Shown piece after piece: positions 1 to 64,000 of a stretch of 64,000 nt of DNA. The position numbers and the translations under genes were made by a program. The DNA comes from an archaeon (lineage in GTDB: Archaea; Aenigmatarchaeota; Aenigmatarchaeia; Aenigmatarchaeales; JACQIB01). Numbering within the stretch: position 1 is the first letter of the stretch; the number at the start of each line of letters is the position of its first letter. Location of the stretch: positions 331,130 through 395,129 of the forward strand of contig DATDSO010000004.1 in the NCBI GenBank assembly GCA_035291225.1. The letters are read 5' to 3'. The notes beneath the pieces were generated by a model. The model worked only from the letters and a program-made list of their open reading frames with translations, made no database searches and had not been told where the DNA came from.

Positions 1-7
1 GTTTAAA

Positions 8-520
8 GTGATATTTATGCCAGAAGAAAAAATTGAAACCCAACCAACAGAAGAAAAGCCAAAAAGAAAAGCTCCGAGGAAAATCACAAATGTTGTGAAA
101 CCTGCCCAGCAGAAAAAAGAAAAAGCAAAGCAGGTTTTTGAATCGGGAAAAAGAAAATCTGCGGTTGCGCGCGGCAGAGTTGAGGCAGGCAATGGAAGGA
201 TTTTGATAAATGGAAGAAGCCTGAACGCGTTTCCAGAATTCCAGAAAATGATGATTACAGAGCCTTTGGTTTTGGCAGGCCCTGCTGCAGCAAATTACAA
301 TTTCGATATTTTCGTTTCAGGCGGCGGAGTTTATGGGCAGGCAGAAGCTATCCGCCAAGTGATTGCAAAAGGCCTTGTCCGCTTTGATAAAAATTTGAAA
401 AAAACTTTTTTAGATTATGACCGCGCATTGCTTGTTGCTGATGTAAGGCACAATGAGCCGCACAAGCCTTCGCGCTCGAGTGCTGGGCCGCGCAGGCACA
501 AACAGAGGAGCAAGAGATGA
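8..520 (+). CDS. rps9: 30S ribosomal protein uS9 (S9), with Lys-rich N-terminal extension; true start may be internal
   Basis: GKRKSAVARGRV core and C-terminal RRHKQRSKR tail typical of uS9; followed by rpoN as in the archaeal rpl13-rps9-rpoN cluster. Confidence 0.85.
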   Translation: MIFMPEEKIETQPTEEKPKRKAPRKITNVVKPAQQKKEKAKQVFESGKRKSAVARGRVEAGNGRILINGRSLNAFPEFQKMMITEPLVLAGPAAANYNFDIFVSGGGVYGQAEAIRQVIAKGLVRFDKNLKKTFLDYDRALLVADVRHNEPHKPSRSSAGPRRHKQRSKR

Positions 521-637
521 TAATTATGGGAATATTGAAAGAGATGGTGTTTTGACCCCAGAGCAATCTTCGAGAATGAGAAGAAACATGGGTTTAGTGT
601 ATGCAATGAAAGCGGCATTAAATGAAGGTGATAAAAA

Positions 638-832
638 ATGATAATACCAGTCCGATGCATTTCATGCGGCAGGCCAGTTTCGCAGAATTGGGAAAAGTTT
701 CAGGAGAAAGTGAAAGCCGGCGAGGATGCGAAAAAAGCTTTGGATGATCTTGAAATTAAAAATTACTGCTGCCGCGCGCTTTTCTTAACGCATGTGGATT
801 TGGTAAAAGAAGTGGCGAAGTTTAAGAGATAA
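638..832 (+). CDS. rpoN: DNA-directed RNA polymerase subunit N (Rpo10)
   Basis: 64 aa, MIIPVRCISCG N-terminus with CxxC and downstream CC zinc-binding pattern of Rpo10; position after rps9. Confidence 0.85.
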   Translation: MIIPVRCISCGRPVSQNWEKFQEKVKAGEDAKKALDDLEIKNYCCRALFLTHVDLVKEVAKFKR

Positions 833-901
833 ATCTTTTTAATCTACCGCGCATAAAAATCTCCCATGATGTTTAAATCTTTAGGCTTTAAACAGCCCAG
901 A

Positions 902-1001
902 GAAAATCCTTCAGGATTTTCTATGCAATCGAAATCAGCAAGATTTCGATGCACACAAAAACAAAGAGTTTTTGCTGTGAGCAAAAATCTGAAAGATTTT
1001 T
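902..1001 (+). other. Cluster of four consecutive stem-loops between rpoN and smc (terminator-like or structured leader)
   Basis: Perfect inverted repeats: gaaaatcct/aggattttc (902-921), atcgaaat/atttcgat (928-950), tttttgct/agcaaaaa (969-987), aaaaatct/agattttt (983-1001). Confidence 0.4.
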
Positions 1002-1042
1002 GCGGCGTTGAAAACATCAAAAAAATACCATAGGTTTTCAAC

Positions 1043-3541
1043 ATGCCCCGAATAACAAAACTGGAAATTCAAGGCTTCAAGTCCTTTGCAAAGAAAACGC
1101 AAATTCTCTTTCCAAGCAACTTCTCAATTATAGCTGGTCCGAACGGCTCTGGGAAAAGCAATGTTCTTGACGCAATTGTTTTTGTTTTAGGAAGGACAAG
1201 CGCAAAAAGCATCCGCGCGGACAAAATGCTGGAAGTGATTTTCAACGGCTCGAAAAAATCCAGCCCGGCGGAATTCGCAAGCGTGAAAATGCACTTCGAC
1301 AACAAGGACAAAAAATTTCCTGTAGAGGCGGATGAAATTGAAATCAACAGAAAAGTAAACAGAAAGGGAGTTTCAATTTACAAATTAAACAGCCAAACTG
1401 TAACGCGCGAAAAAATTCTTGAAGTTTTGCGCGCGGCAAACATAAATCCTGATGGGCACAACATAATTTTGCAGGGAGATGTGACAAATGTAATTGAGAT
1501 GTCTGATTTAGAACGCAGGGAAATTATAGACGATATTTCAGGAATTTCAGAATTCGAGGACAAGCGCGAAAAAGCAAACAAGGAATTAATGGTTGTTGAA
1601 GAAAGGCTTGACACGACTTCTGTGATTTTGGGCGAACGGGAAAACCAAATGAAAAAATTGCAGGAAGAGGCAAAATCCGCTATTGAATACAATGATTTAG
1701 CAAAAGAGCTTGATAAGCTACGCGCTTCTCTGGCTGCGCGCAGGCTCGGAGAGGCTGGCGAAGCAATGAAAATTCTTGAGGAGAAAATTTCCGAGAAAGA
1801 AAAAGAAACAAAAATTGCAGAGGCAGAAGTTTCCGCAATAGATTCTGAAATGGATAAAACCCAGAAAGAATTTTCCATGCTTACGGAAAAAACAATTTCG
1901 CGCGCCGGCGATGTTTCAATTATAAAGGAAGCGGAAAAAATCCGCGCGGAAATTTACGCAAAGAAAAATAAAATCGAGAGCGGTGAATTTGACATAAAAA
2001 GAATTGATGATGTGATTGCGCGGCTGAAGGATATTGCTGAAAGGGCTTTGACAGAAAGCGCGAGCGGGGCTGTGCAGGCTGTTTTGAAATTAAACCGCAC
2101 GGGGATTTATGGAACAATCGCCAAGCTCTCGAAAGTTCCGCAAAACTTCCAGACTGCAATTGAAGTTTGCGCAGGCCCGCACCTACACGATTTGGTTGTT
2201 TCTGATTCTTCTGTTGCAGTTGACTGCGTGAATTATTTGAAGCAAAACAGAGTGGGCCGCGCAACTTTTCTTCCGCTGGACAAAATTCACGAGCGCAATC
2301 CAGAGCATGTTAGAAGATTTTTGAAGCAGCCCGGAGTTGTCGGGCTTGCAATTGACTTAATCCAGTTTGACAAAAAATACTGGCACGCGTTCTCGCATAT
2401 TTTCGGGGACACGTTGGTTGTGGACAAAATTGAAACCGCGCGGCGCATTGGAATCGGCGAGGCGCGCATGGTTACTCTTGATGGAGATTTAGTTGAGCGC
2501 GGCGGCGCGATAATCGGCGGGTTTTACAGAAGCGACAAAAAAGTTTTTTCTGTGGCCGAAGATTTTTCAAAATATGAAAAAGAGAAAGAGAGAATTTTGC
2601 GCGAGAGTGAAAGCCTGCAAATTGAAATTGAAAAACTTTCCCGCGAGCTGGAAAAACTTTCCCAACAGGAACAAGCGGGCGGAAAAGAAGTTTCTGAAAT
2701 GCAGACAGCACGCGCTGATGCAGAGAAGGCTCTGCATGGATTGAGGCTGAGAAGGAAAGAGGCTTTTGAGCACAAGCTGAACTTGGGCGAGGAAATTAAC
2801 AAGCTGAAAATTTCCCGCGCGCGGTTTGAGGCAGAGCTGGAGAATATCAAAGCGGAATTTTCAAATTACAAGCAGGAGCTCGCCGAGTACAAAGAAATGA
2901 GCGCCGGAGAATTGAACACGAAAATTTTGAAATCAGTTTCGAAAATTCAGTCTCTCGGACCGATAAACCAGAAAGCAGTTGAGGAGTTCGAGGAAATAAA
3001 AAAAGGGTTTTCCGAGCTGAAGGAAAAATTTGATGTGCTTACAAAGGAAAGGGACAGGGTTGTGAAAATGATTCTGGAAATTGAATCTGGCAGAAAAGAA
3101 ACTTTCATGAAAACTTTCAATGCGATTTCCCAGCAGTTCAAAAATGTTTACAAGGACTTAACAAATGGCGAGGGATTTTTGAGCTTGGACAATGAGCTGA
3201 TTGATGAGGCGGGTTTGATAATTGAGGCAGTGCCTGCCGGAAAGAAAAAAATAAATATAGATTCAATGTCCGGCGGGGAAAAAACAATGGTCGCGCTTGC
3301 TTTTCTTTTTGCTTTGCAAAGATTCAGGCCGTCCCCATTCTATATTTTAGATGAGATTGATGCTGCTTTGGATAAGCCAAATGCCGCCCGCGTTGTTGGC
3401 CTGATAAAAAAATATTCGGACAATGCGCAGTTTATTGTTATCTCGCATAATGAAACAACAATTCAGGCTGCGGACTGCGTTTACGGAGTGAGCATGGACG
3501 AGGGAGAAAGCAAAATGGTTGGGATTAGGATGCCTGGGTGA
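1043..3541 (+). CDS. smc: Chromosome segregation protein SMC, compact form (832 aa)
   Basis: N-terminal Walker A GPNGSGKSN, central hinge (GIYGTIAKL...GRATFLPLDKI), C-terminal ABC signature SGGEKTMVALAFLFAL and Walker B FYILDEIDAALD. Confidence 0.9.
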   Translation: MPRITKLEIQGFKSFAKKTQILFPSNFSIIAGPNGSGKSNVLDAIVFVLGRTSAKSIRADKMLEVIFNGSKKSSPAEFASVKMHFDNKDKKFPVEADEIEINRKVNRKGVSIYKLNSQTVTREKILEVLRAANINPDGHNIILQGDVTNVIEMSDLERREIIDDISGISEFEDKREKANKELMVVEERLDTTSVILGERENQMKKLQEEAKSAIEYNDLAKELDKLRASLAARRLGEAGEAMKILEEKISEKEKETKIAEAEVSAIDSEMDKTQKEFSMLTEKTISRAGDVSIIKEAEKIRAEIYAKKNKIESGEFDIKRIDDVIARLKDIAERALTESASGAVQAVLKLNRTGIYGTIAKLSKVPQNFQTAIEVCAGPHLHDLVVSDSSVAVDCVNYLKQNRVGRATFLPLDKIHERNPEHVRRFLKQPGVVGLAIDLIQFDKKYWHAFSHIFGDTLVVDKIETARRIGIGEARMVTLDGDLVERGGAIIGGFYRSDKKVFSVAEDFSKYEKEKERILRESESLQIEIEKLSRELEKLSQQEQAGGKEVSEMQTARADAEKALHGLRLRRKEAFEHKLNLGEEINKLKISRARFEAELENIKAEFSNYKQELAEYKEMSAGELNTKILKSVSKIQSLGPINQKAVEEFEEIKKGFSELKEKFDVLTKERDRVVKMILEIESGRKETFMKTFNAISQQFKNVYKDLTNGEGFLSLDNELIDEAGLIIEAVPAGKKKINIDSMSGGEKTMVALAFLFALQRFRPSPFYILDEIDAALDKPNAARVVGLIKKYSDNAQFIVISHNETTIQAADCVYGVSMDEGESKMVGIRMPG

Positions 3542-3545
3542 TTCC

Positions 3546-4250
3546 ATGCTCTCCGACTCTGATATGATTTCGCTGATGGTCAACGAGCCCAGCTGGGAGG
3601 ATGTGATTGTCCGAATAGTCGCGGAGGAGGGAATGGACCCGTGGGCTGTGGATATCGTGAAACTTGCTGACGGGTTCGGAAAATATATGGAAAACCTGAG
3701 CGAGATTGATTTGAGAATTCCAGCGCGCTTTATTCTTGTTGCCGCAATTTTGCTGCGGATGAAATCAGATATTCTCGCTGGAAAAAAAGAAAGAAATATT
3801 CTGGAAAGCGAGGGCCCAAGAGAAGACAGATATGCGAAAATTGTTGCAATGCTTTCTCAAATTCCCCCGCTGCAGCCGCCAGTGAAAAGGCAGCCTTTGG
3901 GTTCTGTAACAATGGAAGAGCTGTTGACTGCGCTGAAAAAAGCATTTGAAGTTCAGGAAAGGAGAAAGGAAAGAAAATTAAAACTGCGCAGGATTGTTGA
4001 GCGCCATGTTGTTTTGCAGGCAGATGACATAAACGAGCGGATAGAAAATCTGATGGGGCAGATAAACAATATTCTTGCGGAGATTGAAGGCTCGGCAAAA
4101 TTTTCCTCTCTTGTAAAAAAATGGGACAGAGAAAATATTGTAAAAACTTTGATGCCAATGCTGCATTTGGAGCAGGACGGAAAGATTGAGACTGAGCAGA
4201 TGGTTTTGTTTGAGGAGATTGCTGTGAGGAGGAAAGTTAAGAAGGAATAA
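3546..4250 (+). CDS. scpA: Segregation and condensation protein A (ScpA kleisin)
   Basis: DPWAVDIVKLADGF...LRIPARFILVAAILLRMKSDIL matches the ScpA N-terminal motif; directly follows smc. Start chosen at first Met after smc stop (track ORF begins 3519). Confidence 0.75.
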   Translation: MLSDSDMISLMVNEPSWEDVIVRIVAEEGMDPWAVDIVKLADGFGKYMENLSEIDLRIPARFILVAAILLRMKSDILAGKKERNILESEGPREDRYAKIVAMLSQIPPLQPPVKRQPLGSVTMEELLTALKKAFEVQERRKERKLKLRRIVERHVVLQADDINERIENLMGQINNILAEIEGSAKFSSLVKKWDRENIVKTLMPMLHLEQDGKIETEQMVLFEEIAVRRKVKKE

Positions 4251-4323
4251 TATATCATCTTCTTTATTCTTATAAGAATAATTTTTTCAGGAAGCTTTTT
4301 ATTCTACGAAATCAGCATGTAAA

Positions 4324-4632
4324 GTGGTGATAAAACTAGAAACGCACACAGCTTTGTTTGGAGCAGATGAACTTCTCAGAGAAGTTGAAGATGGTGGCAA
4401 TCGTGTATATGTGGATGGAAAGCCAGTCAGCGAAATAAAATTCAGAATAGCTTATGTGCTGAAGAGCAGCGATTCATCAGCAACTGTTGGGCTGCGCCTG
4501 CCGCACAAAAGAACCAGTATAGAATATGAAACTTCTTTGGACGGTTTGCAGGAAGGTGATTTAGTTAACGCACGGGTTGTTGAGATCGAGCAAGGAAATT
4601 ACAGAATTGTGTCTTTGCTAGGGCCAGCCTGA
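4324..4632 (+). CDS. Hypothetical protein (102 aa) interposed between scpA and scpB
   Basis: Intact ORF with balanced composition in a tight same-strand gene array; no recognisable motif. Confidence 0.4.
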   Translation: MVIKLETHTALFGADELLREVEDGGNRVYVDGKPVSEIKFRIAYVLKSSDSSATVGLRLPHKRTSIEYETSLDGLQEGDLVNARVVEIEQGNYRIVSLLGPA

Positions 4633-4665
4633 AAGTTTTTTTAAACTACCGCGTAAACTATTCTC

Positions 4666-5193
4666 ATGCCAAGAAACAAAAAAGCCCTCCTTGAAGCTGC
4701 GCTGTTCATGGCGAACGAGCCAATGAAGTTTGAGAAATTAATGAGAGTTGTGGCAGTAGATGCTGGCAGACTGCAAGAAATGCTTGCTGAAATGAAAAAG
4801 AATTTTGAAAGCGAGGAGCGCGGAATTTATTTGCTTGAAACAGCAGAAGGCTGGGTTTTGAAAACAAAGCCGGAATATTTGAATTCTGTTAGAGCATTAT
4901 CTCCGTATCAAGATTTAAGCAAAGGGCTTTTGAGAGTTTTGGCTTTAGTAGCTTACAAACAGCCAATAACTCAAAGCGAAATTGTGCGCGTGATTGGAAA
5001 CAGAACTTACGAGTATGTGAAAATTTTGGAAGGAAGAGGTTTGCTGAAAGCAATTAAGTCTGGAAGAAGCAAGGCATTAATAATCACAAAAGGATTTCTG
5101 GATTACTTTGGCTTGGAAAAGCCAGAGGACGCGAAGAAATTATTTGAAGGGATTAAGATTGAGGAAGAGAAAGAAGAGAATAATCAAGTATGA
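4666..5193 (+). CDS. scpB: Segregation and condensation protein B (ScpB)
   Basis: LEAALFMANEP...LSPYQDLSKGLLRVLALVAYKQPITQSEIVRVIG winged-helix pattern of ScpB; smc-scpA context. Confidence 0.8.
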   Translation: MPRNKKALLEAALFMANEPMKFEKLMRVVAVDAGRLQEMLAEMKKNFESEERGIYLLETAEGWVLKTKPEYLNSVRALSPYQDLSKGLLRVLALVAYKQPITQSEIVRVIGNRTYEYVKILEGRGLLKAIKSGRSKALIITKGFLDYFGLEKPEDAKKLFEGIKIEEEKEENNQV

Positions 5194-5240
5194 ACCTTCT
5201 ATCCAACCTATTTTTAAACCTTCCATTCTAAAAACAAAAA

Positions 5241-6257
5241 ATGATAATTAGAGCGCGCGCGCCGCTGAGGATAAGTTTTGGGGGCGGAGGCACTGATGTT
5301 GAACCATTTCCTACAAGGAAAGGCGGGTGTGTTTTAAATTCTACAATAGACAAATATGTTTACACAACTGTTAGCCCAAGGCCAGATGGAAAATTAGTTG
5401 TGAATTCTTTGGATATGGGAGTTTTTGAGGAGGTGAAAGATTTTGTCTATGGAAGCAAAATTGATTTGGTAAAAGCTGTGCTGAAAAATTTTTCTGTTTC
5501 TGGCGGGGCAGAAGTTTCAATAAATTCCGAGGCACCGCCAGGATCAGGTTTGGGGGGCTCATCAACTGTTGTTGTCTCACTTATAGGAGCATTACAAAAA
5601 TGGCTCGCCCGCCCAAGAGATAATTACCAAATCGCAAAACTTGCTTACAAAATAGAAAGGGAAGAGCTGGGAATAAAAGGCGGCTACCAAGACCAAGTGG
5701 CAGCTGCTTTCGGAGGTTTCAATTTTGTGGAATTTAATTCCGGAGGGAAATTTATAGTGACTCCATTGAGATTGGATGAAGATGTTGTCGATGAAATGCA
5801 GGCAAGCCTGCTGCTTTGCAATATAGGCCGCACGCGCAGTTCAAGCGAGGTAATAGAAAAACAAGTTAAATCTTTTGAAGCAGGAATAAATGAGAAATAT
5901 CTGGAAAAGATGAAAAAATTCTGCTACCAGATGAAGGACGCTTTGCTCACAGGAAATTTGGAGGAGTTTGTTTTTCTTATTGATGAATCATGGCAGGAAA
6001 AGAGAAAACTTGCTGAAGGAATCACAAACCCAGAGATTGATGCTCTTTATACAACCGCAAGAATGAGTGGGGCGAAAGCAGGAAAAGTTACAGGCGCCGG
6101 AGGCGGCGGTCACATGCTTTTCTATTGCGAGCATTTCAAAAAACCAGAAGTTATGCGCGCGCTTCTGAAGCGTGCTTTGGAACTAAATATAAATCTGCAG
6201 GTTGTCCCATTTTCATTTGACAACCACGGGCTCAAAACATGGAGAGTAAATATATGA
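5241..6257 (+). CDS. GHMP-family sugar kinase, D-glycero-D-manno-heptose 7-phosphate kinase-like (HddA-like)
   Basis: RAPLRISFGGGGTD N-terminus and PPGSGLGGSS ATP-binding loop typical of GHMP kinases; overlaps downstream gmhA-like gene. Confidence 0.7.
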   Translation: MIIRARAPLRISFGGGGTDVEPFPTRKGGCVLNSTIDKYVYTTVSPRPDGKLVVNSLDMGVFEEVKDFVYGSKIDLVKAVLKNFSVSGGAEVSINSEAPPGSGLGGSSTVVVSLIGALQKWLARPRDNYQIAKLAYKIEREELGIKGGYQDQVAAAFGGFNFVEFNSGGKFIVTPLRLDEDVVDEMQASLLLCNIGRTRSSSEVIEKQVKSFEAGINEKYLEKMKKFCYQMKDALLTGNLEEFVFLIDESWQEKRKLAEGITNPEIDALYTTARMSGAKAGKVTGAGGGGHMLFYCEHFKKPEVMRALLKRALELNINLQVVPFSFDNHGLKTWRVNI

Positions 6258-6859
6258 GGATTTTTATGATGGATTACATAAAGCAAAAATTTGCTGATAA
6301 CCGCGCGGCGATAGATTCAATTGATTTGGAAATAGTGGAAAAAGTTGCGCGGAAAATTTCTGAGGCACTGAAAAATGGAAATAGGGTTTTCTTTTTCGGA
6401 AACGGGGGCTCTGCTGCTGACTCCGCGCATATCGCAGGAGAATTTTTGGGAAAATATGATTTTGTCAGGAAGGCATTGCCTGTGCAGGCTTTGACAACAG
6501 ATATTGCGACTATAACTGCTGTTGCAAATGATTTCGGCTATGAAAAAGTTTTTGAGCGCCAAGTGGAAGCGCTAGCAAAAGGGGGAGACATACTTGTTGG
6601 ATTGAGCACAAGCGGAACTTCAAAAAATGTTTTTCTTGCTTTGCAAAAAGGAAAAGAAATTGGAACTTTCAATATTGGATTTTTTGGTTCAAGCGCCTCT
6701 TCAAGTAAAGAGGGGCATGCGGCGAAAATTTGCGATTTGAATCTGTTTGTTGAAAGCCCCTTTGTTCCCAGAATTCAGGAAGGTCACAAGCTTGTCGGCC
6801 ACACGCTCGCGGGGCTTGTTGAAAAAGAAATGATGGAATTCTGGGGAAGCAAAAAATAA
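6239..6859 (+). CDS. gmhA: Phosphoheptose isomerase-like SIS-domain protein (GmhA-like)
   Basis: GNGGSAADSAHIAGEF SIS motif and overall GmhA-like layout; start may be at an internal Met. Confidence 0.75.
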   Translation: MESKYMRIFMMDYIKQKFADNRAAIDSIDLEIVEKVARKISEALKNGNRVFFFGNGGSAADSAHIAGEFLGKYDFVRKALPVQALTTDIATITAVANDFGYEKVFERQVEALAKGGDILVGLSTSGTSKNVFLALQKGKEIGTFNIGFFGSSASSSKEGHAAKICDLNLFVESPFVPRIQEGHKLVGHTLAGLVEKEMMEFWGSKK

Positions 6860-6860
6860 T

Positions 6861-7481
6861 TTACTCCAGCCTTCTTAAAGTTCTGCCCAAACCGTAGCTT
6901 TCGCAAATAGAAACTATTTCTTTATGTATTTCTCCTGAAGCTCTGTTGGCATCCACAATGTGCACATTCGGAAATTCTTTTGCAAGACCAAAATAGTTCT
7001 GTCGAATTTTTTCCATCTTTTCCTTCTCTTCAAAAAGCTCGCTATGGAATCTGCCTTTGCCGATTCTCTCTAAACAGACATCTGGCGGGCAATCCATTAT
7101 AAAAGTTATATCAGGCACGCGAAATTTGGAGTTTATTCTTTTTAGAAAATCCTTTTCTATCTGCAGTCCACCGAAAGCAATTGTAGAGAAAAAATACCTG
7201 TCAGAAATAATTATTTTTCCTTCTGCAATTCCGGGTTCAATTTCAGTATCCAGGTGATGTGCGCGGTCTGATGTGAATAAAATTTGCAAAGTTAAAAGAG
7301 ATGTTTTCCACTCTTTTTTCAGGCAGGATTTTATCAAGCCCCCGATCAAGCCGTCTGTCTGCTCTTTCGTAAGAACGACCTTGTAGCCTTGATTAATAAG
7401 GAAATTTCTTAATTCGAAAGATTGCGTGCTTAAGCCAGAGCCATCAAGCCCCTCGAAAACGATAAATTTCCCCACAGACAT
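6861..7481 (-). CDS. tmk: Thymidylate kinase
   Basis: FIVFEGLDGSG P-loop, DRYFFSTIAFGG lid region, 206 aa dTMP-kinase layout. Confidence 0.85.
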   Translation of the reverse strand: MSVGKFIVFEGLDGSGLSTQSFELRNFLINQGYKVVLTKEQTDGLIGGLIKSCLKKEWKTSLLTLQILFTSDRAHHLDTEIEPGIAEGKIIISDRYFFSTIAFGGLQIEKDFLKRINSKFRVPDITFIMDCPPDVCLERIGKGRFHSELFEEKEKMEKIRQNYFGLAKEFPNVHIVDANRASGEIHKEIVSICESYGLGRTLRRLE

Positions 7482-7528
7482 AAAAATTCAACGTCGGTAA
7501 AGCTTAAATTGATTTGATTTCTAGGAAA

Positions 7529-7981
7529 CTATCTTGCATAACTAAGCAAATCGCGCGCGCCGAAATATTTCTTCTCCGCAGCTTTTATTGTCCCAGAAAC
7601 CCCAATCACGCGGATTATTAATGGAGCATCACCCACGCGATTGAGAAGCGCCAAAGCTGCGCGAATTTTCTCAACGGCAGTGTGGTTGCACCTAATCATC
7701 CCAGTGTTTTTTTCCTCGTTCCATTCATTTTTCATAATCCATGCACCGGCTTCTGCTGCGCCCATCTCTCCCATATAATTCAGAATCGCATGCCACATCG
7801 CATTGCTCAAATCCTGAAAAGGAATTTTCTGGCTTGCAATAACTTCATAAGCTAAATATCTTTTTTTCTCACGCAAAGTCGGGGAGAGAAAGTTCGGCCT
7901 TCCTCCTAGTTCTTGTTCAAGCTTTTCCTGTGGGGTCAGTTCATGCACTTCGGCAGTTTCTTCTTCTACCATTTTCATCAC
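7529..7981 (-). CDS. rnp2: RNase P protein component 2 (Pop5 homologue)
   Basis: REKKRYLAYEV...GMIRCNHTAVEKIRAALALLNRV...GVSGTIKAA pattern of archaeal Pop5; overlaps rpp30-like gene by 4 nt. Confidence 0.7.
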   Translation of the reverse strand: MMKMVEEETAEVHELTPQEKLEQELGGRPNFLSPTLREKKRYLAYEVIASQKIPFQDLSNAMWHAILNYMGEMGAAEAGAWIMKNEWNEEKNTGMIRCNHTAVEKIRAALALLNRVGDAPLIIRVIGVSGTIKAAEKKYFGARDLLSYAR

Positions 7982-8700
7982 TTAACTAATTCAACGCCTT
8001 CCGCGATTCTCGTTCCTGAGAAAATCGCCCTGTTTTTTTCAATTATTTTTTGCGGAATCTCGCTCGTTGCTGAAAAGCCTTTGCTCAGCTCGAGACCCAA
8101 ATTTTCTGCGAGCGCAACAAGCTGGCGCGGATCTCTGATTTCCCAAATATTGCTGGCGCCACTGCATAAAATTGTTTTCACCTTTAAAGCCTCGCATAAT
8201 CTCAAATTTAGAGCAGTATTCTGCAAAATCTGCGAGCGTTGCCTGCGGAAATTGTTTAATATTTCCCTGAAATTTATTTCTATCGCGACATTATTTTCAA
8301 ATGCTTTTTGCATGCAGGCTTCATCCAGTCCAGAATCTAGCCTCCCGAAATCTGGGTGAGCTAAAATATCCACACGCGCATCCTCGCATGCCGCGCGATT
8401 GATCTTGTAATTCCCACCAAGAACAATCACTATGATTGCAAGCTCGCGGACTTTTTCTAATGCTCTCTTAAGCTCCATAGGATCACCAACCTGAATTTCA
8501 ACTGCTGGAAAAATCTCAACTTTTGTATTTTTTTGCGCGTCTATAACAGAGGATTTAAACTGCTTGAATTTTTCCACAGATTCAAACCTGTCCGCGAGAG
8601 CAAAGCCATCCCATCCGAGCCTTTCAGCCATTTTTGCAAATTCCTCTGCTGTGTTCGCGCCGGCGCCAACGTGCAAGTCATAGAACTTCATATAATTCAC
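7978..8700 (-). CDS. rnp3: RNase P protein component 3 (Rpp30 homologue, PHP/TIM-barrel)
   Basis: FYDLHV N-terminus, 240 aa, adjacent to pop5-like gene as in conserved archaeal cluster. Confidence 0.75.
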   Translation of the reverse strand: MNYMKFYDLHVGAGANTAEEFAKMAERLGWDGFALADRFESVEKFKQFKSSVIDAQKNTKVEIFPAVEIQVGDPMELKRALEKVRELAIIVIVLGGNYKINRAACEDARVDILAHPDFGRLDSGLDEACMQKAFENNVAIEINFREILNNFRRQRSQILQNTALNLRLCEALKVKTILCSGASNIWEIRDPRQLVALAENLGLELSKGFSATSEIPQKIIEKNRAIFSGTRIAEGVELVK

Positions 8701-8748
8701 CTATATACTAAAAAGTATATTTTTGAGAATTAATAAACGTTGTTGTTT

Positions 8749-9306
8749 TCATCGCTTTTCGGGGTTATTCCTTCTTTCAAATCCCCTTCCCTTACCGCGC
8801 AGCATTCTGTGCGAGCGCGCTGCGCTTGTCAAGCCTCTTTCAGCCCTTCCATGCACATCGCAAATCCAATTTATTTTTTCATCTGCTGCGATAGCAGGAT
8901 GTGCGGGGTCCACGAGAATTATTTCAAACCACTGGTCGCGGCCATCCTCACCGACATAGTAAGAATTCAAAACTTCTAAATTCGGAAAATGTTTGCTGGC
9001 ACGTATTTCTGCGATGTGCTGCAAATTTAAATTAGGAGGATTTTTTGTCAAGCCTGCGTGCGTAGGCTTTCTTCCGCCTGCGGGAAATTCTCTTTTTGAA
9101 GTTCCCTTTCCTATTCGTACGCGCGCCAGAATAAAACCTTGTTTTGCTTTGTAGCCGAGCGCGTGCGCCCTATCAAGCCTGGAAGGATATTCAATTTTTG
9201 CAATTGCATTTTCAGCTCTCCAAGAAATCATTCTCGCTTTTAGAATTTCTTTCATCTGCTCGGACTGCCAAGCCTGCTGCAAGTATTTGTACATCCCCAT
9301 TTTCAA
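8749..9306 (-). CDS. rpl15e: 50S ribosomal protein eL15 (L15e)
   Basis: MGMYKY...RLDRAHALGYKAKQGF...LNSYYVGEDG conserved eL15 blocks. Confidence 0.9.
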   Translation of the reverse strand: MKMGMYKYLQQAWQSEQMKEILKARMISWRAENAIAKIEYPSRLDRAHALGYKAKQGFILARVRIGKGTSKREFPAGGRKPTHAGLTKNPPNLNLQHIAEIRASKHFPNLEVLNSYYVGEDGRDQWFEIILVDPAHPAIAADEKINWICDVHGRAERGLTSAARSHRMLRGKGRGFERRNNPEKR

Positions 9307-9404
9307 AACCTCCTCACATCAACCGCATCGCTGCGGTTTTCGAGTTAGGAAAAATCCGTCAGCAAGGTTTATAAAGTTTCACTTCAATCTAAATAAAGAT
9401 TATT

Positions 9405-9644
9405 ATGAATTCAAATGTAAAGTTTGTTATTGGAATTTTGATGGTTTTAGTTGGAGTTTATCTGCTCCTTCCAAGAAGCTGGCTTTTGGATTTTGGCCTG
9501 CCTGCTTTTGGATACGGAAGGTTTCTCCTGCCGGTTTTGCAGGGAGTGATTCCGCTCTTTCTTGCAATAGTGGGTTTCATGCTCGCATGGATAATGTGGG
9601 AGGAAATGGAGCAGGAGCGCAACAGAAAGAAGATGCCAGCATAG
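9405..9644 (+). CDS. Small hypothetical membrane protein (79 aa, two predicted TM segments)
   Basis: Two hydrophobic stretches separated by a short loop; no family assignment. Confidence 0.35.
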   Translation: MNSNVKFVIGILMVLVGVYLLLPRSWLLDFGLPAFGYGRFLLPVLQGVIPLFLAIVGFMLAWIMWEEMEQERNRKKMPA

Positions 9645-9751
9645 AGAAATCTATAAATTTCCACAACGCTGAAAAATTCTTTGTTCCAGAAGAGGCTGGC
9701 GGATTTTGTGAGACCGAAGAGCTTAAATGCTTCTAGTTCGTAAGCAGTTCT

Positions 9752-10249
9752 ATGAAAGGCAGGCGATTAGTTGCTGGTCAGCTTTTGATTTATATTCTAA
9801 ATTTTCCACAGCTTCCAGTTAGAGAAGATGTTGTGCTAGAAAGTCTGAGGTGTACTAGAGCGAGCGGTTTGGAACCTCGGGCTGTTCTCACATACTATGA
9901 TGAAAACAATTTCAGAGCGAGGTACGCAATTCCATCAGAAGATTTTATTGTAAAGAAAATAGGAATAGCTCCAAGAGGATATCCATTTGCCAGAGTTGCA
10001 AATGCCGTAGAAGATTTAGATGAAGAAGCCAAAGCGCTTGTAACACCATCCACATCAGAAATCAGACTGGCAGAAGTTGGAGATAATACTGAGAAATTAC
10101 AAAGAACACTATATCGTTTAAGCGAATTTGCCGACAGATTTAATGTTGGAATACTCGTTCCATATGTTTCGGGTACCTATGATCAGCAATTTGAAAGAAC
10201 GCTCTCGGCAACATTCGACACAGCGGTTCTGCTCGAATCTGTTCCTTAA
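9752..10249 (+). CDS. Hypothetical protein (165 aa)
   Basis: Intact ORF in intergenic-sized gap; no recognisable motif. Confidence 0.4.
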   Translation: MKGRRLVAGQLLIYILNFPQLPVREDVVLESLRCTRASGLEPRAVLTYYDENNFRARYAIPSEDFIVKKIGIAPRGYPFARVANAVEDLDEEAKALVTPSTSEIRLAEVGDNTEKLQRTLYRLSEFADRFNVGILVPYVSGTYDQQFERTLSATFDTAVLLESVP

Positions 10250-10281
10250 AGCATTTTAAATCTGGGTTTGATATTAATTCT

Positions 10282-11712
10282 ATGCAAAGCAAATCTGCAA
10301 AACTTTCAGAAAAACAAACTGCCCGCGGAATGAAATACATAATGGCAGATGGTGCAAGCAATGCTGCGAAAGATTCTGTATTGACAAGCTATCTTACTCC
10401 ACTCGCGCTTGCGCTTGGAGCAAGCAATCAGCAAATCGGTTTTCTCAATAGCTTCCCTTACTTGTTCGGAAATTTAATCCAGCCTGTTGCCGGAAAATAT
10501 ATTGAAACCCGCGGCGGCAAAAAAAGCACAACTTTAGTAATGCAGTTTTTCGCGCCAATTTTAATTTTGCTGATGGCTTTTCTCCCAATTTCAGCAGTCG
10601 CTGATAAAGTTTTTTATCTTATAATCTTTACAACTTTCTATCAAATAATTTACGGCTTTCAGTCAACAGCATGGATATCTTGGATTGCAGATATTGTTCC
10701 TGAAAAAACGCGCGGGGAATTTTTTGGGAAGAGAAACACAATTGCGGGATTTGTTTCCCTCGGAGTCAGCTTTGTGGCCGGATGGCTTCTGAGTGCTACT
10801 AGAGGAAATTTTGGCTTCACAATAATTTTTGGCTTCGCTGCGCTTGCCGGAGTTGTTTCATATTTTCTTCTGAGGCAGGTTCCAAAAAGCCCTCAGGGCC
10901 CGCAAGGCAGTTTCAATTTGAGGGTAAAAGAGTTTTTCAGAGATTTTCGCTCGCATAAAAATTTCTCAAATTTCACTTACTACATTTTCTTTCTGAATTT
11001 TGGAGTTTTCATAGCTTCCCCATTTTTTGTCGTTTATATGCTGAAAGATTTGGGAATTGGATATTTTGGCTACGCAGTTTTAATTGCTGCTGAGGCGGTA
11101 GTCGCAATTTTTTCCCAGAAATATTGGGGAAAGCTGATGGACAGGTTTGGAGACAGGACAATTTTAGGAGTCTGCGGAATTTTGATTTCACTTGTTCCAA
11201 TTGCCTTTATTTTCACCGGGAATTTCTTTACACTGCTTTTCGCGCAGGCGCTCGCAGGTTTTGCGTGGGCTGGGTTTGATTTAGCAAGATTCAATTTTTT
11301 GATTGATGCAACGCCGCCGCAAAAAAGGCCGAGCTTTATTGCGAACCACAAACTTTTGGGAGGGTTTGCAATTTTTGCCGGCGGTCTTGTTGGCGGATTT
11401 TTGGCCGGAGCTTTTTCTGGGGTGGAATTTTTCTTTTTAGAAGGATTGAAAATTCTTTTCGCGCTCGCTTTTGTTTTCAGAATCCTTCCGCTGATAATTT
11501 TCCTCCCTCGCCTCCGTGAGCAGCGCGTGCCGGCTTCTCAGGCGGCTCCCGTAAAAAATATTTTCTGGCGCGCTATTGCGGTCTATCCCACACAGGGCAT
11601 TTTGCATGAGCTCATGTATATCGGGCATCTGGAGCGCGATTTTATCAAAAAGGGAAGAAAAATTTACAGGAATTTCACGGACAGATTTGGCAGGAAAAAT
11701 AAGCTTTATTAA
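10282..11712 (+). CDS. MFS-type membrane transporter
   Basis: 476 aa with about 12 hydrophobic segments in the two-half MFS layout. Confidence 0.75.
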   Translation: MQSKSAKLSEKQTARGMKYIMADGASNAAKDSVLTSYLTPLALALGASNQQIGFLNSFPYLFGNLIQPVAGKYIETRGGKKSTTLVMQFFAPILILLMAFLPISAVADKVFYLIIFTTFYQIIYGFQSTAWISWIADIVPEKTRGEFFGKRNTIAGFVSLGVSFVAGWLLSATRGNFGFTIIFGFAALAGVVSYFLLRQVPKSPQGPQGSFNLRVKEFFRDFRSHKNFSNFTYYIFFLNFGVFIASPFFVVYMLKDLGIGYFGYAVLIAAEAVVAIFSQKYWGKLMDRFGDRTILGVCGILISLVPIAFIFTGNFFTLLFAQALAGFAWAGFDLARFNFLIDATPPQKRPSFIANHKLLGGFAIFAGGLVGGFLAGAFSGVEFFFLEGLKILFALAFVFRILPLIIFLPRLREQRVPASQAAPVKNIFWRAIAVYPTQGILHELMYIGHLERDFIKKGRKIYRNFTDRFGRKNKLY

Positions 11713-11733
11713 TCTCATATCCCAAGAGAAAAC

Positions 11734-12180
11734 ATGCAAAAAATAGCAATAGCTTTGGCGGCGATGGTTTTGATTGCAGGATGCGTCGGTAGCAGCAAAA
11801 CAACAACTACAACCGAACCTCCGGCAACATCTCCGCCCACGACATCTCCACCTACTACTACAACAGGCCCGGTAAAGACATTTGATATGCTGATAACGCA
11901 CACATCTTACGGCACGCCTGTAATCAATGTGAAGAAAGGCGATCATGTTGTTATCCGCGCGAGGGCAATCGATGGAACAGCCACGCACAAACATGGCATA
12001 ACAGTTGATGAGCTTGGTGTAAATCAGGCTGTTACAACTGAGGATAGGGACAATCCGCAGCTGGTAGAATTTGACGCAACAAAGGTTGGCGAATTCAAGA
12101 TGTATTGTGGGACATGCAAAGACGGAATCTATGGAGCAAACCACCCGAAGCTTAACGGACAAGTTGTTGTAACCGAGTAA
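11734..12180 (+). CDS. Lipoprotein with Thr/Pro-rich linker and cupredoxin-like domain
   Basis: Signal peptide plus lipobox-like AGC, TTTTTEPPATSPPTTSPPTTTT linker, then GDHVVIRARAIDGTATHKHG...GEFKMYCGTCKDGIYGANHPKLNGQVVV resembling cupredoxin folds. Confidence 0.55.
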   Translation: MQKIAIALAAMVLIAGCVGSSKTTTTTEPPATSPPTTSPPTTTTGPVKTFDMLITHTSYGTPVINVKKGDHVVIRARAIDGTATHKHGITVDELGVNQAVTTEDRDNPQLVEFDATKVGEFKMYCGTCKDGIYGANHPKLNGQVVVTE

Positions 12181-12205
12181 ATCAGTTTTTTATTTTCTTT
12201 TTATT

Positions 12206-12958
12206 TTGGCGAATCTAGTAGTAACTATGGAAATCTTTCAAAAATTAAAAACAGACATTTACTGGCTGATGATTTTTTCACTTGCAGTTTCCACAGCCGC
12301 AGCTATTTTCATTCTGAACAAGCCAGAAAATCTGGTAAATGTTCTTGCTGCGATTTTTACTGCCGCGGTTTTGGATTTGGGGATTAAAAAATATTGGAAA
12401 AAAGAAAATATGAAATTTCCAAAATCTGCAGTAATATCCGGATTTTTTGTTTCAACTGTTTTGGAGCAGGGCACTCCACTTTTAACAATAATCGTAGCCG
12501 CAGCAATTGCAATTTTATCCAAACACATTTTGCGCCTACAAGGAAAGCATATTTTCAATCCGGCAAATTTTGGAATGCTCGCTGCGATGCTGTTTCTATC
12601 AGCAACGCATGGCTGGTGGGCTTCTATCAGCCCGATTGCAATTTTGCTCGGGTTGATTGTAGTTTGGAGATTTGAAAGGTTTCATCAGGTTATTCCGTTT
12701 TTGATAACTTACTATTTGGCGAATTTCGCTTTCAACCAAACTTTACCAACGCCTGATTTCACTTTGCTTTTCTTTTCATTTTTCATGTTCATTGAGCCGA
12801 AAACTTCTCCCTCCAATAGAAACGCGAGAATTGCTTACGGCGCGCTTGCCGGAATAATCGTTTTCGCAGCAACAGTTTTCTTCCCCACTTATTCAATTTT
12901 CGCCGGGCTTGCGATTGCAAATATTTTTGGGTTTTTAATAAACAGATTTGTGAAGTGA
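12206..12958 (+). CDS. RnfD/NqrB-family-like polytopic membrane protein (truncated, 250 aa)
   Basis: LQGKHIFNPANFGMLAAMLF matches the GRNFLNPALAGRAF block of NqrB/RnfD; downstream SAT could correspond to the FMN-attachment Thr; multiple TM helices. Confidence 0.5.
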   Translation: MANLVVTMEIFQKLKTDIYWLMIFSLAVSTAAAIFILNKPENLVNVLAAIFTAAVLDLGIKKYWKKENMKFPKSAVISGFFVSTVLEQGTPLLTIIVAAAIAILSKHILRLQGKHIFNPANFGMLAAMLFLSATHGWWASISPIAILLGLIVVWRFERFHQVIPFLITYYLANFAFNQTLPTPDFTLLFFSFFMFIEPKTSPSNRNARIAYGALAGIIVFAATVFFPTYSIFAGLAIANIFGFLINRFVK

Positions 12959-12962
12959 GAAT

Positions 12963-13253
12963 ATGGCAAAACTTGTGAGAGATAAAGTTCCGGAAATAAT
13001 GAAGCTGGAAGGAAAAAATCCTGCAACTCACATTGCAGATGATGAAGAATACTGGAAGCGGCTGAAAGAAAAATTAAGGCTGGAGGCCGCAGAATTCACC
13101 GCGAACGAAAAAATCGAAGAACTTGCTAGCGTTCTTGAAGTTATCCGCGCGATTTGCGATTTCAGAAAAATTGATTTGAAAGATATTGAAGCTTTGCTGG
13201 AAAAGAAAGCAAAAGAGCGCGGGGGATTTGTAAAGAGGATCATTATCGAGTAA
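12963..13253 (+). CDS. MazG-like nucleoside triphosphate pyrophosphohydrolase (small all-alpha NTP-PPase)
   Basis: KLVRDKVPEIM...EELASVLEVIRAICDF...KKAKERGGFVKRIIIE typical of short MazG/HisE-like NTP pyrophosphatases. Confidence 0.7.
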   Translation: MAKLVRDKVPEIMKLEGKNPATHIADDEEYWKRLKEKLRLEAAEFTANEKIEELASVLEVIRAICDFRKIDLKDIEALLEKKAKERGGFVKRIIIE

Positions 13254-13327
13254 AGTCAACATAATTAACTATTTATAAGTAACAAAGCTTTAAATATAGG
13301 TTCGTACCATATATTTAGTAGATTTTC

Positions 13328-15118
13328 ATGCCACAAAGACGCCATACCGTAATGAAAACTCCATTTACAACAGAATACCGTGGAACATGGGGATACCGCA
13401 GAATGGTTCTTGATTCTGTTTCCAACCACCTTCCTGCGGACAGTCTTGGGACAGAAACTAAAGTTTTGTTGAGACAGGACGGTCATTACGTTGATTTAAA
13501 GTCAGCAGATCCAGCAAAGCCAACAGAAGAAGTTGTTTTCAGGGACAATGGCCCCGGCTATCCCAGAGAGTTTTTGGTTTGGATGCACTCTACAAAAACA
13601 GATGACCCAAAAACTGTTGGCCAGTTTGGGGAAGGTTTGAAGCTTGCGGCACTTGCTGCTTTGAGATCTGAAGTATCTCTTGAATATAGGTCTAGAGATT
13701 CTGAAGGAAACTGGACAGCTGTCCCATTCAAAGAGCCAGCATCTGCTGGTAGCAGAAAAGTTGAATTGCTTTGTTATGAAATAAAAGATGATGAGGGTTT
13801 TACAGGTTCTCAAACTGTTTTTAAAAATCCCAATCCCGAACTGCTCAAGGAAGTTTTCGGGATTCCAGAAAATGTTTTATTCTTCAATAATATTTATAGA
13901 GAGCTCTACAGCGAAAAGGATAATTTGCCATATAGCAAAGAGAAGGTAGTTATAGAGGGCGGGCCGAGGCCAAAGAGGTATTTATCCAGAATAATTGACA
14001 CCGGAAAGGGTTCCAGCCTCTTTGTGAAAGGAATAAAGCTAAGGGATGTGATTCCTTCAATTTTCAGCTATGATCTCGGCACGCAAGATATTGCGCCGGA
14101 CAGAAATCTGGCTGATATGGAAATCGTTGTGGATGAAATAGAACATATATTGAAGGGCTGCTCCAATCCGGAAATTGTAAAGAAAGTTTTAATGACTGCT
14201 AACGAAAGACCTAATGAAAGCCTTCTCGAATTCTCTGCTTTCAGCAACATAAGGAAAGTGGACGAAGAAATTAGGCGTCGGAAATATGGTTTTACTGAAC
14301 AAGAGCAAGATGCAATCGGAGGAAATAAAAAGGCGAAAAAAATCCCAAAAAATCTGTGGGCCAAAACCTTCAGAGATATTTGGGGAGAGAAAGCTGTTAT
14401 AGCTTCAGGAAATGTAAACAAAAATAAAGAAGCCGAATTAATGGGCTACAATCCTGTTTTGTTAGACGGGTATATAGGAAGATATCTTGCTGATAAAGGT
14501 ATAATGACAGCAGATGGGCTAGTCAAAGGAACTGGTTATAAGTGGATTGATGAAAGCGAGCTAACAGGTGAAGAGAAAGAAATGATTTCCAGAGCTGAAG
14601 AGATAAACAGAACTCTATCACATAATCGAATACTTACTTTTGATTTTCCAATTAGAGTTTATTCTCACGCGCTTTTGCCTGATGGCGAAGAAGCTCAGGA
14701 AACAGAGGGTGTTTTCGATAAGCAAGGTCGATTTATCGGAATACGGCGCGACCAGCTTGTTAACTTTAGAACATTTGCAGAAGTCTATGTACATGAGTTA
14801 GGCCATGGTGTTACAAATAAAGGTGATTACGATAGAGAATTTACAGATTATTTTGTGAAAGCAGCTGCCGCACTTATTTCAAGCTCACTTTCTAGAGAGA
14901 CTCCCGAACCAGAAACAACCGAAGTGATAGAAGTAGTTGAAGAGGTCACTCTGGTTGAGCCGGAAATTGTTGAACATGTTGAAGCCGCAATGCCAGAACC
15001 ACTTATAATGGCTAAGAGAAGAGCTGAAGGGCAAGTTCCAGTTGAAGTTCCTCTAACGCCAGAGCATGAAAACGGAATTGATAAAACAATAAAAGAAATA
15101 TTTGAAAGATACCTATAA
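13328..15118 (+). CDS. GHKL (Bergerat-fold) ATPase fused to a C-terminal HExxH zincin-like domain; function unknown
   Basis: N-box-like DSVSNHLPAD, G1 box DNGPGY, G2 box GQFGEGLK in the N-terminal 120 aa; VYVHELGHGV (HExxH) near residue 495; acidic C-terminal tail. Confidence 0.6.
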   Translation: MPQRRHTVMKTPFTTEYRGTWGYRRMVLDSVSNHLPADSLGTETKVLLRQDGHYVDLKSADPAKPTEEVVFRDNGPGYPREFLVWMHSTKTDDPKTVGQFGEGLKLAALAALRSEVSLEYRSRDSEGNWTAVPFKEPASAGSRKVELLCYEIKDDEGFTGSQTVFKNPNPELLKEVFGIPENVLFFNNIYRELYSEKDNLPYSKEKVVIEGGPRPKRYLSRIIDTGKGSSLFVKGIKLRDVIPSIFSYDLGTQDIAPDRNLADMEIVVDEIEHILKGCSNPEIVKKVLMTANERPNESLLEFSAFSNIRKVDEEIRRRKYGFTEQEQDAIGGNKKAKKIPKNLWAKTFRDIWGEKAVIASGNVNKNKEAELMGYNPVLLDGYIGRYLADKGIMTADGLVKGTGYKWIDESELTGEEKEMISRAEEINRTLSHNRILTFDFPIRVYSHALLPDGEEAQETEGVFDKQGRFIGIRRDQLVNFRTFAEVYVHELGHGVTNKGDYDREFTDYFVKAAAALISSSLSRETPEPETTEVIEVVEEVTLVEPEIVEHVEAAMPEPLIMAKRRAEGQVPVEVPLTPEHENGIDKTIKEIFERYL

Positions 15119-15135
15119 ATAAATTTGTGAAATGA

Positions 15136-15573
15136 TTATTTTATTTTTCTTATCAAAATAACTGCACTCTCCAGAATTTTTTCCATGTTTGCATAGCCAG
15201 AAGTTTTCAAAACATCTTCTACAGGAAACCACTCCACGCCCTTTATCTCCCATTGCGGCACAAGCTTTTCATCTGCGGTTTCCATCAGGAAAAAAATCAC
15301 GCGCTTGTGCACGCGCTCGCCTTTTTTCAATCCATAATCGCGGTTGTGCGTTGCCGCGTAGAAATATTCTGTCTCGCCCAGCCGCGCTAGAATTTTTAAA
15401 TTTTTTAATCCGGTTTCTTCCTGAACTTCCCGCACAGCGGCCTGCTCTTCTGTTTCTCCTTTCTCAATCCAGCCTTTAGGCAAAGCCCATTTATCCGCGA
15501 AATCTTTTATCAGAAGGATTTTTTTTAATGTAGGATTATAGACAACGCCGCCTGCAGAAACTTCATTTCTCAT
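15136..15573 (-). CDS. NUDIX hydrolase
   Basis: Nudix box GWIEKGETEEQAAVREVQEETG. Confidence 0.85.
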   Translation of the reverse strand: MRNEVSAGGVVYNPTLKKILLIKDFADKWALPKGWIEKGETEEQAAVREVQEETGLKNLKILARLGETEYFYAATHNRDYGLKKGERVHKRVIFFLMETADEKLVPQWEIKGVEWFPVEDVLKTSGYANMEKILESAVILIRKIK

Positions 15574-15605
15574 GGGGGAAATTCTTTTTTGAATTTAAAA
15601 AGAAT

Positions 15606-16634
15606 TCACTTTTTTCTTCTTACAAGCCTGCCGCCATCAGTTTTTGGCTGAGGGGCTTGCGCCGGAACAGAAACTTTTGGCCTTTTCATGATAAAGAAAG
15701 CAGTAGCACCCAAAACAACAAGAACAGCCGCGCCACCTATCAGTGTTGTTGGAGAGCTAAGCAAATCTCCGATAGAGGAAGTTGTTGCTGTTGTATCTTT
15801 TATCGCGTCATTCGCCTGAAGAGCAAGATTTTTCGCAGCAGCATAATCTTGGGAGTTGTAGGATTTTACAGCTTCCACATAGAGCTTGAGCGCACTGCTG
15901 ACATCTTTTTTTCCGGAATTTTCATTTATTGTATTGTTAACATTTTCTATTGCTGCGAGCGCCTCCTCGGGCGTTATAGTGGTTGAAGTTGCCGTGGTTT
16001 CTTGGGAAGAAGCAGCTGTGGTTGTGGTACCCTGTTGATTAATAATTATTTCAGAGGCAGAAGTTGATCCAGTTGAGCCAGCGGAAGTTGCCGCAGTTGG
16101 TGAAGTTGTTGTGGTAGCTGCAGCAGATGTGGACGTGGTGTTGGGGGCTGTAGTTGTCGTTGGAGCGGCTGTAGTAGTTGGGGCTGCAGTTGTCGTTGGC
16201 GGTGTAGTTGTAGTAGTTGGCGGAGTTGTGGTGGTAGTGGTAGGCGGAGTAAACGAGCCAGTCGCACTACCGCCAAAGCACATCACAACTTGAGCTACAT
16301 CCTCGACATTACCACTCCACGAAAATGTTTTTCCTTCATTTCCAGCAGTAGGCGTGTAAACATAGCTCAGAACAGTATCTAAATTTTGTGTGTATGCTTT
16401 CGGAAATCTATGAATATCATTCGTTATTGCCGGAGTGCAAGAAGCGCAGTTTATATTGAAATTATAGAAACTAGGAGTTTGGTCAGCTCCATTCCAATTT
16501 GCTGTAAATTCGAGCCTATAGTCGCCATTTTCTAACAAGGTTGTTGTAGGAAGTGTACAGGTTGTCATCGCAAAAGCTCCCTGAGCTAAGAAAATGAAAA
16601 TTAAAACTCCTATAAGTCCGAATTTCTTATTCAT
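15606..16634 (-). CDS. Cell-surface protein: signal peptide, Cys-containing globular domain, Thr/Pro-rich linker, C-terminal TM anchor
   Basis: N-terminal signal peptide, long TPPTTTTT/APTTT repeats (likely O-glycosylation linker), C-terminal hydrophobic helix followed by basic tail RLVRRKK. Confidence 0.7.
   Translation of the reverse strand: MNKKFGLIGVLIFIFLAQGAFAMTTCTLPTTTLLENGDYRLEFTANWNGADQTPSFYNFNINCASCTPAITNDIHRFPKAYTQNLDTVLSYVYTPTAGNEGKTFSWSGNVEDVAQVVMCFGGSATGSFTPPTTTTTTPPTTTTTPPTTTAAPTTTAAPTTTTAPNTTSTSAAATTTTSPTAATSAGSTGSTSASEIIINQQGTTTTAASSQETTATSTTITPEEALAAIENVNNTINENSGKKDVSSALKLYVEAVKSYNSQDYAAAKNLALQANDAIKDTTATTSSIGDLLSSPTTLIGGAAVLVVLGATAFFIMKRPKVSVPAQAPQPKTDGGRLVRRKK
16046..16280 (-). 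repeat. Low-complexity Thr/Pro codon repeat inside the surface-protein gene
   Basis: Reiterated ggtgtagttgt/ggcggagttgt-type units on plus strand encoding poly-Thr/Pro-Thr on minus strand. Confidence 0.6.
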
Positions 16635-16671
16635 TCAATCAAAAAATATCTAATGGCTATATTTAAAAATC

Positions 16672-17874
16672 TTATTTTACAGCACTAATAATCTCAACAA
16701 CATCCCTATTCTTTAATTTCTGCTCGCCAGAAATTTTCATTTTGGTTTTTACATTTACTGCATACAAGAAATTTTTTCCAAAGTCTGTGTGGATTTTGAA
16801 TGCAAAATCCAAAGCAGTAGAGCCTGGAGGCATTAGGAAGCAATCTGGCAGAACTCTCCCTTGGGAATCGGAAAGCTTTCCAACACCGCCGGGAAAAATC
16901 GCAATATATTTCAAGAAATCAAAAACTGCTGCGTCCAGACATTGCTGAACTCCTGTTGAGCTGAACTTTTTTAAAACATTATCGCGGATAAAATTTAACG
17001 CAGAAGTTTGCTGCGAATTTATTTTTTCCTCAACAATAATTTCAAAGTCAGAATTTCCCGGAGTATATTTTATCAATCCAGCTTTCGCAGCTCCCCGCAA
17101 AGCAACTTCAGAATCAGAAGCGCACGCAACAAATTTGTAATCAGGAAATTCCTTTTGCAGGCGCGCAAAATTTTTTTCTGCAGGTTCCAAATCCATTTTG
17201 TTGCAGGCAATAATAATTGGTTTTGTTCTTCTTCTAAGAGCGACAGCAAGAGCTTTCAGCTCTTCCTCTTTCCACGCGGAAGGTTTCTCTTTGTTTACTT
17301 TCAGCTCTGCCAAAACTTCCTCAATCATGGGTAGAGTGACTTTGAAAGCAGTCAATTGCTTTTCAATCTGCTCCTCAACTTTAACTTTTGTCTGCTCAAC
17401 CAAGCGGGAAATTTTTTCCCAATGCCTTTTGATAATGTCTAGATACCACAAGTCTAATTCTTCCTCTAAAAACTTCACATCATTCACAGGATCATAACTT
17501 CCAGCAGGCAGAGCTTCACCTTTCTCATTAGTCGCGCCCGCGCAATCAATTATGTGAATAAAAATATCTGCCTGATTCAAGTCATTCAGAAATTGGTTTC
17601 CCAAACCTTTCCCCTCATGCGCGCCCGGCACCAACCCCGCAACATCAATTAAATCAACAGGAACAAATCTTGTTCCGGAAATACAAAATCCTGAGCGCGG
17701 ATTGCACTGAACTTTGAATTCTTTGTCAACGCAGGCGACGCGCACAAAACCCACGCCGCGATTTGGTTTTATTGTTGTAAATGGGTATGAAGCAATTGCC
17801 ACATCCGCAAGAGTTGCTGCTTTGAAAAAAGTGCTTTTGCCGCACGAGGGCTTGCCCACGATTCCAATTAACAT
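16672..17874 (-). CDS. Obg-family GTPase (YchF/OLA1-like) with C-terminal TGS-like domain
   Basis: G1 GIVGKPSCGKST, G3 DVAGLV, coiled insert, C-terminal beta-grasp region ending RDVVEI. Confidence 0.8.
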   Translation of the reverse strand: MLIGIVGKPSCGKSTFFKAATLADVAIASYPFTTIKPNRGVGFVRVACVDKEFKVQCNPRSGFCISGTRFVPVDLIDVAGLVPGAHEGKGLGNQFLNDLNQADIFIHIIDCAGATNEKGEALPAGSYDPVNDVKFLEEELDLWYLDIIKRHWEKISRLVEQTKVKVEEQIEKQLTAFKVTLPMIEEVLAELKVNKEKPSAWKEEELKALAVALRRRTKPIIIACNKMDLEPAEKNFARLQKEFPDYKFVACASDSEVALRGAAKAGLIKYTPGNSDFEIIVEEKINSQQTSALNFIRDNVLKKFSSTGVQQCLDAAVFDFLKYIAIFPGGVGKLSDSQGRVLPDCFLMPPGSTALDFAFKIHTDFGKNFLYAVNVKTKMKISGEQKLKNRDVVEIISAVK

Positions 17875-17962
17875 GAAAATTTTACGTAAGAGAGAAATAA
17901 AAAGGAATTTTTGGCTTTAACATGCCTTTATAAAAATTAGATTCCAACTCTTTTCGGTAAAT

Positions 17963-18454
17963 ATGCTCGCTCCACTTTGCAACGTCTGCCTGAATTCAGA
18001 TATTTTATGCGGCGGATGCTCCGCAAAATTAACAGAGGGGAAAATTTCCCAGACAGAAGTGGACGCCTCGCGCTTTCTGAAAAGTTTGGAGGAGAAGCAC
18101 ACACAGCTTGCGGACGCGAAACTTTTGAAAGTAATTGACGCAGACCATTTGATTTTTATTGCAGGCCGCGGGGACGCGCCCAAGCTTGTCGGCAGGCAGG
18201 GCTCGGTTGTAAAAGAGCTTGCGAGAAAATTCGGGAAGAACATAAAAATTTTGGAGGAAGGGGACTTGAAAAATTTTGTTTCCAATTTAGTCCAGCCTGC
18301 TGTTGTTTCCGGGATAAACACAATTTATTCTCAGGCAGGCGAAAAAATCCGCGTGCGGGTTTCGCGCAACAGGCCAAATGTTTCCGCTGAAAGTTTTTCG
18401 CAAATTGTTTCTGCTGTTTTCGGAAAGAAGGCTGAGATGGTTGTGGAAGGATAA
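17963..18454 (+). CDS. KH-domain RNA-binding protein with N-terminal Cys4 zinc-ribbon-like motif
   Basis: CNVCLNSDILCGGC followed by KH-type GxxG motif (LVGRQGSVVKELARKFG). Confidence 0.5.
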   Translation: MLAPLCNVCLNSDILCGGCSAKLTEGKISQTEVDASRFLKSLEEKHTQLADAKLLKVIDADHLIFIAGRGDAPKLVGRQGSVVKELARKFGKNIKILEEGDLKNFVSNLVQPAVVSGINTIYSQAGEKIRVRVSRNRPNVSAESFSQIVSAVFGKKAEMVVEG

Positions 18455-18485
18455 AGAATAAAAGCTTTTCTCCTCGATCTTTTGT

Positions 18486-19238
18486 ATGAGCCAAAGAATA
18501 ATCCGCAGCGAGTTTCGTTCAAGATTTCCCGGCTACATTGGAGAGAGAGACTTCTACGCGGAAAACCTTAGTATGTATAGAGAAACTGAACTTTTGTGGT
18601 TGCTACATAATTATGTGAAAATAAATAGAGATGGCTCTGCTGAGCGTGTTCAAACAGAGCAGGAATATGAAAAAATAAAGCAAAGAATGTTGAGAAGATA
18701 TAGAAGACATTCAGATCCTCATCTGTTATTTGATATTGAGAGAGGGGTTCATTTAAGCCCCGATTACAAACTATTGCCCTCGACGTATTCTGTCTCTATC
18801 GGAGGGATCTTCTATAGGAAGCAGTATACAAAAGAAATATTTTGCAAAAGAGTTTCAAGAACAAAAGAATTTAGAGTTAAGCAAAAAGACTATAGGGATG
18901 GAGGATTTAATGTAACATGCGAGGCAGAAGATGGAACATTTTTGACGTTTTTTAGAAATTGCAGCGATTACCCGACCAGTTTTTATGCTGGACACTTTGA
19001 CCCATCTTCGACATTACAGCAAGAAATAGTGGAAGGTATTCCTCGAGTCATCGATGCTTTCGATAGATTCTCTCCGAGGATGCTTGATAGTGAAGTTGTT
19101 AAAGCATCAATAGAACTCGCCTTGGAAAATGATAAATCAGAACCAAATTATGAAATTTCTGGAAAGTTAAAACCTGTGGAGGAATTTGTAGCCGCCATAG
19201 GAAGCACATTAGTCTTTGGTCCTTCTAAAACCTTTTAA
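18486..19238 (+). CDS. Hypothetical protein (250 aa)
   Basis: Intact ORF between the KH-protein gene and abcE1; no recognisable motif. Confidence 0.4.
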   Translation: MSQRIIRSEFRSRFPGYIGERDFYAENLSMYRETELLWLLHNYVKINRDGSAERVQTEQEYEKIKQRMLRRYRRHSDPHLLFDIERGVHLSPDYKLLPSTYSVSIGGIFYRKQYTKEIFCKRVSRTKEFRVKQKDYRDGGFNVTCEAEDGTFLTFFRNCSDYPTSFYAGHFDPSSTLQQEIVEGIPRVIDAFDRFSPRMLDSEVVKASIELALENDKSEPNYEISGKLKPVEEFVAAIGSTLVFGPSKTF

Positions 19239-19262
19239 CCTTCAAAAAATATTTTTCTCTGA

Positions 19263-21038
19263 TTGATTATGAGAATAGCAGTCGTCGACCGAAGCCTCTG
19301 CAGGCCAGACAAGTGCCAGCACGAATGCATGAATGTTTGCCCGATAAATCGCGCGGGAGAAAATTGCATTTGGATTTCTGAAAGAACAGACGGGAAAAAA
19401 GCCGCAATCTCCGAAGAGCTTTGCATAGACTGCGGGCTTTGCATAAAAGCTTGCCCGTTTGGCGCAATTGAAATTGTCCACACCCCAGAGCAATTGAAAG
19501 AAAAACCAGTCCACCGCTTCGGAGAAAATCTTTTTGAATTATTCAGGCTGCCCTTTCCAATCAAAGGAGAAGTTGTTGGAATGCTCGGACCCAACGGAAC
19601 TGGAAAAACAACTGCGCTGAAAATTTTGTCCGGAGAAATAAAATCAAACTTGGGCGATTATGAAAGCGCTGGCGCGTCTGCCAGAGAATTAATAAAAATT
19701 TTCCGCGGAACCGAGCTGCAAATTTATTTGCAGCTCTTGGAAAAAGGTGGCGTGAAAACAGTTGTGAAGCCGCAGAAAATTGAAATGCTTTCGCAAGTTG
19801 AGGAAACAGCAGAAAATGTTTTGCGCAAGCATGACGAAAGAAAAATATTTTCAGATATTGTGAAAAAATTGCAATTGGAAAAAATTCTCAATAGAAAACT
19901 TTCTCAATTAAGCGGAGGAGAATTGCAGCGCATTGCAATTGCAATCGCTGCTTTGAGAAAAGCGGATTTCTATTTCATTGACGAGCCTTCAAATTATTTG
20001 GATGTTTACCAGAGATTGAACGCGGCAAAAGTTATTCGCGAGCTCGCAAAAGATTCTGCGGTTCTTGTAGTAGAGCATGACCTCGCAACTCTGGATTTTC
20101 TTGCTGACAGAATTCATGTTTTGTATGGCGTGCCGGGAGTTTATGGAATTGTTTCAGCAGCCTATGGAACGCGCGTGGGAGTGAATGCTTTTCTTGATGG
20201 ATACTTGAAAACAGAAAATATGCGCGTGCGATCTGAAGCATTGGATTTCACAAGCACAAAGCAAAAGGGCTCTGCGAAAAAAGAAATTTATTTGCAGTGG
20301 GAAAATCTGGAAAAAACTCTGGGCAATTTTGATCTTTCCATTGGAGTGGGCTCTGTATTCAAAGGAGAAGTTATTGGAATTTTCGGCGCGAATGGTTTGG
20401 GCAAAACAACTTTCGCAAAAATTCTCGCAGGCGAAATAAAAACTGACGCTGGAAAAATAACCAAGTCTGTGAAAATTTCCTACAAGCCCCAGTATATCAA
20501 AGCAGAGGGAGATGAAACAGTTTCTGAAATGCTTTCCTCAGAAACAAATATTTTTGCAGAGGACTTTAAGGCAATGATTTTGAAACCCTTGGGGATTGAA
20601 AAACTTTTGGAGAGAAAAGTTTCCGAGCTTTCCGGCGGAGAGCTGCAGGCTGTTGCGATTGCTCTCTGCCTTGGGAGAAAAGCTGATTTGTATTTGCTGG
20701 ACGAGCCTTCTGCTTTTCTTGACGCGGAAAAAAGGCTCGCCGCCGGCCGCGCAATAAGAAAATTCTGCGAGGCGCACGAATGCTCTGCGTTGATAATTGA
20801 CCACGACTTGCTTTTTTTGAGCTATCTGGCAGACCGCGCAATTGTTTTTTCTGGAATTTCTGCGGAAAAAGGAACTGCCGAGCAAATGGACTTGCAGGCG
20901 GGCTTCAACAAATTTTTGCGCGAGGTGGACATAACTTTCAGAAGAGACCCGCAAACAATGCGGCCGCGCGCGAATAAGCCGGGCTCGCAGAAAGATTTGA
21001 AGCAGAAAGCTGAGGGAAAATATTTTGTTGTTGAGTGA
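19263..21038 (+). CDS. abcE1: ABCE1 / RNase L inhibitor homologue (ribosome recycling ATPase)
   Basis: N-terminal double 4Fe-4S cysteine clusters (CRPDKCQHECMNVCP, CIDCGLCIKACP) followed by two ABC domains (GPNGTGKTT, LSGGELQ twice). Confidence 0.9.
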   Translation: MIMRIAVVDRSLCRPDKCQHECMNVCPINRAGENCIWISERTDGKKAAISEELCIDCGLCIKACPFGAIEIVHTPEQLKEKPVHRFGENLFELFRLPFPIKGEVVGMLGPNGTGKTTALKILSGEIKSNLGDYESAGASARELIKIFRGTELQIYLQLLEKGGVKTVVKPQKIEMLSQVEETAENVLRKHDERKIFSDIVKKLQLEKILNRKLSQLSGGELQRIAIAIAALRKADFYFIDEPSNYLDVYQRLNAAKVIRELAKDSAVLVVEHDLATLDFLADRIHVLYGVPGVYGIVSAAYGTRVGVNAFLDGYLKTENMRVRSEALDFTSTKQKGSAKKEIYLQWENLEKTLGNFDLSIGVGSVFKGEVIGIFGANGLGKTTFAKILAGEIKTDAGKITKSVKISYKPQYIKAEGDETVSEMLSSETNIFAEDFKAMILKPLGIEKLLERKVSELSGGELQAVAIALCLGRKADLYLLDEPSAFLDAEKRLAAGRAIRKFCEAHECSALIIDHDLLFLSYLADRAIVFSGISAEKGTAEQMDLQAGFNKFLREVDITFRRDPQTMRPRANKPGSQKDLKQKAEGKYFVVE

Positions 21039-21130
21039 AAGTGGAGAACTTCTCTCAAATTATGTGTCGTAGAAAAATTCCGCCGCTAAAAATTTCTGGC
21101 GTATTTATTTTTTCTTTTCACACACCAGTT

Positions 21131-21163
21131 GCGAGCGCGTTTGAGTTTACTCAACGCGCGAGC
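21131..21163. repeat. GC-rich palindromic intergenic repeat, copy 1
   Basis: gcgagcgcgtttgagtttactcaacgcgcgagc; first 20 nt recur in reverse complement at 38170-38204 with one mismatch. Confidence 0.55.
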
Positions 21164-21166
21164 TTA

Positions 21167-21961
21167 TCAGCTCCCTGTGCTTGAATAATGCTTCAGCCCG
21201 AATTTCCAAAAGCTGTATGCAACTGCGAAAGAAATTATTGCGACAAGCGGCGAAAGATATTGGAGCTGAGGCCAGATTCCTTTTCCTAAAATTGCGGCAG
21301 CTGGGAAATAATTTACGAAAGCGAGTGGCATGATAAAAGTCAGGAATGCCTTAATGTATTTATTGAAAATTTCCAAAGGGTAGTTTGTAAAATTTCCTGT
21401 TATCCAAACAATTTCAGTAATTGGACCGATTCTTGTTGTCCAGAACGCGAGCGTCGCTATTGCAAGAAAAATTGAATAAATTATCAGAGAGCCGCTTAAA
21501 AGAAAAATAGCAAGAGCGAAAAGCTTTTCCACGCTCCACACAACGCTAACAATTGGCATGCTTATTGCCAGCAAAGCAATTCCGCTTAATAAATCCCCAA
21601 ATCCATGTGTGTCAAAAGTAGAAATCATCATATATTTTATCGGCTTCATTGGCTGAACAAGAACTCTGTCAAGGCTGCCGCTGCGCACAGCTTCTTCAAC
21701 GCGCCAAGGAACTGTCCCTTTAAGAAAAGTATTCCACACTCCCCACGCAAAAACTTCAAGCGCGTATAGGAATAATAGCTCTTCCAATGTCCAGCCATTT
21801 ATATTTGGAATATTTTGCATAATAACCCAATAGAATAGGACGCCTATTACATTTGTGAGAACAAGCGCAAAAATTCCCAAAAAGAAATCTTCCGCATATT
21901 GAAAATCTTCGGCAATTCGCGCAACTGCAAATTTTTTCCACAACCTGAAAGTTTTTAACAT
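21167..21961 (-). CDS. ABC-2 type transporter permease subunit
   Basis: Polytopic membrane protein in operon with a second permease and an ABC ATPase; start set at internal Met (track ORF extends to 22006). Confidence 0.6.
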   Translation of the reverse strand: MLKTFRLWKKFAVARIAEDFQYAEDFFLGIFALVLTNVIGVLFYWVIMQNIPNINGWTLEELLFLYALEVFAWGVWNTFLKGTVPWRVEEAVRSGSLDRVLVQPMKPIKYMMISTFDTHGFGDLLSGIALLAISMPIVSVVWSVEKLFALAIFLLSGSLIIYSIFLAIATLAFWTTRIGPITEIVWITGNFTNYPLEIFNKYIKAFLTFIMPLAFVNYFPAAAILGKGIWPQLQYLSPLVAIISFAVAYSFWKFGLKHYSSTGS

Positions 21962-22044
21962 TTCAACCACCCCCCGAGGAGGGCTCCGCCCTCCTTCTGG
22001 GTTCATTCTCCCGAATTTCTGCTTCGCAAAATATAATTTTCATT

Positions 22045-22839
22045 TCAACCACCCTGTGAAAATATTCTTTTTTTCGCGCGGCTCCAAACAAAACCCACAA
22101 ATGCAGACAAAATCAAAATCCACAAAACCTGAAAGCCCAGAGCTGAAAAAATTTCCACGCCGGAGATTTTTCCAATGTAGATTGAAAGAGGGATATGAAA
22201 GGCTGCTGCGAATGGAAGCAGTTGAAGGATTGAAAAAAGCCATGCCGGGAAAAAATAAAGCGGCATGAGGGAGCCGGAAACCATGTCGCTAATCATGTTT
22301 CTGCTGAGCGTCAAGCCCCAGACTTTTCCGCCCGACCAGAAAACCCACATACCTGTTAGAAAAGCCAAAAGGAAATTTATCAGATATGAAAAAATCAGGC
22401 TGACGAAAAATAAAAGCGAGGCAGGCATAGAAACTTTTACAATTAAAACCGCGCCCAACAAAACAGGGAAGCCCCATGTCATAACTTTGTATCCTACAGC
22501 TCCGATATTCCCAAAAAGCCTGTAAAGCGGATAGCTCATTGGGATTGTAAGCTTTCGCGTTATTCCTCCCATGCGCACATCATACTCTATCTCACCTTCT
22601 ACGAAGCTCCAAGCAAGCGGCCGTATCAGCGAAGAAATTACCATGTAGGTTATCATAATTTCAAAAGTCATTCCATTTATTTCTGGAGTTCCTGCGGTTG
22701 TGAAAATCGCTTTCCATAAAAACCAGAATGCAATCAAAGTCAGGACAGACTGCGCGAGCCCGCCAATAAAATTCGTCCTGTAAGCAAGCATTTCCTTGAA
22801 AGAAGTTTCAGCAAGTTTCAAATATCTTCCCAGCATCAA
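22045..22839 (-). CDS. ABC-2 type transporter permease subunit
   Basis: About 6 TM helices; overlaps the upstream ABC ATPase gene by 4 nt. Confidence 0.6.
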   Translation of the reverse strand: MMLGRYLKLAETSFKEMLAYRTNFIGGLAQSVLTLIAFWFLWKAIFTTAGTPEINGMTFEIMITYMVISSLIRPLAWSFVEGEIEYDVRMGGITRKLTIPMSYPLYRLFGNIGAVGYKVMTWGFPVLLGAVLIVKVSMPASLLFFVSLIFSYLINFLLAFLTGMWVFWSGGKVWGLTLSRNMISDMVSGSLMPLYFFPAWLFSILQLLPFAAAFHIPLSIYIGKISGVEIFSALGFQVLWILILSAFVGFVWSRAKKRIFSQGG

Positions 22840-23837
22840 ATCCCCTCCCTGTAAATTCTCCTAATAATTTCCTCAATGTCAGGCTCCTCAATTTCAATAT
22901 CATGCACAGGATAGCGCGAGAGAATTTTTTTCAATGCTTCAGTCAGGGAAATTTTTTCAGTGTTGACGGAAATTTTTGCAGTATTTTCTTTTCTTTCTAA
23001 AATCTTTACTCCATTGATTGAAATTCTTTTCACAGGCTTGTGGAACTCAGCGAGCAAAATTCTTTCCTTTCCAAATTTTTTCTTTATCTCCGCGAACGAG
23101 CCATCGTAAATTATTTTTCCGCTGTCCACAATAATTATCCGCTCGCACAGCTCCTCAATGTCGCCGACATCGTGAGTTGTGAGAATAATCGTTGAGCCTG
23201 CTGAATTCACTTCTTTCAAAAACTTTCTCATGCGGTGCTTGCCTTCAACATCCAATCCAATTGTCGGCTCATCCAAGTAAACAATCGGCGGGCCGTGCAA
23301 AAGGCAGGCGGCAAGCTCGCAGCGCATTCTCTCGCCCAAAGAAAGCTTGCGCGTGGGCTGCTCCAGATATTTTTCTATTCCCAGAACCTGAGAAAATTTT
23401 TTCATGCGGGCGCGAAAATCTTTTTCAGGGATTTCATAAATTGCTTTCAAAAGTTCAAAAGTATTTTTCACAGGAATATCCCACCAGAGCTGGGTGCGCT
23501 GACCGAAAACAACTCCCATCTGGCGCGCATTTTTTTCGCGTTGCTCGTATGGAACCAAGCCATTCACAATTGCTTTTCCGTTCGTTGGCAAAAGAATTCC
23601 AGTGAGAATTTTTATCAGCGTGGACTTGCCCGCGCCGTTCGGCCCGATTATTCCAACAAATTCTCCGGGCGCGATTTTCAGGTTTATGTTTTTCAGCGCA
23701 GTGTGAATTTTATATTTTCTGCTAAACAAGCTCGCCAAATTTTCTTTCAATGTAGAGCCGCGCAAGTAGGTCTTGAATTCCTTGCTCAAGTCGCGGACAT
23801 CTATGATTGGGGCAATGGGCATTGTATCAGTCTCCAT
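22836..23837 (-). CDS. ABC transporter ATP-binding protein
   Basis: Walker A GPNGAGKST, signature LSLGERMR, Walker B VYLDEPT, H-loop TTHD. Confidence 0.85.
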   Translation of the reverse strand: METDTMPIAPIIDVRDLSKEFKTYLRGSTLKENLASLFSRKYKIHTALKNINLKIAPGEFVGIIGPNGAGKSTLIKILTGILLPTNGKAIVNGLVPYEQREKNARQMGVVFGQRTQLWWDIPVKNTFELLKAIYEIPEKDFRARMKKFSQVLGIEKYLEQPTRKLSLGERMRCELAACLLHGPPIVYLDEPTIGLDVEGKHRMRKFLKEVNSAGSTIILTTHDVGDIEELCERIIIVDSGKIIYDGSFAEIKKKFGKERILLAEFHKPVKRISINGVKILERKENTAKISVNTEKISLTEALKKILSRYPVHDIEIEEPDIEEIIRRIYREGI

Positions 23838-23960
23838 TTGTTTTGCTGCTTAAAAAATGCAGCGAAAAGAAAAATATTTTTGGCTCTAAGTTAAAAAAGA
23901 ATTAGTTGTATTTTACCATTGAAATCGCCTGCACTATATTGGGTTCGCAATTTAAAAAGC

Positions 23961-25136
23961 TTATAATTTTCTTTTTCCCACAAAACTGAAAACCAAAAAG
24001 TAAATCCAAATCACAACAGCCATGCCGATGAAGGCATAGTTATGATTTATTCCATAGAGAAATCCTCCCAACATTGGGCCTGTCATCAGTCCGAGTGAGC
24101 GGAATGAGCTTTCCAAGCCAAGAATAGTTCCGCGCTTACCTGAAACTTTTTTTGTCAGCAGCGATGGAACGGAAGGAAAAATAAGAGCATTGCCCAACAC
24201 GAAAACAGTCAGCGGAAGCAAAAGAGATATCCAATCTTTTGCAAAAAGCAGAGTCAAAAATCCCAAACCAGAAACAAGGAGTCCGGCTTGTATGAGTTTT
24301 ATTTCTCCGTATTTGTTAATGAATTTTCCGGTCAGGCCGCGCGAGAGAAAAATCAGCACACCTACATAAGTGAAAACTATTCCGAGCTGGGAGGAAGTGA
24401 AGCCGAGCCTCTCGCCGGTATATAGAGCAATAACAGCTTCATGCCCTCCAACCATGAAGCTCGCCATAAACGAAGATAGGAAAAGAAAAAGCATGTTTGA
24501 TTTCAGGTGCTGGAAAAAAGAAATTTCTTTTTCCACCAAATTTTTGCTTTCTGCCTTTTCTTTCAGTTCAGAAAGCTGGAAATTAACTGAAAATAAATTC
24601 GCGGCGCTCAATGCAAAAGAAAGTAAGAACGCGTCCCTTACAGAAAAATGCGAAGCCAAGCCCCCGAAAGCAGGGCCAAGAATAAAACCCGCGGACATAG
24701 CCATTCCAAAAAGCCCCATTACTTCGCCACGCTGTTTCTCAGTTGTGAAGTCTGAAAGAAGTGAAATGCATGAAGGAAAAACTGCTGCGGCAAAAACTCC
24801 GGCAAGCGCACGCGCAAACAAAATCATTGCAAGCGAATCAGAAAAAGCCAAAAGCAAATAAGAGGATCCGTAGCCTGCAACACCGGCCAGCAGAATTTTT
24901 TTTCTTCCAAATTTATCAGAAAGCTTTCCCATTATCGGGCTGAAAATCAAACTTGCAAACGCGAATGCCGAGACAATCATACCCAGTTCAATAGGCTTTG
25001 CTCCGATAGAGAGCGAATAAAATGGGAGTATTGGCAAAATAATTCCGAATCCAATGCTCGTCATTAAAACTGTAAAGAGGACTGTTTTTACTCCCGGAAC
25101 TTTTAGTATATCTTTGAATGACATTTTACCACCCAC
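23961..25136 (-). CDS. MFS-type membrane transporter
   Basis: 391 aa, 12 predicted TM segments, SDKFGRKK loop motif between TM2 and TM3. Confidence 0.8.
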   Translation of the reverse strand: MGGKMSFKDILKVPGVKTVLFTVLMTSIGFGIILPILPFYSLSIGAKPIELGMIVSAFAFASLIFSPIMGKLSDKFGRKKILLAGVAGYGSSYLLLAFSDSLAMILFARALAGVFAAAVFPSCISLLSDFTTEKQRGEVMGLFGMAMSAGFILGPAFGGLASHFSVRDAFLLSFALSAANLFSVNFQLSELKEKAESKNLVEKEISFFQHLKSNMLFLFLSSFMASFMVGGHEAVIALYTGERLGFTSSQLGIVFTYVGVLIFLSRGLTGKFINKYGEIKLIQAGLLVSGLGFLTLLFAKDWISLLLPLTVFVLGNALIFPSVPSLLTKKVSGKRGTILGLESSFRSLGLMTGPMLGGFLYGINHNYAFIGMAVVIWIYFLVFSFVGKRKL

Positions 25137-25192
25137 ACTAAAGAGTTAATTCCAAAATGAATATTTAAAAACTCCCAAGGCTAAATATTTTA

Positions 25193-25525
25193 GTGCCCCA
25201 AGATATTTCCTGTGTTGCCTGCGGCGGCAAGAATGTGCGCATGCGCGTATACAGTTCTACAAAATTTTTTGACGGCACTTGCTTGTGCTTGGACTGCGGG
25301 GCGGAGTTTTGAAAAAGATTTATAATGCTCCTTGGCATGAAACGTATTGCATTTTCATCACGGGGGCTTACCATACGAAAGAACCGAGCATTGATGCTAT
25401 GGTGCAACACCTTGTACGCGTAGCTAGACGAGTTGTATACGAACCTGGTGCCGGGCTTGTAGAGCGCAAGCCGCGCGACCCCTACGACCACGACTTTTCT
25501 GGTTTTTTCTCGAACGCAGGCTAAA
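25193..25525 (+). ncRNA. Candidate structured RNA locus (identity unresolved); 5' part could alternatively encode a 39 aa CxxC...CxCxxC zinc-ribbon peptide
   Basis: GC-rich island relative to flanks; nested long-range complementarity (gcctgcg 25218-24 with cgcaggc 25515-21; gttctacaa 25253-61 with ttgtagagc 25458-66; cggcac with gtgccg); overlapping long ORFs look non-protein-like. Confidence 0.25.
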
Positions 25526-25531
25526 CTTTTT

Positions 25532-27247
25532 TTACTTCCCCAATATCTCCCTAGCCAACTCCGCTTCGGCCGCATCGAATTCTTCCAAAACTTTCAAATC
25601 ATTTTCAGAAATAATTGTTTCCAAAACATCTCCTTCGGAAATTCCTCGCCCAACAACTGCGCCTTCAATTGAAATCGCAACGCGCTCGCCGGCTTTTGCT
25701 TTTTCAATTGTCTGGCTCTCCTGCTGGATTTGCCTTAGCGTGCCAATCTCATTTTTATTTTTCTGCAGGCGGCAGCCGGATTTTAATTCTCCTGACAGAA
25801 TTTCCACGCCAACAACAGCAGGCTCGCTCTGGCGGAAAACAAAGCCTGGTAAAATTCTCATACGGCAGGGCATTGTAATGCTCGCAAGCTTTTCCTGCTT
25901 CAATTTTTCCTTCTCGCTTTTCAGCCAAGAATCATACTCTTCAAACAATCTGTAAATAATATTGCTCGCCAGAATTTTCACTCCAGAATTTTTCACCTCG
26001 CTTAAAATTTCATCTCCAACAGGAACATTGAAAACAAAAATCAACTTTTTAAAATTATCTTTCAAAAGTTTTTGGTCCTGTATATCTCTTCTGGAAGCAG
26101 GCCCGACTTCTGCTTTTCTGATTGGGATTTCCTTTTGCTTGAGAATGTGAATCAAAGCTTCCAGTGATCCGAGAGTGTCTGCGCGTACAATTGCGCCTTC
26201 AATTTCCGACTCAAATTCAACTTCCTCAACTTCTGCTTTCAATTCCGCTTTTGCGGCATCAACTTCCTTTTCTGTTTTTACAGCGCGCACAGGCGAGCCT
26301 GCGACAGCGTTTTCAATTCCTGTTGCGGAAACTTTTATTCCAGCCGCAGCTGAAACAGAATCAACATTTTCAAAATCTTTTTCAACTCTCAATTCAGACA
26401 TTGGCTTTGGTTTTAGCAAAGCTTTCACTTTTCCCACAGCAGGCTCGCGGCCTCCTACAACCAGAAAATCCCCGCGGGAAATTTTTCCATCAAACAAAAT
26501 TACATCAATTGTTGTGCCAAGACCTTTGAAATCTTTTACCTCTAGAATAATTCCCTTTCCGCTCTCGCCGGAAAGTTCCAATTCTTTTTTCAAAAATGCT
26601 TGAGCCAAACCAGAAAGCATCATTATCAACTCGGGAATTCCCTCGCCTGTAATTCCGGAAACTGGGACAATAGCAACAGTTTTTTTGAAGTCAGAAACTC
26701 TGTCAAATCTTTCAGACTCAAACCCGCGCTGGGAAAGCTGGCCAAGAATTTTGTAAATAGCCTCGTCAGCTTTTTCTTTCACATGTTCGGGTTGCTTGTC
26801 CAAGCTTTTCAAAAAACTTTCTCCCTCATTTGCATGCCAACCTTCAACGCGGTCGATTTTTGTCGCAGCGACAATGAACGGAGTTTTAAACTGCTTTAGA
26901 AAATTCAGTGATTCATCAGTCTGCGGCTCAAATCCTTTTGTCACATCAACAACTAAAATCGCCAAGTCCGAGCATGAGCCCCCGCGTTTTCTCAAAGTTG
27001 TAAAGGCTTCGTGTCCTGGAGTGTCAATAAAAAGCAAACCTGGAATTTCCAAACTTATTTTTAATTTATCCAGAAGCTCGCCGGAAATTTTTCTTATAGA
27101 ATCAGAAGGAATTTCAGTTGCGCCTATTGCCTGCGTTATTCCGCCGGCTTCTTTTGCTGCGACAGCGCTCGACCTGATGCGGTCTAGCAAAGTTGTCTTT
27201 CCGTGGTCCACATGACCGAGAACGCAAACAATTGGCTGGCGCAACAT
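25532..27247 (-). CDS. infB: Translation initiation factor aIF5B (IF-2 homologue)
   Basis: G domain GHVDHGKTTLLD, DTPGHEAF, ATKIDR; domain order typical of aIF5B. Confidence 0.9.
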   Translation of the reverse strand: MLRQPIVCVLGHVDHGKTTLLDRIRSSAVAAKEAGGITQAIGATEIPSDSIRKISGELLDKLKISLEIPGLLFIDTPGHEAFTTLRKRGGSCSDLAILVVDVTKGFEPQTDESLNFLKQFKTPFIVAATKIDRVEGWHANEGESFLKSLDKQPEHVKEKADEAIYKILGQLSQRGFESERFDRVSDFKKTVAIVPVSGITGEGIPELIMMLSGLAQAFLKKELELSGESGKGIILEVKDFKGLGTTIDVILFDGKISRGDFLVVGGREPAVGKVKALLKPKPMSELRVEKDFENVDSVSAAAGIKVSATGIENAVAGSPVRAVKTEKEVDAAKAELKAEVEEVEFESEIEGAIVRADTLGSLEALIHILKQKEIPIRKAEVGPASRRDIQDQKLLKDNFKKLIFVFNVPVGDEILSEVKNSGVKILASNIIYRLFEEYDSWLKSEKEKLKQEKLASITMPCRMRILPGFVFRQSEPAVVGVEILSGELKSGCRLQKNKNEIGTLRQIQQESQTIEKAKAGERVAISIEGAVVGRGISEGDVLETIISENDLKVLEEFDAAEAELAREILGK

Positions 27248-27297
27248 ATCGGATCACAAAGAAATTTCGTGCGCGAGACTTATAAATTAGAATTTTA

Positions 27298-28377
27298 TTA
27301 TGCAGGTTTAGCCATTCCAATATCTGCTAGTGCGCGCTCCACTTCCCCTTCATATCCATCTTGCTGGCCAAACACCGACATACCAGCATCTCTGCTTCTT
27401 CCATAAGCTGTCTTTTGTGCAGCTTTCTTAGCAATTCCCGGCTCAATCAAACCAGTTTTCGTGTGATAACCTATCTGCAGGCATTGAGAAAGAAAATCTA
27501 AAAATCTGTCCGGCTTGTAGAGCTTAGCACCTTCACCATCTTCTTTCATTGTATACGCCACACCCAATCCAATTGCCAATGCCTTATTATTGAATGGAAA
27601 TAGAGGGGCATCTTCTACTAGTCTCCTTTCTTTTCTTTTTATCTGAGAAACATATCTTTCGACAATTTCCATTAAAACTTTTACTGGATATCCGTTTATT
27701 GTATACTCCTGCGTTCTCCTCAGAAATGCCTGAGATTTTTCTCTCAAAACTTTTTCTTCGATAGGATCTCTCCCTTTTATCTCACTGCCAACAGACGGCT
27801 TCATTGCAAATACAGTAGCGTAGCAATTATCTATGAATTCTCCAAGAGTATTAAGATCCTCAACAGATGCGAGACTGTCGGCATCATCGAAAAAAATTGC
27901 GATCTCCCTTTCTATTGGAGGTTCCCTTATTTTTTCTAATATCTGGTGGATGTGATCGCTCTTCTCTTGTGCTGATACGTCCCTGCCAGATCGCCTGAGG
28001 GCAGCAACATCATCAGATATTTTACCTGGAATGCCGCCTGTACTTTTTTTCAATTCCCTCACGATATAACGTCCAATTACTGTTATCCCACCTCTTCCGA
28101 TGTAAGTGTGTGTAGATGTATCTGGAAGAGCATCGAATGGAATAATAGGAACAAGCAACCTTCCATCAAACTCTTCAACAAGCTTTTTCTTAACTTCTCT
28201 CAAAATTGTTGTTTTGCCTGTGCCTGCCTCTGCCACAAGCCTAACAGACTTCTCAGCCTTTATCAAATCAAAAACATCTTCAGCATGCTCTGTTGATATT
28301 ACAACCCTTGCCTTAGTAGGATCTGTCTTTAATCCGTAGAAATCCAGATATCTCACAGGAGTTTTTAGCATGAGCAT
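27298..28377 (-). CDS. P-loop NTPase of unknown function (AAA-like)
   Basis: Walker A-like LVAEAGTGKTT near residue 50 and Walker B-like IAIFFDDAD; no further family assignment possible. Confidence 0.55.
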   Translation of the reverse strand: MLMLKTPVRYLDFYGLKTDPTKARVVISTEHAEDVFDLIKAEKSVRLVAEAGTGKTTILREVKKKLVEEFDGRLLVPIIPFDALPDTSTHTYIGRGGITVIGRYIVRELKKSTGGIPGKISDDVAALRRSGRDVSAQEKSDHIHQILEKIREPPIEREIAIFFDDADSLASVEDLNTLGEFIDNCYATVFAMKPSVGSEIKGRDPIEEKVLREKSQAFLRRTQEYTINGYPVKVLMEIVERYVSQIKRKERRLVEDAPLFPFNNKALAIGLGVAYTMKEDGEGAKLYKPDRFLDFLSQCLQIGYHTKTGLIEPGIAKKAAQKTAYGRSRDAGMSVFGQQDGYEGEVERALADIGMAKPA

Positions 28378-28444
28378 TCAAAATTAATGTGGGAACTTCT
28401 ATAAATATTTGCTTTTATTCCAGAATCTCAACTTCTTACCTGCA

Positions 28445-29179
28445 TCAACACCATTTTTTGTAAACTCTAGACAAATCAACTGTTTTTTTCAAATCTCTCA
28501 TCAAAACTTTCCCGGCTTTACCACTTATATTTTCTGCTCCGAAAATTTCTGCAGAGCGGAATTTTGTTTTGAAAATCAAAGATAAGTAAATGTTGAAGCT
28601 TTCTGCTATTTTGTCATAATGCCTTCTCCGAACCTGAGATTTATGTTTTCTAATGGCAGAAATTTTCTCCTCAAATTCTTTGCTTATATCAACCAGAAAA
28701 ACTTCATCTGAGTTATCATGAACTTTCTGAAAAATATCAGGATATACCCAAAGTATGAATTTCAAAATTGGAATTTGGAAATTCTTAAGAGACTCCAGAA
28801 CAATTCTATTAGTCTCTCTATGCTCCGGATGGCCTTCCGAAAGCGACGGGAGCAAAGCAACATCAGGTTTGAATTCTTTTACAATTTCAGTTATTTTAGT
28901 TTTAAATTTTTCCCTCACGAAATTTTTAATCAAACAAAGTTTTCCGTTTGGCACTCCAAGTTCCCAGAAATTTTTTACTTCCAGAAAATTTCTTTCAGAT
29001 GCAGCTTCTTTTGCGCGCAGAATTTTATTTTTTTCAAAATCTGAAAAATCAGTCCCTCTTCTGCTATCTGTGATATAAACATATCCGACCTCCCATCCTT
29101 TGTTCAGAAGTTTTATTATAGACCCACCGGCGCCGATTACAATATCATCATTGTGGGCCTGAAAACAGAGCAGTTTCAT
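28445..29179 (-). CDS. PIG-L/LmbE-family N-acetylglucosaminyl deacetylase-like protein
   Basis: N-terminal AHNDDIVIGAGG (HxDD...GxGG) motif of the LmbE family. Confidence 0.75.
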   Translation of the reverse strand: MKLLCFQAHNDDIVIGAGGSIIKLLNKGWEVGYVYITDSRRGTDFSDFEKNKILRAKEAASERNFLEVKNFWELGVPNGKLCLIKNFVREKFKTKITEIVKEFKPDVALLPSLSEGHPEHRETNRIVLESLKNFQIPILKFILWVYPDIFQKVHDNSDEVFLVDISKEFEEKISAIRKHKSQVRRRHYDKIAESFNIYLSLIFKTKFRSAEIFGAENISGKAGKVLMRDLKKTVDLSRVYKKWC

Positions 29180-29213
29180 AAATTAATTCGTTTTTTCAGA
29201 TTTATGAACATTT

Positions 29214-30161
29214 CTATTCAAGAATTTCAACAGCATCAACAACCCCATCATTATCCCTATCAACACCCTCAACAACTTTTGCAAACACGCCTCTTTCTCT
29301 TTTGTTTCCTGCGCAAACCTCATCAAACTTTTGCAGAAGCGCGAGCAGGGCAGCGCGCGTCCCTTGGTTTCCTTTTCCCGCAATAACTAAAATTTCCTTC
29401 TCTTTAGAGAAAGGATTTTTTGCTTTCACAATCATTCCCTCCTCTTCTGTGTAATGCTTATCAGAAAATTCCGAGTAAATGCTCGAGAAAAAATTTGCCT
29501 GTTGTTTCATTTCAATGAATTTTATCGGCAGACGGGGGTTTAACTTCGCTGTAATTGCATTCACGCGCGGACCCCCGATTAAAATCAAGTTTTCTTTCAT
29601 CTCCTCGGGCCGTAATTCTGTATCTATTTTCACGCAGGCCGGCGGTGAGTGATGGAGAAAAGTTCCGAGGAAAAGCGCGAACTGCGCAGCAGCCGGCCCG
29701 TCTTTTGCTCTTGTTTTAGCAGGACCGTGCGGCTCCGGGCTTCCCATGATTATTTTTGCATTTATTTTTCCGTCCAGCACAAATGGCTCAAGAAATTTTT
29801 TCTGTTCCCTGCTTAAGGAGAAAATTTTCTGCGCAGGCTCCATGGGCTTGAGAAGAATTGCAAAAGCAGTATGCGTGGGCGCGTAGAATTTTGCAGTTGC
29901 GCCGAGCTTGCTTTCCTCGCCAACTTTTTCAATCAAGCCTGCGGTTTGCAGATTTCTGATGTGATAGTAAACTTTCTGCTCGTGGACTTTGAGTTTTTTC
30001 CCGATTTGCTTCGGGTAAGAAGGGCTCTGAGAAAGCGTTTGCAGAATTTTCCATGCTAGAGGGCTTAAAGCTGACTTAAGCTTATGTGGCTCAAGGATTT
30101 TCGCGACTGCCGAAAAGTTTTTCCCCTCTTTTTGCTCAATTATATGCGCCATATCAACCAT
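29214..30161 (-). CDS. Winged-helix transcriptional regulator with C-terminal putative ligand-binding domain
   Basis: N-terminal wHTH (LAWKILQTL...PKQIGKKLKVHEQKVYYHIRNLQTAGLIEK); divergent from the glmS array. Confidence 0.55.
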   Translation of the reverse strand: MVDMAHIIEQKEGKNFSAVAKILEPHKLKSALSPLAWKILQTLSQSPSYPKQIGKKLKVHEQKVYYHIRNLQTAGLIEKVGEESKLGATAKFYAPTHTAFAILLKPMEPAQKIFSLSREQKKFLEPFVLDGKINAKIIMGSPEPHGPAKTRAKDGPAAAQFALFLGTFLHHSPPACVKIDTELRPEEMKENLILIGGPRVNAITAKLNPRLPIKFIEMKQQANFFSSIYSEFSDKHYTEEEGMIVKAKNPFSKEKEILVIAGKGNQGTRAALLALLQKFDEVCAGNKRERGVFAKVVEGVDRDNDGVVDAVEILE

Positions 30162-30289
30162 TACAAATATTCTTTTAATACTACTAAAAATATGTTGATA
30201 AGGTTTATAAAGCCCACGGGAGCATGATGTTCTATACTTTCAGTTCATAAGCGATTTTAATAGGAGAACTTTTTTAATTTTGTGATAAC

Positions 30290-32062
30290 ATGTGTGGAAT
30301 ACTCGGCTACTACGGACCAAAAAATGCGGCGCAAGTTGTAATCGATGGCCTTAAGAAATTAGAATACCGCGGCTACGATTCTGCTGGCATTGCTATTCCG
30401 AATGGGTTGGGATTTTTTGTCCACAAAAACGCCGGCCGCGTTGCTGATGTTTTTTCAAATTTTTCTTTGAACGGATTTTCCGGTGGAATAGCAATTGGCC
30501 ACACGCGTTGGGCAACGCACGGAGGAGTTACAGCAGCAAACGCGCACCCACACTTGAGCAACAACGGAAAAATTGCAGTTGCCCACAATGGGATCATAGA
30601 AAATTACCAAGAGCTGCGCGACCAGTTAATCGGAGAGGGGTTTGTTTTCAAAAGCCAGACCGATACAGAAGTTATTCCGATTTTGATTGAAAAATTCATG
30701 CGGCAGGGAAAAAATTTTGTGGATGCAACAAAGGAAACTTTGAAAACTGTAGAGGGCAGCTGGGCAATTGCTGCCTACCACATAGATGAAAAGAAATTAA
30801 TCGGCGCGCGCCACGAATCCCCGCTCGTGTTTGGCGTGGGTGACGGAGAATTTTTTCTGGGTTCAGACATTCCTGCTTTCCTTGATTATACAAAAAAAGT
30901 TATTGATTTAGACGATAAAGAGATGGTTGTTGTTGGAGAAGGTGGGTATCAATTATTTAGCTTAGCGAAAAATATTCCAGTCGGCCGCGCGCCATACTTG
31001 ATTGACTGGGACGCGGAGCAGGCAAAGAAAGGAAATTTCGACCACTTTATGATTAAGGAAATTATGGAGCAGGCTGAAGTTATCAAGCGCGCGATTGCGC
31101 AGGATAAAAATATTGTGATGAAAATTGCCGATGAAATAAAAAACGCAAAAGATGTTTATTTGATTGCGTGCGGCACGGCTTTCCATGGCTGCATTTCCGC
31201 GAGCTATGTTTTTGCGAAAATTGCGAAGAAAAGCGTGCGGCCGATTTATGCGCACGAGTTTCCGCAGTTCGCGGAATTTTTAGGTCCAGAAAGTTTGGTG
31301 ATTGCTGTTTCACAATCTGGAGAAACCGCAGACACTTTGAACGCGATTAGAATTGCAAAAGAGCGCGGGGCAAAAGTTTTCTCAATCACAAATGGAATGG
31401 GCTCTTCTCTTGCGCGCGAAAGCACTGGTGCGCTGATTCAAAAAGCCGGTCCGGAAATTTGCGTTGTCTCAACAAAGGCTTACACTTCCCAGCAGGCAAT
31501 ACAGGCAATGCTTGCATACTCAATGATTGGAAAATATGATGAGTGCATTTCAGCATTAAAAAATCTCGTGATGATGATTTTTTATTTGACTTCTGAAAAT
31601 GCGCGCGTCTACACAAAAAATCTTGCGGAGAAATTAAGATACGCGCAGCACATTTATCTTTTGGGGCGAGGCATGCTTTATCCTGCTGCGCTTGAGGCTG
31701 CGCTGAAAATAAAAGAAGTTTCTTACATTCACGCAGAAGCTTACGCGGGTGGGGAGCTGAAGCATGGAAATATTGCTTTGATTGAGCACGGAACCCCATG
31801 CATAATTTTCACGAACGAGGAAACCGAGCGCGAGATTTTGAGCAATGCTGCTGAGCTGAAAGCGCGCGGCGCTTACATTATTGGAGTCGGCCCGAAAAAC
31901 AATGAGCTGTTTGATTACTGGATAAAAGTCTGGGACGCGGGAATTTTCAATTCGGTTGTGCAGACAATTCCAATGCAGATTCTAGCTTACCAGCTCGCGA
32001 TTTTACGCGGCTGCGATCCAGACAAACCAAGAAATTTGGCGAAGAGTGTTACGGTGAAATAA
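30290..32062 (+). CDS. glmS: Glutamine--fructose-6-phosphate aminotransferase (GlmS)
   Basis: N-terminal MCGILGY Ntn-amidotransferase start, two SIS domains, 590 aa. Confidence 0.9.
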   Translation: MCGILGYYGPKNAAQVVIDGLKKLEYRGYDSAGIAIPNGLGFFVHKNAGRVADVFSNFSLNGFSGGIAIGHTRWATHGGVTAANAHPHLSNNGKIAVAHNGIIENYQELRDQLIGEGFVFKSQTDTEVIPILIEKFMRQGKNFVDATKETLKTVEGSWAIAAYHIDEKKLIGARHESPLVFGVGDGEFFLGSDIPAFLDYTKKVIDLDDKEMVVVGEGGYQLFSLAKNIPVGRAPYLIDWDAEQAKKGNFDHFMIKEIMEQAEVIKRAIAQDKNIVMKIADEIKNAKDVYLIACGTAFHGCISASYVFAKIAKKSVRPIYAHEFPQFAEFLGPESLVIAVSQSGETADTLNAIRIAKERGAKVFSITNGMGSSLARESTGALIQKAGPEICVVSTKAYTSQQAIQAMLAYSMIGKYDECISALKNLVMMIFYLTSENARVYTKNLAEKLRYAQHIYLLGRGMLYPAALEAALKIKEVSYIHAEAYAGGELKHGNIALIEHGTPCIIFTNEETEREILSNAAELKARGAYIIGVGPKNNELFDYWIKVWDAGIFNSVVQTIPMQILAYQLAILRGCDPDKPRNLAKSVTVK

Positions 32063-32063
32063 A

Positions 32064-32708
32064 ATGATAAAAGGTTTTGTTTCAGATATGGACGGCACTG
32101 TTGTGAATAGCGAGACGCTTTGCTTTGAGTCAACAAAAATGTTTTTGGAAAAATTTGGGATAGAATTTAGTAAAAAAGATTTTTCAGATATTATAGGATA
32201 TACAGAAATTGAAGCAGCAAAATTATTGAAAGAGAAGTTCAAAATATCATTAAGCATAGATTACATATTTTCTGAGAGAAGAAAATTCTTGGAAGCATTG
32301 AATGAAAATGCGTATTTGATAGAAGATTACTTGCGGCTGATATCTTTGCTAAAAAATAATAATGTAAAAATTTCTCTAGCTTCTTCCTCACCTAAGAAGC
32401 TAATAGAGAAAACTTTGAAGAGGAATGCGATAGAACAACATTTTATCGCTTCTGTTTCTGCTGAAGAAGTTGGTAGCAAAGTTAATGCCTATAAAACTGC
32501 TGTCGAGAAAATGGGACTTAGAACTTCGGAGTGTTTTGCACTTGAAGATTCTGTTTTCGGAGCAAGAGCTGCGAAAGATGCAGGACTCTATTGCGTTTTA
32601 ATTCCCAACGAGTTCATGAACGGCCATGATACTTCTTTCGTAGATGAGGTCCATAAAAGCATTCGAGACTTTCTGCACAAAGGAAAAGTCTTAAAGGAGC
32701 TGAGCTAA
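32064..32708 (+). CDS. HAD-superfamily phosphatase/phosphomutase-like hydrolase
   Basis: DMDGTV motif I at N-terminus, beta-phosphoglucomutase-like layout. Confidence 0.75.
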   Translation: MIKGFVSDMDGTVVNSETLCFESTKMFLEKFGIEFSKKDFSDIIGYTEIEAAKLLKEKFKISLSIDYIFSERRKFLEALNENAYLIEDYLRLISLLKNNNVKISLASSSPKKLIEKTLKRNAIEQHFIASVSAEEVGSKVNAYKTAVEKMGLRTSECFALEDSVFGARAAKDAGLYCVLIPNEFMNGHDTSFVDEVHKSIRDFLHKGKVLKELS

Positions 32709-33395
32709 ATGAAATCCTTAATACTTGCAGCAGGCCGCGGAGCAGGGGCAATGCCGCTTACTGAAAATGTTCCGAAAAGTTTGATAGCAGTAGGCAGGAA
32801 ACCATTTTTGTGGAATATAATCACAAACCTCCAGCTTGCGGGCTCAAATGAAATCGGAATCGTTGTTGGCTGGAAAAAAGAAAAAATAAAAGATTTTATC
32901 TTCAAGGAAGGTTTCAAGAACATAACTTTTATTGAGCAGTCCGAGCCAAAAGGAACTGCTCATGCGGTTTCGCTTGCGAAAGATTTTGTCGGCGGAGAAA
33001 ACTTTTTGGTTGTCATGGGTGACAATCTTTACTCGCCTGCTGACTTGAAAGAAATTTTAAATTCTGGCGGGAACTGCATTGCAGCTACAGAGCACGAATC
33101 TCCTGAAGAATACGGAGTTGTGCTCCACGAAAACGGAATCCTAAAAGAAATTATTGAAAAGCCTGCGGCTGCGGAAAGCAATCTGATAAACGCTGGCGCG
33201 TATTTTTTCACGCCGGAAATTTTCTCTGCGATTGAAAAGATTTCCGGAAATGGAAACATGAAACTGCCGGATGCTGTAAACGCTCTTGCGCAAAGTGAAA
33301 AAGTAAAAGTCCACAAGCTCAACGGCTACTGGTTTGATTTTGGAACTATAGAGGACATAATGAAGATCGAGGAAAAAATGGAGGAGCTGAAATAG
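32709..33395 (+). CDS. Sugar-phosphate nucleotidyltransferase
   Basis: LAAGRGAGAMPLTENVPKSL N-terminal G-rich loop of NDP-sugar pyrophosphorylases. Confidence 0.8.
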   Translation: MKSLILAAGRGAGAMPLTENVPKSLIAVGRKPFLWNIITNLQLAGSNEIGIVVGWKKEKIKDFIFKEGFKNITFIEQSEPKGTAHAVSLAKDFVGGENFLVVMGDNLYSPADLKEILNSGGNCIAATEHESPEEYGVVLHENGILKEIIEKPAAAESNLINAGAYFFTPEIFSAIEKISGNGNMKLPDAVNALAQSEKVKVHKLNGYWFDFGTIEDIMKIEEKMEELK

Positions 33396-33397
33396 TT

Positions 33398-34738
33398 ATG
33401 AATGATATTTCGCATATATTCCGCGCTTATGATATCCGCGGGATTTATGGAAAGGATTTGACAGACGAAGTTGCATATAAGATTGGTTTTGTTGTCGGCT
33501 CAAAAGAAAAATTTGTAGTCGGAAATGACATACGAGCTTCAAGCCCTGCGCTTGCGAAAGCTTTGATGGCGGGCCTGAAAGCAAAGGCAGCTGAAATAAT
33601 TTATGTTGGAGAGGCATCTTATGGCCAGACCTTGTTCGCAGGAAAACTTTTCTCAGCAGAAAAAACAATTTTTATAACAGCCTCGCATCTGCCTCCTGAA
33701 TGGAATGGAGTAAAGCCTTACCATGGAGATGGAATCGCTTTCAGCGAAAGCGAGCTAAAAAGTCTTAGAGACAAAGTTTTGGAAATGGAAGAAGCAAAAT
33801 TTTCTCCCGCTGAAGAAAAAATTCAAGATGTAAAAAAAGAATATTCTGATTTTCTTTTCAGGACTTTCAAAATTCCAAGAAAGCTGAAAATTGTTTTGGA
33901 CTGCGGGAACGGCGCGACATGCTTGTCTGCCCCGGAAATTTTCAAAAGATTTGGGCATGAAGTTATTGAAATGTTCTGCGCGCCTGACGCAAGATTTCCT
34001 AATAGGCCAAGCGAGCCAAGCCCAGAAAATATTTCTGCTTTGAGAAAAAAAGTTTTAGAAACAGGCGCAGACATGGGAATTGCTTTTGATGGCGATGGAG
34101 ACCGCTCTGCTGTTGTTGATGGAACCGGCCGCGTGCTTACAGGAAACGAAACCGGAGTCATGATTGGCTGCGACATTCTAAAAAATAATGGTGGCGCGAA
34201 AGTCATAAAAACTGTTTCATGCTCAATGGCTATTGACACCGAATTTGCTCCGCACAGCGCAAAAATAATTACAACTCCTGTTGGGCACACTTTTGTCGGC
34301 GAGGCTGTAAAAAGAGAAGGGGCGGTGATTGGAATTGAAGAGAGCGGGCATGTCTTCATTCCTGAATATGCTTACTATGATGATGCGCTTTTTGTGCCGC
34401 TGAAAATTATGGAAATCCTTTCTTCCAGCAAAAGAAAACTTTCTGAAATCGCAGATGAGCATCCTATTTATCCATTTGAGGAAATTGTTTTCAAATGCGT
34501 AGACTCAGAAAAATTTAAAATTATTGATAGATTTAAAGAAAAACTTTCTAAAAAATATTTAGATACAAACACCCTGGATGGCGTGAAAGTGAATTTTGAT
34601 GACGGCTGGACTCTTGTGCGCGCAGCAAACACAAGCCCAAAAATTCGGCTTTATGTTGAAGCTTTAAGCCAAAAAAGATTTGAGGATTTGAAAAAAGAAT
34701 TTCTTGGCTATTTGGAAGAGGAGGGATTGCATTTATGA
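33398..34738 (+). CDS. Phosphohexomutase (phosphoglucosamine mutase / phosphomannomutase family)
   Basis: Active-site region TASHLPPEWNG (cf. TASHNP), 446 aa four-domain layout. Confidence 0.85.
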   Translation: MNDISHIFRAYDIRGIYGKDLTDEVAYKIGFVVGSKEKFVVGNDIRASSPALAKALMAGLKAKAAEIIYVGEASYGQTLFAGKLFSAEKTIFITASHLPPEWNGVKPYHGDGIAFSESELKSLRDKVLEMEEAKFSPAEEKIQDVKKEYSDFLFRTFKIPRKLKIVLDCGNGATCLSAPEIFKRFGHEVIEMFCAPDARFPNRPSEPSPENISALRKKVLETGADMGIAFDGDGDRSAVVDGTGRVLTGNETGVMIGCDILKNNGGAKVIKTVSCSMAIDTEFAPHSAKIITTPVGHTFVGEAVKREGAVIGIEESGHVFIPEYAYYDDALFVPLKIMEILSSSKRKLSEIADEHPIYPFEEIVFKCVDSEKFKIIDRFKEKLSKKYLDTNTLDGVKVNFDDGWTLVRAANTSPKIRLYVEALSQKRFEDLKKEFLGYLEEEGLHL

Positions 34739-36063
34739 AAACAGTTTTCCTTTGCGGTGGAATTGGCAAGCGCATGCATCCGATTGCAGAAGAAAAATTT
34801 CTGCTGAAGTTCGCTGGAAAAACTTTGCTGGAGCGCCATATTGATGCTGCGCGCTCAGCAGGCTTGAAAGATTTTGTGATTATTGGAAACCCGCATAATA
34901 TTGAAAAAATAAAGGATTTGTGTTCAAGACAAAATGGAGCAAATTTTGAATTTGCTGTGCAGAAAGAGCCAAAAGGAATGGCGGACGCAATGCTTTCCGC
35001 CAGCCACATTTTTGACGGAGAAGATTTCATTGTTGTTAACACAAATGATATTTTTGAGCCAAGCGCTTACAAAAATATTTTGGACGCTGCGAAAAATTCC
35101 GAGCACGATTCTCTGCTTACTGGATATGAAGTGCAAAAATATTTTCCCGGCGGTTATTTCCGCACAAACGAAAATGGAGAAATGATAGAGCTTGTTGAAA
35201 AGCCGGGCGCGGAAAATATGCCGAGCAATCTTCTGAATATTGTTTTGCACTTGCACAGAAACACAAAAAAGCACTTCAAGCATTGGGCGGAAACAAAATC
35301 TGAAAAGGATGATATTTATGAGCGGGCTCTGACTGAAATGGTGAAGAGCGGCGGAAAAATAAAAGTTGTTCCCTATTCAGGATTCTGGACTGCAATAAAA
35401 TATCCATGGCACATTCATGACGCGGCAGAATTTTTCATGAAAAATCAAGAGAGAAAAATTTCTCCTAATGCGAAAATTTCCGAGCGCGCGGTTGTTGATG
35501 GAAATGTTGTGATTGAAGATGGTGTTAGAATTTTTGAGAACGCTGTTGTGCGCGGACCGGCTTACATCGGAAAAAATACAATCATTGGAAACAACGCGCT
35601 CGTTTGGTCAGGCTCGCATATTGGAGACAACTCCGTTGTGGGATTCTCAACTGAGATAAAGCATTCATACATAGGAGACAACTGCTGGTTTCATTCAAAT
35701 TATGTTGGAGATTCAATTATACTGGACAACACAACTTTCGGAGCAGGAACAATAACAGCAAACCTGCGTTTTGACAATGGAAATGTAAAAGTCAATGTAA
35801 GAGGAGAAAGAGTTGACACAGGCACAGAAAAATTCGGCGCGATTTTCGGAGAGAACTGCAAAACAGGAATCAATTGCGTTATACTTCCGGGAATAAAAAT
35901 CGGGCCGAATAGTTTTGTCGGGCCGCATGTGCATTTGGACGAAGACCTAGAGCCAGACAAAATGATTTTCCTGAAGCAAAGCCATGTAGTAAAAGAAAAC
36001 ACAATAAAGCCCGGGAAAAGCTATGAGGAGTTCAGAAAAAAACTTCCGGATGTTGGGAAGTGA
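34735..36063 (+). CDS. Bifunctional sugar-1-phosphate nucleotidyltransferase / hexapeptide-repeat acetyltransferase (archaeal GlmU-like)
   Basis: N-terminal nucleotidyltransferase fold (LCGGIGKRM) and C-terminal left-handed beta-helix hexapeptide repeats. Confidence 0.8.
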   Translation: MKTVFLCGGIGKRMHPIAEEKFLLKFAGKTLLERHIDAARSAGLKDFVIIGNPHNIEKIKDLCSRQNGANFEFAVQKEPKGMADAMLSASHIFDGEDFIVVNTNDIFEPSAYKNILDAAKNSEHDSLLTGYEVQKYFPGGYFRTNENGEMIELVEKPGAENMPSNLLNIVLHLHRNTKKHFKHWAETKSEKDDIYERALTEMVKSGGKIKVVPYSGFWTAIKYPWHIHDAAEFFMKNQERKISPNAKISERAVVDGNVVIEDGVRIFENAVVRGPAYIGKNTIIGNNALVWSGSHIGDNSVVGFSTEIKHSYIGDNCWFHSNYVGDSIILDNTTFGAGTITANLRFDNGNVKVNVRGERVDTGTEKFGAIFGENCKTGINCVILPGIKIGPNSFVGPHVHLDEDLEPDKMIFLKQSHVVKENTIKPGKSYEEFRKKLPDVGK

Positions 36064-36067
36064 TTCT

Positions 36068-37252
36068 ATGCGCCTCTACGAATTTGAAAGCAAGCAAATG
36101 CTGAAAAAAAATGGAATAAAAATTCCGCAGTCAGTTCTTTCCACTTCTGCGATTTCTGAAATCCCGTTCAACAGCGAAATTGCTGTGAAAGCCCAAGTGC
36201 TTTCTAATGGAAGGGGAAAAGCTGGCGGAGTGAAAGTTTTTTCCAGCCCAGAGGAAGCGAAAAATTTTGCGAACTCTTTGCTCGGCTCGGTTTTGCTGAA
36301 AGAAAAAGTGAAGTCTGTTTTGATTGAAAAGAAAATTAAAACAAAAAACGAATTCTACATAAGCTTTGCTTATGACACTGACACGCAGCTGCCGGTTTTG
36401 GTTTTGAGCAAATCCGGCGGAGTGGATGTCGCCGAGCTAACAAAAAACAGCTGGCTTGCGAAAATTCCCATTGACCCTTTGCTTGGGCTGAAAGAGTGGC
36501 AGGCGAGAGATGCTGCTGTTGACGCAGGATTCGCAAGCGAGCTGATTCCAAAAATTTCTGATTTTGCCTTGAGGCTTTACAATGTTTTCTCATCAGAGGA
36601 CTGCAGGCTTTTGGAAATAAATCCGCTGAGCCTGACAGAAGAAGGAGAGCTTGTTGCAGTCGGCGCGCTTATAGATTTGGACAACGATGCGGGCTATAAG
36701 CACAAGGAAAGAAATTATCCGCCGCGCATGCCCGGAGTTGGACGCGAACTTACAGACGGAGAAATGCTTGTGAAAAAATCTGACGAGGCAGATTACCGCG
36801 GCTCAATAAAATTTATTGAGCTCGGCGGAGAAATTGGATTTCTCGCAGCAGGTGGGGGCGGGAGCATGGCTGCGATGGACGCTTTAATTATTGCCGGAGG
36901 AAATCCCGCGAACTATGCGGAATTTTCCGGAGACCCGCCGAAAGAAAAAGTCTACGCGCTCGCGAAAGCAATTCTCTCGCAGAAAAATTTGGCCGGCTTG
37001 TGGATTGTCGGGGCAATTGCAAATTTCACGCGCATGGACCAGACAATGCAGGGAGTTGTTGAAGCCCTGAGAGAAGCAAAGCCAAAATATCCGATTGTTG
37101 TTCGGCGCTCGGGCCCGTATGAAAAAGAAGGATTGCAAATGCTGAAAGATGTTGGGGTCGAGCTCGGGCTTGACATTGAAGTGCACGGCTCTGAAGTTTC
37201 AATGACAGCGACTGCGAAGACAATTGCGGAGAAAGTTAAAAAACAAAAATGA
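36068..37252 (+). CDS. Succinyl-CoA synthetase beta-like ATP-grasp subunit (possible citryl-CoA synthetase / ACL beta)
   Basis: ATP-grasp N-terminus (QVLSNGRGKAGGVKV) and CoA-ligase C-terminus (GFLAAGGGGSMAAMD...GGNPANYAEF); start set at first Met after upstream stop. Confidence 0.75.
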   Translation: MRLYEFESKQMLKKNGIKIPQSVLSTSAISEIPFNSEIAVKAQVLSNGRGKAGGVKVFSSPEEAKNFANSLLGSVLLKEKVKSVLIEKKIKTKNEFYISFAYDTDTQLPVLVLSKSGGVDVAELTKNSWLAKIPIDPLLGLKEWQARDAAVDAGFASELIPKISDFALRLYNVFSSEDCRLLEINPLSLTEEGELVAVGALIDLDNDAGYKHKERNYPPRMPGVGRELTDGEMLVKKSDEADYRGSIKFIELGGEIGFLAAGGGGSMAAMDALIIAGGNPANYAEFSGDPPKEKVYALAKAILSQKNLAGLWIVGAIANFTRMDQTMQGVVEALREAKPKYPIVVRRSGPYEKEGLQMLKDVGVELGLDIEVHGSEVSMTATAKTIAEKVKKQK

Positions 37253-38163
37253 TTTTTATGAGCATTCTAATAAACAAAGAAACAAAAGTTTTAATTCAGG
37301 GAATTACTGGACGCAGCGGGCAGGTTGCGCTCCACACAATGAAAGAATACGGGACAAAAGTTTTGGCAGGTGTGACTCCGGGGAAGGGTGGGCAGGAAGT
37401 TGAAGGGGTTCCGGTTTTCAATTCAGTTCACGAGGCTTTGAAAAAATTTCCGGAAATAAATTGCTCAGCAATTTATGTTCCGCCCGCAGCTTGCCGCGAG
37501 GCAGTGATTGAGGCGGTTTCAAATGGAATTAAATTGGTGAATGTAATTACAGAAGGAGTTGCGATTCAGGACACGGTTCAAATGCTGCGCTACGCAAAAC
37601 TTTATGGAGCGCGAATTGTCGGGCCATCTTCAATTGGAATTTTAACTCCGAAGCAATGCAAGATTGGAGTTCTCGGCGGCTCTGCTGTGGACACTGACAA
37701 AATTTATTTTCCCGGAAGCATTGGAGTGATTTCGAAAAGCGGAGGCATGACAAATGAAACTGCATGGGTTGTGCGTTCAGCTGGATTGGGCCAGTCAACT
37801 GTTGTTGGAATTGGCGGGGATGTGATTTTGGGAACTGATTTTGTGGATTTGCTGAAAATGTTTGAGGCAGACAAGGAAACAAAAGGGGTTGTAATTTTCG
37901 GAGAGCCTGGCGGGACTTATGAGGACAAGATTGCCGAGGCTGTCAGGAAAAAAGAATTCACAAAACCGATTGCTGCTTTTATTGCAGGAGTTTTCGCCGA
38001 GAGGCTTCCGCACGGAACGCAGTTCGGCCACGCGGGCGCGCTGATTGAAAATGGAAGGGGCTCGCCTGTGCAGAAAATTAAAATTTTGAAAGAGGCTGGG
38101 GTTTTAATTGCGGAAACGCATGATATGTTGGGGGAGGTTATAAAAAGAGCTATTGAAAATTAA
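37249..38163 (+). CDS. Succinyl-CoA synthetase alpha-like CoA-binding subunit
   Basis: KVLIQGITGRSGQ CoA-binding start and phosphohistidine loop GTQFGHAGA. Confidence 0.8.
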   Translation: MIFMSILINKETKVLIQGITGRSGQVALHTMKEYGTKVLAGVTPGKGGQEVEGVPVFNSVHEALKKFPEINCSAIYVPPAACREAVIEAVSNGIKLVNVITEGVAIQDTVQMLRYAKLYGARIVGPSSIGILTPKQCKIGVLGGSAVDTDKIYFPGSIGVISKSGGMTNETAWVVRSAGLGQSTVVGIGGDVILGTDFVDLLKMFEADKETKGVVIFGEPGGTYEDKIAEAVRKKEFTKPIAAFIAGVFAERLPHGTQFGHAGALIENGRGSPVQKIKILKEAGVLIAETHDMLGEVIKRAIEN

Positions 38164-38169
38164 TTAAAG

Positions 38170-38268
38170 GGCTCGCAGGTTTTCGTAAACTCAAACCCGC
38201 TCGCGACTAATGTGGAATAAAAATATTTTCACACATTAGTTAGCGAGGCTCATGGGTTTACCCTGAGC
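38170..38268. other. Structured intergenic region: GC-rich repeat copy 2 plus two stem-loops
   Basis: ggctcgcaggttttcgtaaactcaaacccgctcgc (38170-38204); inverted repeats actaatgtg/cacattagt (38207-38240) and gctcatggg/accctgagc (38248-38268). Confidence 0.5.
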
Positions 38269-38296
38269 CGAGCAAATCAAAATAAGTTGTGATAAC

Positions 38297-39025
38297 ATGA
38301 AATGGAAAACAAAAATTTCAGATGCGAACGATGAAGGCACAAAGATTAGAGGAAAAGCTCTTGAAGAGCTTGTGGGAAAAATTTCCTATGCTGAAATGGT
38401 TTTTCTTTTGCTGCGCGGAAAAATGCCAACGCCTGAAGAAAGCAAAATGATGGAAGCGCTTTTGGTTTGCGTGGCAGAGCACAGCATTGCTGTTCCTTCT
38501 ATAACTGCTGCGCGCATAGCAGCGAGCGGCTCGGGAAGTTTTGTGCAGGGAGTTGCCGCAGGAATTTTGGGAATAGGCGAGCACCACGGAGGCGCAGGCG
38601 AGGGCTGCGCAAAAGTTCTGCAGGAAAATTTGGGAAAGCCTGCTGCTGAAGTTGTCGCAAAATTTTCCGCGAGAAAAGAAAGGCTGCCGGGCTTTGGGCA
38701 CAAAATTTATACAACAGACCCGCGCACGAAAAAACTTTTTTCAATTGCAAAAGAGCTTGGGATTTTTGGGAGCTACTGCAATTTTGCGCTTGAGCTCGAA
38801 AAAGAATTGGAGCGCGCGGGTGGAAAAAAACTCTGCCTTAATGTTGACGGCGCGATTGCCGCAATAATTTCTGAAATGGGATTCCACTGGAAAAGCGGCC
38901 GCGCGTTTTTTGTGATTCCGCGCACAGCAGGAATTTCCGCGCATGTTATTGAGGAACTGATGGAGGAGAAGCCGTTTTCAAAAAGATTGGAAGAGGGGGA
39001 ATATGAATATTTGGGGGAGAAATAA
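38297..39025 (+). CDS. Citrate synthase-fold small protein (citryl-CoA lyase-like)
   Basis: GEHHGGAGEG (cf. GPLHGGANE) and PGFGHKIYTTDPR (citrate synthase signature); 242 aa, like short stand-alone citryl-CoA lyases. Confidence 0.65.
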   Translation: MKWKTKISDANDEGTKIRGKALEELVGKISYAEMVFLLLRGKMPTPEESKMMEALLVCVAEHSIAVPSITAARIAASGSGSFVQGVAAGILGIGEHHGGAGEGCAKVLQENLGKPAAEVVAKFSARKERLPGFGHKIYTTDPRTKKLFSIAKELGIFGSYCNFALELEKELERAGGKKLCLNVDGAIAAIISEMGFHWKSGRAFFVIPRTAGISAHVIEELMEEKPFSKRLEEGEYEYLGEK

Positions 39026-39028
39026 TTT

Positions 39029-39664
39029 CTATTCAATATTTTCTTCAATTATTCTTCTGATAGCTTTCTTAACAAGCTCTTGATTTTGCGGTGGAACACG
39101 CAGCGCATTTTCTAAAGCATCTCTAAGATAAGACGGGGGCTCTGTTATAATAGGCTGTGTTCCAGATAAACTATAAGGTTCCTGAGAGGCAACTCCGCCA
39201 ACAATCACACCTTCAGGCACTCCAGAATATGCTGCATCTCTTAGAACTCTCGGCAGGTGATCCGGATTGCTCACAAAAAATACTGCCTGTTTATCTTTGC
39301 CTCCGCGAAGGGCTGCAGCAGTGCTTTCTTCTGTAGTAGTTCCGCGGGTTTCAAAATTTATAGTGTAATTTTCCAACCCAGGAAACGCTTCTCTCGCATA
39401 TTCGTAGAAAGCTGCAGTTTCCAAAACCCCCTCATGCTTTAAGCCCCCTGCAATAGTTATGTCAACTTCAAAACCGCGGCCGCTTAAAAATTCTGCCAAC
39501 TCCAAAGCAGTTCTGGTTCTATCGTAGACAACATCTTCCCAAGGCCTGAAGCCTTCTGGAACCGGCTTGGCATAGCCGCACAAAACTATTCTAACACCAC
39601 GTTTCATATTTACTATATTGGGGTAACTAATATATAAATGCCTCTCCAACCAAATGCCCTCCAT
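39029..39664 (-). CDS. Hypothetical protein, possibly DUF218 (YdcF/ElyC)-like
   Basis: Weak resemblance (VRIVLCGYA, TINFETRGTTTEES) to DUF218; start probably at internal Met. Confidence 0.4.
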   Translation of the reverse strand: MEGIWLERHLYISYPNIVNMKRGVRIVLCGYAKPVPEGFRPWEDVVYDRTRTALELAEFLSGRGFEVDITIAGGLKHEGVLETAAFYEYAREAFPGLENYTINFETRGTTTEESTAAALRGGKDKQAVFFVSNPDHLPRVLRDAAYSGVPEGVIVGGVASQEPYSLSGTQPIITEPPSYLRDALENALRVPPQNQELVKKAIRRIIEENIE

Positions 39665-39889
39665 CTATTTTAGAAATCTTCATCTCTACAAATTTTCTCA
39701 ACAAACAAAGTCTAATTACTTTTTCTCCTCTTTTTCTAAAAGTCTTGAGGCTAGAGAATATAAATGTGTTGGGGAGAAATAATATTTATAAAGATTGAAT
39801 TTCATTTCTTGCAGTGATTAAATGTTTAAATCTGCTTTTTAAAGCTCTGCAAAAGTTAGATTTATAAATATGAAATTCCAAGTAAAATT

Positions 39890-40522
39890 ATGACAGGATA
39901 TATGGGAAAAGGCGCGCAAAAAGTTAAAGATGCTCTAATGCGTGGAGCGTCTGGTGTAAAAATATATGGCGCGTCCGCTGTAAAATCTGTTTTTTCTTAC
40001 AGGCCTGAGATTGGCGCAATTCGTGGAATTGCTTCGCAAGTGTCTGGGACAGTTGAAGTTCTCAAAGCTGCTTATGATAGGACCCGCAAAGATGCAGATG
40101 GATATAGCAAAGATTCTAACTGGGTTTTTGATCATTCTATGAAAAGCAGAGAAGCTGGTGACACGCTTCATGCTCGGGAACAGGAGGCTGTTGCCAGAAA
40201 TCTACACAAGAGAGCTGCTGAGTTTTATAGAGAAGCTGACGCTTTTGGAGGTGCGAAAAGCAGCGTCGGTATTGTGAAATCTAGCTTAGAAGGGCTACAA
40301 AAACAAATTCCAAAAGTTAGTGATATAAAAAGTGCGGCAGCGGTTATTGGTGCTATACAATCTGCGAGAGAAAATGCCGGAGTCTTAGCTCAACTTCCAG
40401 ACCCGCGCCTTGCCGGGCAATATAGCAGAGTTTCTGTAGAATTGGCTGGAGTTGAAAGAGATTTAATGGGAAAATTTGGGAAGAGATTTGGCTTAACAGA
40501 ACATTATTTAAAAACTCATTGA
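39890..40522 (+). CDS. Hypothetical Ala/Gly-rich protein (210 aa)
   Basis: Intact ORF preceded by a 225 nt AT-rich gap; composition differs from neighbours; no motif. Confidence 0.4.
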   Translation: MTGYMGKGAQKVKDALMRGASGVKIYGASAVKSVFSYRPEIGAIRGIASQVSGTVEVLKAAYDRTRKDADGYSKDSNWVFDHSMKSREAGDTLHAREQEAVARNLHKRAAEFYREADAFGGAKSSVGIVKSSLEGLQKQIPKVSDIKSAAAVIGAIQSARENAGVLAQLPDPRLAGQYSRVSVELAGVERDLMGKFGKRFGLTEHYLKTH

Positions 40523-40527
40523 GAATC

Positions 40528-41277
40528 TTATTCATAATCTTTATGCAGAACATCTCGAATCTTCTGAGCAATTTTTTCTCCAACTCCGTCAACTTCTCTG
40601 AGCTCTTCTTTCGAAGCCATGAAAATTCTCTCCGGTGTCCCGAATTTTTTCAAAAGCGCGCGGGCGCGTGTGTTGGAAATCTCTGGTAGGCCAGCAATTA
40701 AAAATTCCTGCATCTGCTTGAGCCCACGCTCTTTTTTTTCTCCGCGAATAGCGAGCTCGCGGCCGCTGTCAAACTGCTCGCGCCGCGCAAGCCAGAAAAT
40801 CATTCCTGCCGTTTCCTTCGGGTCGCGCGTCCATAAAATTGGAATGGAAAAATCCAGCGCAACAGAAGCGAGCGCGCCCCTCAGAGCGTTTGGCTGTATG
40901 CGCTCGTAAAAATTATTTCCTTCAATCAGCAGCACCGGCTTTTCAAAGTTTTGCTTCAGCTCGCTCAGCTGCTTGAAAAGCCTTTGGTCCATTATGCTTG
41001 AAACCAAATCAGGAGAAGTTTTGCGCTCAACTGCAACGCGGTCTGAGCAGAGATAATCCGCAACATTCAGCATTTTTTCTTTCACAACACATTCGAACTC
41101 TGCTAGCGCCTGCACCACTCCGGAGTTCTGCTCGCGCGTGTCCACAAAAATCAGCGGCTTGGCTTTCTCAGGCTTTTTTTTCATACTCTCGCGCAGGAAA
41201 TCGAAATAGTCAATTTTTTCTTCTTTGGGCATGGAAGAAAATATCTCAGCGGGTTTAAATCTCTTTGAAATTTCCAA
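40528..41277 (-). CDS. XPF/ERCC4-type nuclease domain protein with C-terminal HhH2 (Hef nuclease part)
   Basis: ERCC4 block IFVDTRE...VADYLCSDRVAVERKTSPDLVSS and HhH2 GLPEIS...KFGTPERIFMASKEELREVDGVGEKIA. Confidence 0.8.
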   Translation of the reverse strand: MEISKRFKPAEIFSSMPKEEKIDYFDFLRESMKKKPEKAKPLIFVDTREQNSGVVQALAEFECVVKEKMLNVADYLCSDRVAVERKTSPDLVSSIMDQRLFKQLSELKQNFEKPVLLIEGNNFYERIQPNALRGALASVALDFSIPILWTRDPKETAGMIFWLARREQFDSGRELAIRGEKKERGLKQMQEFLIAGLPEISNTRARALLKKFGTPERIFMASKEELREVDGVGEKIAQKIRDVLHKDYE

Positions 41278-42781
41278 TTGTTTTCTGCGCCTGCATACCC
41301 TTCAAAATTTCTTTCATTTTTTTCTCCTTTCTGCTGGCAGAATAAAAATTCGCCTCGTCGCGCGTGTCTTTTGTAATCAGGAAAATTATTTTCCCCAATT
41401 TTGTTCTTCCAACTCGCCCGCGCCTTTGTATTGTTCTAATCTCGCTTGCAACAGGCTCGTAGAAAATTGCGATGTCCGCGCTCGCTATATGCAGGCCCTC
41501 CTCACCTATCGGGCTCGTGATTAAACAATTGTAAACTCCTGCCTCAAAATCTTTCAGCACATCAATCTGCTCTTTCTGGCTCAGGCCTTTTTCACCAGAC
41601 TGGCCGATTAAAGAAATAGGCGAGCAAATATTTTTTAAAATTTCAAGCAGGCGGGAAATATTTTCGCGGTAGTGAGAAAATATAATTATTTTTACATTCT
41701 TATTCTCTGAAAATTCTTTGGAAACAATTTCTTTCAGAGCGGCGATTTTCGGGTGCTCCTCATCCGCGAGCGCGAGCTCTTCAACATTCCTAACAGCGTT
41801 CTGGAAAGGCGCTGACTGCGAAAGCCTAATGCTAGCCTTGTCGGATTTTTTCCTCAGCTCGTCAAAATATTTTTTTGTCGCACCCACGCTTTGGGTTTCT
41901 ATAAGCTCGGCCGCATGCCAGACTTTAAGCGCTTCTGCTACAATAGAGATTATTTGGAAGTTCATCGGGTTGCTATGCAAATTTCTCTGTGCGCGGCTTT
42001 GGGCTAAAAGCAAATCCTTTTTGCTGAACGCATAAACTTTGTATTTTTTCAGCTTTTCCAAAAGCTCTCGCAGACACAGTCTGAGTGAGCTTTGGGTGTA
42101 TTTCATCTTTTGTGGAAGCTCTACGCGCACTTGAACTAAATTTTTCTCTTCAACATATTTTTCAACATCTGGATCGTTTTCGCTTCTTATTTCAACGGCA
42201 GTTGCAAAAAGATTTTCGCAGATTTCTTTTATGCGCGCCTCATCTGAACCTGGGCTTGCGGTGAGTCCGAGAATTCTTCCGCGCTTAGCCTGCTGATTGT
42301 AAACTTTGCATACAAATGGGTAGGCATAGCCTTTCACAGCTTTATGCACCTCATCAACAACCAGAAGAGAAAAGTTTTCCAAATTTAATTTTCCCGTTTT
42401 CAAATCATTTTGTATTGTCTGAGGAGTTGCAGAAATAATTTTTGCTTTCAGGTAAATTTCCTTTCTAATCTCAGGGGAGATTTTTCCTGTAAGCAAAACT
42501 ATTTCCTCTTCAGGAATTTCCATGCTTTCAGAAAAGCTTCTCATGTGCTGTTCGCATAATGGGCGCGTGGGCGCAACAATTAAAATCTTTGAATCTGGAA
42601 ACTTCTCCAAGCGCTGCGCGGCAAGCATAATAGCAACAGCAGTTTTTCCCAAGCCTGTTGGCAGAACCACGAGAGTATTATTTGCGCAAGCAGTCCGCAA
42701 AATATTTACCTGATATTCTCGCGCTTCTATTGCATTTGGTTTTACCATGGGAGAAATAAAAAATGGCATAAAATGAATCAA
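41255..42781 (-). CDS. Hef-type DEAH/FANCM-like helicase (helicase part of Hef)
   Basis: Motif I LPTGLGKT, motif II VVDEVH, motif VI QRRGRVGR; 3' end overlaps the nuclease gene by 23 nt in another frame. Confidence 0.8.
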   Translation of the reverse strand: MIHFMPFFISPMVKPNAIEAREYQVNILRTACANNTLVVLPTGLGKTAVAIMLAAQRLEKFPDSKILIVAPTRPLCEQHMRSFSESMEIPEEEIVLLTGKISPEIRKEIYLKAKIISATPQTIQNDLKTGKLNLENFSLLVVDEVHKAVKGYAYPFVCKVYNQQAKRGRILGLTASPGSDEARIKEICENLFATAVEIRSENDPDVEKYVEEKNLVQVRVELPQKMKYTQSSLRLCLRELLEKLKKYKVYAFSKKDLLLAQSRAQRNLHSNPMNFQIISIVAEALKVWHAAELIETQSVGATKKYFDELRKKSDKASIRLSQSAPFQNAVRNVEELALADEEHPKIAALKEIVSKEFSENKNVKIIIFSHYRENISRLLEILKNICSPISLIGQSGEKGLSQKEQIDVLKDFEAGVYNCLITSPIGEEGLHIASADIAIFYEPVASEIRTIQRRGRVGRTKLGKIIFLITKDTRDEANFYSASRKEKKMKEILKGMQAQKTIGNFKEI

Positions 42782-42811
42782 GATCTGTTTTATTAATAGC
42801 TTATTTTCGAC

Positions 42812-43720
42812 CTATCTGTACTTATGATATTTTTTCCACCAACCCGGATCTATAAAAAACAGAGAGCCAGCCACAAAAACAAAGAGAATCACCAGCCATA
42901 TTGGGATTATTTTTTCAGGATTTAGTCCCAAAATAAACCTGAAAAAAATCGGGGCAGCCAGCAAAATAATGAAAAACAGCTCTTCGCCTCCAGACCAGAA
43001 GTATTTTTTATTTTCCGTAGGCAGACCAGAAATTTTTCTTGCGCGCTCCCCAATTTCAAAAATATCTAATCTAAAAATTTCCAACAAGACAACAGCTGCT
43101 TTGAATATAAAATATAGCCCCATCCAAAGCTTTATCATTGATATATTCCCAGATCCATAATATGTCACAGGCATTACAAAGTACAAGGAGAAAATCAGCC
43201 AGTCATAGGATTTGATTTTTCTCCCGGAAGAGCCCAAAATATATTGAATCAAGAAAAGAAAAATGAGCGGAACAGACTTAGTATACTGGTAGATGACTAC
43301 AGAAAAAAGAAAAATTATCAGAGGTATATTGCCTGAAAAATATTTCTGTTCGGCCTCCACGGCATACATATTTACAATCAGAAAAAGCATTGCTAGTATA
43401 AAGAAGACGAATATTTTGTCTATCATGCTGAAAATTAAAATTAGCGACAGCAAAAATGCAAGAACAATCTTAAGAGAAAACGAATTTAATATTTTGTACA
43501 GGAGCTTTCCGGTTAAGCCCATACTGATTGCAACAACAGCAGCTGAAATGAATTCTGTCAAAACTATTATTTTCAGCGTGAAAGGTCCAAAAGCCTGCTC
43601 CAGAGACTGCTGCGCAGGCGTATATAAAAACAAAGCCGCAAAAAGAACAGAAATCAAGAGATTAAAAACAGGATTTAGGAAGACTTTTTCTAATCTCGAG
43701 TTTTGCTTTGAAATTAGCAT
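42812..43720 (-). CDS. Polytopic hypothetical membrane protein (302 aa)
   Basis: At least 8 hydrophobic helices; no family motif. Confidence 0.5.
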   Translation of the reverse strand: MLISKQNSRLEKVFLNPVFNLLISVLFAALFLYTPAQQSLEQAFGPFTLKIIVLTEFISAAVVAISMGLTGKLLYKILNSFSLKIVLAFLLSLILIFSMIDKIFVFFILAMLFLIVNMYAVEAEQKYFSGNIPLIIFLFSVVIYQYTKSVPLIFLFLIQYILGSSGRKIKSYDWLIFSLYFVMPVTYYGSGNISMIKLWMGLYFIFKAAVVLLEIFRLDIFEIGERARKISGLPTENKKYFWSGGEELFFIILLAAPIFFRFILGLNPEKIIPIWLVILFVFVAGSLFFIDPGWWKKYHKYR

Positions 43721-43730
43721 ACTTTTCTAC

Positions 43731-44864
43731 CTAGCTAAACAAAATTCTGAAAAATTCTCTTATTGCTTCAGATAGCTTTTCAATAAAACCCTTTTCTTTT
43801 TTATCCTCAATTTTTTCGTTCGCGCAGAGCACAGCTTCTCTGCTTGGCTCTGCTTTTAGAACATCACCGCTGCCCGGCATTACAGTGATATATGTTTCGT
43901 AATCCCTGTACCCCGGCGCTTTGCACACAATTTTGTAATCACCATATTTCAGCTCTTGTAATTTTACCGAACGATTGCCCTTGAAAGTTCCATTGAGATA
44001 AATCAGAGAGTTCAGCTGGGAGTTTACCTGAACTTCTGCGCTTTCCTCTATCATAACAAGGCCGCTTGAAAAAACATTTGGCGAGAGTGTGCTGTAGATT
44101 TCGATAAAATATCTTCCGGTTTCCGAAAATGTTGCAGAATTCTCAAAGTTGCCTTGGGAATCGGTGACAACATTTCTTTTGTAAAACTGCACGCCCGCTT
44201 TCTTGGAAAGCTCAACAAATTCTAACTTTGTATTTACAGATGTGTTGCCGGAAAATTTCACACTTGTACCCACCATCGCCCTGCGCGGGGTTATATTCAA
44301 ATTCAAATTGTAAGAGCTTATATCAAAGCCAACCGGAGAAAGTTGTATTGTCTGCCTTTTTGTCATGATATCGTACAGGTCGTCTGTGTGGTCCAAACCA
44401 AGCGCATGCCCAAGCTCGTGCATGGAAGTAATTTTCATTTCCCTATGGGAAAACTCTTTCGCAACATCTCCTGATCTCATGTAAAATTTTCCCAAGCACG
44501 CAAGCCTTATTTTTGCTGATACAAACCTTTTGTTGGGAACAAGAACAATATTTGTTATTCCACCCACTTCCTCGCTGACATTTTCCAAATCCCTTACCCA
44601 TTGGACTGTTACATCGCCTCCATTTTCAACCTCCCTGAAATTTGGCTGAAAGGAAAGCCGGCCATTTCCTCCGTTTTTCCAGTATTCTATTGATTTGTAG
44701 AAATCATCTACATAAGCAGGATCGCATTCCGGAGGAAATGACCTGTTTATGAAAAAAGATAAAGTGGGATGGTCCCACGGCTGCTCGAGCTCCTTTGGGT
44801 AAGTGTATGCAAATGCGGCCGAAGAAATGATTATAAAACAAAGCGCCGCAAACAGATATTTCAT
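43731..44864 (-). CDS. Secreted metzincin-type zinc metalloprotease
   Basis: Signal peptide MKYLFAALCFIIISSAAFA; HELGHALGLDH (HExxHxxGxxH) followed by DIM Met-turn candidate. Confidence 0.7.
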   Translation of the reverse strand: MKYLFAALCFIIISSAAFAYTYPKELEQPWDHPTLSFFINRSFPPECDPAYVDDFYKSIEYWKNGGNGRLSFQPNFREVENGGDVTVQWVRDLENVSEEVGGITNIVLVPNKRFVSAKIRLACLGKFYMRSGDVAKEFSHREMKITSMHELGHALGLDHTDDLYDIMTKRQTIQLSPVGFDISSYNLNLNITPRRAMVGTSVKFSGNTSVNTKLEFVELSKKAGVQFYKRNVVTDSQGNFENSATFSETGRYFIEIYSTLSPNVFSSGLVMIEESAEVQVNSQLNSLIYLNGTFKGNRSVKLQELKYGDYKIVCKAPGYRDYETYITVMPGSGDVLKAEPSREAVLCANEKIEDKKEKGFIEKLSEAIREFFRILFS

Positions 44865-44914
44865 AAAGAGAATAAACAGGTTCTATTTAAATTTGCGGCA
44901 AACAAAAAAGAAAT

Positions 44915-45670
44915 ATGAAAATCAGAAAAAACGAACTTATTTTGCTTTCGGGAGGCGGCCGCAAATATTTAACATCCTGCGCGGGGAAATTTTCCTGTAA
45001 ATTCGGTTCAGTCAATTTAGACCTTTTTGTAGGGAAAAAATTTGGCATAAAAATAAAAATTGGAAAGGAAAAGTTTTCTGCTATTAAGCCAAATGTTCTT
45101 GATATTCTGAGATTTGCAAAACGCGGCCCGCAGGTTATTCTATCAAAAGATTCGTCTGCAATAGCTTCAGTAACAGGCTGTGGAAAGGGGTGGAAAGTTT
45201 TAGACGCCGGCTCAGGTTCGGGCTTCAATGCTATTTTTTTAGCAAATTTAGGATGTGAAGTTTTAACTGCAGAAAAGGACAAGAGGTTCTTTCGCTTGGC
45301 AGAAAGAAATATTTTGACTTCGAATAGTATTTCGCCTCTAAAAATACAAATAAAGAACTCCCCGGTTGAAAAACTCTTCAGAAAAGAACATTTTGATTTA
45401 ATAACTTTGGATCTGCAAAATTCTCAGAAACTTGTTAGGAAATCCTTTTCTGCTCTAAAGCCGGGGGGCTGGCTTGCTGTCTATGCATTACAATCGGAAG
45501 ATTTGCCAAGGATTTCTTCAGAGATAAAAAAAGTTTTTGGGAATTCAAAAATTTCTGAATTTCTTCAAAGGGATTGGCAGTTTGAAAAATTTGGAGATAA
45601 AACTTTTACTCGCCCGAAAACTTGGATGATGGGACATACGGGGTTTCTGATTTTCAGCAGAAAACAGTAG
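44915..45670 (+). CDS. trmI: tRNA (adenine-N1)-methyltransferase TrmI-like (GCD14 family)
   Basis: SAM-binding VLDAGSGSG and C-terminal RP...MGHTGFLIFSRK tail typical of TrmI. Confidence 0.7.
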   Translation: MKIRKNELILLSGGGRKYLTSCAGKFSCKFGSVNLDLFVGKKFGIKIKIGKEKFSAIKPNVLDILRFAKRGPQVILSKDSSAIASVTGCGKGWKVLDAGSGSGFNAIFLANLGCEVLTAEKDKRFFRLAERNILTSNSISPLKIQIKNSPVEKLFRKEHFDLITLDLQNSQKLVRKSFSALKPGGWLAVYALQSEDLPRISSEIKKVFGNSKISEFLQRDWQFEKFGDKTFTRPKTWMMGHTGFLIFSRKQ

Positions 45671-45727
45671 CTTTTTCTAACTAGACAAAAAATTGGTTTA
45701 TAAATTTATTGCGCAAAGCTTTCTTGC

Positions 45728-45916
45728 GGGCTCGTGGTATAGCTTGGTATTATTCGAGGTTATGTTGGAATTTTACCAGCACCTCAACGGGACCTCGCGA
45801 CCTGTGTTCAAACGGCCTTTTCTTTCATGGAAAGAAAAGAACCGCGGAAAAGAAAGATATTAAATCCAAAAAGGCAGATAGCCTTCGGATATATGAAAAT
45901 CACAGCGAGCCCACCA
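45728..45916 (+). tRNA. tRNA-Pro (anticodon CGG inferred) with two introns (33/34 and 59/60) and encoded CCA
   Basis: Acceptor GGGCUCG pairs CGAGCCC then A-CCA; U8, A14, G18G19; anticodon stem CGAGG/CCUCG; T-stem CUGUG/CACAG; introns 45762-45787 and 45813-45899 each flanked by a 4 bp helix with 3 nt bulges (BHB). Confidence 0.65.
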
Positions 45917-45947
45917 AGTATAAATAATCCAAATACAAAGCAAATTT

Positions 45948-46424
45948 ATGAAAGCTGAAGGAAAGTTATCCCGAATAAAAACTGGTTTAAAGGATGCCAG
46001 AAAAAGGGTCGGAGATTTTTCAGGGCGGCATACTTTCCTAGTATATGCGCTCCCGACCATTACCGGTATAGCGTTGGGATTTGCATATTCTGTCGCAGAT
46101 GGTTTTGAACGGATGAGCGAAGAAATCAGCAGAATGAATTTGCCTCAAACAAATATAGATGGTTTCACAAATCCGGATTACCCAAGCGTTTTTGAATACC
46201 TCAGATCATTGCTCATCGGAGAAAATGTCTCTGTTGGCTATGAGAATGGAATAACTTGCCCTTCAGATGGAGGGTGTTATGGGTGGGCTAAGTCTGTTTT
46301 TATGAACTCTCGAAATTACCATAGCAATATACCACCTCTCATTGGGGGATCGTCCGGAGCTGCAATATCGCTGGTTGGCGGATACAGCTGGGCAAGGAAT
46401 GATGAAGAATTGAAAAGAAGTTGA
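45948..46424 (+). CDS. Hypothetical protein with one TM segment (158 aa)
   Basis: Intact ORF; hydrophobic segment LVYALPTITGIALGFAY. Confidence 0.4.
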   Translation: MKAEGKLSRIKTGLKDARKRVGDFSGRHTFLVYALPTITGIALGFAYSVADGFERMSEEISRMNLPQTNIDGFTNPDYPSVFEYLRSLLIGENVSVGYENGITCPSDGGCYGWAKSVFMNSRNYHSNIPPLIGGSSGAAISLVGGYSWARNDEELKRS

Positions 46425-46435
46425 AAATATTTTCT

Positions 46436-48574
46436 CTAAATATTGTCCTTTGATATCTGTTCCTTAACTTCTTTCGCAACAGCCTCACCCAAAATTAAAC
46501 TCAAAGTTTCCACTGGAGTTTTTTTCAAGCTCAAAATTGTTTTCATTCCAGCATTCCACAATCTGCGCGCTCTCACTCTTCCAATTCCTTTCAGCCGCAC
46601 AAGCGGGAGCAGCTCTTCCTTTATTCCATATTTCAATCGCGTGCGCAGTTTTCTTATCTCAGCCATGGATTCTCTTTTTCCCAAAAGCAAAGCAAGCTCT
46701 CCGCAAGAGTAAAGCAGCCAGTCTGCGATATCAACTTTTCCATGCAGCTCTCCGGGGGAGATTTTGAATTTTTCATTCATTTCATTTTCTCCCAATTCAG
46801 AAAGCCAGCCCTCGAACATTGCTGCGGTTTTTATTTCGGCGAGAAAAAATTCATATTCAGAATCCCATTCATCAATTGGCAAAGCCATCAGCTCATTTTC
46901 TTTTCGCGCAAGCAAATCCACATAGTCAGCAGTTTCTGCCTGCCGAACATTTAATTTCTGCCCGAGCTCGCGTGCGCTGGAAATTAAATGCAAAAGCCCG
47001 AAAGCATTTGCATTGTACTGCGCTAGGCTGCCCGCAAATTTATGCGCGGTTTCCGGATCCAAATAAAGTTCAGCAACGCGCTTTCCAATTCTTGTTGGCC
47101 GCAACTCTGTTCCAATTCTAATAATAAATTTCCACTCAGCGAGCTCGTTCAAGATTTTTTCAATTCTCTCCCCTAGCGCTGCTTCATTTGGAAATTGAAA
47201 TCCATAAAAAGTTTGCGCGAAAAATTCTTCAAGCTCTTTTTCTGTTTTTACAAGCTCGCTTCCTATAAGCGCGAGCGCGTGAGTTCTCAGAACGGGCTCG
47301 GCAGAAAGCTTGCTATAAATTTCCTCCGTTTCTCCGAGAATAAATTTTTCATACATTTCTTTTGCTTCGCGTGGGTCCTTGGCAATTAGAATCGATTCTC
47401 CCTCTTTATCAAACTGTGGCCTGCCAGCGCGGCCGCGCATCTGCTCATATTCTAAAACCGGAATGTAAACATAGCCATAGTCTGCGTAGTATCTTTTGGA
47501 ATCTCTAATTACAACTCTGAAAGCCGGTAGGTTTACTCCGGCAGCAAGCGTGGGCGTGGAGGAAATAATTTTTATTAATTTTTCCTTGAAAGCATTTTCA
47601 ATTTCCTTTCTCTGTTTTGCAACCAAGCCTGCGTGGTGGAAGGCTGTCCCATCTTTCACGCAGCCTGCCAGGCGTTTGCACTGCTTTGTCGGGCTGTCCA
47701 AGGTTCTTTCAATTTTTTCTGAAATTTCAAAAAGTTTCTCTCTCTCTTCAGCAGACAAGTGAGGCTTAACAACTTTTCCGCACTTCTCTGCAATCGCTTC
47801 TGCGCTGCGGCGCGTGGAGGAAAAAATCAGCGCCTGCTTTTTTATTTCAGCAGTTTGCCCGGCAATTCCAAGCTCACCTCCGTCCGCAAGAAACCCGTCC
47901 TTCTCTAAAAATTTTACAGCAGTCCCATCGTAAATTCCTTCATGCAGTTTCACTGGCCGCCACTCGCTCTGCACAAGCTTTCCGTTTATCCAGCTCGCCA
48001 AGTCTTTTGCGTTTTTTATTGTTGCGCTCAGAAAAAGAAAATTTATTTTCGGATTCAGCTGGCGCAGTTTTGTAATTGTAATTTCCAAAGTCGGCCCGCG
48101 GTCTGCGTCATTCAGCAAATGAACTTCATCAATAACAACAACTCCGACAGAAAAAACCCAGCTGGCTTTATGCCTCAAAAGGGAATCCATTTTCTCGCTT
48201 GTGAGAACAATCAAATCATAGTCTGCGAGCCAGCTATCAGAGGAGTCCAAATCGCCTGTGCTGATTGCAACTCTCAGGCCGAACTTGGAATATTTCTCCT
48301 TGAAGCTTTCGTATTTTTCCGAAGCTAATGCTCTGAGAGGAACAATGTAAATCGCTTTCGTTTTGTTCTCCAAAACATTTTTTACCATCATTAATTCGGC
48401 AATCAAGGTTTTTCCGCTTGCTGTTGGTGCGGAAATTATAAAAGAATTCTTCAAATCAAGCAAGCCAGCTTCAATTGCTTTCTCCTGAACAGGATTCAGC
48501 TTTTCTATTCCGGATTCTTTGAGTGAAGAAAAAAGTTTTTCTGGGAGTTTTCCTTCAAGTCTAGAAATTTGCAT
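46436..48574 (-). CDS. hel308: Hel308/Hjm-type Ski2-like DNA helicase
   Basis: Motif I APTASGKT, motif II DEVH, later helicase motifs, C-terminal HhH region; start set at internal Met. Confidence 0.85.
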   Translation of the reverse strand: MQISRLEGKLPEKLFSSLKESGIEKLNPVQEKAIEAGLLDLKNSFIISAPTASGKTLIAELMMVKNVLENKTKAIYIVPLRALASEKYESFKEKYSKFGLRVAISTGDLDSSDSWLADYDLIVLTSEKMDSLLRHKASWVFSVGVVVIDEVHLLNDADRGPTLEITITKLRQLNPKINFLFLSATIKNAKDLASWINGKLVQSEWRPVKLHEGIYDGTAVKFLEKDGFLADGGELGIAGQTAEIKKQALIFSSTRRSAEAIAEKCGKVVKPHLSAEEREKLFEISEKIERTLDSPTKQCKRLAGCVKDGTAFHHAGLVAKQRKEIENAFKEKLIKIISSTPTLAAGVNLPAFRVVIRDSKRYYADYGYVYIPVLEYEQMRGRAGRPQFDKEGESILIAKDPREAKEMYEKFILGETEEIYSKLSAEPVLRTHALALIGSELVKTEKELEEFFAQTFYGFQFPNEAALGERIEKILNELAEWKFIIRIGTELRPTRIGKRVAELYLDPETAHKFAGSLAQYNANAFGLLHLISSARELGQKLNVRQAETADYVDLLARKENELMALPIDEWDSEYEFFLAEIKTAAMFEGWLSELGENEMNEKFKISPGELHGKVDIADWLLYSCGELALLLGKRESMAEIRKLRTRLKYGIKEELLPLVRLKGIGRVRARRLWNAGMKTILSLKKTPVETLSLILGEAVAKEVKEQISKDNI

Positions 48575-48641
48575 GCAAATTACTCGTGCCGCAGGTATTA
48601 AAATCAATGCCTTTATAAATTTTCTTTCCTATAAGTTTTTA

Positions 48642-49223
48642 ATGCCTTCAGGCAAACTTCTGGTGGTCTATGGTGTGAACCACGTGCACAAGACAAACAA
48701 TGCGCGCAAGCTTGCTGAGTTAATAAAGCAGCGCGGAAAGAAAGCGGATTTTATAGAATATCCAAATTATTCTCTTGCGCCCTCTGGATTCTATATTGAC
48801 CAAGCCCTGCGCGCGAAATTAAAACTGCGCGAGGAGGAATTGCAGATTTGGTTTACCCTCAATAGATTCCAATACCAGCCTGTGCTTGAGAAAAAACTTT
48901 CAGAAGGCACGCACATTATTGCGAAAGATTATATCGGAACCGCAATTGCGTGGGCGATGGCAAAAGGAGTTGAGAAAGATTGGGTTGAAAAATTAAACTC
49001 TGTTGTCCTGAAAGAGGATGCGGCGATTTTGCTTGACAGCAGGCTTTTTGTAGGCTCAAGCAATGAACGTACTTATGGAGATTACGCGCTCGTTGAAAGA
49101 GTGAGGAGAAATCTTTTGGAGCTTGCGCGCGAACGCGGTTGGATTGTTATTGATTCGAACCGCGGGGAGCAGGAAGTTTTTGCCGATGTTGTGCGCGCGG
49201 CTGAAAAAATCGGAATTTTGTAA
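48642..49223 (+). CDS. Thymidylate/nucleoside-monophosphate kinase-like protein with degenerate P-loop
   Basis: Tmk-like layout but P-loop reads GVNHVHKT instead of GxxGxGKT; start set at internal Met to avoid overlap with hel308. Confidence 0.45.
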   Translation: MPSGKLLVVYGVNHVHKTNNARKLAELIKQRGKKADFIEYPNYSLAPSGFYIDQALRAKLKLREEELQIWFTLNRFQYQPVLEKKLSEGTHIIAKDYIGTAIAWAMAKGVEKDWVEKLNSVVLKEDAAILLDSRLFVGSSNERTYGDYALVERVRRNLLELARERGWIVIDSNRGEQEVFADVVRAAEKIGIL

Positions 49224-49322
49224 AAAATTTTTAATTCAAAATCTTTATAAATCCTCCCAGACAAGGAAATATATTAAAATCTTTCAAAAAATATTTTAAC
49301 AAAAAAACTTTTGTGATAAAAA

Positions 49323-50036
49323 ATGGAAGCAATGCCAGAGTTCATGGGATACGACCGCGCGATTGTGACTTTCTCGCCAGACGGCAGATTGTTTCAGGTT
49401 GAATATGCGCGCGAGGCCGTTAAGCGCGGGACAACCTCTCTCGGATTAATTTTTGATAAAGGAGTTGTGCTTGCAGCTGCTCGGCCAATTCAAGAGCTTA
49501 TGGTTCCGAATGTTGGCAGCGACAAAGTCCACGAAGTAGATTCAAATTTGGGATTGGCGCTTGCAGGATTTTTAGCTGATGGCCGCGTGCTTATGGATAT
49601 TGCACGAGTTAAGGCGCAGATTTTCAAACTTACTTATGATGAGCCTTTGAATGTACAGGGAGTTGTCAGGGAAATTTCTGACCGCATGCAGGTTTATACG
49701 CAGTTTGGAGGAGTGCGGCCTTTTGGAGTTGCGATTTTAGTTGGCGGGGTCGATGAGAAAGGCGCACAGCTTTTCGAAGTTGATCCTTCTTCTGCTTTCT
49801 ACGGATGGCAGGCGCAGGTAATTGGAAGGGGTTCTACTGAGGCGCTGAAAGTTTTGAAGAAAGGCTGGAATGAAAAACTTTCCGAGGAAGACGGAGTGAA
49901 GCTTGCCCTGAGCGCGCTTAAATCTGGGGAGAAAGGAATCCGCGCAGAGGAAGTTGAGGTTGCAGTTATCAACGGATCTGGGTTCAGAAAATATTCTGGC
50001 GGCGATGGGCTGAAGTTTATTAAGAAATATTTCTGA
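49323..50036 (+). CDS. psmA: Proteasome alpha subunit
   Basis: YDRAIVTFSPDGRLFQVEYAREAVKRG alpha-subunit signature. Confidence 0.9.
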   Translation: MEAMPEFMGYDRAIVTFSPDGRLFQVEYAREAVKRGTTSLGLIFDKGVVLAAARPIQELMVPNVGSDKVHEVDSNLGLALAGFLADGRVLMDIARVKAQIFKLTYDEPLNVQGVVREISDRMQVYTQFGGVRPFGVAILVGGVDEKGAQLFEVDPSSAFYGWQAQVIGRGSTEALKVLKKGWNEKLSEEDGVKLALSALKSGEKGIRAEEVEVAVINGSGFRKYSGGDGLKFIKKYF

Positions 50037-50047
50037 AGATTTTTCAA

Positions 50048-50737
50048 CTAAGGTTTAGGCAATTTCTTTGTATCAATATGCGTAAATCCTGCTCGTATAG
50101 GGTAAGCGACATCAAACACGGGAATTTCTCCAACAAAAGCCAGCGGCATTCCATAGTGCGCGTGCCCGTGCAGAGCAAAAGTAACTTTTGTTTTCAGCAA
50201 AATTTTTTCCATGCGCGAATCTCCGAGCCCGCCCCAAATTTGCTGAGGCTCTCCATCCAAAGTTTTGTAGGTTGGAGAATAGTGGGTTAGCAAAATTTTC
50301 TGCCCGCTGCACTGCCCCAAAAGTTTTTCAATTGTTTTCATTCTTTTTTCCAAATCAGAGTGCCGCGCCGCGTCAATATAGTAGCTAAGCGAGCCGCTTT
50401 CCAGGCTCCCGCGCGAGCCAACAATCCAAAATTTTTCCCCCTTTATTTTAACCTGCACTCGCTCGTTGTCGAGAATTTTTATTAGCGGGCTAAGCGAAGA
50501 AAATCTTTCAGCTGCATTTTCCGGCTCATGATTTCCCAGACAGGCAATAATGGGGCACGACCAGTCCTTTTTTTCAATCGAATCCACAAGCTTGATGTAT
50601 TCTTCAATTGTTCCCCACTGCGTCAGGTCTCCTGCAATTAAAAATAAGTCAGGCTCTTTTTCCTTCTGCAAAATCCTTTCAAAAATTTTGTAGTCCCCGA
50701 ACAAAGCATCCAAGTCGCCGATTGCTAGAATTTGCAT
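50048..50737 (-). CDS. Calcineurin-like metallophosphoesterase
   Basis: Motifs GDLD, GDL, GNHE and C-terminal HGHAH. Confidence 0.75.
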   Translation of the reverse strand: MQILAIGDLDALFGDYKIFERILQKEKEPDLFLIAGDLTQWGTIEEYIKLVDSIEKKDWSCPIIACLGNHEPENAAERFSSLSPLIKILDNERVQVKIKGEKFWIVGSRGSLESGSLSYYIDAARHSDLEKRMKTIEKLLGQCSGQKILLTHYSPTYKTLDGEPQQIWGGLGDSRMEKILLKTKVTFALHGHAHYGMPLAFVGEIPVFDVAYPIRAGFTHIDTKKLPKP

Positions 50738-50742
50738 AATAA

Positions 50743-51216
50743 TCACTTTTGTTTTAATAACTCCACTCTTATTGATTTTATATCATCCTCTTTTAGTTTT
50801 GAAAAAGCGGCCATTGTATTCGCATAAAAATCCGACGCATATTTTTTAACCTGATTTATCGTTGAATCTAAAACGCCCTTATCTGGATAGTATTGCAAAT
50901 CACTTCTTGCTTCGGAAGCTTCATAAATCATCTCAATATCTTTCTCGGAATAAAATTTTCTTAAAAAAGTTTTCATGAAAAGCAAAGAGCATGCATGTAT
51001 TTCACACTTAACTCCTATTCTCATGAGAAGCGCATATAGGCAATAGTACATTGTGTAATAAGAGGCGGAAGCAATCCAGATTTTACTCTCAAGCTTTTTC
51101 AACTGCTCCAAGGACTCTTCTGCCATTTTTAGATAAGAGCGCGAAACGTTTTCATTTGGCTCTACAAGCTCCAGCCCATTTTTTGCGCGGAGGCACCACC
51201 TAATATTTAATGCCAT
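50743..51216 (-). CDS. HEPN-domain protein (putative toxin of HEPN/MNT pair 1)
   Basis: All-alpha 157 aa protein with R-x7-H (RIGVKCEIH); overlaps upstream MNT gene by 17 nt. Confidence 0.55.
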   Translation of the reverse strand: MALNIRWCLRAKNGLELVEPNENVSRSYLKMAEESLEQLKKLESKIWIASASYYTMYYCLYALLMRIGVKCEIHACSLLFMKTFLRKFYSEKDIEMIYEASEARSDLQYYPDKGVLDSTINQVKKYASDFYANTMAAFSKLKEDDIKSIRVELLKQK

Positions 51217-51781
51217 AAAAATCTGACCAAATTTTATTTATGAAATCTTCCAAACCTTTAATTATTATGTGGTTCGACACTATCTCGCTTATCATAGGGC
51301 TTTTTTCTTTTAGCGCGGAAATAAACTGCTTCTCAGAATAAATTTTCCCGCTTATATTTAAATCGTACTTTAGCGCGACTTTTTTTATCTGAGCCCTGCT
51401 TCCATCAACAACAAACAAGTCGGTGTCGGAGGTTTTTTTCTCCGCGCCTCTTGCGTAGCTCCCGAATATGCAAATTATTTTTCCATCAATTTCTTTCATT
51501 GCCAAGTTTATTTTAGGATTTTTTTGCTGGAAAACTTTAGAATTTTCATTTTCAGCCTCCAGCAGAAATGATTTCATAACAGGGCTGCGCAGATTAAGCG
51601 AATAGTATTTTTGTTTCCCCTCTATCTTTGAAAGCAAAATATCATTTGCTTCCATTTTCTTCAGAGTTGATGCTATCCATTTCTGGCTTATTGAAACCTT
51701 CCCAACAATCTGCCTTCCGTAAATTCTTCTGTTATAATCTCCCAAAAAAAGCTTCAATATCTCAGCTTCTTTATTGTGCAT
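51200..51781 (-). CDS. Minimal nucleotidyltransferase (MNT) with N-terminal wHTH (putative antitoxin of pair 1)
   Basis: GSYARGAEKKTSDTDLFVV nucleotidyltransferase motif; N-terminal wHTH-like region. Confidence 0.65.
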   Translation of the reverse strand: MHNKEAEILKLFLGDYNRRIYGRQIVGKVSISQKWIASTLKKMEANDILLSKIEGKQKYYSLNLRSPVMKSFLLEAENENSKVFQQKNPKINLAMKEIDGKIICIFGSYARGAEKKTSDTDLFVVDGSRAQIKKVALKYDLNISGKIYSEKQFISALKEKSPMISEIVSNHIIIKGLEDFINKIWSDFYGIKY

Positions 51782-51825
51782 AATAATACACATATGTGTA
51801 GTTTTCTACTCTTTATAAACTTTTA

Positions 51826-52254
51826 TCATAAGCTTGAAATTTCTATTTCGCCGCCGGCTTTAATTTTATTTTTTTCAACAAAACCCGCCTTAACTTCAAG
51901 CGCAAATTTTATCGGGCCCGGCGGAGAATAAATTTTGCACTCTTTCTCAAAGCAGGTTTCCATTCTATCTGTTCCAATAATTCTTTTCTCAGAGTCAATC
52001 CAAATTATGTCCAGAGGAAAATTTACATTTTTCATCCAGAAGCCCTCGCTTGTGGGAGAGGGAAAAATAAAAATCATTGGGCTTGGCGCGGCGCGATACA
52101 TTAAGCCGCGCGAGCGCGTCAGCATATTGTCAGCGACTTCAGCTGAAAAAGTTTTGCCGCCAATTTTTATTTCAGCGGTTTTCGGCTTGAGATAAAAAAT
52201 TAGCAAAAGCAAAATTATTATGAAGCCGGCGAAATAAATTTTGTCCGTGGGCAT
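51826..52254 (-). CDS. DUF192-family protein with N-terminal membrane anchor
   Basis: FWMKNVNFPLDIIWID block typical of DUF192 (COG1430-like). Confidence 0.65.
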   Translation of the reverse strand: MPTDKIYFAGFIIILLLLIFYLKPKTAEIKIGGKTFSAEVADNMLTRSRGLMYRAAPSPMIFIFPSPTSEGFWMKNVNFPLDIIWIDSEKRIIGTDRMETCFEKECKIYSPPGPIKFALEVKAGFVEKNKIKAGGEIEISSL

Positions 52255-52286
52255 TATTTAAATTTGACTTCCCATTTTAAAAGCAC

Positions 52287-52568
52287 GGGCTCGTGGTCTA
52301 GTCCATCCCTTCTTTCTTTTTCCGAAAGAAGAGCTTCAAAAAAGAAAGAAGCGATAGGTTTTCGGAAGAAAGAAAAAGACGGATGGAGAAATTGGAATGA
52401 AGCGCCCGCGCTTCAGCACGGGAAGAGCTTCAACACAATGACGCGACGTTCGCAACGTCGAAGCCGTGGGTTCAAACCCAAGCCTTTTTCGTGAAAAAGG
52501 CTAGGGCTTATCCAAAAAAGCAGATAGCCGCTTCGCGGGTATATCAGAAATTCCCACCGAGTCCACCA
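52287..52568 (+). tRNA. tRNA-Ala (anticodon CGC) with T-loop intron and a long unresolved D-region insertion; encoded CCA
   Basis: Acceptor GGGCUCG/CGAGUCC with G3:U70, A73-CCA; anticodon arm CGACG-UUCGCAA-CGUCG (52444-52460); T-stem GUGGG/CCCAC split by 52477-52551; D-stem GUCU/UGAC split by about 135 nt. Confidence 0.6.
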
Positions 52569-52570
52569 AT

Positions 52571-52810
52571 TCAACTATAGAAGCGCATTGTTCCAAACCC
52601 TATATCATCCTCAGAGACTCTTACTTCGCCTCTCTGAACAGCCTCGTCAAGAAATCTTTCTACCCGGTCTCTCACCCGTGGATATTCGGGATGTCCGACT
52701 GGACATATTTGTACAGTAACTGCCTCGGCGGGGAATTCTCCAGAATTATCATATCTTGCGCGTAGTTCTCTCAGCCTTGCTTTGGCGGTTTCTCTTGAAA
52801 CAAACAACAT
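52571..52810 (-). CDS. Hypothetical small protein (79 aa)
   Basis: Intact ORF between two tRNA genes; GC-richer than surroundings; no motif. Confidence 0.3.
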   Translation of the reverse strand: MLFVSRETAKARLRELRARYDNSGEFPAEAVTVQICPVGHPEYPRVRDRVERFLDEAVQRGEVRVSEDDIGFGTMRFYS

Positions 52811-52934
52811 GGAAATAAATGATTTCTGACAAATTTAAACTTATTTACTTCACTTGCTTTCAAACGAAAATTTTATTTTATTCGACAAAAGCATGGGCGC
52901 GTTCGGCCCGCGGATAGGTCTGTTTAAAAATTAG

Positions 52935-53123
52935 TGGTGGGCGGGCAGAGATTTCCGAACCGCGGAAACCTAAGGTTTCCTCAGTTCAAGGTTTTTCCTG
53001 ATCCTTCCTCAGGTTCTTGCTTCGCAATTATTTTATTTGAACTCTGGACCCCCACATTATCAGTGTGGTGCTCGTTGGCATTTTTCTTTTTAGAAAAATT
53101 TAACCAGGCTGAGCCACCCGCCC
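52935..53123 (-). tRNA. tRNA-Ile (anticodon GAU) with D-loop and T-loop introns; encoded CCA
   Basis: Minus strand: GGGCGGG-U-G-GCUC-AGCCUGGUUA, 27 nt insert, GAGC; anticodon arm CCACA-CUGAUAA-UGUGG; T-stem CAGAG/CUCUG split by about 84 nt; acceptor 3' CCCGCCC-A-CCA. Confidence 0.65.
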
Positions 53124-53172
53124 ATTGATGTTAATTTCATAGAAGTCTTTAAAAAGTTTCAGTTGTTCAAAA

Positions 53173-55056
53173 TTATTTCAACCTAACCGTCTCCAACAAC
53201 CTCGGCGCCAGCGTCTCGCACTTGAAAATCCTGTGTGCATTCCGCGCGAACTCAATGCACTTCATAGCCTCTCCGTGGTTTGCAATAATTCTCTCAGGAT
53301 TGTTTCGCAATTTTCCAATATAGTTCATCAGCTGTTTGTAATCAGAATGCCCAGACAACCCGTCCATTGTTAGAACTTCCATATTCAGCGGAACAGATTT
53401 TGTGCGGCCGTCAATTTCCATAGGCACTTCCTTGTAGCCTTTTTGTATTTTCCTCCCAAGGGAATTTTCAGCCTGCCAGCCCACAAAAATTATCATATTT
53501 TTTTTGTCCTCAGCAAAAGCCTTGAAATAATTTACAGCCGGTCCTCCAGTCAGCATTCCGCTTGTTGAAATCACAACAGCTGGGTCGCTTGAGTCAATGA
53601 TTTTTTTCCTCTCAGTTTCCGAGCCAACTCTTTTGAAAAAATTTTGCGTGAAAGGATTCCATCCCTCAACCAGAATTTTTCTCTGCATCTCGCGGCTCAT
53701 GAACTCTGGATATGTAGTATGCAAAGCAGAAACATCCCAAATCATTCCGTCTAAATAAATTGGAATATCCAAATTCGCCATTGCAAGAATAACTTGAATA
53801 TCCTGCGCGCGCTGGACTGCGAAAGAAGGAATCAAAACTTTTCCATTTCGCGCAATTGCTTTTTTCACAGCATTTACTAATCCAGCTTCAGCTTCATCGC
53901 GCCGCGGCTGAATATCTTCAGGCAAACCATAAGTGCTTTCTGTAATTACAGTTTCAGCTCGCGCGAAATCATGGCTCGCGGGATCATACAAAAGCGTGCG
54001 GTCAAATTTTAAATCTCCTGTGTACAAAACATTATGCAATCCATTTCCAATATGCACATGCACAAGCGAGCCTCCTAGAATATGCCCATCGTTCAAAAGT
54101 GTAAGCCGCATGTCTGGAGTTATGTCAGAAACTTCTCCCCAGTCTAATGGAACGCAATGCTTCACTGCTTCTGTAATTCCTTTTGTTGTGTATGGAAGCG
54201 GTCTGCCTTCTCTCTGTGCAATTTCAATCATGTCCATGCACATCATCACCATTAAATCCCGCGAAGGCTCTGTGAGGTAAAGCGGCGCCTCGCAGCCATA
54301 TTCATAAAGCCACGGAATAAATCCTGCGTGGTCCATGTGCGCGTGGCTCAAAACAACTGAATCCAGTTTTTGCAAATCAAATTCCGGAACTCCGAGATAA
54401 GGATAGTCAGTTGAGCCGCCGGGTTTTACCCCGCAGTCCATTAGAATTCTGGATTCAGGAGTTGAAAGCAAAACCGCAGAGCGACCAACTTCCCTGAACG
54501 CGCCAAGCGCAGTCATGCGAATCCAGTCAGTCGGCTTCCACCCGCCGTGAATTCTTTTTCCAACTTTGTTCAGAAAATCTTTTCTCCACTCGCTTTCCAT
54601 GTGAATTATTTTTCTCAAAGTTTTCACAACCTCGCTCGGAATCGCAGGCGCCCTTCTTACAACAGGAGTCCAGAAAATTTGCCTTTTGATTTCGCGCAGA
54701 ATTTCCCCGCCCGCGCCGATCGCAATTCCCGGCTTGTCAACTTCAATAATTGCAGTCCCAAATCCGGGCTCAAAAGAAATTTCCCGCAAGCCCGCTTCCT
54801 CGGGAATAATTTCCTGAATTGCTTTTTTCGCTTTTTCCACATCAGCCATTATGCTCGCGTCCGGCCGCAGGAGAATTCTTTTTTTGAGCTCCATGACTTT
54901 ATTTTTCAAAACATCTCCGGGCTCTGCAAAAAATTCCTTGCTCTTTGTGTAGAGAACAATTTCACATCCCTCATATTTTATGTCAGAAATATTTGCTCCG
55001 CTGGGCAGGCCTTCTTTTACTTTTTCAAATAATTCTTGTGTTGAGATTTCTACCAT
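53173..55056 (-). CDS. aCPSF1-type beta-CASP ribonuclease with N-terminal KH domains
   Basis: N-terminal KH region, metallo-beta-lactamase motif HAHMDHAG, beta-CASP and C-terminal His motifs; 627 aa. Confidence 0.9.
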   Translation of the reverse strand: MVEISTQELFEKVKEGLPSGANISDIKYEGCEIVLYTKSKEFFAEPGDVLKNKVMELKKRILLRPDASIMADVEKAKKAIQEIIPEEAGLREISFEPGFGTAIIEVDKPGIAIGAGGEILREIKRQIFWTPVVRRAPAIPSEVVKTLRKIIHMESEWRKDFLNKVGKRIHGGWKPTDWIRMTALGAFREVGRSAVLLSTPESRILMDCGVKPGGSTDYPYLGVPEFDLQKLDSVVLSHAHMDHAGFIPWLYEYGCEAPLYLTEPSRDLMVMMCMDMIEIAQREGRPLPYTTKGITEAVKHCVPLDWGEVSDITPDMRLTLLNDGHILGGSLVHVHIGNGLHNVLYTGDLKFDRTLLYDPASHDFARAETVITESTYGLPEDIQPRRDEAEAGLVNAVKKAIARNGKVLIPSFAVQRAQDIQVILAMANLDIPIYLDGMIWDVSALHTTYPEFMSREMQRKILVEGWNPFTQNFFKRVGSETERKKIIDSSDPAVVISTSGMLTGGPAVNYFKAFAEDKKNMIIFVGWQAENSLGRKIQKGYKEVPMEIDGRTKSVPLNMEVLTMDGLSGHSDYKQLMNYIGKLRNNPERIIANHGEAMKCIEFARNAHRIFKCETLAPRLLETVRLK

Positions 55057-55085
55057 TTTTTATTTCACCTGAAATAATTTCCAAT

Positions 55086-55129
55086 GGCTCGCGCGCAGAG
55101 CAAGCTCATGCGCGCTCGCTATTGATATG
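55086..55129. repeat. GC-rich intergenic repeat, copy 3 (30-73 nt upstream of aCPSF1 start)
   Basis: ggctcgcgcgcagagcaagctcatgcgcgctcgctattgatatg; shares ggctcgc...cagagc...gcgcgct(t)cgctattgat[ag]tg with 63226-63280. Confidence 0.55.
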
Positions 55130-55325
55130 TAAAAAATATCCCCAAAAATTCTGTATGCAAAAATGTTTTTATTTTTTTCTCAGTAAATTTCAAAAAATCG
55201 TACTAAAAATTTACGTGTATGAGATTTAGATTTGCTGTAGTCTGCTTCAAGTAATCAGAATTTTCTAAAAGAATAATTGCAGAGGGGATTTATAAAGATT
55301 AGCCACGGTTGAGACCGACGGGACG

Positions 55326-55362
55326 TTCCTTCTATATTTTCCTTCTATATTTCCTTCTATAT
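55326..55362. repeat. Three tandem direct repeats of ttccttctatat
   Basis: Units at 55326-55337, 55339-55350, 55351-55362. Confidence 0.7.
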
Positions 55363-55646
55363 ATTATCTCAAGAACAGGTCCCCTACCGGCACGACGCGC
55401 CTCACTACTAAATTTATAATACTCCAAGCCTCTATAAATTACCTTATCAGCTCCGGACAAGAAAAGCGCATTATCGTCCCTCCGAAGATTAGGTTGAACA
55501 ATGTATTTTAAAAAGAGGATATTAGCATTCCCACTGCCGAACAAATATTTTAGGACTCTGACCTCCTCTGGAGTTTTTCTCATTTAAATCATTACTAATA
55601 GAAACTAAAAGCATTTAAAGCTATCTGCCGGCGCAGAAATCCGTGT

Positions 55647-55681
55647 TTCTAAAATTAGAAAATGAAATTCTAATTTTAGAA
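55647..55681. terminator. Perfect 14 bp inverted repeat downstream of psmB (terminator or binding site)
   Basis: ttctaaaattagaa (55647-55660) and its reverse complement ttctaattttagaa (55668-55681), 7 nt spacer. Confidence 0.4.
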
Positions 55682-55703
55682 AAAGGAAAAGGTTGGATAA
55701 AAT

Positions 55704-56333
55704 TTATTTCAAATACTGCTTAATCTCATTCTCTGAAAGTTCCCTGTATCCATTCTTGTCAATAACAGCAATTGTAAACCCGCGGCCGCCCGAGCCAATA
55801 TCCCTTTCAATCGCAGATTTCAGCGCGCGCAGCGCAAGGGCGATTGCTTCATCAACTGGCATGTTCTCGCGAAAGCCTGCTTCCAAAACTCCGTAAGCAT
55901 AGGGAGAGCCTGAGCCTGTTGAGAAAAATTTATCCTCATTTGAGCTTCCGCCCGCCAAGTCAATTGAGTAAACCTGCGGGCCGACTGAATCATACCCGCC
56001 CAAAATAAATTGGTTGAAGAACGGCATCCATTTTGAGCCCTGCAAAATATTCATCATCAGAGTTGCAGCTGCTTTAACAGTTATTGCCCCGCGGTCCAAT
56101 CTGTAAAGCTTGAACTGCGCTCTCAATAATCGCACCATTGCCTGCGCGTCCCCGACCGAGCCTGCGATTGTTAATCCAAGATGGTCATCAAGCGGGTGCA
56201 CTTTTCTCGCGAGCTTGCTCTCAATCAAATAGCCCATTGTCGCTTTTTTCTCTGCAGCAAGCACAACCGCGTCCCTCGCGGAAATTCCCATTGTAGTTGT
56301 TCCTGTTTTCAGAGTTTGCATTTCTGTTTGCAT
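55704..56333 (-). CDS. psmB: Proteasome beta subunit (with propeptide)
   Basis: Propeptide ending LKTG followed by TTTMGI (catalytic Thr1 after processing). Confidence 0.9.
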   Translation of the reverse strand: MQTEMQTLKTGTTTMGISARDAVVLAAEKKATMGYLIESKLARKVHPLDDHLGLTIAGSVGDAQAMVRLLRAQFKLYRLDRGAITVKAAATLMMNILQGSKWMPFFNQFILGGYDSVGPQVYSIDLAGGSSNEDKFFSTGSGSPYAYGVLEAGFRENMPVDEAIALALRALKSAIERDIGSGGRGFTIAVIDKNGYRELSENEIKQYLK

Positions 56334-56420
56334 AAAATTTTCACCAAGAACTCAAAATTATTTTCTGAAATTAAATTGTCGGTGGGATTTATAAAGGTTT
56401 TGAATTTGTAGAAAGTTATT

Positions 56421-57128
56421 TTAGCCTATTTCACAATCACCAAAAACCCAAACGCGTCCCTTTAAGATATCTGATGCGTAATCTAGCATTTGTAGACTTT
56501 TTTGATTTTCAAGAAGTCCTTCTGGCATCTCCACAGTATCTCTGACGCTCAGTGGGATGCTTACTGAACCAGGAACAATTTCAGGCGGAGTGGGAAACAC
56601 ATCTATTTTTGCTGAATATCCATTGCATATGCTTCCGTCTGCGGGTTTAATATGAAGATACCAACCCGAGGGTTCATCTCCCAGCTCATCCAGTATATCA
56701 GGAGCAGTATCAATTTGAGATGGCGGGGCAACATCTATTGGATTCTGTTGAGGTTCTGGTACAGGAACTTCTACGTGTGTTATAGGTGGTTCACGTGATA
56801 CATCTTCTGTATCAACACCACATACTTGTGAGGCATTATTTACAGGAACAACATTTTCTCCGCTGCCTAAAAATTGACCCAAAAAAGGAATATCGCCAAT
56901 ATCGTAATGTAGAGTTCCCAAAACATAACCTGCTACTCTTGGTACAACATAAAAAGATCCTAAGAATGCGCCTATCATTAAGGCAGTTGCTCCGCGCGGA
57001 TGTCTGGATGCCCAACCATAAAATCCTGTTGTTTCATAGTGGTGGTCGGGTGCTTCTCTTTCATCATAAGCATCGCCGCCTCTTCCTTTTATTATTCTTA
57101 ACTTTCTAACTTTTTCAGCCATATTCAA
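56421..57128 (-). CDS. Hypothetical membrane-anchored protein (235 aa)
   Basis: One hydrophobic helix near residue 50-70, Pro/Asp-rich extracellular region; no motif. Confidence 0.4.
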   Translation of the reverse strand: MNMAEKVRKLRIIKGRGGDAYDEREAPDHHYETTGFYGWASRHPRGATALMIGAFLGSFYVVPRVAGYVLGTLHYDIGDIPFLGQFLGSGENVVPVNNASQVCGVDTEDVSREPPITHVEVPVPEPQQNPIDVAPPSQIDTAPDILDELGDEPSGWYLHIKPADGSICNGYSAKIDVFPTPPEIVPGSVSIPLSVRDTVEMPEGLLENQKSLQMLDYASDILKGRVWVFGDCEIG

Positions 57129-57236
57129 CCTATAAAATGATAGACTTATAGATATTTAAAGGTTTGTTTTTTAGCCATTTAGAAATAGTTCTAATATCTT
57201 CTCCCAAACCACAAAAACATTTTCGCGCCCGTCACT

Positions 57237-57641
57237 TCAAAAGTTTTTCATAACCTCGCTTTTTGCAAAATCAAAAATCCTCTCGCCATGCTTCACAGCG
57301 CTTTCAGCATCTCCGCGGCTCAGCAGACGGTTCCCATACTCTGCGTCGGATTTTATTTGCAGAAGCGCGGACAAATGTTTCACTGCGTTCTTTATGTCAT
57401 TGCTGTTAGGGTCAATGCTGTTCAGCAGCGCGAGCGCGTCTGTGTGATTTTCGCTTGCGTTCCTTAAACCTTTTTTCCATATACAAAGCGCATCCGCAGA
57501 GGAAATCGCGCAGTGTATAGCGCTTATCACGCAGCCGTTCCACTCCTCCGCCTCGAGCGAGCGGCTCATTGAGTTCTTGCACTCTTCCGCGCGCTTTAGA
57601 TAATCTTTTGCGTAATGCCTGTCGAGGTTTCGGGTTTTCAT
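57237..57641 (-). CDS. HEPN-domain protein (putative toxin of HEPN/MNT pair 2)
   Basis: 134 aa all-alpha protein with archaeal HEPN-like blocks (WNGCVISAIHCAISSADAL, NAVKHLSALL...AEYG); overlaps MNT gene by 4 nt. Confidence 0.6.
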   Translation of the reverse strand: MKTRNLDRHYAKDYLKRAEECKNSMSRSLEAEEWNGCVISAIHCAISSADALCIWKKGLRNASENHTDALALLNSIDPNSNDIKNAVKHLSALLQIKSDAEYGNRLLSRGDAESAVKHGERIFDFAKSEVMKNF

Positions 57642-58228
57642 CTTTCTATCACTGCAATGCCTTTTTTAATTTCCTCTAAAAGTTTTTTATTTTTGAATTT
57701 CGAATATTCTTTTTCTGTCATTACAATAGGAGAAAGTTTATTGCCATATTTTTGCAGGCAAAAGTCGCTGAACTTTTCTAAAGAGGCGCCGACCTTTCTC
57801 TTTTCTTTATCTCTATTGATCAGAATAAATAAGTCTATGTCGCTTGTTGGCCTTTCTTTCCCATCGGGAATAGAGCCGAAAATAATAGTTTTTTTCACGC
57901 CCGCAACACGGCCAAGAAATAACGCTATATCTTTTTTCAACTCATTTAGAGGTGAAGATTTTATTTTCATAGAAAAGTTTTGCAAAAAGCTGTAGGCATA
58001 ACTTCTTTTATTCAGCTTCCATATTGTAGAATTTCCAACTCTGGACGGGTTTATTAAATTAAGTTCGTGGAGTGATTTTAGAACTTTATTTACAGAGTCT
58101 GGAGAAACCCCTGTAATTGAGGCTATTTCCCTTTCGCTTGTTGTAGACTCTTCCGCAAGCAAGTATTTTACAAGTTTTAGCTTAGCCCACGATCCTATAA
58201 GATTCTCCGCAAATTCTTTGAATATCAT
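57638..58228 (-). CDS. Minimal nucleotidyltransferase with N-terminal wHTH (putative antitoxin of pair 2)
   Basis: GSIPDGKERPTSDIDLFIL nucleotidyltransferase motif; N-terminal wHTH (SEREIASITGVSPDSVNKVLKSLHELNLI). Confidence 0.65.
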   Translation of the reverse strand: MIFKEFAENLIGSWAKLKLVKYLLAEESTTSEREIASITGVSPDSVNKVLKSLHELNLINPSRVGNSTIWKLNKRSYAYSFLQNFSMKIKSSPLNELKKDIALFLGRVAGVKKTIIFGSIPDGKERPTSDIDLFILINRDKEKRKVGASLEKFSDFCLQKYGNKLSPIVMTEKEYSKFKNKKLLEEIKKGIAVIER

Positions 58229-58243
58229 GAAATATAGTAGCAT

Positions 58244-58282
58244 TCGTCATTTAAATATGACATTTGTCATATTTTTATGACA
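58244..58282. promoter_or_regulatory. Putative operator/promoter of HEPN/MNT pair 2
   Basis: Immediately upstream of MNT start: cgtcatttaaatatgacatttgtcatatttttatgacatc with repeated GTCAT / ATGAC half-sites in inverted orientation. Confidence 0.4.
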
Positions 58283-59710
58283 TCAATAGCTCTTCGCAAA
58301 CATCACAACTTGCTTTGCGTCCTTCCCGCATTTCACGCATTTGGAAAATACTTTCTCGTTCTCCAAAGGTATGCAGGAAATTTTCGCGCCAGTTTCCTCT
58401 TTCACCTTATCTTCACATTCTCTTGAGCCGCACCAGCAGGCTTTCACGCGGTTGCCTTCAATATTTTTTTTCAGCTCATCATAAGTCTTTGCTGTTTTCG
58501 TTTTTTCAGCGGAAAATTTCTCAGCCTTTTCATAAAGATTTTTGTGGATATCCTTCAATAATTTTGAAATCTCTTTTTTCAATTCTGTTATTTTCACATT
58601 TTCTTTTTTTAGTTCATCTCTTCTGACAACAACAGCCTGTTTTTTCTCAATATCTTTCGGGCCAATCTCAACTCTAACAGGAACCCCTTTTAACTCCCAT
58701 TCATTGAACTTGAATCCGGGAGTGTAATTATCCCTATCATCCAAATGAACTCTGAAACTCTCCAAATCTTTTTTAATAGCTTCTGCGGCTTTCAAAACAT
58801 CTTTTTTGTTTTTCTCCTGGTAAATTGGAATAATAACAATTTGTATGGGAGCAATATTCGGCGGCAGAACCAAGCCTTTGTCATCTCCATGGTTCGCTAT
58901 CATCACTCCAATCATTCTTGTTGTTATTGCCCAGGTATTTTGGAAAGCGAATTTTATTTTTTCATCCTTATCCAAAAATTTTATGTCAAAAGCTTTTGCG
59001 AAATTCTGGCCGTCAAAATGCGCATCTGGCCCCTGAATTACTTTTCCATCAGGCATCATGAATTCAATTGTTTTTGTGTAAACAGCTCCGGCGAATTTTT
59101 CCTTGTCTGTTTTTTTTCCTTTTGTCCCTGGCAGTGCCAAAAATTCTCTGCAGAACCAGTCATACATTTCTAAAATATCCACGCATTCTTTTTCAGCTTC
59201 ATCTTGTGTTGCAAAAACCGTGTGCCCCTCATTCCACAAAAATTCCCTTGTTCTCAAAAAAGGTTTTGCGTGCTTGAACTCCCATCTCAAAACATTGTTC
59301 CACTGGTTTAATCTCATAGGCAAATCTCTCCAGCTTCTTATCCATTTGGAATAAGAATCATACATTATTGTTTCAGAAGTTGGCCTGATAGCAAGGCGCT
59401 CGCCAAGTTTTGTTTCTCCAGAATGTGTAACCCACGCAACTTCTGGAGTGAATCCTTCAAAGTGCGTTGCCTCTTTCATTAGCAAGCGTTCAGGAATCAA
59501 AAGAGGGAAGTAGGCATTTTTTATTCCCATTTCCTTGAATTTTCCATCAACAACTTTTTGAATCATTTCCCAAATTGCGTAAGCATACGGCTTGATTATT
59601 GTAAAGCCATCTACGCAAGCGTAATCGGCCAAGTCAGCTTTCTGCACCAACTCCAAGTACCATTCATTAAAATTTTCTTTTTTTGCTGTCATTCCAAGTT
59701 GTTCGCTCAT
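58283..59710 (-). CDS. proS: Prolyl-tRNA synthetase (archaeal/eukaryotic type)
   Basis: Class II aaRS motifs and C-terminal Cys-containing zinc-binding domain; 475 aa. Confidence 0.9.
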   Translation of the reverse strand: MSEQLGMTAKKENFNEWYLELVQKADLADYACVDGFTIIKPYAYAIWEMIQKVVDGKFKEMGIKNAYFPLLIPERLLMKEATHFEGFTPEVAWVTHSGETKLGERLAIRPTSETIMYDSYSKWIRSWRDLPMRLNQWNNVLRWEFKHAKPFLRTREFLWNEGHTVFATQDEAEKECVDILEMYDWFCREFLALPGTKGKKTDKEKFAGAVYTKTIEFMMPDGKVIQGPDAHFDGQNFAKAFDIKFLDKDEKIKFAFQNTWAITTRMIGVMIANHGDDKGLVLPPNIAPIQIVIIPIYQEKNKKDVLKAAEAIKKDLESFRVHLDDRDNYTPGFKFNEWELKGVPVRVEIGPKDIEKKQAVVVRRDELKKENVKITELKKEISKLLKDIHKNLYEKAEKFSAEKTKTAKTYDELKKNIEGNRVKACWCGSRECEDKVKEETGAKISCIPLENEKVFSKCVKCGKDAKQVVMFAKSY

Positions 59711-59754
59711 TTCATTACACCTCTATTTTTCAATTGTTTTCTTTGTTTAAATGT

Positions 59755-60093
59755 TTAATACAATCTTTTTCCAACTTCAACTTCCTTCTCAGGAATTGCA
59801 ATGACAATCCCGTCCTTCCCATCAAACCCAACTGTAAGCACTTCTGACTTGAACGGCCCAATCTGCTTTGCAGGAAAATTTACAACTCCTACAACAAGCT
59901 TCCCAAACAAATCTTCCTTCTTATAATATTTGCAAATCTGCGCGCTGGATTTTTTTATTCCAATTTCTTTTCCGAAATCTATTATAAGTTTGTACGCGGG
60001 CTTTTTCGCTTCAGGAAAATCTTCCACTGCTATAACCCTGCCTACGCGGATGTCGACTTTCCTGAAATCTTCGTATGAGATTTGTGTTGTCAT
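59755..60093 (-). CDS. tRNA-binding protein (Trbp111/CsaA-like OB-fold)
   Basis: DFRKVDIRVGRV...KLIIDFGKEIG...VVGVVNFPAKQIGPFKSE pattern. Confidence 0.8.
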   Translation of the reverse strand: MTTQISYEDFRKVDIRVGRVIAVEDFPEAKKPAYKLIIDFGKEIGIKKSSAQICKYYKKEDLFGKLVVGVVNFPAKQIGPFKSEVLTVGFDGKDGIVIAIPEKEVEVGKRLY

Positions 60094-60926
60094 GCTTTCA
60101 CTTTTTCTTTTGCTTTTTCTCTTAGCTGCTTGCCATGGTCAATCGCGTGCTTGTAGCAACGCGCCACAGCCTCTTCCGCTGCTTTTTCAAATTCATTCCA
60201 GCCAGCTTCTGTCATGCCACCCCTGCTTGCAACTCTTTTGTAAAATTCCCCCCTCTGCATGCCCTCCGCAGATAGCGCATATCCATCAAGCACTTTTCTG
60301 GAAATTAATTTCGCCTCTGATTTATTAAAGCCGGACGATTCCGTTGCATTTTCCAGAGCTCTTAGCAAATTATCTTCTGTTGCAAAAACCTCTTTCAAAT
60401 TATCTACCCAGCCTATTGCGCACGCATATGCTGCCGTAAACGCATCAAATTTATTTTCATCAAGCTCTATCACATCTCCACCCAAGGAAAGATATTCTTC
60501 CATCAAACTTCTTTCTTCACCATTCAAATTTTTATTATAAGATATTGCTGTTATAGCTTTGCCTTCCGAAAATGCGAGGCTTGTCATCGCCCTTGATATT
60601 TTATTTCTGCTTCCAAATATTTTTTCCAAATCTTCCAGCCAAACTCCTGCAATAAAAGAGACGCCAAGTTTTCCGTTTGACACCCCAGCAGTTTCTGATG
60701 CTACATCTCTGAGATTCGCCTGCTTTACACAAATGTTGAATATGTCAGCCGCTCCGACAACTTCCGCATTTGTTCTTATTCTTATTCCTTCAGCATTTCC
60801 ATACTGCAAAGTCTTTCTGCTTGCATACCTGTTTTGAAATCCGCAGTATCTAAGTCTTGAATCTATTGCGCGTCCAAGAGAGCCGTACCCTAAAATTCCT
60901 ATTGTTAAATCCTTTCGGAAGGCCAC
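60090..60926 (-). CDS. proC: Pyrroline-5-carboxylate reductase-like protein (GTG start)
   Basis: N-terminal Rossmann IGILGYGSLGRAI and C-terminal SRGGMTEAG (cf. SPGGTT); overlaps Trbp gene by 4 nt. Confidence 0.65.
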   Translation of the reverse strand: MAFRKDLTIGILGYGSLGRAIDSRLRYCGFQNRYASRKTLQYGNAEGIRIRTNAEVVGAADIFNICVKQANLRDVASETAGVSNGKLGVSFIAGVWLEDLEKIFGSRNKISRAMTSLAFSEGKAITAISYNKNLNGEERSLMEEYLSLGGDVIELDENKFDAFTAAYACAIGWVDNLKEVFATEDNLLRALENATESSGFNKSEAKLISRKVLDGYALSAEGMQRGEFYKRVASRGGMTEAGWNEFEKAAEEAVARCYKHAIDHGKQLREKAKEKVKA

Positions 60927-60944
60927 CTCCGCGTTTTATTTTTT

Positions 60945-61297
60945 CATACATACAATTTACCTCCTTTTGTTTTTTGGCTTGAGTCCAATGTTTTGAAAAT
61001 AAATTTTCCAAATTCTGTCAGCTGCGCGGCAGAAGAATTCCCAAAAGAAATCATTTTGAGCTCGCGCAAAATCTTTGCGTTCAGCTTCAAAGTTGAAATA
61101 GAAATTTTTTCTTTTTTATAAATTTCATTGACAAGCTTAGAAATTGTATGGCTTCTGTTCTTTGATACTTCATTCAGAATTAAAATTTGATTTTTATTGA
61201 GAGCTCTAACTAAAAGAAGTTTCAGTTCCTCTGTATGAGCAAGTCCTTGCGCCTTGCTTTGATTGGTTGGTAGGTCATCACTCTCACCAATAAATAA
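60945..61297 (-). pseudogene. Winged-helix-like ORF lacking an in-frame start (possible frameshifted gene or non-canonical start)
   Basis: Minus-strand frame encodes ...LVRALNKNQILILNEVSKNRSHTISKLVNEIYKKEK...; an upstream ATG/GTG lies in a different frame with a stop after 20 codons. Confidence 0.25.
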
Positions 61298-61804
61298 TTA
61301 TACAGAGGTGGTATATAAAGCAGGTGGTTAGATGCACATGACCAAAAAACTTTTCCTATGAAAAATCGCTTGTTGCCGAAAAGGCGAAATCTTTTTAAAG
61401 CTTTCGGTTGGCTAAAATCTTTTTATAGCTCAAGTTCCTATTTCTAAAAAGATTTTTATGCCAGCAGGAACGGAGCAAGAGAGAAAGCCCACACAAAAAA
61501 GAAAAGGCCCAGAGTACGATAAAGCCGGAGGTCCACCAGCTCCGGGTGTAACATTTGATGCAGGAAAAGTTTTCGGTCCAGAAGCGGCGAAAAGTGAGGA
61601 TTTTGATTTGTATGCTGACAGAGACTCCGCAACCTACCGCGCGCGCCATGGGCAGGGCGGAGACAGAAGCAGAATTTACGGAACAGCTTAATTTTATATA
61701 ATTTATTTCCTCAGAAATTTTGCGATACAATCTTTTACATCTTATGCGTAATTAGAAAAATGCAAGCTTAAATAGTTTTGTTTCCTATTACAGAATAGAT
61801 TTTT

Positions 61805-62842
61805 ATGGTCTTTGAAGCGGAAAGGGCTCCCAGGCTAAGAGGTATGTTAAGCTTAGATGGCGCGGCGTACACACAATTTGGAGATGGAATGAAAATAGTA
61901 ACTGAAGGAGAAGCAAACATAGTTGCAATCTATTTGCTCATATGCAAAGAGAGAGGTGACACCCCAGATAAGAAAAAGTTGGAAGGCATGGGAAGAGAGG
62001 TTGGAATGAAAAAAGTTGTTTTGCAGAATGGCCTTGTATATCTCCAGCCTCTTGGAGACGGCGGAAAACCATATATTCCAGGGTCATGCACGGCATGCAG
62101 CAAATCTCACACAGAAGAAGCTAGATTGGTGTTTGGTAATAACATTGTTGGGGATGGCTTGGATCTTGGAGATGGCTTAGGATTCCAACATTTCGGCATT
62201 TCTGGAAAAGGCAGAAGGCGGATTGGAAGCCTTATCGAAAAGAATTTCAAATCAGATGATACAGAAGTTGATGTTGATTATCTCTTGGTTCCTCCGGAAG
62301 ATGGATACGGAGGGTTCTTGGATTTCACTTACAGTTATAAAATAATGAAAAATTCGAGACCAGGAATTTTAGGAAAAGCAGAAATTTTGCCTGGGGTTTC
62401 GATGGTTCTTGTAAATCCTGGAGGCAGGGCTCCCAGATATGTTGTTGATGTTAATGTAAAAACTGCAGACAGTGAAAAAGGTTCAGATTGCGAAACAGAA
62501 GTATTTGTGGCGCATATAGATGGCCCGCAAAATGCAGAAGTTATGAAATTCTTTTTTGATCCTAATGGAAAAATGAGAAAAGTGGAATCTCTAAGCAAAG
62601 GAGAAATTGGAGGTGGATTTTCCGGCAGGAGGGTTGCAGAAGTAGTAAAAAGAGGGGAAGGCTCTCCTCTTGAATACAGCGCAGCAACGGAGGAAGCGGG
62701 CGTTCTTTCAGAAGCTGTCTTCGGTAAAGATGTTACCGGTATGGTTCACTATACTGCTGAAACCTTGAAAGTATTAGTAAGGTCTGCCCGCACAGAAGAT
62801 AAAACAGACCCTTTAAGGCAAATGGTTTTTTCTGAAGCGTAA
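61805..62842 (+). CDS. Hypothetical Gly-rich protein (345 aa)
   Basis: Intact long ORF; composition atypical for neighbours; no motif. Confidence 0.45.
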   Translation: MVFEAERAPRLRGMLSLDGAAYTQFGDGMKIVTEGEANIVAIYLLICKERGDTPDKKKLEGMGREVGMKKVVLQNGLVYLQPLGDGGKPYIPGSCTACSKSHTEEARLVFGNNIVGDGLDLGDGLGFQHFGISGKGRRRIGSLIEKNFKSDDTEVDVDYLLVPPEDGYGGFLDFTYSYKIMKNSRPGILGKAEILPGVSMVLVNPGGRAPRYVVDVNVKTADSEKGSDCETEVFVAHIDGPQNAEVMKFFFDPNGKMRKVESLSKGEIGGGFSGRRVAEVVKRGEGSPLEYSAATEEAGVLSEAVFGKDVTGMVHYTAETLKVLVRSARTEDKTDPLRQMVFSEA

Positions 62843-62845
62843 TTT

Positions 62846-63184
62846 TTATTTCCTCAGAAATTCTTTTGCTTTTCTGTAAAGCCCCAAATCAAACCCGTCT
62901 AAATTCTGCACAACTTCCCCGCGCGCCTCAAATCCATTTGTGAGCGGAAGCACGCGCGTGATTACGCGCACAAGCTGGCCCTCGCGCAAATTCACCAACT
63001 GCTGCTGGTCATCAAAGAAAATTTCCAATTTTCCCGAGCCGTCATCAATTATCATCTCTCCCTCGCTGAGCGCGAGTATTGTTCCAAGAATCCGCACGCG
63101 AATGTCCTCGGGCTTTATTTCTTTTATTGTTTTTTCAGCGGCAGCAATTCTTCTTTGGGGCCGCTCGCCGTTGGGAGTTGGCAT
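62846..63184 (-). CDS. Hypothetical small protein, possibly OB-fold (112 aa)
   Basis: Intact ORF preceded by GC-rich repeat copy 4; beta-rich sequence pattern. Confidence 0.35.
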   Translation of the reverse strand: MPTPNGERPQRRIAAAEKTIKEIKPEDIRVRILGTILALSEGEMIIDDGSGKLEIFFDDQQQLVNLREGQLVRVITRVLPLTNGFEARGEVVQNLDGFDLGLYRKAKEFLRK

Positions 63185-63225
63185 GAGAATTAATTGTTGT
63201 GAAAGAATAAAAAGGTTTTTGTACA

Positions 63226-63280
63226 GGCTCGCATCCAGAGCTCAGCGCGAGGTAAACCTGCGCGCTTCGCTATTGATGTG
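63226..63280. repeat. GC-rich intergenic repeat, copy 4 (42-96 nt upstream of the 62846-63184 gene)
   Basis: ggctcgcatccagagctcagcgcgaggtaaacctgcgcgcttcgctattgatgtg; shares both end motifs with copy 3. Confidence 0.55.
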
Positions 63281-63355
63281 TGGAAAGAAAAAAACAAAGA
63301 CTGAGATATTTTGGCGCAAAATTATTTTTGCAATACATATTGATATTCAAGTTCT

Positions 63356-64000
63356 TCATTTCAAAACTTCCCCAACCTCATCCGCGCCAATCAGCGGTTT
63401 AGAAAAATTCGCTCGGTCCTCCACTGCTATGCGAGGGCAGGCCGTGTTAATCCAGCAGTCAACTTCTAATCCCATTAATTTTGCCTCTGAGATTTCATCC
63501 AGTACAATTATGAACGCCTCCTTCCCAGCAGCTGTTAATTTTTTCTTTATTGCTTCCGCAAATTGGAGCGCGAGCTGGCCCTTTTTTGGAGAAATCAGAA
63601 TCCCAAATTTTTTTGCGTGTCGCGCGAGACCGATTGCCGCAAATTTTTGCTTCAAAAACTTTTGCTTTATCGGCTCCAAATCAAAAAATTTTCCCTGTGT
63701 TAAATCAATCGCAAACACGGGCTTGTTTTGCTTCATGTCCGCGCCCAGCGGGTGAAATTTTCCCGAGCCCACAAAAAGAAAGCAGTCAACAGAATTGTAA
63801 ATATTGCTTGCAGCCCCAACATCGCAGCCCAAAGTTTGCCCGCCGTGCATAATTTTCTGTGGGTCTGTGCTGGCAGAAATAAAAACTTTTTTCCCGCGGG
63901 CTTCTAAAAGTTTTTTTAGCGGCTCCAAATAGTCCAAATACTGCGCGCTTGTGAGCAGTCCGAAATTTTGGAATTTTTCAATTTTCTCCCAGCCTAATTC
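63356..64000 (-). CDS. dph2: Diphthamide synthesis protein Dph2-like radical-SAM enzyme; N-terminus lies beyond the window end
   Basis: C-terminal VDCWINTACPRIA block typical of Dph2; ORF open to the window edge. Confidence 0.7.
   Translation of the reverse strand, partial: ELGWEKIEKFQNFGLLTSAQYLDYLEPLKKLLEARGKKVFISASTDPQKIMHGGQTLGCDVGAASNIYNSVDCFLFVGSGKFHPLGADMKQNKPVFAIDLTQGKFFDLEPIKQKFLKQKFAAIGLARHAKKFGILISPKKGQLALQFAEAIKKKLTAAGKEAFIIVLDEISEAKLMGLEVDCWINTACPRIAVEDRANFSKPLIGADEVGEVLK

Follow-up and report, generated by a model that had tools for sequence, protein, structure and literature searches.

An archaeal locus between aIF5B and glmS as a probable composite of a conserved regulator gene and an accessory deacetylase-ATPase block

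Introduction

In the 64-kb stretch of archaeal DNA analyzed here, referred to below as the window, three minus-strand genes lie in series between aIF5B (25532-27247, minus strand) and glmS (30290-32062, plus strand), and their arrangement raises the question of whether they work as a single system, and of which family the ATPase among them belongs to. The genes encode a 315-amino-acid (aa) wHTH-S_layer_C protein, called the regulator here (29214-30161), a 244-aa PIG-L/LmbE-family protein (28445-29179), and a 359-aa AAA+ ATPase (27298-28377). Small archaeal genomes often contain orphan ATPases.

Results and Discussion

Gene content and arrangement

All three open reading frames (ORFs) were recovered on the minus strand at exactly the coordinates of the original prediction, together with every motif that it had listed for the ATPase (AEAGTGKTT and IFFDDAD) and the deacetylase. 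They are genuine genes that have been maintained, rather than ORFs that arose by chance, given that the identical ATPase sequence is present on at least 24 contigs, drawn from many samples, with unchanged neighbors in every case, and that a full-length, intact variant with 97% identity exists. The genes are co-directional and tightly packed, with gaps of 34, 67, and 50 nt down to aIF5B, and may be co-transcribed by read-through. The regulator and glmS have a common gap of 128 nt (30162-30289), and the cluster adjoining the trio contains glmS, HAD, NTP-transferase, GlmM-like, and GlmU-like genes.

This layout is what would be expected of a module of three genes for amino-sugar or envelope-glycan metabolism, with the wHTH protein acting as the regulator of the deacetylase, of the ATPase, and of the divergent glmS cluster, and two further observations favor it, i.e., a sugar nucleotidyltransferase gene comes after the closest PIG-L homolog, and the regulator and glmS are divergent neighbors in three species. 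The evidence from the relatives of these genes nevertheless largely refutes such a module, which we now regard as highly unlikely.

A two-gene block absent from the sister species

The comparison with sister species covered three contigs from two species (L102 and L104 from one, L103 from the second), in all of which the gene order is glmS, regulator (315 aa), and aIF5B, with neither PIG-L nor ATPase at this exact site. As the regulator stop codon is followed by the aIF5B start after only 41 nt in these species, the PIG-L and ATPase genes of the window constitute an indel, a block of approximately 1.97 kb (27249..29222) that was delimited by the gene maps, the junction sequences, and the breaks of the blastn alignment at window positions 29223 and 27248. 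The proteins around it have identities to those of the window of 84-88% (regulator), 91.6-93.2% (aIF5B), and 81-92% (GlmS). The short motif AAATTCT is present at each edge of the block (29221-29227 and 27289-27295), and the TATA-like box of aIF5B, AATTTATAAG (27279..27288, minus strand), which comes straight after the regulator stop codon in the sister species, is kept directly after the block.

The event was probably an insertion in the window lineage, where PIG-L ranks lowest in GC (0.346) among the 29 window genes analyzed. A single deletion in the ancestor of both sister species is a possible alternative, given that the polarity rests on three approximately equidistant species and on composition; the more distant aIF5B loci (50-61% identity) cannot polarize the indel, because the genes upstream are unrelated there and synteny has been lost. 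An additional conserved element at 25183-25314 received no support as a structured RNA from either Rfam or folding.

The linkage of the trio fails in the other relatives as well, given that no relative of any one gene is linked to another. The neighborhoods of all seven ATPase homologs contain neither a PIG-L nor a wHTH-S_layer_C gene, that of the closest PIG-L homolog contains neither an ATPase nor a wHTH-S_layer_C gene, and a tblastn search with the trio against 80 aIF5B loci returned no matches. The original prediction had treated the three genes as a unit and had named two results that would speak against it together, a match of the ATPase to a well-characterized housekeeping family and an unlinked trio in relatives; the genes did prove to be unlinked, and the ATPase matched no such family.

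The deacetylase

The 244-aa protein carries the motifs AHNDDIVIGAGG and HPEH and matches the PIG-L family (Pfam PF02585) with an E-value of 3.5e-19, at 70 bits versus a cut-off of 28.2, which bears out the family first proposed. Its zinc/catalytic residues H9, D11, and D12 (29144-29155, minus strand) and H117 and H120 (28820-28831, minus strand) are conserved, being invariant in comparison with the homologs P0002 and P0003. The best PDB sequence matches were the diacetylchitobiose deacetylases, with E-values of approximately 3e-17 (phmmer, residues 2-184), and BcZBP (2ixd), and the scores fell below the NCBIfam equivalog cut-offs of BshB1 (76.6 vs. 182.5 bits), BshB2 (37.2 vs. 195 bits), and MshB (17.6 vs. 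224 bits). These sequence features point to a zinc-dependent de-N-acetylase, which may act on a substrate of the GlcNAc type. The amino-sugar theme that had been read into its location is weakened, given that the position beside the glmS cluster results from the indel.

The regulator and its promoter

The 315-aa protein had been described as a wHTH protein with a C-terminal domain of approximately 200 aa, and the Pfam matches agree with this description. The N-terminal part matches HTH_20 (31.5 bits vs. 27), HTH_5 (23.5 bits vs. 22), and TrmB, with an ArsR/Phr-like wHTH at about residues 32-96, and residues 177-277 match S_layer_C (PF05124; E-value 7e-14), an alignment that spans only positions 97-175 of the 177 in the profile. 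TIGR01564 also scored above its cut-off. As no signal peptide, hydrophobic N-terminus, or TM segment was found in the 315 residues, the protein is a cytoplasmic one, in which a wHTH is joined to an S-layer-like domain. Its label in NCBI, “S-layer protein”, which arises from the S-layer-like domain (PF05124; TIGR01564) of the C-terminal half, over-reaches. A literature search on proteins that combine a wHTH with an S-layer domain yielded nothing useful.

The regulator gene is kept between glmS and aIF5B in the sister species, and its promoter region is almost invariant in the three species. A search for a regulator-binding site in the 128-nt gap, which had been suggested at the outset, did find a conserved palindromic element, although this lies on the promoter of the regulator itself and not on the glmS side. 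In this region (30149..30212, minus strand), a TATA-like box, CTTTATAAACC, is followed by the inverted repeat TATCAAC/GTTGATA, which is perfect over 7 nt and has its arms at 30194-30200 and 30150-30156, the second of them over codons 2-4. In L103, both arms are changed (TATTAAC/GTTAATA) and the symmetry is kept. Across the window, the half-site TTATCAAC shows no enrichment (4 matches vs. 2 expected). The palindrome is thus a candidate auto-operator, which may mediate autoregulation, and its location speaks against a regulator of the glmS cluster, as does the lack of conservation of the glmS-proximal half of the gap, where L102 has a 31-nt deletion.

The ATPase as a member of a very small family

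The original prediction could not place the ATPase in any known family, and this still holds, given that its Pfam matches are generic and sub-threshold, i.e., AAA_16 and AAA_22, the latter with 26.7 bits versus a cut-off of 27. A word-indexed homology search with the protein found only itself, and the same search with the family alignment returned P0011 alone, because the P-loop words flooded the candidate list. The PDB sequence search with the protein gave only P-loop noise, and when the family profile was used instead, dynein and ABC proteins were matched, through the P-loop only, with no Cdc6 at E-values of up to 1. The Walker A pattern likewise overwhelmed the scan of metagenome contigs, from which the one match obtained, L101, was rejected as a family member, being an unrelated 1029-aa, high-GC P-loop (STAND-like) ORF whose similarity is confined to the surroundings of the Walker A (residues 34-124). 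The window protein and its seven homologs make up eight clusters among 1.84 billion representatives, so that the window ATPase is an outlying member of a tiny archaeal AAA+ family, which, judging from these searches, appears to define a very rare new AAA+ subfamily that has no family model.

The family alignment identifies a Walker A motif (AEAGTGKTT, residues 49-57; 28207..28233, minus strand), in which A51, G52, G54, and K55 are invariant, and a DExD-box-like hhhhDDxD Walker B motif (IFFDDAD, residues 161-167; 27877..27897, minus strand), in which D167 is invariant and which is preceded by a strand (158-164) in the structural model. The pair R220-R221 of the AFLRR motif (27715..27720, minus strand) is also invariant and, in the model, ends a helix (205-220) right before a strand (222-227), which, from the AAA+ topology, would be the site expected for the box VII arginine finger. 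Unusually, the residue at the sensor-1 position is an invariant lysine.

The structural model was built from eight sequences, following the rejection of a single-sequence AlphaFold model with a pLDDT of 35. The ranking of the structural neighbors is shallow (Cdc6 16.4, TnsC 15.8, MuB 15.5, and PAB2304 14.5), with approximately 100 C-terminal residues unaligned, and the predicted fold is that of the ORC/Cdc6-TnsC/MuB (initiator) structural group. The features of the initiator-clade AAA+ proteins that were found are the P-loop, the DExD Walker B, the box VII arginine, and a helical insert between strands 2 and 3, which consists of three helices in the model and occupies the place where the proteins of this clade carry a substrate-binding motif.

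Relatives of the ATPase and their membrane-protein partner

Homologous proteins of approximately 475 aa are encoded next to the ATPase gene at four loci (L086, L100, L089, and L097), in both gene orders, and a homolog of this partner lies 3.5 kb from the ATPase at a fifth, L083. The partner has a signal peptide, one internal TM segment at about residues 308-338, a cytoplasmic tail of approximately 135 aa, and weak matches to DUF11 and the Ig-like NPCBM_assoc. An integrase and D5-primase element next to the L097 homolog was rejected as a part of this arrangement, given that it integrated separately, ending close to a tRNA-Asp, and that the syntenic L089 lacks it. Only at L083 does the ATPase homolog have an IS200-type Y1 transposase in its vicinity, at a distance of 2.8 kb.

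The family may act mainly together with the single-pass membrane protein encoded beside it, either in the assembly of the envelope or of surface proteins or in trans-membrane signaling, in the manner of the ExeA-type AAA_22 ATPases. The copy in the window would then be a remnant that has no partner, or would have another one. The persistence of the adjacency through an inversion of gene order and the architecture of the partner argue for this reading, and the N-terminal YLxYWGLKExPT of the family may resemble the FGLxExPF start of the ExeA/GspA ATPases. On the other hand, no homolog of the partner was found in the 64 kb of the window, and the adjacency could reflect phylogenetic inertia, given that five of the seven homologs lie within approximately 10 kb of rpoH/RNA polymerase genes and that all seven come from unclassified metagenome assemblies. 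Overall, we consider this reading unlikely. A more specific version, which is quite improbable, would make the family and its partner an undescribed two-component module of small unclassified archaea, coupling an ORC/Cdc6-like AAA+ switch to the cell surface (e.g., in surface-protein assembly, host attachment, or trans-membrane signaling to DNA), with the window copy as a horizontally acquired, partner-less outlier. That the partner is conserved among the relatives argues against a role for the ATPase that is directed at DNA alone.

It is also very doubtful that the ATPase, alone or together with the deacetylase, is an accessory defense or conflict gene, such as a STAND/AAA+ sensor like RdrA or BrxC. 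PADLOC gave no significant match to the ATPase, PHROGs, plasmid tblastn, and two scans of viral contigs were all negative, the protein has no effector domain, and its homologs occupy stable housekeeping neighborhoods adjacent to the RNA polymerase operon, where the membrane partner is conserved as well. An origin in a mobile element or a known defense system finds no support in these same searches.

Proposed account of the locus

The account that we favor, with somewhat better than even confidence, is that the locus is composite rather than a single system of three genes, and that in it a fixed regulator gene is accompanied by an accessory PIG-L/ATPase block whose ATPase belongs to the initiator structural group. 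The conserved core consists of the glmS operon in one direction and of the regulator followed by aIF5B in the other, with the regulator probably repressing itself through the palindrome that flanks its transcription start. The block of 1.97 kb was most likely inserted between the regulator stop codon and the aIF5B promoter, and each gene seemingly has its own TATA-like box. Given that the ATPase keeps K55, D164, D165, D167, R220, and R221, it may work as an ATP-dependent oligomeric switch, in which ATP-bound protomers would assemble head-to-tail on a polymer or partner, with the arginine finger acting in trans and hydrolysis resetting the assembly. By analogy with every close structural neighbor, the most likely substrate would be DNA, and most members of the family would be coupled to the tailed membrane protein that is absent in the window.

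This account corrects two points, in that the apparent operon resolves into a conserved regulator gene and an insertion of two genes specific to the lineage, and that the protein with the public label “S-layer protein” is a cytoplasmic wHTH protein. It also outlines a very rare AAA+ subfamily, with a predicted Orc1/Cdc6-TnsC fold and, mostly, a membrane-protein partner; should the two be functionally coupled, an initiator-type ATPase would be serving in an unusual role. The practical weight of these findings is limited by the frequency of orphan ATPases in small archaeal genomes, and by the fact that this one is known from its sequence and predicted fold.

Comparison with known systems

The archaeal Orc1/Cdc6 proteins (PDB 2qby, 1fnn, and 1w5s) share the predicted fold of the ATPase, so that the affinity raised in the original prediction stands at the level of the fold, but not at that of membership by sequence, where an NCBIfam scan gave only noise and the Cdc6_C winged-helix domain (PF09079) was not detected at the C-terminus. 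The window ATPase also differs from these proteins in its invariant sensor-1 lysine, in the membrane-protein partner of its relatives, in being dispensable in the sister species, and in having no adjacent origin-like intergenic region, given that the flanking gaps of just 50 and 67 nt contain no AT-rich origin with recognition boxes. A fast-evolving Orc1/Cdc6 paralog with a role in replication initiation or MCM loading is a most unlikely identity. TnsC and MuB (PDB 9g0f, 7rzy, 7m99, and 8xvb) are similar in fold, but the ATPase has no transposase or TniQ gene nearby, and neither its surroundings in the window, up to a distance of 10 kb, nor those of the seven homologs contain a DDE transposase (TnsB, MuA, or TniA) or a target selector. 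The “Archaeal ATPase” family (PF01637; PAB2304 2qen and SSO1545 2fna) gave only matches below the gathering score (24 vs. 33.2 bits), and none at all with the window ATPase itself.

The deacetylase has the fold family and the AHxDD and HP(D/E)H motifs in common with the Thermococcales Dac and with BshB/BcZBP, although Dac is longer (approximately 270 vs. 244 aa), the matches are modest, and the genomic context is unrelated. The Methanococcales-type S-layer proteins (TIGR01564) are secreted, with a signal peptide and both S_layer_N and S_layer_C, whereas the regulator has a wHTH N-terminus and a partial S_layer_C. Finally, the ArsR regulators of the Phr/PH1932 type (PDB 2p4w and 1uly) match its N-terminal wHTH (E-values from 2e-4 to 0.011), and the dimerization helix of Phr is replaced in its C-terminal half by the S-layer-like domain.

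Gene order and the indel between the regulator and aIF5B

Three minus-strand open reading frames lie between aIF5B (25532-27247) and the plus-strand cluster of glmS, HAD, NTP-transferase, PGM/PMM and GlmU-like genes that starts at 30290, at exactly the coordinates originally predicted and with the quoted motifs present in their products: an AAA+ ATPase of 359 aa (27298-28377), a PIG-L deacetylase of 244 aa (28445-29179; Pfam PIG-L, E 3.5e-19) and a protein of 315 aa (29214-30161), in which Pfam finds an N-terminal ArsR/TrmB-type wHTH and S_layer_C (PF05124, E 7e-14, residues 177-277). At NCBI, they are named "ATP-binding protein", "PIG-L deacetylase family protein" and "S-layer protein", respectively.

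The archaeon is uncultured; its nearest GTDB species representatives by aIF5B are Aenigmatarchaeota MAGs (53-61% identity), and the 90% cluster of this protein provided three sister contigs from two species (L102 and L104 from one, L103 from the other). In all three, glmS occupies one strand, and a divergent 315-aa wHTH-S_layer_C gene is followed 41 nt later by aIF5B, with protein identities to the window of 84-88% for the regulator, 91.6-93.2% for aIF5B and 81-92% for GlmS. Given this gene order, which lacks the two intervening genes, and a blastn alignment with L102 that stops at window position 29223 and picks up again at 27248, the PIG-L and ATPase genes are an indel of approximately 1.97 kb. 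The TATA-like box of aIF5B, TTTATAAGTCTC, comes after the stop codon of the regulator gene in the sister species and after that of the ATPase gene in the window.

The three genes had been proposed as a single unit, a reading that was not confirmed, as the deacetylase and ATPase are missing from sister loci that keep the regulator between glmS and aIF5B. The linkage also fails elsewhere in relatives, with no PIG-L or wHTH neighbour at any of the seven loci of ATPase homologues, and neither an ATPase nor a regulator gene near the closest PIG-L homologue (45% identity), which is followed by a nucleotidyltransferase gene.

An insertion in the lineage of the window is favoured. The motif AAATTCT is present at both edges of the block, where seven bases in AT-rich DNA are weak evidence, and PIG-L has the lowest GC (0.346) of the 29 window genes analysed, near that of the HAD gene (0.347), which is also absent from L102, while the ATPase gene (0.41) is unremarkable among them. 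A single deletion is possible, given three roughly equidistant species, and the unrelated genes found upstream of aIF5B in remoter relatives have no bearing on the choice. Indels cluster in the aIF5B region, a hot spot whose conserved core consists of glmS, the regulator, aIF5B and RLI.

Other differences were observed in this region. Downstream of aIF5B, L102 and L104 lack an MFS gene and a three-gene ABC-transporter block (21051-25183). They also lack the low-GC HAD hydrolase gene that separates glmS from the NTP-transferase gene (32064-32708). In L103, aIF5B is followed instead by a DUF2683/ParE toxin pair. Between the end of aIF5B (25532) and the MFS start (25136), roughly 132 nt of non-coding sequence (25183-25314), which overlap a probably spurious ORF (25165-25575), match L102 9119-9250 and also L104 at 94% identity, compared with 77-87% for the flanking coding DNA, and are conserved despite different neighbouring genes in the two species. 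With a TATA-like TTATAAAT just upstream on the minus strand, no match in Rfam or ARAGORN and ordinary folding energy (z 0.1 and -0.7), this stretch may be an unannotated small RNA or regulatory element.

Elsewhere, the UDP-GlcNAc cluster is followed by ATP-citrate-lyase-like subunit genes (36023-39025; ATP-grasp_2/Citrate_bind, CoA-ligase and citrate-synthase domains), an unexpected metabolism for a small archaeal genome (longest contig about 0.87 Mb). Three further large, uncharacterised ORFs had no Pfam match at E up to 1e-4 or 1e-5 (13328-15118, plus, 596 aa; 15606-16634, minus, 342 aa; 61805-62842, plus, 345 aa).

The regulator and the deacetylase

The 315-aa protein (HLE07409.1) lacks both a signal peptide and TM segments. 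It is a cytoplasmic protein in which a wHTH, similar at the N-terminus to the regulators Phr and PH1932, is joined to the C-terminal half of an S_layer_C domain. The public label "S-layer protein" derives from a TIGR01564 match to the C-terminal domain, and is misleading, probably an over-annotation. The proposed search for a binding site in the 128-nt gap shared with glmS yielded a candidate on the regulator side, whose half is near-invariant in the three species, against 77-87% identity for coding DNA, but not on the glmS side, which is unconserved. The regulator promoter holds a TATA-like box and then a perfect 7-nt inverted repeat, TATCAAC ... GTTGATA, the second arm of which covers regulator codons 2-4. 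In L103, both arms are altered and the palindrome is kept (TATTAAC ... GTTAATA), a mirrored change with a chance of roughly 0.03 by a rough estimate. This conserved repeat and its mirrored change point to autoregulation through a putative palindromic operator.

The PIG-L protein, a zinc-dependent de-N-acetylase, retains His9, Asp11, Asp12, His117 and His120, is nearest by sequence to the diacetylchitobiose deacetylases of Thermococcales and BcZBP, and scores far below the equivalog cut-offs of BshB and MshB. The predicted family assignment held. The link to amino sugars is only a weak lead, given that the position beside the UDP-GlcNAc genes results from the indel.

The ATPase family and its neighbours

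The ATPase could not be placed in a family, as had been reported from the sequence, with no family-level match in Pfam, NCBIfam, PADLOC, PHROGs, plasmids, viral contigs or PDB sequences, and only generic, sub-threshold AAA_16 and AAA_22 matches in Pfam. A word-indexed search of 5.8 billion clusters matched nothing beyond the protein itself, and when 1.84 billion representatives were scanned exhaustively with phmmer, 11 proteins, query included, matched at E up to 1e-3; seven of these are full-length homologues (372-413 aa, 27-33% identity). P0012 (a 1045-aa repeat protein) and P0013 (a 209-aa P-loop protein) are marginal, unrelated matches, and P0004 (110 aa), 97% identical to the window ATPase over residues 1-73 and unrelated thereafter, is probably an assembly artefact, chimeric or frameshifted, and no real variant. 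An 873-kb contig encodes exactly this protein, as do at least 24 contigs from numerous samples, with the context the same each time. An intact 97%-identical variant retains every motif, and the gene is therefore maintained.

The eight family sequences align end to end and share an N-terminal YLxYWGLKExPT motif, P-loop residues A51, G52, G54 and K55, a Walker B hhhhDDxD (D167 invariant), K193 after strand 4 and AFLRR (R220, R221). From this alignment, AlphaFold gave a usable model (pLDDT 78, pTM 0.74), in which a five-stranded AAA+ core, interrupted between strands 2 and 3 by three helices, is accompanied by a helical lid and an additional helical C-terminal region.

Four of the seven homologues have an immediate co-directional neighbour that encodes a protein of about 475 aa; it follows the ATPase gene in L086 and L100 and precedes it in L089 and L097. 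A fifth copy, in L083, is 3.5 kb from the ATPase gene. These proteins (38-66% mutual identity) combine a signal peptide with a single internal TM segment (about 308-338) and a tail of about 135 aa. They give weak Ig-like matches (DUF11 and NPCBM_assoc), and the 64-kb window encodes no homologue of them. That the adjacency outlived a gene-order inversion suggests a functional link. Shared ancestry could partly account for the adjacency, since five of the seven loci lie no more than about 10 kb from rpoH/RNA polymerase genes (listed: L082-L084, L086, L089 and L097). That the ATPase and the membrane protein form a module specific to small archaea is conceivable but improbable.

The L097 copy also adjoins an element with integrase and D5-primase genes, which integrated separately and ends near tRNA-Asp. 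In L089 (2796-6003) and L097 (2258-3535), MCM is called as a short gene (425-445 aa), preceded in L089 by a LAGLIDADG endonuclease gene, which suggests a split or intein-disrupted MCM.

Proposed mechanism and relation to known systems

Given the conserved catalytic set, the arginine pair, which the model places at the box VII position, and the helical insert, which sits where initiator-clade proteins carry a substrate-binding motif, the ATPase may act as an ATP-dependent oligomeric switch, whose protomers would assemble head-to-tail on a polymer or partner and be reset by ATP hydrolysis. In the wider family, the cytoplasmic tail of the membrane protein is a plausible second partner.

The original guess of an Orc1/Cdc6-like protein stands as far as the modelled fold, which places the ATPase in the initiator-type AAA+ group, but the specific tests failed: no family member has the Cdc6_C winged helix, and neither NCBIfam nor a PDB profile search gave a sequence-level match to Orc1/Cdc6. 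The window gene also leaves no space for an adjacent origin, and the sister species lack it. The ATPase and its homologues make up a rare AAA+ subfamily, so far undescribed, whose fold is of the Orc1/Cdc6-TnsC kind; the member in the window sits on a small accessory block that was probably inserted. For this subfamily, DNA would be the most likely substrate by analogy with Orc1/Cdc6, TnsC and MuB.

Follow-up and report, generated by a model that had tools for sequence, protein, structure and literature searches.

A split citryl-CoA synthetase/lyase encoded beside GlmU in an archaeal UDP-GlcNAc gene cluster, and its probable role in acetyl-CoA supply

[quoted passage not shown] The genes ccsA (36068-37252), ccsB (37249-38163) and ccl (38297-39025) are co-directional on the + strand, with the coordinates originally predicted for them. 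Pairing of this trio with GlmU recurs in many ultra-small archaea and bacteria, its most likely role being in acetyl-CoA supply for sugar acetylation. For the window, we propose that the trio probably generates acetyl-CoA from citrate for the acetylation of glucosamine-1-phosphate by GlmU.

The trio forms the 3' end of a cluster of eight co-directional genes. The first, glmS (30290-32062, + strand), encodes a glutamine--fructose-6-phosphate transaminase (648 bits against a cut-off of 418 for NCBIfam TIGR01135). It is followed by a gene for a HAD-family hydrolase resembling beta-phosphoglucomutase (32064-32708, +; Pfam HAD_2; 73 bits with NCBIfam TIGR02009, below the cut-off), whose product is 39% identical to that of the HAD gene at the equivalent position in locus L079. 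The next gene encodes a sugar-1-phosphate nucleotidyltransferase consisting of the nucleotidyltransferase domain only (32709-33395, +; Pfam NTP_transferase, E 5e-37; positions 1-227 of the Arch_glmU model). Then come genes for an archaeal-type, GlmM-like phosphoglucosamine mutase (33398-34738, +) containing PGM_PMM domains I-IV, for which the top NCBIfam model is Arch_GlmM (370 bits, below the cut-off of 439), and for the probable archaeal-type bifunctional GlmU (34735-36063, +). The glmU gene ends four bases before ccsA, and the start of ccsB overlaps the stop of ccsA by 4 nt (ATGA). An alternative upstream ATG at 36023 would lengthen the CcsA-like protein from 394 to 409 aa; the annotated start at 36068 is favoured because its methionine aligns with residue 1 of CcsA and SucC. 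From glmS to ccsB the genes are joined by gaps or overlaps of 0-4 nt. Packing of the trio is not uniformly tight, since a strongly structured spacer of 133 nt (38164-38296) lies between ccsB and ccl. Elsewhere, a Pfam scan covering 45 ORFs of the window showed only archaeal housekeeping genes, an RnfD-like fragment and two MFS transporters with no assigned specificity, and no tRNA genes or Rfam families were found in the window.

The CcsA-like protein, the large (beta, ATP-grasp) subunit, contains the Pfam domains ATP-grasp_2 (E 1e-44) and Citrate_bind (E 6e-32). Its C-terminal domain scores 111 bits with Citrate_bind (cut-off 26.8) and 20.7 bits with Ligase_CoA, below the cut-off of 24.5, and the same combination of Citrate_bind present and Ligase_CoA absent is found in all 40 relatives. 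CcsA of Hydrogenobacter thermophilus shares this pattern, while the control SucC proteins of E. coli and Thermus show the reverse. The best PDB match is 6hxq_B, the large subunit of Hydrogenobacter CCS (197 bits). Residues G288, N319, T321 and R347 align with G309, N346, T348 and R379 of human ACLY, the citrate-contacting residues of the ACLY-citrate structure. The reference CcsA, AclB and ACLY proteins and 39-40 of the 40 relatives keep equivalents, whereas SucC carries G, V/T and L/V at the positions of N319, T321 and R347. Likewise, the motifs GAIANFT...VRRSGP match those of AclB, ACLY and CcsA, the SucC counterpart being IFGGIVRCD...VRLEGN. In a neighbour-joining tree, the SucC references were split from a group containing Hydrogenobacter CcsA, AclB/ACLY, the window protein and more than 40 relatives in 200 of 200 bootstraps; this tree and that of the alpha subunit were built by a distance method with only 5-7 reference sequences.

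The CcsB-like protein (304 aa), the small (alpha, CoA-binding) subunit, contains Pfam CoA_binding (E 5e-26) and Ligase_CoA. The predicted phosphohistidine loop GHAGA was located at residues 260-264, with His261 encoded at nt 38029-38031. Overall this subunit is very similar to SucD, with which it shares fold and phosphohistidine chemistry, and its top PDB match is Aeropyrum SucD (287 bits, compared with 237 for CcsB). Finer features set it with CcsB. The context of His261 is QFGHAGA, the phenylalanine before GHAGA being common to the window protein and H. thermophilus CcsB and not to SucD, and two indels (stretches of 6 and 3 aa that are missing in SucD) are shared with 6hxq_A. In the corresponding neighbour-joining tree, the SucD references were separated from the group of CcsB, the window protein and relatives in 200 of 200 bootstraps.

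The third protein, of 242 aa, is a truncated citrate synthase fold. Its Pfam Citrate_synt match (E 1e-38) covers positions 161-351 of the 357-position profile, and so only the C-terminal half of citrate synthase, as expected for a citryl-CoA lyase of ~240-260 aa. The protein passes the citryl-CoA lyase model NCBIfam NF004869 (303.5 bits against a cut-off of 212) as well as NF004868 (198 against 193), and matches the citryl-CoA lyase structure 6hxp with 240 bits (E 2e-70). The signature of the GFGHxIY...DPR type for which it was first noted is present as GFGHKIYTTDPR at residues 132-143. The lack of catalytic residues would have spoken against a lyase; all are kept. H62, H97, H135, R143, D184 and R209 do not vary among 28 homologues and presumably correspond to the catalytic and binding set H238, H274, H320, R329, D375 and R401 of pig citrate synthase.

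Within the ccsB-ccl spacer, a long hairpin encloses an AT-rich, TATA-like stretch, and the predicted minimum free energy of the spacer is -44.5 kcal/mol (z -5.3 relative to shuffled sequences). Part of it is repeated in inverted orientation at 21112-21150. No Rfam match was found for the spacer, an exact search of 82 loci did not find the element, and the close relatives L079 and L083 have no ccsB-ccl spacer at all. Loci that do have gaps between ccsB and ccl carry unrelated insertions there, encoding Fic, thioredoxin/DsbD, toxin-antitoxin-like and retropepsin-like small ORFs. The structured spacer could provide ccl with its own regulation.

The profile and structure matches of the three proteins lie far outside what chance would give. 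Together, the citrate-binding domain and residues, the CcsB-type indels and F-GHAGA loop, the score above the CCL cut-off and the separation from SucC and SucD identify the trio as a split CCS/CCL, so the original view that all ACL modules are present, divided between a synthetase and a lyase, is supported. The closest parallel is H. thermophilus, in which CcsA/CcsB (6hxq) and Ccl (6hxp) make up the same three-protein split of ACL; among solved structures they come closest to the window's ATP-grasp subunit and lyase, and they share with the trio the alpha-subunit indels, F-GHAGA and the citrate-binding and catalytic residues. The window CcsB is ~50 residues shorter than the solved H. thermophilus chain of 353 residues. 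In Aquificales, however, ccl is isolated, neither ccsAB nor glmU occurring within 10 kb of it, and the system serves the reductive TCA cycle, whereas the window trio is colinear and attached to a UDP-GlcNAc operon. To our knowledge, the lineage of the window organism is not known for a TCA cycle. The two-subunit ACLs of Chlorobium (AclB/AclA, 6hxj) and Methanosaeta (ACLY-A/B, 6hxi) and human ACLY contain the same modules and GAIANFT/VRRGGP citrate-site motifs, and the ACL clade nests among CCS-like sequences in the beta-subunit tree. In ACL, though, one polypeptide (~600 aa or more) combines the CoA-binding subunit with the lyase module. A fused AclAB/ACLY-type enzyme was rejected for the window, where a stop at 38163, the spacer and a new start at 38297 make ccsB and ccl separate genes.

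The window GlmU contains both a nucleotidyltransferase and a left-handed beta-helix (LbH) acetyltransferase domain, scoring 291.4 bits with NCBIfam TIGR03992, 0.7 bits under the cut-off of 292.1. Its best PDB matches are 5z09 (over residues 1-405) and 2ggo, both of which we take to be ST0452 of Sulfolobus tokodaii, a sugar-1-phosphate nucleotidyltransferase and glucosamine-1-phosphate acetyltransferase that is the best solved relative, with a full-length match, although at only 174 bits. The window protein retains residues equivalent to His308, Tyr311 and Asn331 and has Gly at the position of Lys337. We know of no description of ST0452 linked to citrate-cleavage genes.

The linkage was surveyed in 42 ccsA loci that carry the trio, each read with 10 kb of flanking sequence. 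In 25 of them, comprising 22 of the 25 CPR bacteria together with the window's archaeal clade, ccsA is preceded on the same strand by a GlmU-type LbH gene; such a gene likewise precedes ccsA in L083, L084 and L086. The partner varies, falling into three families (archaeal TIGR03992-like, classical TIGR01173 and alternative TIGR03991), and in Woykebacteria, Curtissbacteria and L050 it has only the acetyltransferase domain. Even in close relatives whose CCS is 81-86% identical, GlmU is only 32% identical, yet it is adjacent. L083 and L086 have UDP-GlcNAc pathway genes on both sides of the trio, which is embedded in the pathway there since PGI or a ROK sugar kinase comes after it. Tdh and Kbl, a second acetyl-CoA-forming route, occur in the trio's cluster in L047, L077 and L080. 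Genes with a weak GNAT match or Acyl_transf_3 are further neighbours, and these use acetyl-CoA. The linkage is not universal to the trio, as it is missing from ~14 more distant DPANN loci and 3 CPR loci. A large part of the CPR signal is contributed by related Daviesbacteria/Microgenomates, and common descent or transfer of the block as a whole may partly account for it.

CCS/CCL homologues in DPANN and CPR genomes are already annotated and appear in the literature; we found no report of a link between GlmU and CCS/CCL there, only mentions of the homologues and one proposal of citrate scavenging by ACL. The latter concerns a Gracilibacterium (CPR), which is predicted to obtain acetyl-CoA by scavenging citrate with a two-subunit ACL of noted archaeal affinity (mBio 2019, PMC6851277). 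The likeness is that of an ultra-small symbiont drawing acetyl-CoA and oxaloacetate from external citrate. The Gracilibacterium ACL, however, is fused and has no stated link to GlmU, and the organism is predicted to import UDP-GlcNAc (PMC6851277), whereas in the window the CCS/CCL is split and its genes are physically linked to the UDP-GlcNAc pathway.

We propose the following scheme. Scavenged citrate would be converted with ATP and CoA into citryl-CoA, ADP and Pi by the CcsA/CcsB heteromer, via His261 of CcsB. The separate lyase would then cleave citryl-CoA, yielding oxaloacetate and acetyl-CoA. GlmU would use this acetyl-CoA, through its acetyltransferase domain, on glucosamine-1-phosphate, and the CoA released would return to the synthetase. 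Every step that handles carbon on the way to UDP-GlcNAc would thus be encoded in the cluster, which would cycle a small pool of CoA. Substrate, flux direction, co-transcription and coupling to GlmU are all inferred here, the coupling from comparative genomics. Acetyl-CoA supply for GlmU was first guessed from this single locus, and the conservation of the linkage across DPANN and CPR, partly renewed by gene replacement, now argues for it.

The chief competing reading is that a genuine CCS/CCL serves general central metabolism (a full or partial reductive TCA cycle, the fixation of carbon or the breakdown of citrate) and lies next to glmU by accident in a compact genome or as the legacy of a co-inherited, transferred block. 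CCS/CCL is indeed the citrate-cleavage system of the reductive TCA cycle in Aquificales (PMC9802188), according to a preprint Micrarchaeota may have a complete reductive TCA cycle (10.1101/2022.10.25.513756), and many DPANN loci lack the GlmU linkage. We nevertheless consider this reading unlikely. A Pfam scan of 45 ORFs in the 64-kb window found no other TCA or acetyl-CoA genes, and DPANN genomes carrying CCS/CCL genes are reported to lack complete cycles (PMC8091004). Further, the adjacency outlasts replacement of GlmU by other families and by domain-only versions, and in L083 and L086 the trio sits between UDP-GlcNAc pathway genes.

The enzymes might instead make citrate, working in the opposite direction as a citrate synthase that conserves ATP (acetyl-CoA + oxaloacetate + ADP + Pi -> citrate + ATP + CoA), or act on a related hydroxy acid, which seems improbable. 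The ACL reaction is reversible, a point against the proposed direction of supply, and lies near equilibrium; reverse operation has been described in Desulfobacter, and the citrate synthase fold can take other acyl-CoA substrates. Against reversal, these lineages have no reported need for citrate, and the neighbours, acetyl-CoA consumers alongside the Tdh/Kbl producer, fit supply of acetyl-CoA and not its removal. Another substrate is opposed by the conservation of the citrate-contacting residues, and malate-CoA ligase was rejected as a candidate at 194 bits against a cut-off of 604. Finally, the alternative kept open in the original prediction, an ordinary succinyl-CoA synthetase (SucCD) with an unrelated citrate-synthase-like gene behind it, is highly improbable: SucC and SucD are the highest-scoring NCBIfam models, but both scores fall below the cut-offs (251.6 against 370 and 305.5 against 336), the two large subunits group apart from genuine SucCD, the domains, motifs and indels oppose it, and the synthetase genes are colinear with CCL in 42 loci.

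With acetyl-CoA supply to GlmU as the preferred reading, a broader view can be put forward tentatively. GlmU-CcsA-CcsB-Ccl may be a dedicated module, passing between domains, that uses citrate from the host to make the acetyl group of UDP-GlcNAc in ultra-small archaea (DPANN) and bacteria (CPR). CPR copies adjoin an archaeal-type GlmU, which suggests that bacteria received the block from archaea in one piece, and it would document a multi-gene metabolic block common to both domains. It would also exemplify a biosynthetic operon with its own acetyl-CoA generator. CCS/CCL genes are used as reductive TCA markers in metagenomic surveys; if the proposal is true, those in such genomes would be unrelated to carbon fixation, and wiring to amino-sugar synthesis in organisms that have no TCA cycle would reassign their role there and remove false positives for carbon fixation. 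For DPANN and CPR symbionts, the proposed nutritional dependency is one of citrate in and acetyl groups of cell wall or glycan out. These episymbionts would then rely directly on a TCA intermediate of the host to build their cell envelope, and a tiny pool of CoA would cycle between GlmU and the synthetase.

The genes ccsA, ccsB, and ccl form the 3' end of an eight-gene co-directional array, in which glmS is followed by genes for a HAD hydrolase, a nucleotidyltransferase-only protein, an archaeal GlmM-like mutase, and an archaeal-type bifunctional GlmU, all on the + strand with gaps or overlaps of 0-4 nt as far as ccsB. GlmS scores above the TIGR01135 cut-off (648 bits). The best solved relatives of GlmU (34735-36063), which keeps the essential His, are 5z09 and 2ggo, both structures of Sulfolobus tokodaii ST0452. 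ccsA (36068-37252) encodes an ATP-grasp subunit of 394 aa, ccsB (37249-38163) a CoA-binding subunit of 304 aa with GHAGA at residues 260-264, and ccl (38297-39025) a citrate-synthase-fold protein of 242 aa with GFGHKIYTTDPR at residues 132-143. The ORF list, motif positions, and Pfam domain matches (far beyond chance for all three proteins) confirm the three + strand genes of the original prediction; its statement that the first two overlap and directly follow the GlmU-like gene also holds, given an ATGA overlap and a glmU stop at 36063, four bases ahead of ccsA. For ccsA we use the ATG whose product lines up with CcsA and SucC from their residue 1; starting at the ATG at 36023 instead would give 15 additional residues.

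The surrounding window is archaeal, encoding aIF5B, ABCE1, FttA/aCPSF1, proteasome alpha, a Hel308-type helicase, and a split Hef; no tRNA genes or Rfam families were found in its 64 kb. Hef (40528-42781, - strand) is apparently divided into a helicase ORF (41255-42781, DEAD and Helicase_C) and an ERCC4/HhH2 nuclease ORF (40528-41277), which share 23 nt and each begin with TTG. Divergent from glmS, 28445-30161 (- strand) encodes a PIG-L family (GlcNAc-type) de-N-acetylase and an HTH protein with an S-layer-like C-terminal domain, two genes that could be part of the envelope-sugar theme as well.

Domains, motifs, cut-offs, trees, and the lyase match together indicate that the trio is very probably a split citryl-CoA synthetase (CCS, subunits CcsA and CcsB) and citryl-CoA lyase (CCL), and neither a succinyl-CoA synthetase (SucCD) nor a fused ATP-citrate lyase (ACL). 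CcsA contains Pfam ATP-grasp_2 and the ATP-citrate-lyase citrate-binding domain (Citrate_bind, 111 bits), with the SucC-type Ligase_CoA below threshold. Among controls, E. coli and Thermus SucC have Ligase_CoA without Citrate_bind, and Hydrogenobacter CcsA has Citrate_bind without Ligase_CoA; Citrate_bind is found in 40/40 relatives from DPANN and CPR loci. Against solved structures, CcsA scores highest with the H. thermophilus CCS large subunit (197 bits), followed by Chlorobium AclB (182 bits), while SucC reaches no more than 169 bits. In alignments, CcsA shares the motif GAIANFT...VVRRSGP with AclB, Methanosaeta ACLY-A, and human ACLY, where SucC has IFGGIVRCD...VVRLEGN. Residues N319, T321, and R347, kept in 39-40 of 40 relatives, align with the citrate-contacting residues N346, T348, and R379 of human ACLY.

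The original prediction had allowed for SucCD beside an unrelated citrate-synthase-like gene, and CcsB does find its best overall match in Aeropyrum SucD. That alternative is contradicted by the Citrate_bind domain, the citrate-site motifs, the indels of CcsB, scores of both large subunits under NCBI's SucC and SucD cut-offs, and the trees. CcsB resembles H. thermophilus CcsB in two indels and in the Phe that precedes GHAGA, where all five SucD references have gaps and Met. The phylogenetic placement originally suggested as a check sets the trio subunits apart: in neighbour-joining trees, which are distance-based and include few reference sequences, the SucC and SucD references split from all other sequences in 200/200 bootstraps, and the ACL clade (199/200) is nested among CCS-like sequences. 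Fused ACL is rejected for the trio since the CoA-binding and lyase modules are separate genes.

The assignment to CCS and CCL extends to the small protein, whose match to the citrate synthase profile is confined to the C-terminal half. It scores 303.5 on the citryl-CoA lyase model (cut-off 212) and matches the solved H. thermophilus CCL with an E value of 2e-70, the next matches (ACL lyase modules and citrate synthases) reaching at most 82 bits. H62, H97, H135, R143, D184, and R209, which map to the catalytic and binding residues of citrate synthase, are all kept and are invariant in 28 homologues. The proposal that the modules of ATP-citrate lyase are divided here between CCS and CCL is thus borne out by domains, citrate-site motifs, and the CCL cut-off.

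Among species-representative genomes, a scan recovered 80 loci that encode CCL relatives. In about 35 of them, from Aquificales, ccl is solitary, and neither ccsAB nor glmU occurs inside 10 kb. ccsA-ccsB-ccl is colinear in 41 loci from DPANN archaea (including Aenigmatarchaeota, Woesearchaeota, Micrarchaeota, and Nanoarchaeota) and CPR bacteria (including Daviesbacteria, Woykebacteria, Curtissbacteria, Microgenomates, Kaiserbacteria, and Colwellbacteria). The closest public locus, L079 from a Candidatus Aenigmatarchaeota MAG, has trio proteins 81-86% identical to those of the window. Ten loci (L047, L048, L050, L052, L056, L057, L061, L064, L066, and L068) come from MAGs titled 'uncultured Gammaproteobacteria' (binchicken co-assemblies). 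They group inside the Daviesbacteria/Microgenomates clade in the CcsA and CcsB trees and have that clade's neighbours (TrpRS, FtsH, Nramp, and XerC-like), so the label is probably wrong.

In 25 of 42 ccsA loci (41 plus the window), a GlmU-type left-handed beta-helix (LbH) gene is found upstream in the same orientation, at most 100 nt away in 11. These 25 comprise 22 of the 25 CPR loci, a signal that is partly phylogenetically non-independent, together with the window, L079, and L002. An exact-protein look-up adds three relatives (L083, L084, and L086). No upstream GlmU-type gene was seen in more distant DPANN loci, the linkage being limited to certain clades within DPANN. The partner gene varies. 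The window clade and most CPR of the Microgenomates group have an archaeal-type bifunctional GlmU, Woykebacteria have the acetyltransferase half alone of this type, Curtissbacteria and L050 have a classical bacterial GlmU acetyltransferase domain (TIGR01173 positions 250-437, 235 bits), and a Patescibacteria single-cell genome has an 'alternative bacterial GlmU' (TIGR03991, 362 bits, above cut-off). Even among close relatives with CCS 81-86% identical, the neighbouring GlmU is 32% identical and HAD-fused.

The gene after the trio encodes phosphoglucose isomerase in L083 and a ROK sugar kinase in L086, so that the citrate-cleavage genes sit within the UDP-GlcNAc pathway. Three CPR loci (L047, 4754-7954 region; L080, 4754-5944; L077, upstream of glmS) also carry genes for threonine dehydrogenase (Tdh) and a Kbl-type glycine C-acetyltransferase, both slightly under equivalog cut-offs, placed between GlmU and ccsA or immediately ahead of glmS; their predicted conversion of threonine to glycine and acetyl-CoA is a second acetyl-CoA route. 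In other loci, the upstream position is taken by a gene with a weak GNAT match or by one for an Acyl_transf_3 membrane acyltransferase. All these neighbours point the same way as the GlmU linkage.

A CofD/YvcK-family gene recurs in the glmS-glmU-ccs cluster (L079, 5007-5984; L083, 3219-4187; L077, 6721-7779; L087, 1-351). In Bacillus, YvcK/GlmR is a UDP-GlcNAc-binding regulator of GlmS, and the gene would fit the amino-sugar theme. Directly upstream of ccsA in L044, L045, and L062 (two Nanoarchaeales loci and one from Colwellbacteria) is a nucleoside diphosphate kinase gene, with no GlmU nearby.

A 133-nt spacer between ccsB and ccl (38164-38296) adds to the original description. It folds as a three-way junction (MFE -44.5 kcal/mol, z -5.3), has no Rfam match, and is missing from close relatives, in which ccsB and ccl abut. 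About 40 nt of it (GTAAACTCAAACCCGCTCGCGACTAATGTG...) are repeated, inverted, at 21112-21150 between ABCE1 and an ABC-2 permease. The spacer could serve as a terminator/promoter or a regulator site, or represent a small repeat element. An identical leader, TTGTGATAACATG, is common to glmS (leader at 30286-30292) and ccl (leader at 38290-38299), probably a GTGAT Shine-Dalgarno-like ribosome-binding site unusually near the start codon. At the other end, the last 16 ccl codons and stop (38975-39032, FSKRLEEGEYEYLGEK) have a degenerate copy 757 nt downstream (39732-39789, FSKSLEAREYKCVGEK). Between the two lies a DUF218 gene (39029-39664, - strand), convergent to ccl, where relatives carry the isomerase or ROK kinase; the segment appears to have been inserted at the ccl 3' end.

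The observed gene identities, residues, and linkage of the trio suggest a pathway for which we infer substrate, flux direction, co-transcription, and GlmU coupling. CcsAB would activate citrate with ATP via phospho-His261 to form citryl-CoA, which Ccl would cleave into oxaloacetate and acetyl-CoA. The LbH domain of GlmU would then transfer the acetyl group to GlcN-1-P, freeing CoA for the next round, and its nucleotidyltransferase domain would finish UDP-GlcNAc, at a price of one ATP per acetyl group. The citrate is probably external or host-derived; the window encodes two MFS transporters of unknown specificity. As a full explanation, an acetyl-CoA supply module for GlmU is one we favour with moderate confidence.

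DPANN homologues are already named 'citryl-CoA lyase' by NCBI. In 2021, CCS/CCL was reported in a few DPANN MAGs, with carbon fixation left unclear (PMC8091004), and a 2022 preprint describes homologues of CCS in DPANN, as well as misannotated homologues of CCS/CCL in both DPANN and CPR, reading them in reductive TCA cycle terms (10.1101/2022.10.25.513756). A Gracilibacterium was proposed in 2019 to scavenge citrate via an ACL of archaeal affinity (PMC6851277), which is fused, whereas the CCS/CCL of the window is split. Literature searches found no report of the GlmU-CCS/CCL linkage. The enzyme family is already known, and the new part would be its conserved coupling to amino-sugar acetylation.

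Follow-up and report, generated by a model that had tools for sequence, protein, structure and literature searches.

A helicase and a nuclease of the Hef type encoded by two neighbouring genes in an Aenigmatarchaeota genome

Hef is usually a fused helicase-nuclease in euryarchaea, and in crenarchaea only the nuclease is present. In the 64,000-nucleotide stretch of archaeal DNA that we analyzed (hereafter the window; contig DATDSO010000004.1), both halves occur, head-to-tail on the minus strand, and the question is whether they are two genes or a single gene that has been misread, broken, or recoded. A preliminary description of the locus, which had the general background right, left four options: a natural split, a programmed frameshift, a recent disruption, and a sequencing error. 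Our results bear out the first of these, with a split across approximately 45 genomes and purifying selection on both genes. We are confident that Hef is encoded here by two independent genes, for a 497-aa helicase and a 234-aa nuclease, and that this is a stable natural split conserved in an Aenigmatarchaeota/Nanoarchaeota-type lineage.

The identities first proposed for the two products, a Hef/FANCM-type helicase and an ERCC4/HhH2 nuclease, were confirmed by Pfam and PDB matches. DEAD/ResIII, RNA_helicase_helical (aa 236–321 of the 508-aa ORF), and Helicase_C domains were found in the helicase, in which a thumb-like helical insertion lies between RecA lobes 1 and 2. It therefore has the SF2 core of a Hef helicase, with motifs I–VI (including PTGLGKT, DEVH, TASP, and QRRGRVGR) and the thumb-like insertion, and the GxGKT, DExH, TASPG, and QRxGRxxR columns are invariant in the helicase alignment. 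The Pyrococcus furiosus Hef helicase domain (1WP9) aligned end-to-end (E 1e-106; query 5–480, chain 6–494), and an AF2 model of the helicase had a mean pLDDT of 85. In the list of open reading frames, this gene appears as a 508-aa minus-strand ORF with a TTG start (41255–42781), for which an exact-sequence look-up returned no match. The ATG at 42748 is most likely the true start, because the 497-aa product matches the public protein P0121 at 100%.

The nuclease was likewise listed with a TTG start, as a 249-aa minus-strand ORF (40528–41277), and its first ATG is at 41232 (MPKEEK...). The closest homologues, P0001 and P0002 (both 234 aa), are called from the equivalent ATG, and the JGI gene call on the identical contig L004 also uses 41232. 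The upstream TTG reads TTA in the relative L002. This bears on the 23-nt overlap in different frames noted in the preliminary description, which is correct for the TTG-start ORFs and arises only with the TTG at 41277; as biology it does not stand, as the ATG start leaves a 22-nt spacer. Since the upstream TTG is unconserved, and the ATG is used by public calls and by relatives, the overlap is an artefact of start-codon choice. The catalytic residues D31, R33, E34, D59, E69-R70-K71, and D75 are all present, in columns invariant in 23 homologues, and the signature reads VADY...VERKTSPD, with the G of GDXnERKX3D replaced by A. The window nuclease thus combines an ERCC4 domain bearing the catalytic signature with a tandem HhH2, as Hef does, and its PDB matches were A. 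pernix XPF (2BGW, 2.6e-37), the P. furiosus Hef nuclease (1J22, 2e-30), and the Hef HhH2 domain (1X2I, 2e-14). Because the ERCC4 catalytic residues and the HhH2 are all kept, the nuclease is probably a homodimer with structure-specific endonuclease activity, in the manner of short XPF or the isolated Hef nuclease. What sets the locus apart from Hef as usually defined is the lack of one linked polypeptide: the helicase ends at its own stop, the nuclease lies in another frame (+1 relative to the helicase), and the spacer lies between them (Table 1).

Table 1. Features of the two-gene Hef locus (window coordinates; – denotes the minus strand)
Feature	Position	Strand	Details
Hef-type SF2 helicase gene	41255..42748	–	497 aa from ATG 42748; ORF open back to TTG 42781
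PIP-box-like motif	41264..41287	–	Q488-K-T-I491-G-N-F494-K495, then E-I-stop; helicase C-terminus
Helicase stop codon TAA	41257-41255	–	
TATA-like box ATTTAAA	41254..41260	–	–28..–22 from nuclease ATG; overlaps helicase stop TAA (41255-41257)
Non-coding spacer	41233..41254	–	22 nt, helicase stop to nuclease ATG
Stand-alone ERCC4 nuclease + HhH2 gene	40528..41232	–	234 aa
Nuclease N-terminal motif			IDYFDFLRESMKKK
ERCC4 domain	40798-41145	–	about aa 30-145; Pfam E 3e-33
HhH2 domain	40540-40692	–	about aa 181-231; Pfam HHH_2/HHH_5

The window comes from a genome assembled from metagenome data, in which indel errors arise, and one 1-nt change would merge the two frames. The junction could thus stem from an error in sequencing or assembly, or from an inactivating frameshift so recent that a normally fused gene is an incipient pseudogene. 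However, the separately assembled JGI contig L004 is an exact substring of the window and is base-for-base identical across the junction. The two-gene layout is also found in relatives at 96%, 85%, and 63% identity (gaps of 22, 17, and 29 nt, respectively). Among diverged relatives from other samples, L003 (a different ENA sample) has the helicase stop at the same position as the window, and L002 (a different SRA run) keeps the layout with the stop shifted. The preliminary description had proposed a comparison with orthologues, and in it, close relatives proved to be split in the same way rather than fused. All of the 120 best helicase homologues are 483–555 aa long and lack ERCC4, and the 69 best nuclease homologues, of 182–297 aa, stand alone. 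Given sequence divergence of 15–40%, an artefact shared by all public assemblies is implausible. Purifying selection on the two genes is strong (dN/dS 0.04–0.09 in each, over dS 0.8–2.0), which, together with the split in approximately 45 species-level genomes, speaks against a recent disruption, and a conserved motif sits exactly at the helicase C-terminus. We therefore consider error or incipient decay extremely improbable.

Programmed +1 frameshifting or transcriptional slippage near the helicase end could also yield a fused Hef, either besides the two proteins or in their place. Before its ATG, the nuclease frame stays open for 23 codons and, in the +1 frame, overlaps the final 14 codons of the helicase, and the summed length of 731 aa matches that of short fused Hefs (714–734 aa). 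The junction itself offers little for such a mechanism, however. In the overlap region, homopolymers do not exceed A4 and known +1 shift sites are lacking; an A AAT TTC heptamer would cause a –1 shift, into a frame that stops after 30 codons, short of the nuclease; and an upstream A7 run is followed by a nuclease-frame stop and lacks conservation in L003. None of the slippery sites or homopolymers sought as able to join the frames leads into the nuclease frame. In addition, the spacer, which accounts for 22 of the 45 nt from the TTG to the ATG, evolves like non-coding DNA, with 64% nucleotide identity between the window and L003 vs. 86% for the nuclease coding region, and its length is 17 nt in L002 and 29 nt in L005. 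A recoded gene would be expected to keep its frame relation and a shift site or stimulator. Instead, all three frame offsets occur in relatives, with intervening stops: of 16 adjacent pairs, six have an offset of 0, four of +1, and six of +2. The distance between the genes varies from –16 to +176 nt, the sequence of the junction is unconserved, and many genomes have inserted genes, reversed order, or no linkage. The chance that recoding operates here seems to us vanishingly small.

How the nuclease is expressed is suggested by the DNA just upstream of it. In a custom positional scan of ORF starts in the window, TATA-like hexamers peaked at –30 to –25 from gene ATGs, with 17 starts in these 6 nt (55 ORFs) vs. 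approximately two per 3-nt bin elsewhere. The TATA-like box of the nuclease (–28 to –22) agrees with this peak in position. It is a short AT-rich match in a genome of 42% GC; ATATAAA, TTTATAT, or TTTTAAAA lies at equal distance in about four to five relatives (L003, L002, L005, and L014), while the position of the stop varies. This pattern suggests that the nuclease may have its own leaderless transcript, most likely driven from a TATA box inside the 3' end of the helicase gene, and that translation would proceed from this leaderless mRNA with no recoding. Scans of the window for tRNAs and Rfam families found nothing.

The helicase ends in ...AQKTIGNFKEI, a motif of the Qxx[I/L]xxF type. A [LIVMF]xx[FYW] core was present within the last 16 aa of 117 of 120 helicase homologues vs. 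28% of control windows, and the full Qxx[h]xx[a] motif in 54% of the homologues (n = 120) vs. 0.1% of controls. In the AF2 model, this tail (residues 490–497) follows a helix (463–487) and has pLDDT below 50, so it is predicted to be flexible. Because the motif at the helicase end is also found within the linker of fused Hefs, the break between the halves is placed in the flexible linker that joins the domains, directly past the PIP box. In Thermoplasma acidophilum taHef, the equivalent motif (residues 502–508) binds PCNA with a KD of ~1 µM, and the I505R/F508S substitution abolishes binding (Rohleder et al. 2016, PMC4838364). A PIP-like motif after the helicase domain has also been reported in pfHef and haloarchaeal Hefs (PMC4838364). 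By analogy, the tail of the window helicase may bind PCNA, and the helicase, with its Qxx[I/L]xxF tail exposed, would probably be recruited to stalled forks in this way. A PIP-like tail was also sought on the window nuclease, which ends in HKDYE, and was not found, whereas a different nuclease subclade has a ...KYEKSILED tail.

To see how widely the arrangement extends, we scanned genomes with a profile built from an 11-sequence nuclease alignment, as a 23-sequence alignment was too divergent. Among 80 species-representative loci, the Aenigmatarchaeota-type loci were all split, and fused loci were found in Methanobacteria, Nanohaloarchaea, Bathyarchaeia, Altiarchaeota, Hydrothermarchaeota, and Asgard; the fused Hefs of other archaea are 714–850 aa long. 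The split is common to approximately 45 Aenigmatarchaeota/Nanoarchaeota-type species-level genomes, in which the two genes may be adjacent (gaps of –16 to +176 nt), 0.4–2.7 kb apart, arranged with the helicase downstream, or unlinked. Genes inserted between the halves are unrelated to one another. No conserved third gene was found between helicase and nuclease, the only shared family being a 138–152-aa protein at two loci. Literature searches turned up no account of such a split pair in DPANN.

This variety of layouts bears on whether the two proteins still work together. We infer that they cooperate functionally at forks, but they may no longer do so: the helicase could remodel forks in the manner of taHef while the nuclease cuts flaps independently, as an XPF-like endonuclease, and the adjacency of their genes in this genome would be only a remnant of fission. 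Approximately 18 of the approximately 45 split loci have no helicase within the available flank (up to 4 kb), the order is reversed in four, and unrelated genes separate the halves in nine. Micrarchaeota-type nucleases stand alone, and no docking motif common to the whole split clade was found. On the other hand, 13 species-representative loci keep gaps of no more than 176 nt, as do the window and its close relatives, even at deep divergence, with helicase identities as low as about 44%. Some adjacent pairs have gaps or overlaps of 0–4 nt with SD-like motifs, typical of co-translated partners, and nucleases of the window subclade share a conserved N-terminal extension. A loss of cooperation is consequently possible but, in our view, doubtful. 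The data fit with helicase and nuclease working as separable modules.

The direction of the evolutionary change is harder to read. In helicase and nuclease phylogenies, all built by neighbor joining (NJ), the split-vs.-fused bipartition received 59 of 100 bootstraps for the helicase and 22 of 100 for the nuclease in unrooted trees, and monophyly of the split clade in the rooted nuclease tree appeared in 11 of 100. Support for a nuclease split clade is weak, and we do not claim a single, directionally settled fission. Helicase and short XPF-type nuclease genes could instead have been neighbors ancestrally, and the fusion that gave the Hef seen in other archaea and in eukaryotes would have come later. 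A Kimura-distance NJ tree with thaumarchaeal short XPF as outgroup does place the root inside the split group, with fused nucleases as a derived clade, and the score of the nuclease for the short A. pernix XPF (131.8 bits) is on a par with its scores for Hef fragments. However, the outgroup branch is long and support weak, and a BLOSUM-distance NJ tree makes the split group the derived clade. Fused Hef also occurs across Euryarchaeota, TACK (Bathyarchaeia and one Nitrososphaerota MAG), Asgard, and other DPANN (Nanohaloarchaea and Altiarchaeota), and parsimony therefore favors a fused ancestor. We regard an ancestral split as rather unlikely. More speculatively, and less probably still, the two-gene Hef might preserve the XPF/MUS81/FANCM family as it was before fusion, with a helicase tethered to PCNA and a short XPF as its neighbor, or its products might come together on a single PCNA ring to form a modular Hef of two subunits with regulable stoichiometry.

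A natural two-gene Hef adds a third, clade-wide state to the fused euryarchaeal Hef and the short crenarchaeal XPF, in which both halves are kept as separate genes. A break exactly past the PIP box supports the view of Hef helicase and nuclease as separable modules that are recruited to the fork independently of each other, and makes the Thermoplasma Hef, with its helicase alone, part of a wider pattern. The lineage offers a natural experiment on what covalent linkage adds to Hef/FANCM-family function. As the genes carry generic annotations (“DEAD/DEAH box helicase” and “ERCC4 domain-containing protein”), surveys for fused Hef would under-count Hef in DPANN. The two-gene Hef is nonetheless a modest variant of a known system, and no major concept is changed by it.

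Compared with the fused Hefs of P. furiosus, Thermococcus kodakarensis, and Haloferax volcanii, the window genes cover the whole 1WP9 helicase domain, thumb-like insertion included, and the 1J22 and 1X2I domains with all catalytic residues, and they have a PIP-like motif after the helicase domain. They differ in giving two polypeptides instead of one, with the linker reduced to a helicase tail of ~10 aa and a nuclease N-terminus of ~25 aa. T. acidophilum taHef has been described as a Hef without a nuclease domain (PMC4838364). The window helicase resembles it in length (~500 aa), in consisting of the Hef helicase core only, and in ending with a single-aromatic PIP box (502–508 in taHef, Q488–F494 here). 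Unlike taHef, it has a matching ERCC4+HhH2 gene 22 nt downstream.

The nuclease, in turn, resembles the short XPF of Thermoproteota and Nitrososphaerota (for example, of Aeropyrum pernix and Saccharolobus solfataricus), which has ERCC4 and HhH2 only in ~220–235 aa. At 234 aa, it falls within the range of about 215–235 aa for a stand-alone ERCC4+HhH2 protein, and its alignment with ApeXPF (2BGW, E 2.6e-37) is full-length; identity to thaumarchaeal XPFs is only 37–38%. Organisms with short XPF are not known to have a Hef helicase, and XPF there needs PCNA via a C-terminal tail. PCNA is an essential cofactor of short XPF (PMC2836553). In contrast, the window nuclease directly follows a Hef-type helicase gene, and its HKDYE end is not a recognizable C-terminal PIP-like tail.

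Split genes are also known in other DPANN, such as Nanoarchaeum equitans. There, as in the window, a multidomain information-processing protein of a reduced-genome archaeon is cut at a domain boundary. The two-gene Hef differs in that its halves are usually still neighbors, and in that the break is common to a large clade rather than confined to one genome.

The preliminary description had Hef, an archaeal helicase-nuclease of the XPF/MUS81/FANCM family, encoded by two overlapping genes. The ORF listing, a three-frame translation of the junction and Pfam matches bear out two head-to-tail minus-strand frames, one for a helicase and one for an ERCC4 plus HhH2 nuclease, in different frames. As listed, both run from TTG codons (41255-42781, 508 aa; 40528-41277, 249 aa). 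The helicase frame ends in ...GNFKEI and a TAA stop at 41257-41255, and the nuclease frame, at +1 relative to it, has its first ATG at 41232 and is open from 23 codons earlier. The 23-nt overlap is present if the TTG at 41277 is the start, but gives way to a 22-nt spacer with the ATG. The ATG is favored by the length of the closest nuclease homologues (P0001 and P0002, 234 aa), by a JGI gene call on an identical contig that begins at the same ATG, and by the TTG position reading TTA in the related locus L002. In addition, nucleotide identity to the relative L003 is 64% in the spacer, which accounts for 22 of the 45 nt separating TTG from ATG, versus 86% in the nuclease coding region. The actual layout is therefore helicase, 22-nt spacer, and nuclease.

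Coordinates of the Hef genes and of other features in the window
Feature	Position	Strand	Details
SMC-family protein	1043-3541	+	832 aa; SMC_N 4-821, hinge 353-469
ATP-grasp_2 + Citrate_bind gene	36023-37252	+	
CoA_binding + Ligase_CoA gene	37249-38163	+	
Citrate synthase-like protein	38297-39025	+	242 aa; C-terminal part only
Hef nuclease	40528-41232	-	234 aa; start ATG 41232
Nuclease residues 1-30	41143-41232	-	subclade-conserved motif
Spacer	between nuclease and helicase	-	22 nt
Hef helicase	41255-42748	-	497 aa; matches public protein P0121 exactly
Multi-pass membrane protein	42812-43720		302 aa; no Pfam matches
Matrixin (M10) zinc protease + PEGA	43731-44864	-	secreted-looking; HELGHALGLDH
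Hel308/Hjm-like helicase	46436-48607	-	DEAD, Helicase_C, HTH_61, archaeal helicase domain 4

Judged by sequence, both halves look enzymatically competent, and the helicase is a complete Hef helicase module, not a fragment. It matches DEAD/ResIII, the RNA_helicase_helical insertion, and Helicase_C in Pfam, and its residues 5-480 align with 6-494 of the Pyrococcus furiosus Hef helicase domain (1WP9, E 1e-106), with human FANCM as the second-best match. Its AlphaFold2 model is confident overall (mean pLDDT 85), falling below 50 at residues 490-497, beyond a long helix at 463-487. The nuclease matches ERCC4 (E 3e-33) and HhH2 in Pfam. Its entire length aligns with Aeropyrum pernix XPF (2BGW, 2.6e-37), and the nuclease and HhH2 domains of P. 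furiosus Hef match it as well (1J22, 2e-30, and 1X2I, 2e-14, respectively); 23 aligned homologues show no variation at catalytic D31, R33, E34, D59, E69-R70-K71, and D75. At its N-terminus, the nuclease carries an extension that could be a docking element and holds a subclade-conserved motif, IDYFDFLRESMKKK. The motif reads MPKEEKIDYFDFLRESMKKK in the window nuclease and ..DDFLKPI[VI]ESM[KQ][RK]R... in P0006-P0015, and is absent from other split-clade nucleases. At the other end, the window nuclease (HKDYE) has no PIP-like tail. Another stand-alone subclade (a subset of P0021-P0062, Woesearchaeota/Nanoarchaeota-like) has a strongly conserved terminal ...KYEKSILED, similar to the thaumarchaeal ...QKTLHD tail, that might bind a partner; no such tail is present in the window nuclease.

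Sequencing error and recent disruption had both been offered as explanations of the two-gene arrangement. The JGI contig L004 (1874 bp) matches the window exactly over its whole length, junction included, and the same gene order, stop, short spacer, and new ATG recur in an ENA sample (L003; nuclease identity 96%, spacer 22 nt), a Logan SRA run (L002; 85%, 17 nt), and an NCBI Aenigmatarchaeota MAG (L001/L005; 63%, 29 nt). The best 120 helicase homologues are 483-555 aa long, with ERCC4 in none, and the named ones belong to Aenigmatarchaeota or Nanoarchaeota; the best 69 nuclease homologues are stand-alone (182-297 aa). In comparisons made at dS 0.8-2.0, dN/dS against L003 was 0.04 (nuclease) and 0.07 (helicase), and against L002 it was 0.09 (nuclease) and 0.08 (helicase); both genes have thus been under long-term purifying selection in the split state. 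The identical junction in L004, the layout in relatives, selection, and distribution exclude a sequencing error, and the same conservation, dN/dS, and distribution data exclude a recent disruption. What holds is a natural split, given the two-gene layout in relatives and the selection on both genes.

A nuclease profile scan of one genome per GTDB species gave 80 loci, classed by tblastn and ORF tracing. Among these, the Aenigmatarchaeota/Nanoarchaeota-type group is split at every locus: the genes are adjacent at 13 (gaps of -16 to +176 nt), separated at nine by 0.4-2.7 kb filled by mutually unrelated genes, and at four the helicase lies 2-3 kb downstream of the nuclease; at the remainder, the flank available contains no helicase. 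Loci with a fused ORF (714-850 aa) come from Methanobacteria, Nanohaloarchaea, Bathyarchaeia, Altiarchaeota, Hydrothermarchaeota, Hadarchaeota, and Asgard archaea. Programmed frameshifting, another reading proposed at first, would depend on the relative frame and the shift site being conserved, but 16 adjacent pairs show all three nuclease frame offsets (0 in 6/16, +1 in 4/16, +2 in 6/16), which excludes it.

Searching 1.84 billion cluster representatives with HMMER yielded 4680 nuclease relatives; of the best 150, 51 stand alone, 56 have 480 or more residues ahead of the nuclease, and 43 are intermediate or truncated. The top-scoring relative, P0241 (781 aa, outside the window), is a stand-alone nuclease whose catalytic ERK motif is itself interrupted by a LAGLIDADG-type intein (...VAIERKS, intein, TTNDF...). 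In P0245 (1262 aa, also outside the window), a fused Hef, an intein sits in helicase lobe 2, and inteins are also probable in several further representatives of 1077-1293 aa. Helicase-less nuclease ORFs were also seen in groups with fused relatives, at L060 and L072 (Hadarchaeota) and L044 (Bathyarchaeia), with 335 nt, 3.4 kb, and 4 kb of helicase-free upstream sequence, respectively; they could reflect independent splitting or loss, or else errors of assembly.

Trees of both halves were built by neighbor joining (NJ) only. With BLOSUM distances, the lineage's split and stand-alone nucleases all fall in one clade, while with Kimura distances the thaumarchaeal outgroup joins within the split group; the strict split/fused bipartition has a support of 22/100. 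In the helicase tree (485 columns; 24 split and 29 fused sequences), split and fused groups separate cleanly with a support of 59/100, and helicases are on average 48% identical within the split group versus 42% between groups. A single split/fused transition is likely from these data, and its direction is not settled by the NJ trees. Fused Hef is spread over Euryarchaeota, TACK, Asgard, and other DPANN, and on that distribution a fused ancestor, with fission in the Aenigmatarchaeota/Nanoarchaeota-type lineage, is the more parsimonious.

The sequence ATTTAAA lies at -28 to -22 from the nuclease ATG, overlapping the helicase stop codon, and ATATAAA, TTTATAT, or TTTTAAAA is found at equal distance in L003, L002, L005, and L014 despite a shifted stop codon. 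Among the 55 window ORFs that reach 150 aa, TATA-like hexamers are sharply concentrated at -30 to -25 from the ATGs, so leaderless mRNAs seem common in this genome; SD-like motifs peak at -16 to -10, in a separate gene set. For the nuclease, we infer its own promoter and a leaderless mRNA. In other clade members, the gap is 0-4 nt or the genes overlap, and SD-like motifs are present, an arrangement suggestive of translational coupling. Either way, two separate proteins result.

The genes flanking the pair have no connection with DNA repair; they encode a DUF218 protein, an unknown product of a convergent gene, a membrane protein, and the M10/PEGA protease, whose gene adjoins that of the membrane protein. 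The Hel308/Hjm-like gene, encoding another stalled-fork helicase, lies 3.7 kb away. The aIF5B, FttA/aCPSF1, and SMC genes mark the window as clearly archaeal. Its SMC protein is short; typical SMC proteins have approximately 1150-1200 aa. Three consecutive genes at 36023-39025 resemble ATP-citrate lyase, or citryl-CoA synthetase plus citryl-CoA lyase, in pieces, which is notable in a small DPANN-type genome.

Where the split falls can be read from the end of the helicase. Helicase-only proteins share an aromatic-anchored C-terminal motif, with Q(-6), [L/I](-3), [D/E](-1), and F(0), then 0-3 residues; the window helicase ends in AQKTIGNFKEI. Within the last 16 residues, the core [LIVMF]xx[FYW] occurs in 117/120 helicase homologues versus 28% of control windows from the same proteins, and the full Qxx[h]xx[a] in 54% versus 0.1%. 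The linker of fused Hefs has the same motif 15-25 residues past the last helicase helix (for example, QKTLDGF, QPRLEEF, QSSLKSF, QKGLNDF, and QPPLERF). The helicase-only Hef of Thermoplasma acidophilum (taHef) binds PCNA via this motif, a PIP box, with a KD of ~1 uM, and I505R/F508S abolishes the binding (Rohleder et al., PMC4838364). Together, the shared motif and the taHef precedent place the break just after a putative PIP box, and it yields a helicase of taHef architecture. In the favored reading, this helicase probably acts as a PCNA-tethered fork remodeler, and the nuclease as an XPF-like structure-specific endonuclease expressed independently of it.

Public annotations already carry both genes under generic names, and a full-text literature search found no description of a clade-wide split Hef pair. 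For fused Hef, it has been argued that a disordered region joins the two domains and that their simultaneous occupancy of a fork junction is impossible (PMC5717133), which fits with the domains functioning as separable modules. Compared with the known kinds, the window pair qualifies as Hef at the level of domains but is not a single polypeptide. The window nuclease resembles the short XPF of Thermoproteota and Nitrososphaerota, except that it is paired with a helicase and does not have the C-terminal tail, and the window helicase is of the same type as taHef.
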